A DNA stretch of 64,000 nucleotides. Source: Dipteris shenzhenensis. Lineage: Eukaryota. Of this stretch, positions 1 through 64,000 are shown one piece after another. The position numbers and the translations under genes are program-made. How positions within the stretch are numbered: position 1 is the stretch's first letter; each line of letters begins with the position of its first letter. A model generated the notes under the pieces. The model was not told where the DNA came from and ran no database searches. It saw nothing but the letters and a program-made list of their open reading frames with translations. Location: NCBI GenBank assembly GCA_047967505.1, contig CM106538.1. The stretch is one strand, 5' to 3'.

Positions 1-3000
1 AAAAAGCAAAAGCAAACTACAAAGGAATGCATGAACTTTACAATCCGAATGATCACAAGTCCAAGTAACTCGTGAAAGAAACAATAGCTATCATACATGG
101 CTTTAGAACCTGGAAAAGGAAACTTCCTTTTTCAATCTCTTTTTGGTGCACCTTGCATCCGATCCAACTCCCCTCAAGGAAACGCCTGCAAATTCCCTCC
201 TGAACACTTCTCCCTATTTCTTTTTGCAAAAAAATACTTCTCCCTAGTTTGAAGTATCCATCATGAGGAAAACTATTTTGCCTTAAGGGAGCTTGGTCTC
301 CTCCATGGTGGCACTTGCAAACCTTTAACATCCAAAGATTTCTAACATTACTACATGATCACTTTGTTGTAGTAGGCACACAATGGAGGTCAAACCCACA
401 AGGGCTGAAAAAGAGGGGGGGAAAAGGGGGGGGGGGGAGGTGTGGCGGCTTTTGGGGTCACTCTTCATAGACCCAAATATCATATGCAAGCAAGAATGTA
501 TTAAAAATGCCCCTATTGTTGAATTTTTACATTTTCTAAAGCCCATACAGCACGTGCAAGCAAACATGTATTAAAAGTACCCCTATTCTTGCAATTTCCC
601 CATGTAATTGATTAACCCTTGCTTGCATGTACACATTTTTCAATAGAGACACCTCCATAAATCTTATGTATGTAATGGCATGTAAGTATAAGAAAAATAC
701 ACCTCCGTGCACTAATGTACTATGTTACATGTTTATGAGTGACCCACTCGAGGTCAAAATCAACAATGGGCTAAAGAGAATAAAAAAGAGCTAAGATCCA
801 AGGTGGTTTCCACAAGGCCCACACTATCACAAACAACTTGTATGGAAGAGAGCCAACTAAGGATCTCTCTCTCTCTCTCAAGTGAACTATGATAGGCAAC
901 ACATTGTAAATAGAAAATTGACAAGATTAGCTATACCACAAATTCGAAACATAGAAACCATGTACCAACGAATCAAGGAGACTAGGGAAAAACAGGAAAG
1001 AGAGTGACGCAGCATGGGGTCCAATCTACCCCCTCTAAATGGTGGCTCTTGCTTCCCATCTAGAGTATTTATAATTTTGTAATCCAAAAAGAAAAGAGCC
1101 AAAAACCGTACATCTACAAATATCCCTTGTCCACAATTGGAGGATTTCTCAACATAGCTCCACAAGCTCAAAATATCCAAGCTTAATATGCCCTCATCCA
1201 CAATTGATGAATTGAACTATTCATTTTTGCAACATTGGCACATGGACTTTGTCAACCATTCAGCACTTCAATCAATCCAAATCATCTTCACCATCTCCAT
1301 TCCTCGTTAGCCAACTTCATATGTACTCAAGTCACCAATTGCTTTGGTTACAACAACCAATTAAGCAATCATCACACCACCTAATCCCAACACAATTACG
1401 TTTGATATACAAACATCAAAATGCATAGCGATCCAGTTGCAACAACACCAGTAACACTAGCGACCTTAGTATTAACATGGAATCACCCATAATACAAACC
1501 ATCTAGCTTGGCAAAACAGATGTCCAGTTAGGCATTCCTCACTAAATTGCACAAAGCTTCCACTAGGATCCCCGCCACATCTGGTGGGCTCCTCTTGAAT
1601 ACTTTGCCAAAGTCAACATGACTATAATATCAAATGATATCCCTATCAAGTGATGCAAGAAATATAATGTCCATAGCGCGCACGCACACACACACACACA
1701 CAGAGGAGGAAGGAGTCGCTAGCCATTACTAGTTAGCTATTATAAGATGTGCACATTTACTAGTATTTAGAATAAACATCACACAAAATAAAATGAACTC
1801 TAGCAGTGGGTTGCCGTAAGTCCATAATTACTATTCATACATGACCTAGTCCCTTAGGGCTCCCTATAAGTCCTAACTACTACCCCATGTATACAACATA
1901 TGCACACACATATTTATATCGTGTAGAGCATAACAATGACAATTTGAAATTTTCAAACATCTCGGAAGGTAGGGCTTTCTTGCAATGTCCATAGCCTGAT
2001 CCTTGGTGGAGAAAAAATGAACTGGCTTAATACTCATCTACCAATCATTCACAAGAATATAAGAATGCTCACTTCTACCCTTGCTGCTTTGAGCTCTCAT
2101 GCCCCTTTATCAATCGCACTTGGCCATGTTAATGGAAGAAAAGGGGTTTACCAAGAGTACCTCTCCCTTGGCAAAAGCGTGCCCCCTCTAAGTAGCTTTC
2201 TCCTTAGGTCCCATACTCCTCACCTTGTAGGGACAATTTTTGCTCCTCCTTTGGCTATGTCTCTTTGTTAGCTATGACATGATGAATGTCAATAAACTAA
2301 AATTTTGAGGATAATTATTGTGACGCACATATATATAGCTTATTTTTCTTGAAAATATACATGGTTCGATAGTTTGGAGAACTCTTTAGTCCACAAAGTA
2401 TGGATTCTTGATAGAGTGCCTTTTCTTAAATATAGGAGATATTAGGAGTACAGTACACTCATCTTGAGTTTTGGAGACCAAGTTTGGTTCAATTTATCCT
2501 TGTGTCATGATGGTAGTGAATAAAAGAGTAGAACATCATCTTGTATCTCCAAGTAAATGCTTGTAATATGGTGACCTTGTTGTGAGAGATCCTCTTTCTA
2601 GATAAATAGACTAATGAATTCATCACATGATGTGTCTCTAGCAAGTATTGTTATGTGGAGGCCTTTAAATAAGGGGAGTAATCTCTGGGGCCCTTTCCAA
2701 AATTATGTGTCCCCCACTTTAAAGCTATTATCCACTTATCTCTCATCTCAACTTGGAAAACTACGACTTGAGATTGAGATCGGTTGTATTGCCTTCACAA
2801 ATTAATTGAACGTTGGATGCTTTGGCAAATGCATCAATCGCATATTTTTTACTCATGCTATGAATATGTTGATTGCCTTGATTGGAATTCATATTATCAC
2901 GTTCATCATTCTCTTCTTGTGATGGTGAAGCGATAGAAGTTATTGCTAAAGTAGAGAGAGGTCCATATTTTTGGGCAAGTTTCTTGGCTTCATCTCATTG

Positions 3001-3047
3001 TTTTTGTAAGGGCACTTGGAATAGAACCCATTACGTAAGGCATTATA

Positions 3048-3052
<5 letters not shown>

Positions 3053-3108
<56 letters not shown>
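3053..3108. repeat. (GA)n microsatellite; others at about 29480, 31491, 31934, 36760, 51427 and 54907
   Basis: Read directly from the sequence. Confidence 0.95.
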
Positions 3109-3111
<3 letters not shown>

Positions 3112-4532
3112 GGGGGGAGGACAAGGAAGTGCAATAGGGGGAGAGGTACCATACACATATGAGTACATGGTCAAGGCATTATGTAACTAAATTTTGGGGG
3201 ACACCATCCCCCACAAGGAGTCCCAAGAGGAAAGTACATGCAAGTGTGCATGTACATCTATGTGCGTGCGTGCGTGTATGTGTGTTGGGGAAGGGGGTTC
3301 AAGGAGCCGGTCATCAAAACAAGCTATTGCATTTGATGTCTTGTAAATCTATTGCAGCTCTATTTGCAAGTATTCTTTTTAGCAGTCTACTGACTATTGT
3401 CTTGCTCAGCCGCAATAAAGGGTAGTGGAAGCGGCATGTTTGCTCATCATTTCTCTTGCAAGTTTGAGTGTTTTGTGTTTGAATGTCATTGCTGGAAAAG
3501 TCTAGGATGCTTTGTTATTGTTACCTCAACGTTGGCTATGTTGTAGCCAATCATATTCCTTATTGAAAGGAGCAAGTGCTCATGAAGGCTACCTCAGTTT
3601 TGGACCTCTATTGTAGAGGAGGGTTTTCATGTTCGTTAAGAGTGCTTGAGTTGAGTGGTTATAATAGTGTGCACATGTCGTTGGGAGCTTGGGGACGACA
3701 AGCTATTGGATCACATTTCCCCTTCCACAGTCCCAGATTTATTCACAAATTAGGTTCAATGGGTTTGCAAGTGCTTCTTGAGTCTTTGACGAGTCACTTC
3801 ATGTTATCTCATTTTTTGTTAACTTTATGGTTATCTAGTTTACCTGACCTCTCTAGATGTTCATTTCGTCTCTCTCCCATCATGAAATTGTATCTAACAT
3901 AAATACAAAGTACTCTTTTTGCTCCCAAAAAGAAAAGAACAAGCAATTAGAACATCCTACATCCTTTGTGATGATTGAGTTGATAGATAAGCACAAAAGC
4001 TTGGCTCAAGCCACACACATGTTTTTACATGAGCTAAGGCTCTTATATTCTAGGTTGAAGTTGACGAAGCTTGCGTTATGTGCTTGAAAGTAGTTCCAAA
4101 GTGACTATGCCTTTATACTAATACTACCCTCCGTAAAATTTTCTTGAAAACAAAATACCAATAAATACAACACAAATTACATTTAAAAACCATCAGTGAA
4201 AGAGAAATATATGATTTCAAAATAATATACAATTTTTATATAATAATTTTTTTAAAAGTCACTCCTACAAAGCAACCAAACCACTACTTAGATTTGCTCC
4301 AAAAAACTATCGCTTACCTATCACTATCCAACCAAAAAAAAGAAGACAATTGTCATAGGTCATAACTACTTGTTATCAAGTTAGGATGGAACACGAAGGT
4401 GAGGAACAATAAAGCTTTAAAATAAGGGTTGAAAAAAAAGCATATTCGGATAGACTATTATGCATGTCTAGCTATCGATTGACAGCATGGTTTATCTAGT
4501 GCCCTTATAATAGTCATAACATTTTCATGTGG

Positions 4533-4706
4533 AAGTATCGCAATATTACAAATATTAACCAAGAAACAAAATGTAATTGTAAATATAGTGACAAGATTGT
4601 ACATAAGCATATTTTCTTCAAACACTTGAAAACACAATCAAAGTATCATAATATCACAAATATTGACCAAGAAACAAAATACGATTGTAAATATAGCGAT
4701 AGGATT
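4533..4706. repeat. Direct repeat of about 66 bp with 108-bp period
   Basis: AAGTATC..AATAT.ACAAATATT.ACCAAGAAACAAAAT...ATTGTAAATATAG at 4533 and 4641. Confidence 0.8.
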
Positions 4707-5920
4707 TGAAAAATGGAAAATGAGACAATAGGTGGTAACTCCATTGTGAGGTAGTAGAGAATCTCCATTTTCTAGATGTAACATCAAGTACATACAACCA
4801 TTTAAGCACAGTAAACAATCACCAAAGATGCACATGAAAGGAAAAGCCATTGCCTTGGCAAACCCCAAAAAGAGATTCAATGGTACAGAGATCCAACGTA
4901 ATTCAAGTAAAAAATAACCAACATCTCTCTATTGGATGTTGTCCACATTTTATTAAGCTATTATCTCTTTTCTTGTGAACTAAGTAGTAATGGATTACGG
5001 CATTTCTTTTTGCTGCATAGCTTGCCACCATTTTTAGATGCTATGGTTCAAATATTTTAATGTAAAGGTATGCAATTATTGAGGAGTACTCTAAATTCAG
5101 CTTGATGGTTCAAGTAGAGAGGTCTACTTGGACTGATACTCGTCTCAAAGAAATGGTTGTTGTCTATGGCTGTATGCTCAATATATATAATTTGCAAAAA
5201 AATTGTGTGTTCTGTTTGGGGCATGAATCAAATCGTTGTACATATGAAATTTCATTAAGAGCATAAATGGGGTGACTGATTGATGTGATTGGAACTATGT
5301 AAATCAAGAATTGGCAACACAGACTGGTAACTGAATCCATAAGTAAACCAAAATTATCCTTGACCACCATGCCTTTATTTATGCAACACTCAAGCTGTAC
5401 ATTGTCTAAAAGGAGGCATACTTTCACATTGACACCAAGGTGACATCTAATTTCTTCAAAGGACGGAAGGGCAGTCCTTCAAAGCTCTTTGCATAGAATA
5501 AACTCTCAGGCACTCAAAAAGGCTACTTTCAAAGGCTAATTAGTCCACTTCGCTGGCCTCAGGGTCAACCAGAGCTCAAATGTGGACAATGCTGACTTCT
5601 TTAAAAAAACAATCAAGCACCTGTCTTTATTATACTTTTTGCAGAATACAGTCTGCAGGATAACAAAAACTTTACTTCCAGGTAAATAAATATATACATG
5701 TATATGAATCTCTCCTTCTCAACCAGTCTATACTTTGCATGATTTCCAAGGCTAAAGCATCACTGCCTCAAATAGGTCAAGAAACAAAGATCCCTGCTTC
5801 CTTGAGATTCAACACTCTGAGAAGATCTACTCATCATCTAAGGAGAAACACTTGCACTTTACAAGAGAGGTACTACCAGTAAAACATATACAAATAGATG
5901 GAAACCTCTGTTTGAGGAAC

Positions 5921-6426
5921 TCATACGAATTTTCTCTCCTTCACACACACACAATGAACTGAAATGAGATTTAGGCACCCACTTATGTTCAATGAGTGCC
6001 TTTCTGAACAGGTATGCAAACCAGGGAAGGCATTGCACACGGCCTGCACTGCTGGAGCTGACAAATATGTACACATACCAAGGTTTAAAGAGATTAGACC
6101 ATATCCCTCTTGTTCATTGAAGAGAGACTCGAAATAATCACGACTAGTCACAGTATTGCCATCAATATTGCTGCTGCAGCTACTGCTGCTGCTGCTATTA
6201 GTGCTGCTGCTACTACAGCTTCCGGTACTACTCCTGGTTACAGCAATATGAGTCGCAACATTCAAAGTGTTGCGTATGCTGTCCCTCTTCAGGATGGCCT
6301 TACAATTTCTGTACTTGCTACTATTTGCCAATGCATACATTGCAGTATCCGTGATATTTACACAGCTGTAAAGACCCAAGACTCTCAAATGATGGCACTT
6401 GTCAGCCAAGGCAATCACACTCTGAT
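5921..6426 (-). CDS. SKP2: SKP2-like F-box/LRR gene, last coding exon (exon 5)
   Basis: Encodes DQSVIALADKCHHLRVLGLYSCVNITDTAMYALAN...SAPAVQAVCNAFPGLHTCSERHSLNISGCLNLISVHCVC, which matches the plant SKP2A/B C-terminus. AG acceptor at 6428-6427, phase 1 (G|AT = Asp), stop at 5923-5921. Confidence 0.93.
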
Positions 6427-6523
6427 CTGAAAAAACAAGGTCAAGAAATTCAATTAAAACCAGGCATACAACCAGTCCTGGACCATCCACAATTTTCTCT
6501 CTTTAAAAATCAAGAAAGATTAC

Positions 6524-6665
6524 CTGTAATTAATAAGCAACCACACAAGTCAACAATCCTGAGTTCTGAGCACCACAAAGCTAACCCAGTCAGTCCTACA
6601 TCCGTGATCCTGTCGCACCAGCCCAGATTTAGGGACTGCAGGGCAATACAGTTTCGTGCCAGAGC
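6524..6665 (-). CDS. SKP2: SKP2-like F-box/LRR gene, exon 4
   Basis: Encodes ALARNCIALQSLNLGWCDRITDVGLTGLALWCSELRIVDLCGCLLIT. tgcAG acceptor at 6667-6666 and GTaatc donor at 6523. The 142 nt length gives phase 0 in and phase 1 out. Confidence 0.93.
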
Positions 6666-6750
6666 CTGCATTGACAAAATACCTGTATCAAGGTCTTGCC
6701 TGATGATAAATGCAAAAGGCAAGGAAGAGCCATACTGGCATACGACTTAC

Positions 6751-7102
6751 CAGAAGAGCTTGGTCAGACCCTGCATCACTACAGCCACAAAGATTGAGAT
6801 GCATGAGATTGCTGCAATTCTCAGACAGAACAGTGAGCCCAAACTCTGAAGTTCCAACACAGCCACTTAAGTTCAATTTCTCAAGCATCCGACATCCACG
6901 AGCCAATGCAAAAAGCGAAGCATCTGTAATCAAGGTGCCATTTGAAAGGTCCAAGGCCCGAAGGTCATGACAATGATTCGCAAGTGCTTGAACTGCTTGG
7001 TCATTCAAATAGAGTCGATTGTTGAACCGCAAGTTACAAACCTGCAGCCGAGTGAACTTTGGGGCCACTGACTGCACCAGCTTACTTGTATTCCGCTTAC
7101 CC
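6751..7102 (-). CDS. SKP2: SKP2-like F-box/LRR gene, exon 3
   Basis: Encodes GKRNTSKLVQSVAPKFTRLQVCNLR...ALANHCHDLRALDLS...LNLCGCSDAGSDQALL. tAG acceptor at 7104-7103 completes the split Trp codon (TG|G). GTaagt donor at 6750. Length 352 nt. Confidence 0.92.
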
Positions 7103-7221
7103 CTATTATCATCCAATTCATTAAATGGTAAGTAAATAACATTTTTTGTAACATGCAACGGTAATCTGATCGTGTAATTCACAGCAAGACCTTCTTTAAA
7201 CCTTTAGCAAGGAATGAGCGT

Positions 7222-8342
7222 TGTTTACCATAGAGAGAGAAGGGAGATGAGGGTAGAGAGAGAGTAGAGTCGACAACCGATTGGGTCCCTGTACCCACTG
7301 AGGGCCCCCTCCCCCAATCAAGGGAGAATTTGCTTTACACTTGGAGAACTGAGAGATACAAAGAACACTCTTAAGAGAGCACGGAACGCACTTCTGAAGA
7401 GCTCACTGTGCACACGTATAGCAGACCCAAAGACCTAAGAGGCAACGCTGACCAATACCGAGACCTTGATGCTGTCCACACTGACGATGTAGGATGCTTC
7501 TGCAAGGCAAGGGAGACGCTTGTGCTGTCTACCGGAAATGCAGGGTTACTGCGTGAGTGAGAGAGTGATAGCTGAGAGTAATAGATGCTAAGAGAGAGCT
7601 GAGATATGACTGAGAAACTAGAGCTAAGAAGTAGGCTGTGTAGCCTATAAAGAAAACTGAGAAAAGCTGAGGAGACAATGTCCAAACCTCTCTCTGTTTG
7701 CTGGTCCAAATGTCCGACTGTTGTGCTGCGTGGACACCTTCAGATCAGGCTGAACTGATGGCCAAGGGACTGAGGCTAGAGCAGGGCCAGAACTGAGGAT
7801 CTCAAGGGCTGCACAAGGAGGCTGGAGTGGAGCTTGTAGGAGAGCTGAAGGCAGGAGCACTGAATGAGGAAAGAGGGCAGCCAAGGGGCCCTTTTATAGG
7901 GCTGGACTGAGCCAACCCAATCTGTAAACAGCCGACTGAGTCGGTCTGTTTTACAGACTGGTTGGCCTACAACCAGCCTATAAAAAGCCCTCCCTGGCTC
8001 ATTTGCCAAGGGAGTTTTTGGGCAGCCTTTGCAGGCTGCCTTCCCTGCTTACCTGTCCAGCCTTTGGGGACCCTAAAGGGACTCCTAACCTAGGCTAAGA
8101 CCTAAACTATAAGATGGAGAAACTTAACCTACTGTTCTCCAATGGGTACTAGTGAACAAGAACGAACTTACTGACTTGACCTAAGGCTGAGAGACTCACC
8201 TACGTAGCTTGTGCCTGATTGTCCCTGGACAAGGGCTCACAAAGGGGTCACATCATACGACAAAATCTCCTGGGAACTATAATGCACTTGTCGATGTAGC
8301 CAGTGTGTCACCTTGCACCCAAGTGCAGGGGTGCATGTGACA
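7222..8342 (-). repeat. 3' LTR of the rearranged gypsy element
   Basis: Begins TGTCAC on the minus strand right after the PPT (AGGAGGGAA). TATA CCTATAAAAG at about 7890-7900. The left boundary is approximate (7215 or 7222). Confidence 0.75.
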
Positions 8343-8781
8343 TTCCCTCCTTAACTTGGCGGTAGGTTCATTGCTTCCAAGTAGTCCACCAATATCTGGG
8401 GAAACTCCTGGAAAAAATCTTCGTCTAACCACACTTCTTCATGGGTACCTCGATCATGCAACTTGGTGTAAAACTCACGGATCCTGCGTCCTGACCCATG
8501 CTTGAATTTATGAAGAAAGATCTGTTCTGGCTGCAAAACTTCGGCTTCATCAAGAACTTTAGGTTGTTGCTCGTCAGAAATCTCTGAAAGAGAAGGTCCA
8601 AAATATGGCTTCAACCAAGCTACATGGAACATGTTGTGCATAGTCCAACTGTCTGGTAGGCGTAACTTCATTGAGACATCGTTGATCTTTTGAATAATAG
8701 GGAATGGTCCAAAGCTCCTGAAGGACAGCTTAGGGCATCGCTTGCCCACCTACTTCAATCGTTGCTTGATAATGCGTAAAT

Positions 8782-9086
8782 ACACCCATTGACCCTCTTT
8801 ATACTGGACATCTCGTCTGGATTTATTAGCTTGGCGTGTATACGATGCTTGAGCTTTGGCAATGCGGCTTTTCACGAACTCCGTAATCTCTGCCATGGAT
8901 TCAGTGGTTTTGTTGGCTTCAAGAGATGGAGACACCCATTGACCCTCTTTATACTGGACATCTCGTCTGGATTTATTAGCTTGGCGTGTATACAATGCTT
9001 GAGCTTTGGCGATGCGGCTTTTCACGAACTCCGTAATCTCTGCCATGGATTCGGTGGTTTTGTTGGCTTCAAGAGATGGAGACACC
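8782..9086. repeat. 150-bp in-frame tandem duplication within the integrase C-terminus
   Basis: SPSLEANKTTESMAEITEFVKSRIAKAQA.YTRQANKSRRDVQYKEGQWV occurs twice. ACACC microhomology at 8782, 8932 and 9082. About 3 substitutions separate the copies. Confidence 0.95.
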
Positions 9087-12000
9087 ATCCGGGTGAGGAG
9101 TGAGGTAAATCGCCGTCCAAACGCCGCTTCATAAGGTGTGCGACCAATACTCGAAGAATAGGTATCGTTTAGAATGGCCTGCACAAGCGGAAGAAACTAC
9201 TCTCACTTTTCCTGAGCATCATGACAATATGATTTCAAAATATCAAATGCCATACCATTGTACTTTTCCGTCTCGCCGTTCAATTGCGGATGGAAAGCGC
9301 TGGACATCTATAGCTTAGTACCAAAATTATCAAACAAGGCTCACCAAAAGTTAGACGTAAACTTGGAGTCCCTGTCGGATGTGATGGTCTTTGGTAACCC
9401 TCCGATGGGATACCAATACTTGATAAACAAACGAGCTACATCTTTAGCGCTGGCCGTTTGTTTGCAGGGAATGAGCATACAATATTTACTAAAGCGACAA
9501 ACAATAGTAAGACATTGAGTATTACGCGTACCTACGGATGCTGGAAGTGGCTCCACGAAATCCATACATATGTCCTGGAAAGGACCGTCAGGGATTGACA
9601 ATGGCATAAGTAAGCCTGCCGCTTTCTTGTGGGAAGCCTTGACCTTCTGGCATATTTGACAATTCTGCACATACCCGTATACGTCCTTCCGCATCTTTGG
9701 CCAATAGAAATAGCGCTCTAACTTCTCCAAAGTCCCGTTGATACCTCTGTGACCACTGGTAAGGGCATCACGGGCATCATGAAGAAGCAACTGCGGTTTG
9801 TCTTTGAGTACACATAACCTTTTCTTATAGAAAAGCCAACCGTCCTCTAATGAGTAATGGCCTGGAGCAAGCGTCGTAGCTAACTAGAACTGCGTGCCAA
9901 ACTCTGTTGACTCTGCGTACTGTGCCTTCATGCTATCAAGATCATTTCCTTTAATTTCGAGCACAGTGGCCTACTCAATGGTTTGGATGGAACCTTCTCG
10001 ATCATTCCCCCATGGATCATCCCAAGAGGCAATCTTCATAACTGGTGCTGTCGTGGCCAACCATTGCAAGTCGTGGAAGGCCTGCAAAGCTTTGCCTGTG
10101 ACTTGAACTTTTTGTCTGCGTGTCTTTACCCCCTTGAGTAAATCTGTAAGAGGGACTGCGTATGTTGAGAAACCCTCCGCTCGATCCACATCTGGGAAGC
10201 GCAGGCGTCATCACAATCCGGTGGCCGCATGGGGGACTGAGCCCCCAAGATGTGATTGACATGCATTGAGATCGTGGGCACTTCCGTTGAGCTACGGGTG
10301 GTGGCAGAAGACGCCATGCTGAGCAGCAGCACCACCAGGACGTGCAGAAACCCGAAGGAGGAGTGGAATTGTAGGAGGAGAAACATGGTGATGATAGTCG
10401 TCGGTGTGCTGCTGGGCGTTTGTCAATCTGCTTGCTGGTAATCAAAGACGCTAGCAATGTCACCATAGGGGCAATTTTACAGCAAGAGAATAGGCTCGTG
10501 GCATACTACAGCAGAAAGCTTAATGATGCCGAAAAGAACTATTCAGTGTATGATAGAGAGCTTCTCGGTGTCATTCAGGCATTAAAACATTGAAAGCCTT
10601 TCCTAAACGGACGGACTTTCACGGTGAAGACAGATCACCAAGCCCTTTCACGGTGAAGACAGATCACCAAGCCCTTAGTGGCTTCAGACAATGCCTAGTA
10701 CGCAATGGATTAACCTCAAGAGTGGCTACCATCAAGTCCGGAATTTTAAAGCTGACATCCCAAAGACAACTTTTCGAACTGAGCGAGCTTATTACGAGTT
10801 CGTCGTCATGCCCTTTGGTCTTAAGAATGCAGCACCAACATTCAACAAGATGATGTCCTGGGTATTCGCAGAGTATATTAGGAAGTGCCTGTTCATCTTT
10901 CTCGATGATATCCTTATCTTTTCCACGACAACCGAGCAGCATCTTAAGGATGTGCGATGTGCCCTACAGTTATTACGTGATAACCAGCTATATCTCAACG
11001 CAAAGAAAAGTGAATTCGGATTGTTGGAAATTCAGTATTTAGGCTACATCATTAGTGCTCAAGGGATTCGATTAGACCCTGAGAAGATCCAAGCCATCAC
11101 AAGTTGGGTTATCCCCACGATGGCCCAGGAGATCAGATCCTTTGTGCGTTTGTGTCAAGCATACAGCTCACACATGCAGAACACCCCCATCGTGACCCGT
11201 CCGTAAGGTATGTAATCGTCCAAGCTGGCTTTGCTAGGCTGGGGTCTTGCTGCTGGAGGTGCCTCTTTGAAAAAAATCTTGCACCATTGAGTCTTCCAAG
11301 ATGTACTCGATGCGGGGCATAGGAAACTTGTTGCTTACCGTAAGCTTGTTGAGTGCTCTGTACTCGACACATAGTCGTGCGGACTTATCCTTCTTTGCCA
11401 CAAATAGAATGGGTGCAGCAAAAGGCGAAGAAGAAGGTCTAATAAACCCTGCGCGCACTAATTGAGATGTGTTCTAACTCCCCCTCCATAGACATTGAAA
11501 GTGGGAACTTACTTGGAGGTGTCGAGTCCGGAAGTAGATCAATGCGATGGTCTTCCAATCCGTTGGGAGGCAGCTGGGGTGGCAGATCGTCCCGGAGCAT
11601 GATATTTTTGAACTCTTAGAGTAGATCCACCATTGCCTGCCCCATCGGAGGAGCGGCTTGAACTGCAATGATTTGGCATTGGACATAGACAAGTGCACAC
11701 ATGGCACCCTTGCGGGCGGCGCGACCTGCTTGAATATGAGAGATTAATGAAATCCCTAGTATGCTCCGATCACCGCGTATCACGGCGGGCTTAGGTAAAC
11801 CTTCCACAATCGTGAAGGTGTCCTGCCGCCAGTCAGGCGTCGGAACATGCTCACAGAACCACTGAATCCTGAGGATCATGTCACACCCCATCAAAGGAGT
11901 CAATATAAAATCCCGCGTAAACATGGCCTTCTGAACTGAAAAAGTGAACTAGATGGTCTTATGCATGATGTGTGTGCGCAAGCCGGGCATAAACCCGTCC

Positions 12001-12419
12001 ACTGCAAGCTCGTGAGGCACCAAGGTACACCCCACTGTCTTGACAAGCTGAGGGGAAATGGCATCTTCTGAACTCCCCATATCGAACAGGATAATAAACT
12101 GATGCCCGTTAGCTGTGCCGTACGCTCGAATGAGCGCCTTCTTTTGATCTGAGAAGGCAGCAAAATGGAACATGTTTTAAGCAATTTACGACTTTTGCAT
12201 CTTGGGAAATCCAGTATTGTGCGAGTTTACACATAGTTCGAAGTGAACAATGCTGTAGCAGTTCCCCATACGATAATTTCAGCAAAGCCACATTAGGATT
12301 TTTCACTTTTTTGCACATATTTGAGTAAGGGATAGGCCTTTTCTTCGCAAACAGCATGCCCTATGTTTAAAAAAAGTTCAATGGCACTATCAATTATCTA
12401 GTCATCATTGCTCTTGATT

Positions 12420-13500
12420 GGCCAGGAAGATAATGGACGCCACAACTCCTCCATGATGTCAAGAAAGTAGAGATGTCTGCAGTAAATTAGCTTTGAAAGG
12501 TGAGATGGCATCCTAATTATTCCCACTTAGGAGCATGTCATCAACATAGAAAGGAGCACAAGTAGAACACCATGATCCTCTTTAACATAGTGGGTGCTCT
12601 CAGTTGGACTGTTTCTAAATTTTTGGCTGACCTAGGCATGTATCTTTTCATACCAAGCTCATGTATCTTTTCATACCAAGCTTTGGGAGCTTGTTTGAGA
12701 CCATAAAGCGCTTTTCTCAGCTTACACACCTTGGTTTTCAGACGAGACAAATAAGCTGATTCACAAAAACTTCTTCCTACAAATCCCCATTTAAGAAGGC
12801 TGTTTTTATATCAAACTGATGCACATTCCATCTGTGCTGGGCAGCCAATGCAGATACACATCTGATGGTGGACAGCCGAAAGAAGGAGCAGAAGTCTCTA
12901 CAAAATGTATGCCCTTCTATTGAGCATAGCCTTTAGCCACACGTCTGGCCTTCTACTTGTCATTGGTACCATCAGACTTTCCCTTGAGTTTGTATACCGC
13001 CAATGGGCTCCTTGCAATGTGGCAGATCCACTAGATCCCATGTGCCATTTTTATAAAATTGCATTCATTTCCAATTGCATGGCTTCTTGCCAATGTTCAT
13101 CTTCTCGAGTTTCTTCAAATGAAACTGGTCCATTTGTACATAGATAGTGCTCATACAGGCCACTGCTGCATGGTCTCTAGCATTTCTTGCACCATCCCAT
13201 GTTCTATTGGGTAGACGAGCTGAGAATATGGAACTGTTCTAGCTTGTGCATGGCTGCTCTCTCTTCATGTACTGCTTCCTCCACTTCATGGCTACTATGG
13301 GAGTAGACCTTCAAACATATCTTGTGGGTTACTTGTTATCTGTGTACTGAATTAGCAAGTGGCCGAGGCGAATTCTCTACCAAAAAAACATCTATGCTGT
13401 CAAAGATCCTCTGCTTACATGGATCAAAGAGACGGCACCCCTTACTGCCACTATTGTAACCCCAAATATGCATTTGATAGTCTTGTCATCTAATTTGCCA
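12420..13500 (-). mobile_element. Degenerate Ty1/copia pol fragment (integrase C-terminus to RT)
   Basis: Copia motifs GKLDDKTIKCIF, WQEAMQLEM, QFDIKTAFLNGDL and KLRKALYGLKQAPKAWY, with stops and frameshifts. Confidence 0.85.
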
Positions 13501-15400
13501 AGGCTAAAATAATCCTGAGATAGTCAACCTGGTCAAAATAAAATATTTTCTCTCTACTTCTAGAAATAAATATAACTTTGTGACATCCCCTCGTCTTTAT
13601 TTAGTTGTCCCCAATTGAAAGGCTTCTTTACACATTTGCAGGACCTGTGGGTATTCTAAGAAATAATCTTCATCTAGTGCCGAATAAATCTTAGACTTAA
13701 CAAGATACCTGCGAAAAACTTTGCCTTTGGGACCTCTCTTTTTCGTGTGATAGACAATCCGCTTTAGTCGAGGCATCTCCTCAAACTCATCCACCTCTAG
13801 TGGTTCTTCTAGAATCAGTTCAGTTGGCTCAAGCCCTTTGTACTTTTTCAAAAGACTCACATGGAATGCATCATGAATCTTCCGATGCTCGGGTAGATCA
13901 AGCCTATAAGCTACCTCCTTTATCTCCCTTGTGATCTGAAACTTTCCATAATACCTGGTGAATAGCTTTGGATACACATATTCCTTACCCTTCATCTTTC
14001 GGTGCCTAGTCCTTTCAAACTTGAGGAGCACCCAGTCACCAATCTGAAGGTCTAGCTGCCGCCGATGTTTATCTACAACTTTCTTACTTGAGATCTTGCA
14101 ATTGCTTTCTTGACCTGTTCAAGGGCTATTTCCAGATCTCACACATATTGATCAGCAGCAAAAATTTCATCTTTTGTCCTTAGGATGGGTGGAAGAATTA
14201 CCTTACCATAGACTACTACGAAATGTGCCTTTCCTGTGGAGTTGTGGATGGTGTCGTCATTTGCAAACTCCACCAGAGGAAGATATCTTTCCCACTCAGC
14301 CCTCTGGTCAGGCACATAACATTTCAGCAAACCCGAACAATGGAATTAGCTATTTCACTTTGCCAATCAAATTGGGAATGAAATGAAGAAGAAAGTCAAG
14401 CTTGGTTCCCTTATTATCAAATAAAGCTCTCCAGAAAAGACTCATCATTCTGGGATCTCAATCACTGACTATGGACTTAGGCATATTGTGCCAAAAACAG
14501 TTTAGCCATATGATCAGCCTCAATGGTCTTCCGTACAAGTATGAAATGAGCTTGCTTACCGAATTCATCAATGATCATTCAAATTCTATCATTACCCTGT
14601 CTCGACCTCAAAAGATAAAAAATCAAAACCATGGCTATGTTCTCTCAAGGTGTGTGAGGCACAGGAAGAGGAGGTGTCTTATGCCAGTCATATTTCACCT
14701 TTTGATCACCTTTTGACAAACAAGGCATTCGGAAACAAATTGATGAATATCTTTGTGCATACCTGGCCAGAAGAAATACCTCTCTAGACCCTGTGTAGTG
14801 GAAGTGATCCCTCTATGACCTAGGTGCATAAGGTGGCACATGACACTTTTTCATAGTTTTCAGCCTTAGATTTCTAGAAACACGCAAGCAATCATTTTTC
14901 ATAAGATAGCCATATTTCAAAGAATAATGGCAGGTTGGTTCACCCAGTTGCAATCTTTGCATAATTTTTCCAAAATTTGGATCTTGTGCATACTGTGCCT
15001 GCATCTGTTTTATGTCCTCGTGATAAGCTTTAGTAACATTATTCACCTAAGGCCTCCGAGATAGGGCATATGCCACTCTGTTCTGCACGCCTGGTGTATG
15101 AACAATTTGAAAGTGGAACATGGACAAGAAATTATATGCTTCTTGGAAAGCTTGCTCTGGGCCAAGAAATACTTAAGACAAGTGAGGCTCCCAGACAACC
15201 CCTAAGAGGAGAAGGAGATAGGCCATGCCATGATGTAGATTTTGAAAGTTGGGGAGACTGAGCCATAGAATGGGTGGGCCCTTTGGACACCCAATGCCAT
15301 TCAACACAGCAGTGCAGAGCTTCAAATATAGGCATTGAGACATAGGCAGGCCCTCTATGAGCGAGAGAAATCACTCATGAGACGGTGTTGGCTCTATAGA
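13500..15400 (-). mobile_element. Truncated Ty3/gypsy chromovirus (RNase H, integrase, chromodomain, PPT and a short 3' LTR stub)
   Basis: RYYGKFQI..IHDAFHVSLLKKY plus chromodomain at 13597-14031; WERYLPLVEFA..IHNSTGKA integrase motif; ALSRRP RNase H end near 15055. PPT at 13586-13595 adjoins TGTCAC at 13585. Confidence 0.85.
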
Positions 15401-15698
15401 AAGACTTCAGGGGTAGGAAAGCCAACGATCGATAGCAAAAACTGGATAGCAGATGGCATGCCAGTTTTCCCTAACCATGGGCCCTAGATCAGCAGGGACC
15501 CACAGTAGGACCCACCTCTAACAGTCAAGAGATGAGGATCCACTCTGCAGGAGGTTTTGGTTTCCTTTATAGATAGCTTTTCCACTTAGAAGTGACCACC
15601 CCATTAAAAATCAATTGCTCAATGAGCATGGATTTTCTTGATCATAAATGAAGAAAGATATGACTCCATTCTTCTGGTCATCAACCTCTAAACCAACA

Positions 15699-17629
15699 TG
15701 CAATCTCCCTGCTGTTTTTTTTCTGCTACCTTCCTTTACTCTCTCTCTCTCTCTCTTTCTTTAGCTCTCTCTTTCACTCTCTCACTCTACACAGTACTAG
15801 GGCCCAAGACAACAGTCCAGCTGGACCCCCCCGAAGAATTTTATTACTTGAGAGAAGAAGGAATACATAGTTCAGCGTAGAGCTGTGTCTTACAAATTCA
15901 AACGTGAATTCATTTTACAAGAGCTTCAAGCTCATTCCAAAATGGCAACATGCCACTCGTCTAAAAACTAGACTAAGCCCTATTACATGCCTCTAAGGGC
16001 AATTTCTGAGATCTTCATAGCACTTGGTCACGCGGGTGGCCTCCGAAAATACTTGCTACGCTCCAAATTGCTTGGGTCTTTAGCCCCTCATAGTTACCTA
16101 CAACAATTAATTAAAGCGCACCACCATGGCACCCATTAATTGTTAGCGCTTTGCATGCAAATAAGAAACTGTGGACTAATCCTAATCACAGGTGGGCGTC
16201 CCCACTGAACAAACATGTGAACAAAACATAGAACACAATTCTTGGTCGACCGAAGTCAACCCTCTTGGTCGTAATTAAGGAGCTTTGACCAATGGTGGTG
16301 GTGTTAAGCCAGGCAATCTCCAATTCTCCAGGACAAGATAAACAGGTACAAACACCACTGGTGCCTCTCCAAATCCTGTCAAAGAAACCCCGAATCGGAG
16401 GCAAAAACCACAACCAAAGAAATGTCAAAAGCCCCGGTTCAGAGGATAAACCAAATAAAAAAATTATTTAAAAAAATGTTTTTTTTCTGGTCTGACCAGA
16501 TCTGGCCGACCAGATTGACCTGGTCGGTCAAATCTGGCCAGGTCGGTCAACCTGTTGGTTGACCGACTTAAAGCTCCTTCCTATTTGAAGGGGGGGGGGC
16601 TAGGTATTCAAATATAATCTCTCTTCCAGCTCCAGAGGTTCCTGCACACCCTGAGCCACTTCTGCCTCCTGGCTGCCTCCTCTGCTGCCTCAACTTCTGC
16701 CTCCTCTGCTGTCCTCTTTTCTGCTCCAGATATGCCCTCTTTTCTGCCCCAGATCTGCCCCTCCTTTCTGCTCAGATCTGTCCTCCTTTCTGCTCCAGAT
16801 CTGTCCCCTTTTTCAGCTCCAGATCTGCCCTCTTTTCTGCTCCAGAACAGCCTTCCTTTCTGCTTCAGTTCTGCTCTCCTTTCTGCATCAGATCAGCTCC
16901 AATTTCTGCTCCAGATCTGCCTTCTTTTAGCTTCAGATTTGTCACAACTTCTGCTCCAAGATCTGCCCTCAACTTCTGCTCCAGATCTACCTCCAACTTC
17001 CGCTCCAGATTCTGTTCTTTCTATTCCAAATCTGCAGCAACCCCTGCATCAGTTTGCTGTCTCAGATTTGGTTCAGTTCCAACTTGTGGAGCTAGTGCAG
17101 AAGTCCACTACAGTTGTCAGGACTGACGTTTGTTTCCTCCAGAGCTTCTCTCATATCTTCACTTGTACTGAGTTCCGTTTGTGATATATATATCTTCTTC
17201 AGCCATTGATTGTCTTCAGTATTGTTTTATTTGTCTCCAAGTATTTTCTTTATAGGTGGCGCCTTAATTATGGCCAAGTCTCTCCAACCAAAGCTGGAGC
17301 ATCTCTCCAACCGAAGTTGGCACAACTTGGTTAACTGAAGTTAACCCTCTTGGCGCATGCCAAGTCTCGTTGACCGAAGTCAACACTCTCTGACCGTAGT
17401 CAGCTCTGTGGTTCTCTGGTTAACCGTAGCTAACCTTCTTGGTAATAAACCAAGTCTCCCCGACCGAAGTCAGTCTTACTTGACCAGAGTCAAGTATCTT
17501 TGACCGTAGGAATTCTTTGACCATTAAAAGAACTCTTTGACCATAATTAACACATATGAAAACTCTTTAATTATGATCAGATAAATGGTCAACTGTACTT
17601 TGACTAAGGATATTTACATTGTGGTGACA
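15699..17629 (-). mobile_element. Solo LTR (about 1.93 kb) with 5-bp TSD CAACA
   Basis: TG at 15699 and CA at 17629. CAACA at 15694-15698 and 17630-17634. Contains degenerate tandem arrays (TTCTGCTCCAGATCTGCCC at about 16640-17060; GACCGAAGTCAAC at about 17280-17540). Orientation is inferred from the TGTCAC terminus and a minus-strand AATAAA. Confidence 0.7.
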
Positions 17630-19351
17630 CAACATGCAAATGGTTGGTGTTCTATCAGTGGCAAACTAGATTGTGAATTTTGGCTACTTGGATTACCAAG
17701 ATTCATGGTCTTCAACAAAGATATGAGATGTATGAAATTTGGACTACGATATTTGGTCAAAAAAGAGTTGACCTCATAATGAGAAGTGGGAATAATCTTA
17801 AAAAATGGATGATCAAATGGAAACCAAACCCTCAAATGCATGGTTACCGTTGTTGAAGTTGGCCTATGATGGAAAAAATAGTCATCCACAAAAAAAGACT
17901 CCATTTTAGCTAAACTACAATGGATATACTCCACAAAGTTGTGTAGCATTAGATTGCATATTCGAGATCCATGTTGTTTTAGCATAGCAAGATCTATAAT
18001 CCACAAGTCCATGGAGAGGTATGTGGCTAAGAGATTATCTTTTGGGGAATTTCAGAAAGGATCCTCATAGCAGAGTCATTGATCATAGGCCAAATGTGCT
18101 AAGTTGTCACCCTAATATTGTGAGCCCTAACGAATTGTCAAGAAGGTAGGCAAGACAGTCAATATATTGGAATTATCATAGGGTTGCAAGGGTTCATCAA
18201 TATGTCATGTTTCTCGATTACAATGGCCTTACAACTAAGTAATTCACTTATTGAAGGGAGTTTCATACACCTGGATCTATTTAGAGAAATTTTTAGAGAT
18301 AACATAGAGTCGTTTATTGTAAACTGACAGAGTACATAATTATGAATATGGTGCGGAGTGTGTCCGTAAATTTATACTCACAATGTCCTGGGTTATAATG
18401 TTGACCCAATGATCAAAGATTGTTTCTGATAGTCCTTGATGCCAGATGTAAGAGGAGTGAGTGTCCACAAGTTTAAATAACATGGATCCATAAGGACTAA
18501 GGAATTGAGCCTAAGGCGTGCGTCACGAGAGGTATGGTGACCTTGTAGGAGCCATGGATGCCAAGTGGTATGAAGTCTATAGAGTACACTTCGTGAGGCA
18601 CGTGACATCTTTAACTCCCTCATGTTCGCGATTGACAATGTATCTCAGATTCCTCATAAGGTGGGAGAAATGTCAGAAATAGCCAGATCTCATGCACCCA
18701 TTAGTTCGATCAACAATTTTCTTAACTAGCAGTTACATCAGATATAAAAGCCAGATAATGCCCACAAAAATAGTGATAAAACCAGTGGATCCACACTGCA
18801 TTTTGATTAGCACAGGTCCCAATCTTCCAAGAACATCTCAGGTCACAATAACTTAAGCCAGTTCAAACAATAGACTTTTGATAGAGACTCTGCAATACCC
18901 AGTACACAAGTAGAAAGCAATCCAAACCACTGCATACTCACCGAGAAGCTTGCTTGTTCTGAATTGTAATATTGTGTACAGACAATGCCAATTCTCATGA
19001 GTCAAACGGGGACTATGTTTTTGTCCTCAACAACACACATTAATTTCGGGAACACACGTGTGCAAATGTACGCGCACACCCAAAAACTTTAAAAGTATGT
19101 TACGAAAGATATTAGTTAACTTACCTTACCAATTAAATAACTACGCTAACAAAGTCCAAGATGTTAGAGTTTAATCCCTGGCAACATTTAATTTGTGGAA
19201 ATTAAAACCAATTAATGCGATGAACAACTGCTCTCATGACGTTATGAAACTGATTTTTTAAGAATCTGGACGTATGGCACACATAAGTGAACACAAACAT
19301 TCAAATTACTAGGTGCACACATGTGCATAGGGGCATTAGTAACAGGAATAC

Positions 19352-19748
19352 CATGCAAATGACAGCTCTAAAACGCCAAAGCATATTGCATCTCTCCATC
19401 CAGTACAGACACCACATGCCACAACAACTGTCCGATGATCCACCAAAGCTAGAATTCGCACAAGCAACTCCATTGGCAGGTCTTGCCACTTGGACTCCAC
19501 ATTGTTGCTGCTGCTTAGATCTTCATTGAAGGTGCAGTCAAAGATATCTTTTTGAGGATTCGATTTCCATTCGTATTTCAAAGTCCCCGATGTTGAATCT
19601 ATTTCACTTGCCATTGCCACCCAAAACAAATTAGAAGCTTCCGATGAGTCTTGAGATCTACTTCTGGATTTTACTTTATCTTTCGTACATTGAGACACTC
19701 CTAACAAGTCATCGCCAAAGTCGGCCCCAGAGAGCTCCTCCAATTGAC
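19352..19748 (-). CDS. SKP2: SKP2-like gene, exon 2 carrying the F-box domain
   Basis: Encodes the SKP2-type F-box WQDLPMELLVRILALVDHRTVVVACGVCTGWRDAICFGVLELSFAW. tgcAG acceptor at 19750-19749 and GTattc donor at 19351, phase 2, matching exon 3 across a 12,249-bp intron. Confidence 0.9.
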
Positions 19749-20346
19749 CTGCATGCATGGAAAGAGGTTATAAGCAAGTAACAAGCAAAGTAAATAAAAA
19801 TGCACTATGGTGATACACGAATAACAAAAAACTGTGAGGGGACAAAACATCTAGAATTCCTCTTCTCAGATTCAAGTAAAGGCAACCTACCCAAGCTTCA
19901 CATAATACTCCAAACTCAACAAGCCCAAGAATTTAAAAACAATATAATGGATGAATCACATCCATCCTTAGGAAAAATAAGTGCAAGTACACGAATACAA
20001 GAAATTTCAAGCAATGGATTCCCTTGATGTCTATATCCTGTGAACTAAGATCCCAGCCTCAATAAGCTGGTCCATCACTCGCTCTTCATTTCTTCATTGT
20101 ACTATTTAAGGCTCTCCTTTCAATAATATACAAGAGACTAAATGAAAATATTTAGCCATGAGCAAAGCAAACTCAACTAAAAATTGACTCCATTTTGTCA
20201 AGCTATCATGTCATGGTTATCCTTTCAACAAGATTGCTTAGACTTTGGCACTCGGATGATATCCCTCCAAAAGATTATCTTTTATCCCAACTTTGTGCCA
20301 CAATTTGACACACAAATCCTCTGTCTCTCTTATATCTTACTGCATG

Positions 20347-22190
20347 TGTAAACTACTCGGTGCTTTCTATCAATTCAAACAACGGATTTTGCAGAGGCAT
20401 TTGAATGAGATGATTGCGAGTTGCCAAACACATATACTTGAACTTAAGAGTTTGCAATTAAGCTGGAATTAAGACTTATACAGCTTAAACACAAAGTGAC
20501 ATCATTGGAGAATGCAATATGATTGAGGGGCCAAGACGGGCCCCCCCCCTTATCCAGGCTCACTTTATTCTTGAAAATGGAGATACAAGACCAAGGTGCA
20601 ATGCACCTTCCAAACTAATGAACCCAGTGAAAACCTAGGACCTAGATACAAGACTCAGGAGCATATGTACAAGGTAGACAACAAAAAGGAGGACTCCAAG
20701 CTCAGGTTTCAGCTCTTGGCTTGCCCAATCCACAAGGAAGAAGCCTGCAACAATCACCACTTACATCCAACATTAGAGATAAACACTAGTTTCTAGAAAG
20801 ATAGTAGAAACAACATGAAATAGTGCTGTAAATGAGATAAACTTGACAATACAGGCTCCCTTCGTGACTTGGCCCTTTTGTAGATGAAGTCCTTGATGCC
20901 TCTGAAGCTACCTTGGGTGAGGAGAGTGTGGAAATGGGGCTGGAATGAGAACAGCTTAGAAAAACAGCCTGTAGGCTAGAGAGAGAAAGCTTTTATGGAG
21001 TGATAGCTGTAGAGAGAGTGTGCCTATGCTGATCCCAAGGGAGGAGATGTAAGAGAGGAGCTGCTGCTGTTCCAGAGGTGCACAGAAAGGCAGATTTCTG
21101 CAAGGGAAATGGGCTGGAACAGTAGAGAGAGAAATTCTGCAGTAGAGAGAGAAAGACTGCAGCAGGAGAGAGAAAGGGGCTGTGGCTGCTCCAGGCTAGG
21201 TGAAGGAGAGAGGATGCTGCTGCTGTTCCAGAAGAGCTGAGAGGGGGCAGATTTCTGGAGAGGAGGGGCTGGAACTGTAGAGAGAGAATGTGCTGTTGTA
21301 GAGAGAGAAAGTGCTGCTGAGGTGAGAGAATGGCTTGGGGAGAAGCTGGCTGCACCCAAGGAGCTGGAGAGGTTCTGCTGCATCATCTAAAAGGAGGGAG
21401 AAGAAAAGTGACGAAATTTTCATGTGTGGAATGAAGGGGAGAGGCCTTCTTTTATAGGCTCAGCCCCCCTCCTAGGCCTAGAGTGGAAGGTGGACACTTG
21501 TCCCAGATTTTTTTGGTGGGCTGCAGTCCCAAAGAGGACAGCCCACAACCTGCCCCAAATCTACCAGATTTGGGGCCAAACACTTGGCCTGCATGCCCTG
21601 CCACTTGCCATGCATGCTGCCACATGTGTGGGACAGGTGGACTGACCTGCCAGCTCAGATTCCAAGTGGCAGTCTGCCACGTGTCAGCTGCCACGTCACT
21701 CCCAAAAACCCTAAAATTTCAAAGTTGTCAGAATTTAATTCTGATCGCACACACGGGTTCCTAACAGCTTAGACTATCTATTGACGTACTCTAAGGTCAT
21801 AATTGAGCCATACTGAGCTCATTTGTTTGTCGTCTTATCTTGTATCTCCATTACTCTTGGCATGCTGCCAGGCCCACACCCAAAGCTCAGGGAACATTCT
21901 CTTGAATGGTTCCTAGGTCGGTATGCAATCTGTGCATTTGATTGGTCCCATGTTTGGGTACTCAGGTGGGGTGTGGTTTCTAGATGTCCCTCTCAAAGAG
22001 AGGCCATCACTCTTGTGGATCACTAATGCCCATAACCCCAAGCAAGGGGGTCCACCCTCAAATGCTAGACCTAGTCCCCATTGTCCGTAACTGAACAGAA
22101 GGAAAACATTTCATTTCTTAATAAGCATACTATTGAAAAACAAAAAGAAATAGTACCAAGCAAGTGGATACATGTTGAAGCAGGATGACA
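20347..22190 (-). repeat. 3' LTR (1844 bp)
   Basis: Nearly identical to 25549-27383 and adjacent to the PPT. TATA GCCTATAAAA at about 21451-21460. CACGTG/ACGTG boxes at about 21676-21700. Confidence 0.97.
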
Positions 22191-22203
22191 TTCCCTCCGT
22201 CTT

Positions 22204-23762
22204 TCATTCGGTTGTCCGCAACTGAAATGCTTCCTCATAAGCATCCAGGATTTCAGGACACTCCTGAAATGTAGCTCTGTCCACCCATTGGGCATCGGTG
22301 GATGGGAGCCCTCTGAACTTCCAAAGGTACATTTTGCGAGTCGTGCCTCGACGTCCCGTAGTGAAGTTATGCAAAATAATTTGCTCTGGGATCAACAAGA
22401 TCTCAGTGTCCTCTACTTCAGGTGCATCGTCCAGTGTGGGCTCTTGAGGTGGTTCCCCAATGAAGGGTTTCACCAAGCTTACGTGGAAGACATTGTGGAT
22501 CTTCCAATGCTCTGGAAGTCTCAATCGGACCGAGACATCATTTATTACCTGCAACACCTGAAAAGGACCATAATATCGAAAGGATAGCTTGAAGTAGATG
22601 CGCTTTTTGCCCACTTTGGTTTTTAACCGGGCTTTCTCAAATTTCAATAAGACCCATTGGCCTTCTTTCACTGCAAACGCCCTCCGTCTTTTATTTGCAG
22701 CTGCTCTTTGTTTCTCCTGTGCCTTTTGAATGGCTGCTCGAACCGTGGCATAAGCAGAGTCATAATCCTTGCATGACCATCCTGGGTAAGAGAAGCCCCA
22801 AGGCAATCGCCACTGGCATCAGCTGCTACTAGGAATGGTTTCCTTAAGTCAGGAATGATAAGTACAGGAGCTGTAGTCAGGGCATGCTTTAGAGCATTAA
22901 AAGAGTCCTTTTCTTTTTGGGTCCATCTGAACTTTAGATTTTTCTTAGTGAGATCATGTAGAGGAGCTGCAAGTTCAGCAAAATGCCAAATAAACCTTCG
23001 GTAATATGAGCATAGGCCTAGAAAAGACCTTACCTCATGGGCATTCTTCAAGTCAGGCCACTCTACAATTGTCTGTATCTTGGCTAGGTCCATACGGACA
23101 CCTTCTCGTGAGATAATGTGACCAAGATAGTGAATCTTAGGAAGAAAGAACTCACTTTTCTTCTCATTGATGTAAAGAGCATTTTCAGCTAAAATTTGAA
23201 ATACAATCTTTAGATGTTCCTTATGCTCTTCCTCATTCTTGCTAAAAATGAGGATGTCATCAAAGAAGACGGCAGTGAACTGTCTATAGTTCCTGAACAA
23301 CCGTTCCATCAGTCGATTGAACGTGGCTGGGGCATTAGTAAGGCCAAATGGCATTACCATATATTCATACAGCCCAAATGTGGTTCGGAAGGCTGTTTTA
23401 TGAATGTCCTTGGTACAACTCATACCTGATGGTAGCCACTCTTAAGATCTATGCGGCTGAAAATTTCAAATCCTCCTAAACGATCAAAGATATCGTCTAT
23501 ACGAGGAATTGGGAAACGATTCTTAACCGTCTGTTTGTTTAAGGCTCTATAGTCTATGCACATCCTGAAGGTTTTATCCTTCTTTTGGACTAGTAAGACA
23601 GGAGAGCAAAAAGAAGAACTACTGGGTTGGATCAATCCCTTGTCCAAGAGTTCTTGGACTTGCTTGAAGATTTCATCTTGTTGAGATTGACTAACTCTAT
23701 ATGGGGGTCTATTTGGAGGTGAAGACCCTGGAACTATGTCAATTTTGTGATCCTCTGGTCTC
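22204..23762 (-). pseudogene. pol: Disrupted pol: RT, start of RNase H, then integrase C-terminus and chromodomain
   Basis: RT motifs [18 protein letters not shown] and FFDDILI. Frameshift at about 23763; stop plus frameshift at about 23420. At about 22770 the RNase H motif ADASGDCLGASLTQDGH is fused to the late integrase. Confidence 0.9.
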
Positions 23763-25484
23763 TCAGAGGTGACTAGGAAGTTCTTGAGAGAAGCAATTAG
23801 AGAATTCCTCAAGGAAATCTAATCTTTCTTTTGTGAGAGGATCTGACTTTTCTTCACTTGGTTGCTTATCGCGTACAAACACTAGAAAAGAACATACTCC
23901 TTTCTTAAGCAAATTGGGAGATCGTGCATGACTTACCATAGGAATGGTGTTTCCTGAAACTCCCGCTGTAATGCTCACATCTCTACCCTTATGTTGGAGG
24001 GTTAGAATATTCTTCACATAATCGATTCGGGGGTTGACTTGCTTATGCCAGGGCATGCCAAGAATTACATCTGATCCTTGAAGTGGTGCCACCATGAAGG
24101 GTAGATGATCCAAGTACCCCTGGATGTGTACCCGAAGCTTGCCGATGATGGGGTACACCTTCTCTTCTTGGTTCTTGAAGGCTGCAGTTGCCTCCAAGGC
24201 TTCTCCTTTATCCTCTGGGGCTATCCCCAAGTTCTGTGCCATCTCATGAGAAATAAAGTTGTGAGTAGCTCCACTATCGAACAAAAACAAAGCGGATTGA
24301 TCCTTTACCTGACCCCATGTTTTCAACAAACTATGGGTGTCATTTACAGCTCCCTTTTCCGGAGATGCTTCCACCTTGTTGACTACCAAAACTGGCTTTT
24401 TGAGGGCTGCTTCTTTGTTGCTGTTATTTTTGGCAGCTTGAGGGCATTCGTAGAAGTTGTGGCCTCGATCGCCACACTTGAAACACCGCCCTTCAGAGTA
24501 ATACTTTTGCTTCTGTTGTGGAGACAATGAGCTGAAAGTGCGGGCTGCTTTCTTCGAAGGAGGCTGGCTGGCTGACTTTTGCTCTTTTGGTGCATCCTTT
24601 GCTGTCTCCTTACCCTTTTGTTCCTTGGAAGAGGTTCCCTGGGACTTACGCTTGTTGTTGCTGCCATTCCGCTTGTTGGAGAAAGATTGTTTCTTCTCCA
24701 CCTTCAAGGCGATGTTGATGGTGTCTTCGAGAGAAGTAGGAGTGGCAATGTCCACCTCATGCTGAACGATATACCGTAGGCCAGCAAAGAACTTCCTTTG
24801 CTGCTCTTTTTTATCCTTCCTACTGAATGCTTGAACTTTTAACAAAGTATCCCAAAAACGATCAACATACTCACTGACTTTCTCTTCTTGGCGTTGGCGG
24901 AGGATGTCCCACTGCACCATTGTATCTCTCTTAAACTCCTTAGGCAGGAAGTGCCTCATCAAGTTCTTCTTGAAGTGCTTCCAGGTGTGGGCTTGCTGTC
25001 CAGTGTTGACCATAGCTGCCCACCAGAGTGAAGCACGGTCTTGCATGTGCAGGACGGCAAACCGGATCTTCGCCTTGTCTTCGTACTCGTCCCCATCAAA
25101 GAAATACTCGAGGTCTCGGATCCAGGCCAGCAAGACCTCGGGCTTGTCCTCTCCCTTGTACTTGGTAAACTTGAAGAGCTTATCTCCAAGAGGTACCTTA
25201 TGCTTTGCATACCTTCGTCTCCGTGGACGTCTCGAAGGAGATGGACTCCGATGACGCCGTCTATCTCGAGGAGGGAAAGAAGAGGATGATCTTCCCTCCT
25301 TGTTGGAATTGGTGTTGTCCGCACGGCCTCTTCCTTGGGATTGGGGCCCTATGTCATGAGTTCCTGCTTGGCTGCTTTCCAGCACTTGAACCTGTTGAGC
25401 AATGTTTGCCAAGACAACACTCAACTCATGCAGGTTAGGAGGAGGGTCAGGTCCATTGGCTGCCATGATGACAAGATAACTCAA
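23763..25484 (-). CDS. gag: Retrotransposon Gag plus aspartic protease (uninterrupted 573-aa ORF)
   Basis: Retrotrans_gag-like core ([18 protein letters not shown]), CCHC knuckle [14 protein letters not shown], protease motif LFDSGAT. Confidence 0.9.
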
Positions 25485-25548
25485 TGAAGGAGAGACTCAA
25501 CAAGAGAAAGCACAGAGTACAGGACCACTGCCTAAGCTCTGATACCAA

Positions 25549-27383
25549 TGTAAACTACTCGGTGCTTTCTATCAATTCAAACAACGGACTTTTGCAGAGG
25601 CATTTGAATGAGATGATTGCGAGTTGCCAAACACATATACTTGAACTTAAGAGTTTGCAATTAAGCTGGAATTAAGACTTATACAGCTTAAACACAAAGT
25701 GACATCATTGGAGAATGCAATATGATTGAGGGGCCAAGACGGGCCCCCCCCCTTATCCAGGCTCACTTTATTCTTGAAAATGGAGATACAAGACCAAGGT
25801 GCAATGCACCTTCCAAACTGATGAACTCAGTGAAAACCTAGGACCTAGATACAAGACTCAGGAGCATATGTACAAGGTAGACAACAAAAAGGAGGACTCC
25901 AAGCTCAGGTTTCAGCTCTTGGCTTGCCCAATCCACAAGGAAGAAGCCTGCAACAATCACCACTTACATCCAACATTAGAGATAAACACTAGTTTCTAGG
26001 AAACAACATGAAATAGTGCTGTAAATGAGATAAACTTGACAATACAGGCTCCCTTCGTGACTTGGCCCTTTTGTAGATGAAGTCCTTGATGCCTCTGAAG
26101 CTACCTTGGGTGAGGAGAGTGTGGAAATGGGGCTGGAATGAGAACAGCTTAGAAAAACAGCCTGTAGGCTAGAGAGAGAAAGCTTTTATGGAGTGATAGC
26201 TGTAGAGAGAGAGTGCCTATGCTGATCCCAAGGGAGGAGATGTAAGAGAGGAGCTGCTGCTGTTCCAGAGGTGCACAGAAAGGCAGATTTCTGCAAGGGA
26301 AATGGGCTGGAACAGTAGAGAGAGAAATTCTGCAGTAGAGAGAGAAAGACTGCAGCAGGAGAGAGAAAGGGGCTGTGGCTGCTCCAGGCTAGGTGAAGGA
26401 GAGAGGATGCTGCTGCTGTTCCAGAAGAGCTGAGAGGGGGCAGATTTCTGGAGAGGAGGGGCTGGAACTGTAGAGAGAGAATGTGCTGTTGTAGAGAGAG
26501 AAAGTGCTGCTGAGGTGAGAGAATGGCCTGGGGAGAAGCTGGCTGCACCCAAGGAGCTGGAGAGGTTCTGCTGCATCATCTAAAAGGAGGGAGAAGAAAA
26601 GTGACGAAATTTTCATGTGTGGAATGAAGGGGAGAGGCCTTCTTTTATAGGCTCAGCCCCCCTCCTAGGCCTAGAGTGGAAGGTGGACACTTGTCCCAGA
26701 TTTTTTTGGTGGGCTGCAGTCCCAAAGAGGACAGCCCACAACCTGCCCCAAATCTACCAGATTTGGGGCCAAACACTTGGCCTGCATGCCCTGCCACTTG
26801 CCATGCATGCTGCCACATGTGTGGGACAGGTGGACTGACCTGCCAGCTCAGATTCCAAGTGGCAGTCTGCCACGTGTCAGCTGCCACGTCACTCCCAAAA
26901 ACCCTAAAATTTCAAAGTTGTCAGAATTTAATTCTGATCGCACACACGGGTTCCTAACAGCTTAGACTATCTATTGACGTACTCTAAGGTCATAATTGAA
27001 CCATACTGAGCTCATTTGTTTGTCGTCTTATCTTGTATCTCCATTACTCTTGGCATGCTGCCAGGCCCACACCCAAAGCTCAGGGAACATTCTCTTGAAT
27101 GGTTCCTCGGTCGGTATGCAATCTGTGCATTTGATTGGTCCCATGTTTGGGTACTCAGGTGGGGTGTGGTTTCTAGATGTCCCTCTCAAAGAGAGGCCAT
27201 CACTCTTGTGGATCACTAATGCCCATAACCCCAAGCAAGGGGGTCCACCCTCAAATGCTAGACCTAGTCCCCATTGTCCGTAACTGAACAGAAGGAAAAC
27301 ATTTCATTTCTTAATAAGCATACTATTGAAAAACAAAAAGAAATAGTACCAAGCAAGTGGATACATGTTGAAGCAGGATGACA
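25549..27383 (-). repeat. 5' LTR (1835 bp)
   Basis: Adjacent to the PBS. Differs from the 3' LTR by a 1-bp indel, a 10-bp indel and about 6 substitutions seen by eye. Confidence 0.97.
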
Positions 27384-27399
27384 GCATGGATCAAACCCA

Positions 27400-29230
27400 A
27401 GGCTGAGACACGAAAGATGGGAATCAAACCCAATTGATGAATCCACGATACTCTGAGGTTCTCCTTTGAACTTGCTCCCAAGTCAAGCAAAACGTTAAAA
27501 AATGTCCAGCCAAACACTCACTAAGCTACTGTAGGGCGGGTTTGCAGTCCATCCATTGCTAGGCTGCAACGTGCAACCCTTGTGTGCCAGGCAGTGACAC
27601 TAGCCACCGTCTCCCGGACGTCATCCTTGGAGCACTGTGTGGTGATAAATGAGACTTGGGTAATATCCCGTGTCCCTACTCACGATGTGTGCTGGGGAAC
27701 CTCCCTCTACCTCAAACTAGAAGGCTTGGGTGCCCTTTGTGAGCTAGGCTACTATGCCCCATGCAAGCACCCAAGTGCCTGTTGAAGTCAAGCAATGATC
27801 TTGAGTGTGCTTCTCTAGATAAGCTAAGCTGCCGGTCATCACCATAAGTAGTTCTGTATAGACTCTTTAGAAGCTCCTATCCAGCGATCACAAGTAAGAT
27901 CTCTCCACATCTGCTCTAATCAAGGGCCAACAGGGAGTCCTCAATGTGCCTATAGCCAAAAGGAGTAGCAGATCTTCTATGGCTGACAAAATGACCAAAG
28001 GCGGATCCAAAATTTGGGGAGATCGGTCGAAACTTTTGCTGCTATAGCCAATGCCTCGCACACAACTGTTGCCAAGGTGAGTAAGGCTAACTAAACGTTG
28101 GCAAGACGCGGCGAAGTATCGTGATGAACTAGAAAGGTTGGGGCAAAGACTAAGAAATGACCTTAGCTGCTACAGTGATACTACCACTCAGGTCTGCCCT
28201 CGTATTGACGCGCTTACATTGGCGGAAAGATAATATTTGTCTCGAGATCCGCCTCTAATTTTAATTCCGTATTGCAGACGTCTACAATGCGGATAAGATA
28301 TGACAAAAAGGGTACTGGATCTGGCTACATGGCCTGCGTAGCCAAAAACAATTCCTCAGGATCTTGTTGCACCTCCCGAATAGATGACCCTCCCATAACC
28401 AAAGTCTCAATTGTGACTAATGCCTAAGACCACTCGCATCCAGGTAAATAACCCAACGCTTCCCCTAGCAACCAATCAAGATGACCCTCTACCAAGGTAT
28501 CTCCTCCAAATAAGAATAGGCTTTACAAGTTGCTACTAAAGGGGGGCTCTAGCTGAGGTACTCCACCATCTACCATCCCAAACAAATGATTGCCTCGTAC
28601 CCTCAAGGAAAACCCTATCCATAAAAACGGTCCTTGCTGGAACTCATCGCCAGTGTGGCCCAAACTCTCCCTCCGAGCCTCTGGAATGGTGGCATCACAC
28701 TTTGCTATCCATCAATCAACTTGTCTCACATGTGAAGCTGCCGACTCTCTCATCTTGGTGTGCGATCTGCTCCAACGCACACACACACACACCCGTGTAC
28801 ATACATACAATAATACACATACATACATATGTACGCATGTATGTATGAATGTATGCACATACATATGTTCTATATATGTATGTTTAAGATTATGTATATA
28901 TATATATACACATACATATAGATGTGTGTGTGTGTGTGTGTGTGTGTAACACTTTTTTTTTTAACGTGAAATCCATGTATGTTGATCTTACAAGCAGCAG
29001 TCCCTAAAGAGAGGACATGCACTTACAATGTCGGCCAATTTCGGTGTAAGACAAGTGAACACAGTAATCTATTTGACGAGCACACAGACAACCAGTGACA
29101 CCAGGAGAAGAACTGATCATACTTTGGGATGGTAGCATGTCTTCCAAGCAACCAAATGCCTTCCAAGCAACCAAAACTGCTTGCCCATTGAAGTGGAGGG
29201 AAAACAAGCTCGAAGCCCTGCCATCAATCT
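27400..29230 (-). mobile_element. Possible highly degenerate L1-like LINE remnant
   Basis: HLVAWKTCYHPK at about 29125-29160 resembles the L1 HLVxWxxxCxPK motif. The rest is too decayed to align and the boundaries are uncertain. Confidence 0.3.
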
Positions 29231-29480
29231 GAAAAGGAAATCACGGGCCCACACACACACAAACACACACATATATGTGCGTACGTACATATGTATGTAT
29301 GTCTATGTCTTTAAATATACATATGTGTGTACCTGTATGTGTATACACACACATATATATGTAGACAGCTCATACATGTGTGTGTGTGTGCGCGCGCACA
29401 TACACACACACACACACATATAGAGAGAGAGAGGGAGAGAAAAAGAGAGATATACACATATATGTATGCATGTATGTACA

Positions 29481-29518
<38 letters not shown>

Positions 29519-29689
29519 ATGGACAGTACTTCATAGACACAGTTTCACTTACAAGAGCAGCCAGTGGAGATAGTGCAGTCCTGCACTTTAACTAGCGATA
29601 GTCTTCACAAGACCAGTGTCCACGATGATCCATGCAGCCATGGCACAACTTACATGAGGTCAGGGGGCTTTGACTCGACAAGAACCACC

Positions 29690-30600
29690 TTGCTTCTGGG
29701 CCTACTTCCAGGACCCGCTGACAAAGGGGTGGCAGGTTGATACACTAGTGAGGCCGACAACCATGTATGCAGCACCCTTCTAGAGGAGTGATCTCTGGGC
29801 GTGGGGTTGTGCAATGGCATTGATTGGAGATCTGAGAGGCTACAGGTGATTATGGGCTCTCGGATGATTTTGAGGAAGCCCTCAGTCCCTCATCAGATAG
29901 TACAAGCAGAGTTAATCATGACGCCACTCCAGATTGATGCTATATTTCACAGGGTTTGGGCCCTACCTAGCTAGAGATTACCAAGATTGGCACTAGAGCC
30001 ATCTAGAAAACAGCAGATAGAGTGGTTAGCACAGCCTAGTATGCATGTATATTTCAGATGGTTTGCCAGTCGGGTTGTTTAGATGGATCAATGCCCCCCC
30101 TTTTCAGTATAGTTAGGATGCCTCGTCTCCTCTCGTCCCTCAAGATGAGATCAACTGTATTATACGGTTGGATCTACTCCAGCTCTATATGTCATGAACT
30201 TGGGGGGGCCAGAATAGGAGTTCCCAACCAAGATCTAGTTCTATCACGATCAGTTCTTGAAAGTATCAGAGGATGGAGTGATTATCAGACAGTAGTACCT
30301 AGAGGACAGCCGAGTCTCACATGCATTGAGGATTGCATTGCAAAGATGCGAGTGTCACCCCACCAGCTGAGGCTTGAGTCAAGGAGAGCCGTAGGTACAC
30401 CTAGAGAGGAGGGGATATGCAGGCTATGCACTCTGGAGGGGCAGAGGAGCATTTCCTATGTACTTGATCAGTCTATTCTGAGATCCGTGGACGATACCAT
30501 TGCCTTTTTCAGGAGGGGCACGGTTTTGGGTCACTCTCTTGACTGATCCACTTTCATGATCAGGTCTGCATTGGTTTCTATTTGATTGGGATGCGGTGAC
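29690..30600 (+). mobile_element. LINE ORF2 C-terminal remnant (RTE-X/L2-CR1-like)
   Basis: Motifs PTTMYAAPF, KPSVPHQIVQAE and MRVSPHQLRLESRRAVGTPREEGICRLC correspond to the post-RT region and C-terminal Cys/His motif of non-LTR elements. Frameshifted. Confidence 0.65.
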
Positions 30601-30800
30601 ACAAAGAAACCCTACTGAGACAAATCAGACAGCAGGAGATGATAGTGCCACAAGAGACAGAAATTGACCGAACATAGCGGCATGTCACAGATTTATACAC
30701 ATTCAAGTAGTCCCAAGGCATAGTGGAGTCGAAGAGATGGAGCTAGCTGATATGAGAGTGGAGTGGATCAGCGGGAAGAGACAACGTAGGAGTGTGGTGC

Positions 30801-31321
30801 CCGAGACATGAAGACCACGCACGGTGCAGAGGTTGACCAAAACACACAGGATGGAGGTCCAACCTATCTCAGCTCTAAGCAAAGGGGACTGTCAGGGTCG
30901 AGGTGTCACCCTTGATATGGCCCACCTGATGCAGAGATCATGGGGGCCACCGCCCTATCACAGCAAGAGATGACCCGGCAGAATCAGATATGAGATATCT
31001 TCACATCCCACCGGAGGGGGCTGCCATGGCACCAAGATCATAGATGATAGTCGGTCACATCTACCAGAGACATGAAGACCACACACCATGCAGAGGCTGA
31101 CCAAAGTACACACGATGGATGTCCAACCTATCTCAGCTCTAAGCATAGGACTGTCAAAGTTGAGGTGTCACTCGATATGGCCCACCTGATACAGAGATCA
31201 TGGAAGCCACTGTCCCACCACAGAGAGAGATGACCCAGCAGAGATAGATATGAGGTATCTTCACATCCCACCAGAGGGGGCTGCCATGCCACCAAGATCA
31301 CAGATGATAGTCGGTCACATC
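30801..31321. repeat. Two tandem copies of a unit of about 260 bp
   Basis: GAGACATGAAGACCAC...GATGATAGTCGGTCACATC starts at 30803 and again at 31067. Confidence 0.9.
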
Positions 31322-31499
31322 ACCTACCATCTCAGAATTTTTGAAATTTGGGTCTTGAGTACTACTTCTTGAATTTCTTCGTATAGCACTGAGTAAAGGC
31401 CCTAGCAAGCCCTTTGCCTCAGCCCATAGTGGCTTATACAAGTTACTTTTTTTATTGAACCTTGTCTCATATGCCCGTGAGGCCTTCTGGGGAGAGAGA

Positions 31500-31542
<43 letters not shown>

Positions 31543-31931
31543 TCATGGAAGACCAAAAGATATATGAGACCAATAAATAGCTTATTACATCAAATCCCCA
31601 AAATGTAAATGCATGAAGTATCTCCATAGGAGTGCATGAAGCAACTCCAAAATTATTATAAAAATATAACTATTTGTAATGCTCCTTCCCATGCTCTAGT
31701 ATGGCAGACCTGACGTTGATAAACTAACTAACTAAACTAAAAACTTATTCGTGAACTGATGAAACTAAGGACCGTAATGACTGATGACTGACTTGGTGAC
31801 TAAATGGATAACAAAAAGCAGCAAACAAAATAATGACAAACAGACTTGACCTGACTAACCTAATAATGACGGATTGGCTGGGTTGGGCTAGCAGAGGAGG
31901 AGCGGAAGCAGAATAGAGGTAGAACAGATGC

Positions 31932-31973
<42 letters not shown>

Positions 31974-32074
31974 TAAAGTCCTCAAGGCCCTTCACGATCT
32001 ATGAGACTAGTGGACCACTATTACGATAAATAGTGGTTTACTACATCCAGTAAAACAAATCTCTACAAAGCTTT

Positions 32075-33300
32075 CTATGTCATGAGTATTTGCTGAGCTA
32101 ATTTGTGTGCTAGCCCAAGGACTTTGTTGTGGTGCTCCAAGATTTCTTTTAGGTAGCTTCCAAACTTGTAGGTTGGCTGTTCCAGTAGATTTTTCAGGTT
32201 GCCCCTGCTGCCACTATGCTTTTCTCTGATGTGTGCATATGCTCGGCATTTCGGGTGCACATATTGATCATCTTCTACCTCCACAGTAGGGCAGATTTTG
32301 CATATCCTTTCCACTCTTGGGATCTTGGGCCATGCCCATCTGCCCCTCTCCACCTCTAGATCATGTGAGCTGGTCTTATTTTGCAGATTAGAAGCCGAGG
32401 GGATGTCACCAAATGTGTAATATCCAAGCAAGTGACAAAGAAAATATTACTTTCTTTTTTAACTTCCAGCCAAGAGCATGGCATTGACCCCAGTCAAACA
32501 ACCTTGGCCACGGTCAAGAAGGGTTCACCATGATCAACCAACGAATCAAATAACCGGCTTCGGTCAGAGAGTTGACTTCGGTCAAAGTGACTAGGCCTTG
32601 GTCAAAATGGCTTGACCCCAGTCAAGAAGGATTGACTGTGGTCAACAGGTTGCTACGGTCACCAAGATATTTGATTTTTCATTGGCTTGGCAGGGGCACC
32701 CGCATAGTCTAGGATTAGTAAGTATTTCATTTGCATGCGAAAGTCTAACAATTAATGGGTGCCATGTTTGTGTACTATCAACTAATTGTTGCAAGTTTCA
32801 AGAGTGGTTTATTGTCCCTGTTTTACGGGGTCTGTGCCATCTCTCAAGAGGCGTTCACCTTGCGTGTGACCAAAGGCTTGGAAGGTCCCAGAAGCCCCCA
32901 CTCTTGTACAGAGTTCTTTGGTTTTCTGTCATTCTTGCTTCGGCTGGAAGCTTGTACTTGTTGGAACCGTCACACTACACTGAACTCCTTGTGCCTCTGC
33001 CCATCTGCTGATTTTTCGCTCAAGGATGATTCCATATAATTTGGCCATTAGGCTGCTCACCGTGATGGTCCTGTAGTTTTTAGCCACCTTGCTGTCCCCT
33101 CCTTTGTGGATAGACACACTCCTGCTAACTTGCCATTTTGGAGGGAAACCCTCCTCTGAAGCCTTATTCATGATCTCGGAAATCAGCCCCTTTGTCTTTT
33201 CACCACACCCTTTTTAGCATTTCACTAAACCTCGTCTGTTTGGGGCCGTTCCGTTCGCTAGCTTTTTCAGCCCTCTTTCCACACCCTTGTCTGTTATGGC
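32075..33300 (-). mobile_element. LINE remnant (RT domains 0-1 plus C-terminal zinc-finger-like region), interrupted
   Basis: FPPKWQVSRSVSIHKGGDSKVAKNYRTITVSSLMAKLYGIILE at 32929-33171, and SHDLEVERGRW..ERICKIC..VEDDQYVHPKCRAYAHIR at 32075-32431. Confidence 0.8.
32470..32872. repeat. LTR fragment related, in reverse complement, to solo LTR 15699-17629
   Basis: TTTGCATGCGAAAGTCTAACAATTAATGGGTGCCATG at about 32730-32766 is the reverse complement of about 16125-16162. GTGACCA at 32866-32872 matches about 16026. GACTTCGGTC repeats are shared. Confidence 0.65.
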
Positions 33301-36300
33301 ATCATTTGTCGATTTGGATAGAGAATCAAGGGGGTTATGGGTAACGGAGAAAGATTTAACGTTTGTGAAAGACCGAAGGGTATATGAGACTAGAAAAAAC
33401 CAAATACAATGAAAACTAAAGCGTAGGGCCACTAAACAGGCACACCCGAGCCCAAGGCTGATGTTTGATACGAGAGTAAATAAATATGAGAGAAAGAAAC
33501 CCAAGGCAAGGATAGAGAGGAAGATCCCTGGCCATCACCCCCCTGTTTAACTATCAATCAATCCGAGTGGCGGGACATGTGTGTTCTATCCATCAATCTG
33601 AGAAAGCTCAGGCAGAGAGGGTGATGAAGAGAGAGATTTATTTGCATCTAAAAACTAAAGACCTATGAAACCAAAATCTAAGATACATCATGCTCTTACC
33701 TCCCATGTAGGGAAACTAGAGGTGTGTAGTACCCCTTCAATGAAAATAAAACTGTGAAACAAATATTGGTGCACCCAAAAGAGGTGGCCATGTGTCACGA
33801 TTGTGAAGTGCAGGGTGCAGGGGTCTCAATCCCTACCCCATAGCCATGCATGCATAATGAGGGGTTGTTACCATTTCAATATATCCAAGGCCCATCAAGT
33901 TACCAAATTGCATATGGGACTCTTTGTCCCTTTATATCCATGTGTCGCAAGCATGCAAGGGGACGGCCATTACCCCTCTCAATTTCATGGCCACACGAGG
34001 GATTGGCACATGTTCCAACAAACCCCCATGGGCCAAGCACCAAGTACGAGGTCTGACCACCCATACAGGGCCAGGTCAGCCATTAAATGTTAATTACCCA
34101 AAGAGGGCAGAAATCTAACCACCCACATAAGGCCAGGCCAGTCAATCAAGGTGACCACCCACAAAGGGCCAAGTGGACCAGTAAGCGTGACCACACAAGG
34201 GCCAGGTTGGAAATCAATGGCGCAGAACAGGTCACACAGCTGCCAATCACAGAACAGTCACCGCAAGCATACAGTTGTCTCTGTCCTTGCTATACACAGC
34301 AGCCGCCGCCTCCAACAGATACTGAAGAATCCAGGGAGACTGCCTTGTATTAAGGCACTTTTAAGCAGTTGTCCAAAAAAGTATCTGTAGTTGGCTTGCA
34401 TACCTCAGAGCCAAACTGGCAGAAGCTCAGCTGATGGCTGCCCTACATCCTATCCTTGGATCCGGACGAACCCAGGTGATGTGGGGCTACCTTCTCGCCT
34501 GCAAGCACTAGACCCCATTGACCATGTTGTGCCGACTAATTCAAGCTCCTCTATCCATGCTTTACACCTGTTCCTGCATTATTACCATGACGAAGCTACT
34601 TCATAGTCATCCTTCTTCAAAATTCAACTGCTAACCCTATTCAGCAGTTGCAGACTGGTCACAGCTGGAAACTGTATTGCTGCCTTGCTTAAGGTCTTGT
34701 AAGATGCACAAGCTCCTGTTTGTGGAGAAATTTCTCCAGCTACCCTCTCTTCTCAGCAAGTGCAAACTCTCTATGATTATTTCCGGGAGTCACGCAATGG
34801 CCTAAATCGTTGTTCTTTCAATAGTTACCTCTTGCTCCCCTTTTTCACTAAAATCCCCTGTCAGACTTTCAGGTTGAGAATTGCACATACGCAGGTTGCC
34901 TGTCTGTGTCTCCATTTCACCAGCAACCTCCTACAGTCTTCTTGTTGATAAGGTAATGCTCAGAGATCATGTGAAGCAAAAATTGAAGAGTACAGGTTAG
35001 AAAATTAGCCAGAAACCCCTCTGAAAGCATTCAGATAATGTTAAGACCCCTCGAGGTCGCTTGAATGAATGTTCCCATCCCTCTGCCAGCAGAAATTTTG
35101 GCCAAAATCCGTTGAGAGTGATCGAGAGAAGCACTTGTACATTAAAATTTGACCAATATCTTTGGGGAAGGACGGGTTCCCTTATTTGGCGTCATGTGTC
35201 TCATTTTCCTTCCTCACGTAAAAGCTGGATTACCTATCAAGCTTCTCTACCTGATTCAACACCGTAGGGCCATGAAAAGAGTAATCTTGAGTGAACGTGT
35301 TGCCACTTAAGCTTAACGTACAAATCTATAATATGGACTCGTATCAACCTGCAGAGATATCTAGTTACAAGCGGAGAGGAAGAATATAAAATAAGCTCCG
35401 ACTTCAGTGTTAATATTTAAGAAACGGCGCAAAAGACGTTAAGCCTATGGCAGCCCTCTACTACCATCGTGGAGTTTTATGCATTGACCCATGATCTTGT
35501 CAGTAAATTGGCTGCTTGACCTTTAAGACTATAGATTCCAGTAAGTTTGACTCACTCTGAATCAATGTCATACTCTTCTCAAAAAGCCAATTTTTGAGAG
35601 AAACAACAAATCGCCCAACGCTGGCCGGGGGTCATTAGGGGGAAGTTGACTAGGAAAGAAAGGCCTTTTTGCTCATCAGCCTTATGTGCGGAAACATAGA
35701 GCATGACACAACATATACGGCATCCAATTAAACATGCTTTGCTTCCGTAAAGCAAAAGCTGATTCCACCCGTGGTCGCTTTTCTTCAAGATCAAATCGCT
35801 TTTCTATTGCTTACAATTTCGATCTCTTCGCTCATCACAGCTGACCGCAAGGTCAGACTTGGCATATGGTCTGATTGCTCTTCAAATCAGCATCGCATGA
35901 TTCGACCCACAGAGAGAATTGAAACATGGACCATAAGACTTTCGATAATGAAGAATGCAGACCATTTAAGCAAATACATCGGGAAATCCCCACTCTCTAT
36001 GTAGACGGTCGTACTGGAAACGACACAGCTAATAAGCGTTATCTTCCACCACACAGTACTTTTCAATGATATCCTGAATTTTGGGCGAGAAAATGGGACG
36101 GCTGGCAGACGAAAGACGGGCGCTTGACATCAAAGGGAGAGAGAGTATCGAGCAATATTTACGGCGTTAAGAAGGACAATCACGCTCAGAATGAGAGCCA
36201 TACTTGCAGCGCGAAAGCGCAATCAAGAATTGGGTGATGGGGGTGCGCGATTGCCATCGAAAGTCGCAAACTTGAGAGGGGAAAAGGATGTGGGGGAGAT

Positions 36301-36304
36301 TTAC

Positions 36305-36320
36305 CTTCAACAGAATTCAT
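36305..36320 (-). CDS. SKP2: Putative first coding exon (MNSVEG) of the SKP2-like gene
   Basis: ATG AAT TCT GTT GAA G|GTAAAT gives a phase-1 donor that joins exon 2 in frame (G|GT CAA TTG). It lies in a CpG-retaining leader downstream of a TATA and (CT)n tract. The full CDS is 1413 nt (470 aa). An in-frame ATG at 36521 could extend it by 67 aa. Confidence 0.6.
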
Positions 36321-36533
36321 GGGGATGCGATGAGTGATGAGAGAAGAGGAAAGGGGAGGTGGTGATGCAAAGGAAGGGGAGGGCGGCAGCAGGCGATGGA
36401 TAAATTGGACCCAAATGCAGAAATCCAACAAAAAACGGCGAAGAAGACGAGAAAGCAAGAGACGAGAGACGTGTTTCTTTCTTCTGAAATGCCGACTCTC
36501 CTCAGACTCTTCTTCATTCATTCATTTCATTCA

Positions 36534-36565
<32 letters not shown>

Positions 36566-36593
36566 CCACCATCATCATCACCATCATCATCAT
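36534..36593. repeat. (CAT/CAC)20 trinucleotide microsatellite
   Basis: 10 CAT, 2 CAC, 3 CAT, 1 CAC, 4 CAT. Confidence 0.95.
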
Positions 36594-36757
36594 GTCCAAA
36601 AGCTTGGCCCCCTCATGCCCTTGTCTTGCCTCGCGAGTCGGTGTTCACGAGACCAGGTTTTCCGCCTGTCATAATACAGAAACGCATGACGCTTTTTCAA
36701 CGTTTTTTAGCCCACAATATAACTTAACCATGAAACGCTTTGTGGATTTATGGATCT

Positions 36758-36762
36758 GAGAA

Positions 36763-36803
<41 letters not shown>

Positions 36804-36812
36804 TCTATATAT
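36758..36812 (-). promoter_or_regulatory. Candidate core promoter of the SKP2-like gene: TATATAGA followed by a (CT)n Y-patch
   Basis: The minus strand reads TATATAGATGCA followed by about 40 nt of (TC)n, a typical plant TSS/5'UTR layout, about 480 bp upstream of the proposed ATG. Confidence 0.45.
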
Positions 36813-39179
36813 CATCATAAGTACTTTGGGTTTAACAATTTTCTAACTTGATATGGAAGGGAAATCAATTGGGAGGCAATGGATGAGGAGGAGGAGAAGA
36901 AGAGGAGGTCACAAAGCTTAGGGGTCAATTCCTCCCAACTTTTTTTTAAGATTAAATTCCCAAACTTCGTACAAGGTACAGGTAGGGTAGCGAGATTTCT
37001 AGTTCTTTAACCCCCTTTCTAAAATTTTCTATGTTTTCTTTCTAGTTCTTTCCTAGAATTTCTATGATTTTTATCCTTTTAAAACCCTTTTCTAACCTAT
37101 TTGTGTAAAGAACTCAAAGAAAAAAGCAAACGAGAAGATTCCCATGTGCCTTGATTATATCATGTCGTATCTTGAAGGCACCTTTGTGGCCAAGTGGTTA
37201 GACTAATAGCATTGCACTAATGGATTTTTACTTTAAAATTGAGGGTGTCATTATAATGTGGGCCATTGCAACGTGCTAGAAGCCATGGCTCCTCAATGAA
37301 CATACAAACTTTGAGGTTTTCAAAATCCTTTTGGATAGATTGTGCAAAGAAACGTAGGGGTTGCTAGGTTTGATGATTCATTAATCACTCAAACTCAATC
37401 AACTAATCAAAAGGTTATCTCTTAAGGATAATGAGAAACAAAGTGATGAGAACTTCTCTCCTTGAGTCCATGCCAAGTAGCTTCATCAACCAAGATGCTA
37501 TGGGTCTCTAGAGTGTATTCATTGGGAGTCAAGGAGCATCTATGGTATATCAAGAAAAAGGATTTCTTATACTTCTACAATGAATAGAATAAACAAGTGA
37601 AAGAAATGAATGACTTTTGTCATTCATAAGGCCTGCCCAAAATGTAAAACAAAGGAGGTAGTGAATGGAGAGAGAGAGACGGAATGACAATAAAAACGAG
37701 GGGCCCTGAGTCTTGAATGGTCACTGCCAAACTCGTCTCAAACCCATTAGTGCACTTAACTCCCACTTGATGGCAACCAATCAAAGCATCACACCTATTT
37801 TAGAAGCAAATTAATCCTAAAAATTCCAAATTTTTACTTTACAAAATGAGAACGATTGCTAAGGCTACCAATAACCCTCCTTGTTACTTCAAGAAAAAAC
37901 AAGTTTACCAATAGTTTGTTTGAAGATGAAGGGTGTTATGTTCAGAAACACATGTTCATGGGGCCAAAGGTTAAACTTCTTTTGCAAATAGAATCTTAGG
38001 GGACATGGCAAGTTTGAAGCATCATCTGAACCATTGTGTGATACTTGCACCCTTGCATAGTTCAAGTTTTGGTAGTTGCACTAATGTGTGAGTTTATCCT
38101 CTTGATGTTTTATTGTCAAAATTCCATCCCATATAGACACCATTGTCACAAGGGATAGGGTACACTTGCATAAATTATTTATGTTATACAGTTTTAAACC
38201 ATGTGATAAGTCTTTAGAATCTTGAACTTCTTCTTACAAGGGCCAGTAATATCATGATGGCAAGCTAATAATATTTGTGACCAAAATATTTTTCCCATTT
38301 TTAAAGTGATTAGTTTTCATATATCACCCTTTAGATATGTATTCTCAAATTATGATTTGTTACTATATTTCCAAAACTAGAACGCATATGAAAAATCATG
38401 TCTTATTTCTACATGTACAGCCTCTTTCTTTATGTCTTCGCATGTATGCCCTCTTTCTTTATTTCTTTACACTAAGCGATGTAGTCCCCATACTTGCTTT
38501 TAGGAATTTATCAATGTTTTCTTTAATAACTTGAATTGCTTGGAATTTGTTGTAGTCCCCACTATTATTTCTAGCAATTATGGATGTTTCCTTTTATACA
38601 TTGAATAAATTAGTATTAGGTACAACACAAAGCTAGCTAGCATAAAAAATGAATGCCCAAACTATGTAAAAGTTCAAATGTATATCCACCTTTAAACCCC
38701 TAAAACACTATTGGGGATGAAGTGAGAATTAGTGACTAGAAATGAGAACTAAATCTAATATTCCTTCATATTGTTTCAAATTGTCATTTTTAGATCATTT
38801 TTCAAAACATGGCTTCTTATCATAAGTCCCAAAAAAAGCATTGAAAAAATGAAAGTTTGTTATTTTATCAAATTCTCAAAAATATATAAAAATCAATACC
38901 TTCTCTATTGAACCATGGTATGCACATGGGAAAAAGTTAAGATTATCGATTTTTTGAACACCATTATATCAAAATGAAAGAAGCAAATACCCATTGTTTA
39001 GAATACATCTTGTTCAATTACAAATACAAACCAAAGGAAGAGGCCCTTCCCATGCTATCATAATATGATGAAGGATGGTGATTGTGAGATTGGCACTTTT
39101 TTAGACATTTGAATATGTTAGAAATAATTTTGAGAAAAGATGGCATTTATACATAAGACATATCACAAGATGCATTTGC

Positions 39180-39780
39180 CAAAAAGAATCCTCCTTAAAT
39201 CCTTAAGTACCCTAAAAGAATGTGGGATTTGTTCTTTTTTTGGTCCATGCCATCAATATCAATCCCCAAGTATTTGTATGGATTCATACTTCTTCCTATG
39301 CTTTGTAAGCTTTGCTCACTCCAAAGCTTATTCTTCTCTATGGACCTTTAAAGCTTCATTTACTTGATCTGAAAGCAAATTTTGGCATTGAGAAGAAGCA
39401 CTTACTTAACACAAGACAAATGAGCAACAGATGAAATATTGAACATCTAGAAGTACCTCTTTCATTCTTTGATTTTGCATTTTGCCTCTTGCTCTTCGAG
39501 TTCTCACATATGGCACAGATCCCCATTCCAACCTTCCTTGGGATGGTCATGTTGTTGAAGTAATTCTTCCAAGCCTTATGAAATGGAATAGGTAGTGTGT
39601 TGCTCATTGTTGTTTAACATCTCATCTTTGTAGATTGATAATACCTCAAACTCTGTATAGTTGTTTACCAAGCAAACTTTCCATGGGATTGACATTACCT
39701 TTGCATGTGCCCTAAAATAACTTTCATCCATGACATGACAAAACCTCCACAAGGATCAATCAACTTTTCATAGCACTATT
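39180..39780 (-). mobile_element. Degenerate transposase-like gene remnant (CxxC plus IDGMDQ motif)
   Basis: FHKAWKNYFNNMTIPRKVGMGICAICE at 39607-39500 and YKYLGIDIDGMDQKK at about 39278-39235, in broken frames. Confidence 0.5.
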
Positions 39781-40315
39781 GCTCCATAGACCATCCTTCA
39801 AATACCTTGTATGAAGATGTTGCAATCTATTGAGGGTATGCTTGAATGCTCCCCTACAAACAATGCACACAACTTAATGCACAAAAGAGGTGAAGGAGCA
39901 AGTGAAAGGACTTAAAGGTTGCATTGTATGAAGAGACCTTAAGAAGAACTAATCCTAAAACCTAATTTTAGAAGCTTTAAGATCCAAAATTTTAAATTAA
40001 TAATGCAATGCAAATCTAGAGATTATATAATAGAGATCCCATAAACACATTCCTTATTCTTTGTGCTAGTACCCATACCAAGCTAGAAACAAACTTTTGG
40101 ACCAAATTTGAGGAGCCAATTTGACTATAGGCCTAAACAGCTTGAGAAGAAGACAATGACCCATAATATAATTTTTATCCAACACGAGAGATTCCATACA
40201 AAGTAAAAATATTCCTTTTTTTAAAATCATATAATCCAAAGATGTTCTTATTCATGTCTTTTTTCTAATCAATTGAAAGCAATTTACATACTATTAAACA
40301 AGTTACACACAAAAA

Positions 40316-40520
40316 TATGGCACAACTCGATAATGTTATCAAGTTGTGTTATAAGGTTTGACATAACTTGATAGCAGCATTGAGTTGTGCCATAACTTAT
40401 GATACAACTTGCTAACATCATCGATTTATGTCATGAGTTATGACACAATTCAATGCCATTATCAAATAATGTTGTAACTTATGACACAACTTGATAACAT
40501 CATCAAATTGTATCATGGGT
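40316..40520. repeat. Five 41-bp tandem units, each an imperfect palindrome
   Basis: Consensus ATGACACAACTTGAT-AACATC-ATCAAGTTGTGTCAT. Units start at about 40316, 40357, 40398, 40439 and 40480. Confidence 0.8.
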
Positions 40521-41963
40521 ATGAAAAATTTCTTGTTGAGACTACTTATGATGATGCATTCAATGCCTAGATTACCCATGATGCTAAGCAACTCCAAGCT
40601 AGTCTCCTACATCTTCTTTCATGGTGGTAGCTTATTGAATTATGTTGCATGTTTGCAAAAGCCTCAACCAGCAAGGACATCTAAAGGTATTACTATAAGT
40701 ATGCCCAAGTGATCCACCAGGCCCTCAATGTTCTCTACCATGTCTAGGAGAATTTAATCCCTTTGAATCAGCAAAGCTCAAGGCCAAAATGACCATCAAA
40801 GAGAATGAAAGGCTCAAGGCCACCTATGATCCATTCCAAGAGTACCAAAGCAATGGCAGTTGGAAATGGGGGTGCTTAACTTCCTGCAACAATAAACCTT
40901 CTAGGAAATTAAGAAGTAGAAACACAACATCAAGCCCCAAAAGCACCTAGTAGAAGCAGCAACAATGGATAGTGATTAGGTGGAAAAGGAGAATATAGAA
41001 TTGAAGACCTGAGTTGAGATCCTTCAAGCTTTGGACAACGTCCTTATGTCAAGATCCAAGTTGACTGAAGTCGAGGTATAAATCACAAGCAAAAAAACCA
41101 CCATCTTCAAGGATGGTCCTCTGCCATCCTGTGTGAAAATGAGGGGTAGAGGTGCTTATGGGTGCATGCATCTTTGCGTGACCACTCCTTTAGAAATTCT
41201 TCTTATTGGTGGAGGTCCCATCAAACCAGCTTCCAAAGGGGGAGTGGCATTTAATCCATAGCTAATGATTTGTGGCCTCTTCCCCTGCTCCTCCTCCTTC
41301 CGAAGATGGTATAGGGGCCACTTCAAGGTCAGTCATAAATGTCATCGTCATTGCTTGTGATTTGCGGCCTTGCCCCTATTGCTCCTCCTTTCGAAGATGG
41401 TTTGGGAGTCACTTCAAGGTTAATCATCTATGTCGTCATCAATGCTGCCCTCACCTCCACCACAAATTTCTCTAGCACAGCCTATACATAGATTTCCTAC
41501 CCTCACCTCCAACACACAGATATCCTAGCACAGTCTACCCGTTAAGTACATAGTCTCCACAAACGGTCTGCTGGTTTGCAGGCAGAGGGGTTCAAGCACG
41601 ATATGGGGACAGAGAGCAACACTTTCAAGCTATTCGATAGCACGCTACACAAGAGGGTGTGCACGCTGGCAATGGGGGGTATGGGGGCGGCCTCTTAGAA
41701 AGTCTTGTTTGCATTGCAACACTTTGATTGAGGTGGTAAGGATGGTGGTGATGTGTATACATACTACTGCATCATCATGCTCACTACATACGACTGCATC
41801 ATCACACTTAGTATACTACGACTACCACACCATCATGCTCGCTAAATACTAGTCCATCATCACACGTTGGTATACATACTACTGCATCATACTAAAGGAT
41901 CATGGAAGGCCAAAGATGCATTCAATGCACCATGGGTGGCTTTCTAGTCTCTAAACACCCTCA

Positions 41964-44525
41964 ATGTCTGTGGAAGGTGATTCACTACTCTCTTGCATGG
42001 TCTTCATCACGCACAGACCTTTCTTGTTGGGTTTCTTATTCCAAGCCAAGCTTTCGAATCCCATCTCTCTGACTCATCATCGCCAACGATTCATTGCGAC
42101 GATAGCAGCCAATAAATTGCTTTATGCCAGGAACCCACCTTTCACATCTCAGCCCCAGACATGTCTGCAGAGAGGAACTGCACTCAAAGGACTAGCTTTC
42201 TCATCTGAAAGCTCGCCTGGGCTTTTCCCATGGGAAGACGCGCTGAATGGGCTGCGTCGAACCGATATAGAGGTTGATTTTGCTGCATATGCTTCCCTAT
42301 TGCGACGGTGTAGGAATGCGAAGGCCTTGGCTATCGGCAAGCGAGTCCACGACCACATTGTTAGACGTAGCTTAGAGCAAAATACATTTTTGGGGAACCT
42401 TCTCTTGCACATGTACTGCGACTGCGGAGCTGTAGCTGACGCTCGTGGGGTGTTTGGCGATATACATAAACGGAATGTTTTCTCCTGGAATGTCATGCTG
42501 GCGGCGTTCATGCAGCAAGGGCAAAGCAAAGATACCCTTCTATTTTTCGAGCGAATGCAGCGTGAAGGGGTTTTTCCAGACAGGTTCACCTTTATCACTA
42601 TTGTTAGTGCATGTAGCAGTGGGACATCTCTAGCAGAAGGCAAGTTGGTCCATTGTCTCATATTCAGATACAACTTGGAGTCTGATGTCTTTGTGGGAAA
42701 TGCCCTCGTCAGCATGTATGGCAAGTGTAGCAGCACAGAGGATGCACGAAGGACATTTGACAAAATGCCTATTCGAGACCTTGTTTCGTGGAATGCCATG
42801 ATTGCCGCATATGCTGGACATGAGCAGGGCAATGAGGCCCTTAAACTCTTTGACCACATGCAGCAGGAAAGGGTTATGCCCGACAAGGTCACGTTTATTA
42901 GCGTTCTTTCTGCATGTGCTGGCCAAGCAGCTCTTGTAGAAGGAAAGCAGATTCACAATCTTATCCTGCGTGAAGGATTTGAATCAGACATAGTAGTTGT
43001 CAATGCGCTTCTAAACATGTATGGCAAATGTGGCAGTTTGGAAGGTGCACGGAGAACATTCGATAGCATGCCTGAGCAAAACACCATTTCCTGGACTGCC
43101 ATAATTAGAGTATACTCCCAGCATGGGGAGGCCCAGGAGGCCTTTAGACTTTTTAAGCAAATGCAGCAGGAAGCTGTTATTCCAAACAATGTAACCTTCA
43201 TCACCATTGTTGATGCATGTGCAAGCTTTTCGGCCCTCACTGCAGGCAAGCAGATCCATGCCCACATTGTGGGCAGTAGAAGTAAGTTAGTAGTTGTGGA
43301 GACTGCTCTTGTCAAAATGTATGGCAAGTGTGGTAGCATCGAGTATGCACGTGATATGTTCGACAGCATGTGCGAGAGGAACATGGTTTCATGGAGTATC
43401 ATGATGGCTGTGTATGCACAACATGAGCAAGCCAAGGAGGCATTGCTCCTGTTTGAGCAAATGCAGCAGCAAGGAGAGGTGGCAGACAAGGTCACCTTTG
43501 TCAGTATTCTGGATGCTTGTGCTAGTCAGGCGGCCCTGAGAGAAGGTGAGCAGATGCATATGCGCATTTTAGCCAGTGGTTTCAGCTCAGATGTGATTGT
43601 GGCAACTGCCCTTGCCAACATGTATTCAAAGTGTGGTCATTTGGAACATGCTTGGGGGATTTTTAACAATATGCCTGAGCGAAATGCTGTCACATGGAAT
43701 GCAATGATTGCAGGCTGCACCCAGCATGACGAGGGCAAGTTGGCCCTCCAATTTTTCGAGCAAATGCAGCAAGAAGCTTTGATGCCAGACAAGGTCACTT
43801 TTGTTAGCATCTTTTCTGCTTGTGCAAGTGAGACAGATCTAGCTGCAGGTAAGCGCATGCACAGCCTAATTATGAGCAGAGGATTCCAATCAGACATTGT
43901 TGTGTGGAATGCCATCATCAACATGTATGGTAAGTGTGGCAGCCTAGAGGATGCACGAAAGGTATTTGACACAATCCTGAAAAGAAATACTTCTTCTTGG
44001 AACGCCATGATTGCAGCATATGCTCAGAATGGTCATGGTGAAGAGTCTCTATGGTTTTGTCATCACATGGAACAGCAAGGAGTAAGGCCAGACAAAGCTA
44101 CCTTTGTGGTGATTCTTTCTGCATGTAGCCATTCAGGTCTCATTGATGAAGCTGTTCGCTGCTTTGCCTCAATGCACGGCTATGGCATCATACCTGTGGT
44201 TGAGCATTACAACTGTATGATTGATTTATTTGGAAAGGCTGGACGGTTGGATGAGGCAGAGGACTTACTCAAAAGGATGCCCTTCAAACCAACTGTTATC
44301 ACACTAATGACCTTGCTGGGTGCCTGCAGATTCCAAAACGATGTGAGACGAGGGGAGCATGTTGCCATGCGTATGTTTGAAATGTATCCACAAAATGCTG
44401 CACTCTATGTTTTGTTGTCAAGTATGTATGCTGCAGCTGACAGGTTCGAGGATGCTTTCAAGTTGTTGGCCCAAATGAGGAATTGGGATCTGATGAAGGA
44501 TGTGACCTCAGTTCTATTCGTGTGA
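41964..44525 (+). CDS. PLS-class pentatricopeptide repeat protein with E domain, likely an organellar RNA-editing factor
   Basis: 853-aa intronless ORF with repeated P-L-S triplets (VSWNAMIAAY..., PDKVTFISVLSAC..., NALLNMYGKCGSLE) and the E-region HYNCMIDLFGKAGRLDEAE...LLGACR...YVLLSSMYAAA. The N-terminus resembles a transit peptide. The start could instead be Met at 41997. Confidence 0.95.
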   Translation: MSVEGDSLLSCMVFITHRPFLLGFLFQAKLSNPISLTHHRQRFIATIAANKLLYARNPPFTSQPQTCLQRGTALKGLAFSSESSPGLFPWEDALNGLRRTDIEVDFAAYASLLRRCRNAKALAIGKRVHDHIVRRSLEQNTFLGNLLLHMYCDCGAVADARGVFGDIHKRNVFSWNVMLAAFMQQGQSKDTLLFFERMQREGVFPDRFTFITIVSACSSGTSLAEGKLVHCLIFRYNLESDVFVGNALVSMYGKCSSTEDARRTFDKMPIRDLVSWNAMIAAYAGHEQGNEALKLFDHMQQERVMPDKVTFISVLSACAGQAALVEGKQIHNLILREGFESDIVVVNALLNMYGKCGSLEGARRTFDSMPEQNTISWTAIIRVYSQHGEAQEAFRLFKQMQQEAVIPNNVTFITIVDACASFSALTAGKQIHAHIVGSRSKLVVVETALVKMYGKCGSIEYARDMFDSMCERNMVSWSIMMAVYAQHEQAKEALLLFEQMQQQGEVADKVTFVSILDACASQAALREGEQMHMRILASGFSSDVIVATALANMYSKCGHLEHAWGIFNNMPERNAVTWNAMIAGCTQHDEGKLALQFFEQMQQEALMPDKVTFVSIFSACASETDLAAGKRMHSLIMSRGFQSDIVVWNAIINMYGKCGSLEDARKVFDTILKRNTSSWNAMIAAYAQNGHGEESLWFCHHMEQQGVRPDKATFVVILSACSHSGLIDEAVRCFASMHGYGIIPVVEHYNCMIDLFGKAGRLDEAEDLLKRMPFKPTVITLMTLLGACRFQNDVRRGEHVAMRMFEMYPQNAALYVLLSSMYAAADRFEDAFKLLAQMRNWDLMKDVTSVLFV

Positions 44526-46564
44526 GGGCTATGTGCATCAACTTGTTGTAAGGCTTCAACCTATTGAAGGGGAGCCCTGTTTGAAGAAGCAGCAGGCAGT
44601 TGGACTGCGTAGCACCAGTAGAAATTACAGACTAGAAGCTGAAAGCGAGCGATTTTGTTGAAGCATGGTGCTGTCAACACTTCGTTAGCATACTCCTGCC
44701 ATAGCCCACGGCATAGCTTGCTAGATCTGAGTCAAAGCAATTTGACTGAAACTTGAATTCAAACTAAGAGATAATTCGAAGATAGAAAATTACTTCACAT
44801 GAACTGTATATATTTTTCTCGTAACATAAGGTCGGGGCGCCCTTATACCTTGGAGAACCTTGGAATCATGAAATTTCACTTCCATCACATTTTTGTACAG
44901 AAAAAACTCCCATTTCGAAATCTTTCAAAGAAATTCAAAATCAATGGAATAAGTTAAATTCCTGCAGGAGCTCATTGCAACTTGGAGGGTGTGCTCAAAC
45001 CAGATTGAATGAACTCTTATCAATCAGAACTGCATGAGCTTGCCTTCCTTCCTACTTGGGAGGCTACAATAAATTACATGTTTGTGTAATCCCTGACTAA
45101 AGCTCAGCAGCCCATCTTGAAGAGGTGTCCTGCATCCAAACTTGAAGAGGAAAGACAGCATGAGCGATTGAGAAGATGAGATGATGGCTATATATACAAA
45201 GGAAAAGCTGGATGATCTGAGATGTACAGCACACAGTTGCTTGATAATGCAATTGCTTGACATGAGCTCATCTAGGTGGTATTTTTGAATAATGTGTCTT
45301 TGCCTTTGACGTTAAGAACTCCCGTCTTATATAACCTGGTCCAGCTCTGAAGGTCATTAAGAATGTGCTACTTCTTCACTAAAATAAGGTGAACTAAGTG
45401 GTGGGCTAGTGTTCCATGGTTTGACACAAAACATCAACACGTATCTGGTCTCCATTGGCTTTTTGTAGAAGGCATGCTTGCTTAAGATAATTGGGCGGTA
45501 GTCACCCAAACAAAAGCAAAATGGGTTGAATATAAACTAGCATTCAACTAATGGTATTGGTGGCTAAAGAGAAAACAAAAGAAAGATGATGGGAAAACAA
45601 AATGGGATATGATCAAAGATTTCAAGGAATCTAGGATCAGTGGGGTGGCTATGGGTTTGGGAGGGGAGGGACCAATGAAATTAGCTCTCAATTGGTAGTA
45701 GGTTTCACCGGTTTTTGGCCCATTTCAAACTATCATTGCACTAGATTTTTGTCCATCAATGGGTAGGAAGAGGAGGTGCCATGTTACTTTCCAAAAAGTT
45801 TTGACTAGGCCATCTACTACTATTATTAATTTGACCCATTGATGTAGACTAGGTAATCACTTTTTAATGGTGAGGATCAAATCTCTTGTGACCCTAGCCA
45901 TGTGACTATGGCAACTCCACCAACTTTCTTAAAGGAGAAGTTGGCAATTAGATAACTCTTACCTCCACTCTAAGTGGATGTGCAAAACGTGTCAGCACAA
46001 TGAAACTATACAAAATTAACCATACGTCAAACCAAGCCATGATTTAGATCATTCCGACTAAGATGAAGATTGATTGTCCATAGAGGATCCAATGATGCTA
46101 ATTGAAGATCCCACATGAAAATAATCAAGTGAGTATAAAATATCTTTGGGAAATTAAGTGTGAAGTTTACTGGTTGGCTCCAGCTTGCTCTTCTAAATGG
46201 CCCAACAATGCCCTTAGGTTGATGCTCCACTATTCAAGACAACCAAAAGTCCCACTCAATTTTTGGATATATGAAATGCACCACAAAGCCAACACTAGTA
46301 TCATCTACATGTATTGGAGTTTTCCATTCAAGAAACTCCACTATGATCTACAAATTAAATAGCTTATCTCACAAATTGATGTTTGTGTGTACTAAAATCT
46401 CAAGACATGCAAGATGGAAATTCTTGTAAGTCATATTTATAGTTTCTCCAAAACTCTCCATGTTTATAGGTTTTTCTTCTGAAGTAGCTTGTTCAATGCT
46501 TCACATTTTTTAATGCATAGTTGTTGTACTCTATGGATGTTAATAGAGTATTTTTGCAGCAAGA

Positions 46565-46860
46565 AATGATGCCAGAGTTTCCTTTTTGAAGCGAGAGCTT
46601 TCCCATATGCATACGAATGAGGGAGATTCCATGAATTCTCACCTCACAAAGCTTCAGGACTTGAGGGAACAATTGCTAAATATTGATGAAGTCATTCCGA
46701 ATTTAGAGATGATTACCACCACTTTGAATTCTCTTCCCAAGTCCTATCTCGGATTTCACACCTCACTAAACTTGTCATTGAGGGGGGGCAGCAATCCTCT
46801 CTCCTTACACGAGTTGGTAGGACTTTAGTTGCAGGAGGAGCAGAGACGAAGAAATTTGGC
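46565..46860 (+). mobile_element. Ty1/copia gag (UBN2-like) remnant
   Basis: LKRELSHMHTNEGDSMNSHLTKLQDLREQLLNIDEVI...LNSLPKSY...L*LQEEQRR is a typical copia gag pattern. Confidence 0.75.
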
Positions 46861-49800
46861 AAGCTGGGTTGGCATATGTGGAAACTAGAATTTGTTCTTG
46901 TCCACGAGTTCCATGTCCTTTTGAGATTGATCACATAATATGCCTCCTTGAGCTTCACATCTATTGATTTACATTGAAGTACCATGAATGACTCTTGTGT
47001 GTATTACAAGGAAACACCAATTGAAGCTAAAACCTTAAAGTTGGCATAAGTAACTATGTAGGCTTGTCATAAGGGAACAAGACATCTAGCTTCAATCGTG
47101 GCACAACTCCTCTAGCCCTAGTGCCTCCATCTCCCTTCTCCTAGACTATTGCTCTACAAATGGATACCCAAGCAACTCCATCATAGTAGATTTTGGCAGA
47201 CTTTGTCTGTCCATTTGACCAAAAAATAGTGCACCCTCTTCTAGATGAAGTGCACTTGAAATAGCTCTAATAAAGGTTTCATCTTTCCCTCCTTGGCAAT
47301 TTCTTGCTATACAATAAGAGCTCAAAGTTGGGGCCAAAAACTTCCAGGATTGGTGTTTCTCAGCTCCAAACTCAAGTTTTTTGGCTCCATTTTTGCACTT
47401 TGAATTGTCTCTTTTCCACACCTTATCTGTTCGAAGTCCCCTTGCATCTGCCAGTCCACTAGCCTAGCCTCTTCCATACCTTAGCTATTCGACATCCCCC
47501 TACATCTGCCAATCCACTAGACCCACCTCTTCTCTCCTAACCTCTCCTTCTACCTTACCTCAAACTCTCCCTCAGCTCCTCCCCCTCTCTCTTAGCCCTC
47601 CTATCTCTTCTATCTCCCTTAGCCTTCTCTTACCCCTTAGCATCTCCCCTCTCTTCCCTCAAAGCCTCCCTCTTAGCTCTCCTATCTCTCCTATCACCCT
47701 TTAGACCCTCATCCTCTCAATTTCTCTTCCCCTTCCCTTCTCTTGGGATTTCGTGCACTACCCTTCTCCACTCTTTGCAAACGATGTTAGATGGAGCTTT
47801 CATCATTTGAATTGGCCTTCCACCCTTGATAGCTAAATAACAATGCATTCAATGAATCCTCATCCACTTCCATTAGCTGCGAGAACATGTCTTTTCTCCT
47901 CTCTTACTCAAGAGAGTGTACCTTTGGCACTGCCATGTCATCTGGCACCACTACACATCCTATATCTACTGCCTCATGTTGCATTCTAGTTAGAGTGAGA
48001 GTGGCTCCTCCACCTCTTTTAGATCAGGAGGTGCCCTCATCCACCCTAGACGTGGTCCTATCTGACCTTCTCACATTTGTAATCTGACCAAGAATGGTGA
48101 TGCCCCTCAGACCTCTTAGGTTGTGGACAGTGTGACACTATTTCCAACCTTGGATAGGACCACTACAATTAGGGATTTGGACATCCCTTTTCTTATAGCA
48201 ACTAGTGAGGCTGCAAACTCTTCTTGAGGTACAATTTGTAGAGAAATCTCATGCATGCTCATGGAAGCTACTTATGTGTTTGTGTAAATGTCTTAGTCAT
48301 TGGGTGACGATGATCAACATACAACACATGTGGATTCAAGAAGATCAAGCAACCTTGCATAGTTATCTACATTAATCAATCATCACTTTATGGATGTACT
48401 GAGTTGTGTCAAGTTAGTGCACATGTCTTTGATAATATATGAAACCTTGTGTTAAGCTTGTAACTGATAAAAGCTTCTCCCTTTTTTTCTCAATTGATGG
48501 TTGTGCAATACTCTACCCATTTTGTATTGATAGGGAGTGTTGAGAGTCGTACATTAAGGTGACTAGAGGCGTTACATGTACATCCAAGTGATTGGTGGAT
48601 GGGTAGGATTTGGACTAGGTGATGGACTTAGTTCCCTACATAATGAGTGGTCACCTCCCTTGTATCCAGCCTTCCCTTTGATAAAGGTGATAGCTAGTCC
48701 CATTTGATTGGCTCCATCTTGTGTGGTCCTCCATCTCTCTCCTCCCTCGTGAGCTTTTTATTGCCTTGAGTAGTCTATTGCATTTGTTAAAAAAAGTTGT
48801 AACTGTTCACTCATTGCAGTAGCACCATTTATAATGTGAAAGTCATGTTGGAAAACCTCCCAATAATCTCACCCCAATCATGCAACCCATCATGCACCAT
48901 GACCTCATCACAAATCCCAATCTTTATTTTAGGCACTGCAAAACTGTCTACATTGCAAATGATATCGAGGACACCTAATTGAGCATGTTCTTTGGGTCTC
49001 ACATATTTCGTGGATGATATGAGACGATTATAGAGGATCATAGAGGAGTTCTTATGATTTCATGAATGCATCAAATCAAGCAAGCGGTCTTAGATAAGGG
49101 TGTCTTGAAAGATTAGCATCACCAACCTCTTGCTAAGAAAGACTATGTCGTGCATAGAGAGCTTCCATGCTGGAGCACCTAGAGTTTAGTAGGAAGGGGA
49201 TGCTCAAGCACATACAGAGTATGATAACTCATTGTAAATTAGAGATTTGAGATGCGATGAGAGGAGCAGCTTGCAAGCTGCATCTCTGGCCCCTCACCAA
49301 GGATGAGGTGAGGAGACACCTTGAAAAGTGGAAGCAACAGCAAGAGGAGGCATGAGTTCAATGATAAAAGGAAGGACCCTCTCACCTTAGGAGTGATGGC
49401 AAGGGTTGCTTCACATCCTATTTGGTAGGTATCTTTACGAGTTACTATCTTGTTTGAAATGCATTTGGTTTGATCTTCTTTTTCCTTAAATGACATGTAA
49501 TCCTCTTTTTTCATGGACAACTCTTGTTGATGTAGACTCATGTGGTTGGCTATTTGCCGACCAAAGATGAATACGAGTATGCTCATAAGCATAATACTCA
49601 GGCTCTCTTTGATAAGGTTGATCTAGAGGGAGTATATCTCAATCGGTCCATAGCAATAGAGGTAAGCCTTGGGACATTTTTACTTAATAAACATTTTCAT
49701 TCATGATGCATGTAGCCTATCACATCTCGTAGCTCTAGAGAGGGAGAGGGCAAGGGAACAAGTAGAGCTCGAGGCTAGTATGAGGACCCGAGCAAGATGA

Positions 49801-50718
49801 GACGGGTTCTTTTGAGGGTGATAATTGAGGAAATGATATTATAATGTTTAGTTCTTCAGACTTGGTGTGTTTCTTGGATAGTAGTCTCACTTTTTGGCCC
49901 ATAGGATGATTTTGTATGCCCTTCTTTGGGGTTTCTTGTAATACATCTGACCTTGTACAATGATTTCCTTTCGAGGGCCACATTTTATTATGTTGAGTTA
50001 TAGTGGGCCAAAATAGGGCTCTGTGAACCCCATTCTACCCTATAGAACTTTTTAAAGCATCCACATCCATGTCCAAGGCTTATAACATCATTCTCACAAA
50101 CATCGAAATACTAGTCGATCACCGAGATATATTGAGGACTGTACCAACATTTTTTTAATCATCTTACTATGGACATTGACGAATATATCGAGACCCATTT
50201 TGGTCAATATACGGAGGCTTTCGCAAGTAGAAAAAAATTCATTTCTTCAAATATTCCGTCGAATTTTTTGCCAAAAATTTGTGAGAAATAGTCTAATAAC
50301 TTGTAGTGCCATCACGATTTATTAGCATCTCAACGAGTTGCATTATGATACCATGACGTTAAAGAGCCGTGACGGATGCCTTACTACGTATCTTCTTATT
50401 TGGATTTAATATGAGCCTTAACAAATTTAATACTATTAAAAAAGTTTGGAAATCACCAGTAAGAGAAGCTGTAAAGTCGTGCGCCCTTCCACCTTCCAAG
50501 CAACTGAAAAGGTAGGCAGTTTCGGATCTATTTAGAGCCAGCATTTCATCCCTACAATCCTGCGCACGTAAACTGCAGCAATCATTCGGTGATAGCGAGC
50601 TCCATGGTCTACTGAAGCTGAAGCGGCTGGAAGGTATACCCACCTTAATAGCTGAGCGGAAAGCGCCGCTGGACGAAAAGTGGTTACGCGCATAACTCAA
50701 TTCCTCATCTCAGGAGCG

Positions 50719-50955
50719 ATGGAGATTTATGTGAAGACAGTGACAGGCAAGACGATGAGCTTGGAGGTGGAGAGCTCGGATACGATTCAGAATGTGAAGG
50801 CGAAAATCGAGAAGAAGACGGGGATCCCGAAGGAGGACCAGAGGTTGGTTCGGGGGGGGAAGCAGTTAGAGGACGACTATACGTTGAAGGACTACACCAT
50901 TCAGACCAAATCCACCATACACCTTGTCGTTAGAGTGCGAGGAGGGCACTTATAG
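50719..50955 (+). CDS. Divergent monomeric ubiquitin / ubiquitin-like protein (78 aa, ending RGG-HL)
   Basis: Ungapped alignment to plant ubiquitin with 52/76 identities by manual count. C-terminal di-Gly present. AATAAA at about 51176. A CAG acceptor-like site lies 5 nt before the ATG. Confidence 0.85.
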
Positions 50956-51423
50956 CCGTCTCAGCTCAATGCATCTAAGATTTCAGCACCATTTGCTCAC
51001 CACCGCCCATAGATCGTGAACCCACAAGTTTGCCCGCCCGCATCCTCCGATTACATATGTGATGCTTCCTCTCAAAACACACAATTCTTAAACTCCCTTT
51101 TGCATGACGACATTTCTATTTTGTAGGCTTTGGGCTTGAAGCAAGGTCTTTACTTGGGGCTAACCACCCCCTATTAATAAAATCAACTTGTTTATATTAA
51201 AAAAAGATGACCATATTTGCTTTGCAAAAGAAAAAGGGCGCAAGGGCTACCTTAGAGTGTATATTAACCTACTCGTAATGAAAGAAAACTGGACTAGAGT
51301 TAAAATTAATAGAGGAAGGAAGTACACTATGTATTAAGGTAACACATTATTTTTTGAAGGGTTTTTCGTTTGTTGCACCGAAGTCAAATAAGCATGCCGC
51401 ATCTATATCCCCCCAACACCCCC

Positions 51424-51456
<33 letters not shown>

Positions 51457-53567
51457 AGATTAAATACCCATCGAATAGGTACTATACTTGTACTACTTAT
51501 GCATTTTTCATATGGAAGATGCACAATAAAATACCTGAACTTGTATGCAAGCATTCTTTTATTTTGAATTGCAAGAGACATCATCCCCCTCTATGCTAAA
51601 GTTCCCCTTATGCTAATTTTAGACAAGGGATTTTTAAAAGGGTATATGGAAGCATCCTTATGTTGATTCTCAAAAGACATCATCCCCATCTATCTTGAAG
51701 GTTCCCGTTATGCTAATTTTACACAAGTGATTTTTTAAAGGGTGGTGAATGTAGTCGCTTTGGTTTGGAACTCCTCTCTTCTCACTAGCATGCAAGCATT
51801 TATTACTCACACATAGTAGTAAGTTAGGACACTATCGCCTTAACAAGTAAGTTAGGACACTATCACCTTAACATTTAATTCTAAGAACCATATAGCATAA
51901 TTACTAACATGCATAATCTTATTAACATTATTCACTAAAACTAGTGTTTTAACATGAAAGAAGTACAACATTAATTTGTCCTACACATCATGCTTTACTC
52001 ATTTTTGCAAACTAAAATCTTCCTATAATTCTTCACCCCTCAATTCCCAATCAATAGAATTCTTACCTACCTCCCAATAATGTGCACATGTGTGTTGCCT
52101 AACTATTATAGTAATTCTACTAATAGTGGCAAATCCCTTCATGGTCTCTTGACAAGTCACCAAAATCACACCAAGAACTACATCATCAACCCCATGCCAA
52201 TATGGACTTATATCTCATAAAAAATACTTTCAATAGGTTTCATTCCAATACAAGTTAATGTTTCTAATCATTTTAATGCCCAAAAATTCACATAAACCAA
52301 ATGGGACATAGTAAGATGTCCTATTTCATGTGAGTTATGCTGTCAAACAAAATTCATCCTACCAAGTTTCATTTGGAAGAACGTGAGAAGTTCCATTATA
52401 TCATTATATACACCAAATAGTCAAAAAGGATGGATAAAAGAGTTTCAACTATAGTACTTCATAGTGTTCATTGTATAATAACGACTTATCAAGGGGAGGG
52501 TTTTATAACCCCAAGTGTCTTAGTGCAACAAATCATCATCCATTGCTCGATGCACGTCATCTTGATCCTGAAGGTAGGTCCAATCACCTGCCACCATCCC
52601 AAGTAGACACAAGAGTTATAACGGTATGTGATGCACTGGGAAAGCAAGCTTCCTAGAAGACCTATAGTTCTTATCATGTCACCAAAATTAAGACAACTTG
52701 CACCGCCAAGGAATTTTGAAATTATTAGTAAGAAGTACAAATTGAAAGTCAAATACTTGAAACACAATTGTTATACTAGAAGACCTACAATTGTTATCCA
52801 TGTCACCAGCTCACTTGCAGTCATCAGAATAAAGGAAACCTACATGACTAAGGATTTGGCAAATTAGCAGTGAAATTTGAAAGTTAAACATTCACAATAC
52901 AATGCTGATTCAAATGGAGCTTTTGTCATTATTGATTAACACCCTCCATACATAGCTAGCCTAAGAGAGTTGCATATGTCTATAAGTAGTTAAGTAAACA
53001 CACATAAACAAGGAACCCAAAACCATACCTTGGTAAATTTTGATAGCTAACAATACAATCGCACAATATCAAAATGTGCCATATCACTTCCTTTGATGAG
53101 AGACCATGTGTGTCCATAGAAGGTTCTCTCTAAAAGACAAAGATAAATATGAAGAGCAAATATCCTTGTTAATAGAGATGATTTTCGAGGCCATGGGAAT
53201 CCAATCATAGTGGCAATGGGTTCAATTCTTGAGGTAACACCCATTCTAGATGCAATACTATGCTACACTTTGCTGGCTTGGATCCTAGCTACCTACCTGC
53301 CTTGGTGATTCAAAGAGAGAGAAGGCATTCAATTGGCCCATCACCAGAGCACCAAAATTACACTCTTAAATGGTCATTTAAATAGCTACAATAAGCTCTA
53401 GAATGCCACATTCACTTCTATATCAAAAGGTTCTTGATCTAGCAATGTATGAGTTGGTGCAACACTACATGTTGTTTCTTGCATTTTTCAAATGCCACTC
53501 AACATTACTATTGACCCTAAAAGTAGGCAACTTGATTTCAAACTAAATGTTAAAATTTCAAGATCTA

Positions 53568-54159
53568 TGTAAGAAAATAATACAACATCTGTGCTCAACA
53601 GATAACAGGATCTAGTACGCAAGAGAGAAAACCAGATAGTATGGAGAATCAAAAATTTGATTACTGTAGAACTGATACAATAGATGGCGCTGCCTCCCAA
53701 CCGTGCGCTCCTGTGAAGAAGCTTTGATGGCGAGCTGGAAACAGTAGAGGAAGAAGGCTGGATGCTAAGGAATCAGGGTTGCTATAGCCAGTGATGAAAT
53801 GGGCTTCATGGGCTTGCTCTTATATAGCCACTAGTCATAGTCGGTTGGACCCAACAGCCATCCGGGATCATCTGGGACTCCAAACGGGCCCCGCAACCCG
53901 AGAGTGGGCTGCCCTGGGAAATGCTCTGTCTACCCTCAGTGCGGTCAGTCATGGGATGCCTTCCCGCACTTAAATGTAGCCTAGTTGGCGGTGTGCCAAC
54001 TCTATCTGAAGTCGTCCAGCCATCAGGCCACACATGGCCCCCATCTGGTGTCCAAACCAAGACCTACTGGATAACCAAGCTACTCAAATGCCTTCTCCTC
54101 ATATGGGAGTTAGCTGGTTCCCGCGTAGTTACAAGAGAGTGGAGCATTGATATCTAACA
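53568..54159 (-). mobile_element. Solo LTR (592 bp, copia-like) with TSD ATCTA
   Basis: TGT..ACA termini. ATCTA at 53563-53567 and 54160-54164. Minus-strand TATA GGCTATATAAG at about 53819-53829. Confidence 0.75.
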
Positions 54160-54896
54160 ATCTACATACTGAAGAATTTGCCTCGAGGCACAAAACCTCC
54201 GAGTAGTATCACTTTTGTAGTTTGAAGAAATGATGGAAACCAAATTCACCGATCCCAAGCCTACAAGCAGTATGACATGATTAGATAGTATTCCACATGT
54301 AAGCCCATTGATGGTTGGGTTTTTTTTTGCATTAAAGAATCCAAGGGATTGGATCTCAACCTATACGAGGGTATAGCTAACATGGTAAGCACCACAACTA
54401 GAAGCAAGTTTGGGATTTGAGCGTGGAACCCCAAGCTTGTTCCAGGATATGTGTTGTATATATTAGACTATAGAATTAAGAGGCTTCATCAATTTTTGAC
54501 TTGTTTGCAATTTTTTTAGAGCAGACATACATCATAATGGACCATTGATACAAAGCATGTGTGCCGGTGAATATTAAGATTCAAGGTGGAATTCCTAAAA
54601 GAATGTTTGTTTTTAAAGATGCATAAAAACAATGTAGTCTAAACCATGGGAGTGAGTCTTTGATAACAAGCAATCTAGAAACCAGTGGATGGAAGCAATG
54701 CATACCTTGAGTTGGCTTAATGTGCTACTACCATCATCATTGGTTCAAGATAATTCAATGGGTGCCATAATGTATCGCACAATGGTGATAAGATGTTCTT
54801 GTATAAATAACTGAAAGGTAACACTCTCCCTTAATGCAAGTACCCAAAACCCATAGAGTACAAACTTTGGTGAATCATCATTGCTTGCCTGCCCCC

Positions 54897-54973
<77 letters not shown>

Positions 54974-57900
54974 GCTCCCTCCCTCCCTCCCTCTCTCTCC
55001 CCCCCTTTTTTTTCTTCTTTTATCTATTTCCCTTCTTCTCAAATACTGTCATCCTTTTAACCCTTTCTATATAATTATTTCTAAACCTCCCCTCCCAAAG
55101 GTCTAATAACTATGAACAATTCCCCCCCCCCCCTTAAACCTCTTAATTTTGTTTTACCTCTCTAAAACCTTACATTAGCAATTTCTTAATTTCTTAACTT
55201 TTTAGTAGTTCTTCTTAACTCATTATTTTACCTTTTATTTCATTATTTAAACTTTGAATTCTCATGTCTATTGATATTTTCTTTGTTACCCCCACCTTCT
55301 CTCTATTATTAAAATCCCCCTTCCTTTTTATCTCCCTCCTACCTATTTATTTTTCTCTCATGTTTCCACCTATCTTCCCTTTAAATACTCCCTTTAAAAT
55401 TTTCCCTTTACAATTTCCCATGAGTAAATGTTCCCACATTTCATGTCCCTTTTACTCCTTCACACTATTACTTCTATATTCTATTGCTCCCTCTTTACCT
55501 TGTGAACTACTCCCTCCACACTTCTTCCATAAACCCCTCCCCTTCCCCACTCTTCCCACCGAAATCCCCCCTTCTACAAAGATCCAATTTTTATCCCTCT
55601 ATAACTATAAAATAAATTCTTAATCTCTCCTTTCCACCCAAACACTCTTGTATTTACATTAAGCTTGATAAGTTTATGGAAAAGTGTTAATTTTAATTGT
55701 GACTCCAATAACAAGGGAGGGGTGTTTATGACACCTATCTTCCCAACTAAAGTTAAAACTAGTTCTTACTATGTTGCTTGTTGTATGGTGGCAGGTAAGC
55801 AGATTCCCCTCTTTAATAAAAATGATGCTGCCAATGAGTTATCAAAGCTCGACTTTTCACATTTCCTTTTTCTTAAAAAAATATTCACCCTCTAGTGATG
55901 CTACTTCATTCATAGTGGATTTTCTATTAAACCTTTCTCATTCCTGCTTTGAATTGTCTTCTCTTCTTTATGGAAAGGGGTGTTGTAATATCTTCTACAC
56001 ACACACTTTCCCCTACAACTTTGGACGTTTGCACATAGGACCTTTAAGTCATCAAGGCCTTTCTTTGGCTTTTTGACTCATTGATGTAACTTGGTTCTCC
56101 TTTTCTCCCTTCTTCCTTTCAGAAACATTCTTGGGATGTCTCGCTGCAATCAAAGACCCTCAACAACTTCGACTGTCGCTCTAAATCAAGGACCTACTTC
56201 GACTCTCGCTCCTGCCTCCTAAACAATACATTTAAGGCATCATGGCCCCTGGCCTTTTGACTTTTTTCATTGCTTTTATGAGCAAACACTATTTTACTCC
56301 ACCTACCTTTTTTATTTTTACCTTTTTAAGGACTCTTCAAACCCAAACAGATGTCGAAATTGCTCACTTTCCTCTCCTTGCTTGTTATTGCTTTTATTAA
56401 GACCTCAACTTAATCTATTTGCTCCCACACTGCCAAATTTTTACCTGCCTTACTCAAGCACATATTTTCCATTCCTTAAAATGGCACTTCTCAATACTTC
56501 TTTACCTTTTCGGGTAGACAATAGGTCATCACACTAGGTGATGACCTACTGTCTTCTCACGTAGTGTGTTGTATCCTACTGGGTCAAAGGTGGGTACACG
56601 TGCGCGCGCACACACACACACTTTGCCTTTTTTCCTCTTGACCACACTAATTATTTTTTCTACCTTTATATTCCTTTGAAATTCCTTTAAAACTACCCTT
56701 CCCCCTTTCTGTCTCTAATTAGACCAATATCTTTATTCCTTGCATTTTACTACCTCTCCCCTCTATCTCTCTCTCGAAATTCCCCCAATCTCTCTCTACC
56801 CTCTTCCTCCTCTTTCACCTAATTTTCTCCTATAATCCTCTCCCTTTCCCAATTTAATCTGTCTCATCTCCCCTAGTCTAGCTCTGTATAATTTTCTTAA
56901 TTTTCTCTTAATTTTTCATACTCCTATTTTTTCCTTTTCACTCCCTAGCTTACAACACTCTCCTTAATTTTTCCCTAATTATTCCCCCCTTTTTTTGCCT
57001 AATTGTCCTTAATTAAAAATTTCCCTAAAATTTCTCCTAATTTTCTTTATTTTCCTAATTCTCATATGCTTCCCTAACTTTTTCTTGTTGGTTCACGTTT
57101 TTCTTATTTTTTTCATATTTTAATTTATTTCTTATTTTCAATTGTTTATTCTTCTTATTTTCCTCCTACCTAGTTTTTCATATCAAATTCGTTTTAATTT
57201 ATTCCTAGATTTTTACCTCTTACTTCCTTTTTTATCTCCTTTTTTTCTAATTTGCTCCTTAATTTCCCCTCTTTATTTTCTTTCCTTTTATTTTTCTATT
57301 TTTGCTAACTTAGTCTTTTCCTCCCCCCCCCCCCCCCTCTCCTCTCCTATTTTCCTCTAAGTCTTTCTATCCCACCAACTTAACCTTTTTAAAATTTATT
57401 TTTCCCCCTTAACTTTTTAATTACCCCCCTCGGCCCTTTCGCCTCCATGCACCACGTGGCATTATCTTAAATGCCCCCGCCTTCCCAAATGACCTCCCGA
57501 CTCCCCTCCTTGACTACCCCTCTCGTCTCCTATATATATAGCCCTCACTTCTAAGCCTACCTTATATTAACCACCTCAAACTCCACAGAGGCACAGACGA
57601 ATCTAACGAAATCCCCTCTATGCTCGCAGTCTTCATTGCCCTCTGCCTGCGCTCTCTCCATGCTTCGTGCTCTCTAGCCCATGCCCCGTACTTTGCCTCC
57701 ACCATCTACTACTAGCTAAGTCTAGCTCCACCCCAGTAATCATCTATTGCCCTTCCCTCATAGCCCTTTCACCATCACTCTACGCTGCCTGCGGACTTGT
57801 TCTCTACACCGCCCCCAAATCCATAAATTCTTGCATGGTCTCTGTGCTGCCATGCCACATGGTCTAGACAGTCTTTGGAGTCTGTGTCACAATGTCTCAA

Positions 57901-58402
57901 TGGTTGTACCCTCACATCTGCCTCCACACAGTCAACATCTGACGCGATAACATGCCCATAGCAGTGCCTCTACCCCGCAGCCTGGCAGGTCTTCTTTAAA
58001 CGATTTCTATGCCTCCCCACTCTCTCTCACTTAACTTACCCTCACACCCTCCTTTCCATAGTCCCTATATCTCTTCATTAAATTAATGGTCACATCTCTG
58101 ACCCCCCTCAGTCATTCACTCTTTCACTCATTCTCAACCACTTTTTCCTTGTTGCTTGTCTCATTTAATTTGTGTGGGTTAATCTCTTTTATTCATTGGT
58201 TTATATATATATGGTTGGCTTGATGGTTATTTGTAGATCTTTTTTATCATTCTATTACTACTTCTAATTTACCAATGTTCCACTTTATTGCATGTTAAGC
58301 TTGATTTCATTATATACAGATAGATACATAGCTTATATATTTCTTACACCCTTTAAGTTATTTACATTTCTCTATTTCTTTCTCTACTTCTTTTCTCGGT
58401 TG

Positions 58403-58436
<34 letters not shown>

Positions 58437-60849
58437 GTACCTTCTTCTCTTTTAATTCTTGTAAGCAATTTAATGTAAATTTTAGTTAATTACCTCTACA
58501 CTTTTTAATTAGATTGTCTCTTGTTCTATTAATAGTTTTTTTATTAGATTTGCTCTTTTTAGATGGTCTCTTATTAGATTTTCTCTTATTCTTTTCACAT
58601 TTTTTAATGTTACTTATTAGATGGTCTCTTATTAATGTTAGATGGTCTCTTTTTAGATTTAAGCCTCCTATGTTATGGTTTATTCTAACTTCTGTATCCT
58701 CTATTGGCCTAGTTAATCCTCATTGCTATCTTAGAATAGGAGTTCATTTTTAGTCATTCATTTATTTTGAATTTTCTTAGGAGTTTTTTACCATATACTT
58801 GGACAAGCTTTTTTTCACTAAGGATTTGTTTTAAATGGTTTATGGTCATCTAACTTTTTTATATCATTTTATAACCATATATGATTTGATTTTGAATTCA
58901 ATCAAGAGTGTGGAGCACCCTCTTTGATTAGTGTTGTCATAAAATGAGATGATCTCTGATCGGTATGGACTACCCCCCATGGGATTTTTTAAACTTTTGT
59001 CACAACTAGGCGTGGACTACCCCCCATCTGGATTAAATTGGCACATACACATGCACACATGCAAAACTAGTTATTATGCCACATTTTTCTTGGTTTAAGT
59101 TATCATTAGTGGTACTCCCTCTAGGTATTGTGGGTTATGATAAGTTCCATTAATTTAAATATATTTCTTAGAATTCTGAAAGGTTTGTTCATGTTCTTTG
59201 GTAAAGCGCTAACAAGACAGGGATACATGCATTACCTGTCTACCTAAATTCAACTTCATTGTTCTAACAACTAGTTGGTTTGGATGGTGGCAGGTAAGTG
59301 GACCTTGACCTTGAAACCTGGATGACGATGGATTTGACACCCTTTTCCAATCTTGTGTTCCTATTTCAAACTCAATATGATTATAAATTCTCAATTTTGT
59401 TAGAATTTTTGCAAACTCTCAAAAAAAAATTGCAAGTCCAAACTTAGATGTCGTAAATATTTTTGTACTTGTCTCATATATAACTTTTTATGCAAATGGT
59501 GGAATTAATTGTATGGATCATTTATTGATGGGAATATTAAATCTAAACACACACACACAAAGTAGGTGGAAATAAGCTCAAAGACACCAAGTGGAAAACA
59601 CACCACACAACGCCATGCAATAATGAAACAACCAAATCAAACCAACGTATGCTCAAAAAGAGTACACGACTAGTAGAGCTAGGAACAAACATGGCAAAAG
59701 CTTATGGGTAGAGATTCAAAGCAAGTGGTTATTTATAATCACATAGTCATGTTCCTTTTAATGTGCATGCGTGCGTGTGTATGTATGTGTGTGGGTGGGT
59801 GGGTGGGTGGGTGGGTGCTTTTAATGTCATTCTCATGTAATAATAGGCATAATCACGCTTGTGCACCTTTTAATCACAATTCCCTATATATTTTTGGACT
59901 AACTCTAATGATGGTTTGACTACCATCAGTAGTTTTTGATAATAGTGTCAGCAATAGGCCAAGTACTACCAATAAAAGATTGACTAGCACTAATATGCTT
60001 ACTACCATTCTAGGAATACGAACAAGTTGTATATGATTTTACTATTTGGTGTTAGTATCCAAATGTCCATTATCTATGGTATGTGAATGATATGCTTTGG
60101 GGCTTAGGATTTATATCTAGATGGCCACTAGTGTATGACATGTAAAATGTAAGCAAAATAGCTTTATGCATATGCTATATATACATTGCCTTATGAACCA
60201 AATGGTTTCTCTATCATGCCATAACTATGTACAAAAGCGTTTGCATCTACGCATCATTCAAAGAAACACATTAAACTTGTAATTCCCTCATTTACATCCA
60301 TGAATCATTCAATAAGGTATAATGAATTAGTGGCTGAGGCATAACATATTATTTATGCATTTGTAGACATTATAAAATGCAATTATAATGCAATACATCC
60401 ATTCTTCACAAAGACACATTCAAATAAACATTAGACATTTTGCATCATTGCACTATTTAAAGATGATATCCAACTAAGCATTACAATATTGCATTAAGAC
60501 AATGATACTTAAACATTTGCACAATAGTTACATTTAAAAAGATCAAATTCAAGGAAATATAGTGCTTGACTAAACCAAACTTATTATTATGTGATACATG
60601 TGAATAATTTGCACAAGATGAAGTTTCAAGGTAGATGGAGATGCACACAGGCATATATGCATGTGCATGAATGCATAGAGATACACACACACAATCACAA
60701 CAAGCACACACAAGTTACCATCCAACCTCTCAAGATATTGCTAGCACCTTACTCATAGAGTTCACCACAAATATCACATCCATAGCAGTCCAATGAAAAA
60801 TCCATTACATCAAACCAAGTAAAAGAAACCAATGTGACTTTAAATCCTA

Positions 60850-61340
60850 GCACCCTCACCCATCACTCCTCTCATAGTCAAATTTATTGGCTTTGTTGTG
60901 GTAAAACCTTACCCAACATGCAAGATATTGGACCAGTCAATCATTTCACAAGCACAATGAACACTCGTTGTCTCATCATCTTCCTCTTAGGTTCTTGCGC
61001 TTCAATTATGGTCCCATCCTACCCTAGAAACTAATTACAAGCACTGTGATCTTTCTAATAGAAACCATTCTAACCAATTAAGAAAAAAAATCTAATACCC
61101 TAGAAACTAATTACAAGCACTGTGATCTTTCTAATAGAAACCATTCTAACTAATCTAATAGAAACCATTCTAATTAATCAAGAAAAAAATCTTGGCAACT
61201 CACCCATCACTCTATGTTCACAATCTCATTTCTTTGGCTGCTGGTAATTGTGGTAAAACCTTTCCCCAAAATCAAGATATTGACCACCTCTGCAACAAGC
61301 ACAAGGAACACTCACTTTGTCACCCTCTTCCTCTCTTGAG
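60850..61340. repeat. Nested local direct duplications
   Basis: TACCCTAGAAACTAATTACAAGCACTGTGATC... at about 61020 and 61096. The segment 60850-61010 resembles 61195-61340. Confidence 0.75.
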
Positions 61341-61424
61341 TCAATAATGATCCATCTTACCAAATGAAAAGCCCTTGTGACTCTTGCAAGCATTTTGTAT
61401 GTAGAAAAACAAGCACAAAATGAG

Positions 61425-61650
61425 AAATACTACTATCGATAGTAGTGATAGTGACCATGTTACTATCAATAATAAGCCTATTAGCATTGGCAAATTGCAC
61501 AGTATTGCCAATAATAGGCCTACTACCATCGATAATAGGACTGCTACTTTCAGTAATATGCCTTTTATTACTAGTAATAGGTCTATTGATTCTAATAAGA
61601 TGCCTTCTATCATCAGTAATAGGCCTACTACCATGGCAATAGGGCCACTA
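61425..61650. repeat. Degenerate 21-bp minisatellite
   Basis: AATAATAGGCCTACTACCATC-like units. These explain the 7-residue-periodic ORFs on both strands. Confidence 0.75.
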
Positions 61651-61789
61651 GTGTATAGTGCATAGTGTAAGTTACCAATCTCGTGCATTGCACTCTCCTT
61701 CCTTGATTCTCCAATATGGTATTAGCACATGTCAGAGTGTAATCCCTTGCTCAATCAAGGCACAAGCCCTCTCCTTGAGTCATTTTCAA

Positions 61790-61932
61790 ACTCTCATGTT
61801 CATCTTCTCCTTTCACTCTCTATTTCAATTAAAAGGCTCCCAAATCCATCATTCAGAGTTTCTTCTCATGTTCATCCTCTCCTTTCACTCTTGATCTCAA
61901 TTAAAAGGATCTCAAATCCATCATTCAGAGTT
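61790..61932. repeat. Tandem duplication of about 72 bp
   Basis: TCTCATGTTCATC.TCTCCTTTCACTCT...CAATTAAAAGG..C.CAAATCCATCATTCAGAGTTTCT occurs twice. Confidence 0.8.
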
Positions 61933-64000
61933 TCTACTATCTTAGTTTGAGTGGTTATTTTCCACTATGAGTTCTTCATGTGTTGAGAGATTTTGAAAGG
62001 TTTATTGTTGTATAAGGCTCCTTGATATTTATATTAACTTTGTTCTCTAATTTTTTGTAAGGTTCATGCCTTTTTGGTAGGTTTTGTGAGATCTCTATGA
62101 CTTTGCATACTCTTTTTGCCCATCTCTCCTCAATTCTTATCATCCACTTTGAAATAGATACTCTAATGGCTAATTAAGAAAAAATTGTGACTCAAAATTG
62201 CCAGCATCTACACTGGCAAAAATGTGATCTTCAGATGTCCTACTCTTAGCTAAGAGAAACAAGACATGAAGGAAGGGTAGTGCATCTAGATCAAATAAAG
62301 AAACATCACATCCAACCATTGCATCAACTATAACAAGTCTTCAATGACATAAGATGTGCAGCTCAAAAATGGCTCAAGTGACTCATAGATAAGAAGCAAG
62401 CAAGCAATTGTCTACCCACATGTAATGATAACACAAAAAATAGCATGATGTAGACCAAGCAAGGCTCAAACAAAAGCAATAGACAAGACTTAGCATCAAA
62501 AAAGGCACGACTCAATGCACTACTACAACTAGCTATGTAGCAACAATATGCTCAACTAACATCACCACATAAGCAGGTAAGACAACAACCTACGACAAAG
62601 AAGCAAGCACGTGAGCCTAGCCCTTGGACTACCATGACCCAAAAGCCAACAAACAAAAACTCAATAATAGTAAGAGCTACATCTAAGTAAAGGGGCATGC
62701 AAGGCACCTACTCAATAGATCTACAACATAGGTCCACAATGAAAGGTAGGACCAAACAATAAGCAACTTAGACGAGACTATAAGCAATGAAGCTATAGAC
62801 AAAGGTGACAAGCAACTCAAGAAGCAAGAAACATGACTGAGGAATGCCTACAACTAGCATTTACACACTAGCAAACACAAGCAAAGGCATTAGTGCTAAA
62901 ATAGACTTAGAATGGGCCTTCGTTGATCATCTCCTTTAGTTGCATTTTTCTCACCATCTGTTGCATCTTCCTCAAACACATTTCCTAAATACCTTTAGCT
63001 TCACAATTAGACCTAAGCCTGGTGGTAATGCCATATGGTAGATAGGGTTTGCTAAACCTTGGGTGGACATTTTTCCATGTGACAACCCTATCCACCTTAC
63101 CACATTGGCACCTATGCCACATGTCCCCTACTTACTTAGCCTACGAACTCAAACATCAAGCTAGGTCATCAAGCCATGTTATTAGGCCATGTTATCATGC
63201 TACCATGCGATTGGTCCATTGAAGCACATAGTGCCATATAGAGAGACATTTGTAAGCAACATGTGAACAGACACTATGACATCACCCACATGCCACCTCA
63301 TCAATTTTTACCACTCCTTGGACAAAGTTTGGATAGCATTTCAAATGGCCATAACTTTTGATCTTGAAGGAGCTTTAAATTGTTGTAACAGAAAAAATGA
63401 TAAGCATATCCTGCTCTACATGGAGAGGTCCTCAAACCTACATTATTACTTTTCCATAGGTTGGGTTCAACAACCTTTCTTGATCTAATACAACCTCCCA
63501 AGGCATAAAATGAACAAATATTTAAAATTTTCTATATTTTGCACATCAACATATAGTCTAGCAATAGATTAGCATAGCTATAGAGGAGATTAGACTCCAC
63601 TAGTCCAAGTGATCCATTGCCCATATCACCCTCTTAGTTCCCATTGGCATTAGTCCCCTTGAATCTATCATTGGTGTACAAATTTACACATTTGGCATAC
63701 CACCCAACATCTTGGCAGTTGGCAGCAGACAATCACATTAGAGATTTATGACACTTGATAAGGATCTTTCTCTTGGATTTATGATAGTTGCACACATTTA
63801 CACATGCATGCTAGCCATTCACATTCAGCAAAAGTTGACTATTTTCTAACATTGGTTCCCACATAGATATATCAACCTTGTACAACCTCTTGGCTATTCC
63901 TAGCACACAGTTGTCATTATTTTATTATAGGTTGGATCTTTAGCGCACACACAAGTCTTCCACCATGAGTTGTTTCACATCTTGAGAATTTGAAATAAGC

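Follow-up and report, generated by a model that had tools for sequence, protein, structure and literature searches.

Within a 64,000-nucleotide stretch of DNA from Dipteris shenzhenensis (assembly GCA_047967505.1, contig CM106538.1; hereafter the window), we found a decayed copy of a Ty3/gypsy (Metaviridae) LTR retrotransposon on the minus strand, in which about 1 kb of the pol region stands in a scrambled order, with the reverse transcriptase (RT) core and the RNase H inverted and two pieces of unrelated DNA among the fragments. On balance, the scramble would be accounted for by a single repair event that cut a dead, 5'-truncated copy at several breaks and rejoined the pieces. A Pfam scan of stop-to-stop open reading frames (ORFs) returned the gypsy-type domains RVT_1, RT_RNaseH/RT_RNaseH_2, Integrase_H2C2, rve, and SH3_Tf2-1. 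When the ORF of the RT core was searched among longer proteins, it led to an intact gag-pol relative, P0009 (1326 aa, 66% identical), the representative of a cluster that also holds P0122 (1622 aa), which is complete from gag (aa 1-484) to the C-terminus; P0125 and P0127 represent a second subfamily of relatives. The nearest proteins were the ENA records P0009 and P0122 together with P0121 and P0128 of Adiantum nelumboides. The likeness to fern Ty3/gypsy elements extends over the protease (PR), RT, RNase H (RH) and integrase (IN) domains (62-88% identity to the copy described here), whereas the present copy is without gag and 5' LTR and is frameshifted, duplicated, and scrambled. The PR-RT-RH-IN order on one strand is kept in P0009, P0122, and P0127 and is broken in this copy, whose rearranged pieces are 64-69% identical to P0009/P0122. 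The copy is a rearranged derivative within this family and not a separate family.

The pieces were mapped by tblastn of P0009 and P0122 against the window, together with local alignments to P0009 and P0127, and residue numbers follow P0009 unless stated otherwise:

7147 to 8350, minus strand: 3' LTR and untranslated tail of the element; contigs of relatives (sequencing runs X1-X4) cover 7147/7179-8271, loose contig ends pile up at 7147, and TGTAAC starts there.
8351 to 10012, minus strand: segment G, comprising the linker, the integrase (zinc finger, core, SH3) and the C-terminal tail; aa ~970 onward, aligned from 10000 to 8357.
10013 to 10177, minus strand: segment E, the RT-RNase H connection; aa 799-852, aligned from 10177/10174 to 10013 with 66% identity.
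10178 to 10431, no strand assigned: filler A, 254 nt, 57.5% GC; adjoins the D/E end of segment E.
10432 to 10708, plus strand: segment F, the RNase H; aa 853-935; inverted and moved across E.
10709 to 11179, plus strand: segment D, the RT core (palm and thumb); aa 642-798; inverted, 66% identical to P0009.
11180 to 11264, no strand assigned: filler B, 85 nt, 57.6% GC; adjoins the D/E end of segment D.
11265 to 12173, minus strand: segment C, the protease and RT N-terminus; aa 329-641, aligned from 12140 to 11265, with two frameshifts.

Read along the strand of the element, the pieces run C, B, D inverted, F inverted, A, E, and G. The first-pass annotation had described a scrambled order with two inverted pieces, and tblastn, the alignments, and Pfam agree with it in placing the RT core and the RNase H on the plus strand, F ahead of D (RVT_1 at 10679-11206, plus strand, E 6e-22; RT_RNaseH at 10375-10593, plus strand; Integrase_H2C2 and rve at 9341-9883, minus strand; SH3_Tf2-1 at 8351-8749, minus strand). 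Weak protease signals were also seen by Pfam at 11616-12176 on the minus strand. The reading frame of segment D is open over its whole length and is fused in frame to F at 10708/10709; the join of E to G is likewise in frame. Segment G is collinear with the relatives (P0122 aa 1126-1621 fall on 10000-8357 by tblastn), and the four codons at its edge (10001-10012) are unaligned.

Parts of the earlier description had to be revised. It had counted seven segments of the element, of which the five pol segments were confirmed; the other two, A and B, are fillers and not part of the element. Segment G, taken to be linker, integrase, and chromodomain, does hold the linker and the integrase; for a chromodomain, no Pfam Chromo match was obtained on 8351-8749 at E<=0.1, the precomputed Pfam list of P0009 is without PF00385, and P0009 stops before that tail. 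The outer end of the element, previously set at 7222, moves to ~7147, where loose contig ends gather and TGTAAC begins. The 64-kb window contains no second copy of the LTR, so that a single LTR is present, and the gag of P0122 found no match in 6500-13500 by tblastn even at E<=10. The element is thus 5'-truncated at ~12173, with gag and the 5' LTR gone. When the gag region of P0009 was used as a query, two proteins were found, namely P0009 itself and Adiantum P0121, the latter matching over aa 229-321 only. The window is free of N and holds one copy of the scrambled gypsy at the DNA level.

We then examined the ends of the fragments. In P0009 numbering the ends are contiguous at 641/642 (C/D), 798/799 (D/E), and 852/853 (E/F), with no residue lost or repeated, and the overlaps at the junctions, read from the sequence, are 0-2 nt, in agreement with the earlier statement that these three pairs of ends abut without loss. 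Since the ends fit in this way, the inverted pieces are the very DNA that is missing from the minus-strand copy; the plus-strand pieces fill exactly what that copy lacks, which upholds the proposal that all pol pieces come from one molecule. What is absent is P0009 aa 936 to ~968 (~33 codons) following the RNase H, close to the 35 or so codons reported missing there before. Because each segment occurs once in the window and none is duplicated, the rearrangement is conservative except for this loss. At least five breakpoints fall within 10012-11265, and no inverted repeats flank the segments (four inverted pairs in 6500-13500, none of them at a breakpoint). The earlier argument that a single inversion is insufficient also holds, as F lies before D on the plus strand and a minimum of three reversals separates the present order from the canonical one; at least three inversions are needed even when an earlier insertion at D/E is allowed for. 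Such a distance is typical of random re-ligation: of the 48 ways in which three fragments can be arranged, 25 need three inversions. A search for proteins carrying the F/D fusion found none in a protein collection that apparently does not include this genome; the best near-length matches (62-70% identical) left the first 10 residues of the fusion uncovered. We saw no sign that the scrambled arrangement has a function.

Related copies provided an independent view of the original order. Contigs of the sequencing runs X1-X4 were aligned to 5900-12400 at >=85% likeness; the best-covering run shares 0.20 of the sampled window words. One X3 contig joins 10012 to 10435 on opposite strands, which corresponds to E/F, and an X4 contig joins 10014 to 10522 on opposite strands, skipping the first ~90 nt of F. 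Another X3 contig joins 10177 to 11176 on opposite strands, corresponding to D/E, with 64 letters on its shorter side. These contigs belong to two other organisms, and in them E is attached directly to F and to D with neither A nor B in between, so the relatives keep the normal order. The proteins P0009, P0122, P0125, and P0127 are likewise collinear across the breakpoints. Contig 24 of X4 matches 10436-10709 and then diverges from the window, which places the end of F at 10708/10709. X1 matches the exons that flank the element, differing at 2 of 1,022 letters, and lacks the introns; it looks transcript-derived and likely comes from the same organism as the window. Among the X1 pieces listed, 0 of 8 bridge a junction. 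In a further X3 contig, 9787 is linked to 10994 with a change of strand, which fits neither the canonical order nor that of the window; it may be a chance join or may stem from a different rearranged copy in the organism of X3. In X4 (8070-8503, 9589-9805, 11325-11541, and 11759-11975) the summed word depth reaches thousands on some parts of the element and is ~10 or less on several others, which suggests that the organism of X4 has parts of the gypsy family, or of families related to it, in very high number.

The two fillers had been read, less certainly than the rest, as pieces of gag, a reading that we reject. All six frames of each were compared with P0009 by Smith-Waterman alignment against 100 shuffles, and no frame rose above the shuffles (best z 1.47, equaled by 8 of 100). 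The full gag of P0122, unmatched in 6500-13500 as described above, gives the same answer, and Pfam, including Retrotrans_gag, found nothing on A or B. P0122 extends 155 residues beyond the N-terminus of P0009, so the N-terminal methionine of P0009 is not a true start; therefore, the apparent match of the "start" of the ORF in A to the start of gag falls away. The 98-aa ORF of A, the one frame searched in this way, had 0 matches at E<=0.001 among 1,835,955,588 proteins. An Rfam scan over 9900-11400 gave no match on A (10178-10431), and the sole match touching B (PVT1_7, minus strand, 11229-11365; E 0.12, with 22.4 bits where the gathering score is 80) is one that we take to be due to chance. 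A plasmid origin of filler A was considered and dropped, as its two 31-nt matches to plasmids are at chance level. Nothing similar to A or B occurs elsewhere in the 64-kb window, and inspection of the filler borders by eye revealed no Helitron, LTR, or terminal-inverted-repeat ends and no target-site duplications. The bin 10240-10456, which covers part of filler A, has a cover of 1.63 in X3 and 0.93 in X4; this is a hole in the contig cover and was not counted as evidence.

The fillers resemble each other in composition (GC of 0.575 for A and 0.576 for B, compared to 0.417 for the window and 0.437-0.485 for D, E, and F). Just two of the four junctions include a D/E end, and these are the ones where the fillers sit; two fillers can be distributed over four junctions in six ways, of which this is one. 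The equal GC content and the shared position next to D/E ends suggest one foreign source, and A and B probably derive from a common piece of DNA.

The same copy carries other lesions, among them two tandem duplications:

8782 to 9081, no strand assigned: 150-nt tandem duplication in the integrase C-terminal region; its two copies are 98% alike and double 50 codons.
10616 to 10673, no strand assigned: perfect 29-nt tandem duplication inside the RNase H, which causes a frameshift.

P0122 carries the 50 duplicated residues once, and an X3 contig skips 8871-9034, overlapping the 150-nt duplication. Contig 24 of X4 shows 28 gap letters somewhere over 10436-10709, which we take to be the absent second copy of the 29-nt repeat. 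These are signs, drawn from sequence comparison, that both duplications may be private to this copy or its lineage. One of the two frameshifts in segment C is explained by an extra T behind 11293 that the related contigs in X1, X3, and X4 carry. Because the 150-nt and 29-nt duplications, the frameshifts, and the 5' truncation are independent lesions, the locus has been damaged repeatedly. Across the 64-kb window we counted ~11 two-copy tandem duplications of 19-260 nt, these two included and several of them perfect (8782-9081, 10616-10673, 12637-12682, 29137-29175, 30803-31321, 41266-41446, 51818-51873, 61130-61179, and 61792-61935, among others). The frequency of such two-copy duplications may mean that repair in this genome commonly ends in this way.

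For the scramble itself, the sequence of events that we slightly favor would be as follows. About 1 kb of pol would have been broken by simultaneous double-strand breaks at ~5 closely spaced points, namely at C/D, at D/E or inside an insertion already there, at E/F, at the end of F, and ~100 nt beyond it. End joining would then have re-ligated the fragments in near-random order and orientation, giving the arrangement now seen, and a piece of ~100 nt would have been lost during the repair. The GC-rich filler piece might have been captured in the repair or might have been an earlier insertion at D/E that was broken in the same event; the latter is an equally good variant and, if the fillers are such an older insertion, there were at least two events. 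That the breaks belong to a single event is what we infer by parsimony from a structure known from one assembled sequence; the joining would have been non-homologous, and the rearrangement would have taken place in chromosomal DNA after the element had inserted.

The strongest competitor holds that the DNA of B and A was inserted at D/E and that three inversions and a deletion followed, re-using the same breakpoints. This stepwise history would make sense of the equal GC of the fillers and their position beside the D/E ends, and it suits a copy that bears several other independent lesions; it nevertheless appears unlikely to us, as at least three inversions are required even with the insertion granted and the breakpoints would have been re-used to within 0-2 nt each time without inverted repeats as guides. 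A different kind of doubt concerns the assembly, since the region is repeat-derived and the scramble might exist only in the assembled sequence. We hold an artefact to be somewhat less likely again, because mis-joins between repeat copies preserve orientation and collinearity and do not produce a conservative reshuffle, whereas the segments here (165-471 nt) occur once each, their ends are exactly reciprocal, and the two fillers are unique, in a window without N and without inverted or direct repeats at the breakpoints that could mislead an assembler.

The annotation had left two mechanisms side by side, namely fragmentation with religation and serial template switching. The former fits better; the latter, whether it took place while the element was being reverse-transcribed, prior to integration, or in the course of replication-based repair (FoSTeS/MMBIR), fits poorly and is in our view improbable. 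A single pass of template switching could yield both a complex order and inserted sequence, and the F/D and E/G joins happen to be in frame. Copy-choice, however, leaves duplications or gaps, whereas here nothing was copied twice and three pairs of boundaries are reciprocal to 0-2 nt; inverted copying requires a complementary strand, which an RNA template does not have; the fillers are without a template in the window; and the single LTR makes the state at integration unreadable. Comparison with published MMBIR/FoSTeS rearrangements (PMC2621351) leads to the same point, as the complex order, inversions, and inserted sequence are shared, whereas copy-number gains and microhomology at the switches are described there and single-copy segments with reciprocal ends are found here. 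The hallmarks looked for, duplicated segments and a filler template within 64 kb, gave negative results. Least credible of all is that copies of the family inserted into one another in opposite orientation and were trimmed by deletions: transposable element (TE) fragments are indeed nested throughout the surrounding intron, yet the plus-strand pieces complement the minus-strand gaps exactly, without overlap or gap, F precedes D in a manner non-collinear for a plus-strand copy, and the pieces are about equally far from P0009 (64-69%).

One multi-break end-joining event, the reading we prefer, has counterparts in plants. At biolistic transgene loci, sub-kb shattering and scrambling is documented, with joins that are blunt or have 1-4 nt of microhomology and with inserted DNA, and pieces <200 bp are common there (10.1101/379644). 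Larger chromoanagenesis is reported in Arabidopsis and Populus (PMC4461816, PMC8423247). With the chromothripsis-like cases in plants (haploid-induction crosses, irradiated Populus, and biolistic loci) the present locus shares clustered breaks, random order and orientation, some loss, joins that are blunt or of short microhomology, and inserted DNA; we found breakpoints clustered with random order and orientation, no copy gain, and segments that are either single or lost. The known cases range from kb to whole chromosomes and followed an experimental insult, whereas here ~1 kb and 3-4 fragments are involved, in a natural genome with no known trigger. A keyword search of the literature found no report of a naturally shattered LTR retrotransposon at this scale. 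With respect to the fillers, Gorbunova and Levy reportedly described in 1997 the insertion of filler DNA at plant double-strand-break repair junctions; the resemblance lies in unrelated DNA, tens to hundreds of nt long, at two of the four new junctions here. Patch-mediated tandem duplications are said to have been the subject of work by Vaughn and Bennetzen in 2014.

The surroundings of the element were also informative. An X1 contig matches 5900-7103 with two introns removed, and it runs on from 7103 into letters that are unique in the window, at 19353-19382. The removed introns end in CT..AC, which places the host gene on the minus strand, and transcript-like contigs in both X1 and X2 splice across the two small introns. 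The minus strand of 19339-19767 codes for an F-box domain. The host gene is therefore laid out as follows:

5921 to 7103 and 19339 to 19767, minus strand: F-box/LRR gene, with a 12.2-kb intron at 7104-19352.

Because X1 continues from 7103 to 19353 and the F-box is encoded at 19339-19767, the scrambled gypsy and other TE fragments lie in this 12.2-kb intron. The outer end of the LTR (7147) is 44 nt from the acceptor site, and the X1 contig indicates that the host gene is still spliced correctly across the element-bearing intron. A little upstream of the point where the scrambled element is truncated on its 5' side lie a copia RT fragment (RVT_2; 12541-12932, minus strand) with a perfect 23-nt tandem duplication and a third gypsy fragment (integrase and SH3; 13600-14820, minus strand). 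A second, different Ty3/gypsy element occupies 20996-26963 on the minus strand and carries gag, protease, RT, part of RNase H, SH3, and a chromodomain that Pfam confirms; repeat arrays of identical sequence, 5,193 nt apart, probably mark its LTR pair, and its integrase core seems to be deleted. Further along, 41955-44522 on the plus strand carries an uninterrupted ORF for an 856-aa PPR protein with an E motif, a gene that is indicative of a land plant.

What we describe is a single, probably inconsequential scar in a dead, intronic transposon. It is a well-resolved new example of a type of event that is already known, and it would gain in value only if a survey of the whole genome were to find such scrambles common. 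Its merit is that the original place of each fragment can be stated to the codon, by which the event shows itself to be cut-and-paste and not replicative, and this is a rare chance to tell end joining and template switching apart at the sub-kb scale. It is a long shot, though one worth stating, that germline break repair in this genome might naturally and repeatedly end in sub-kb "micro-shattering" with filler capture, alongside the two-copy tandem duplications. If that were true, dead retrotransposons, whose order is known from their proteins, would serve as a genome-wide ruler for counting such events.
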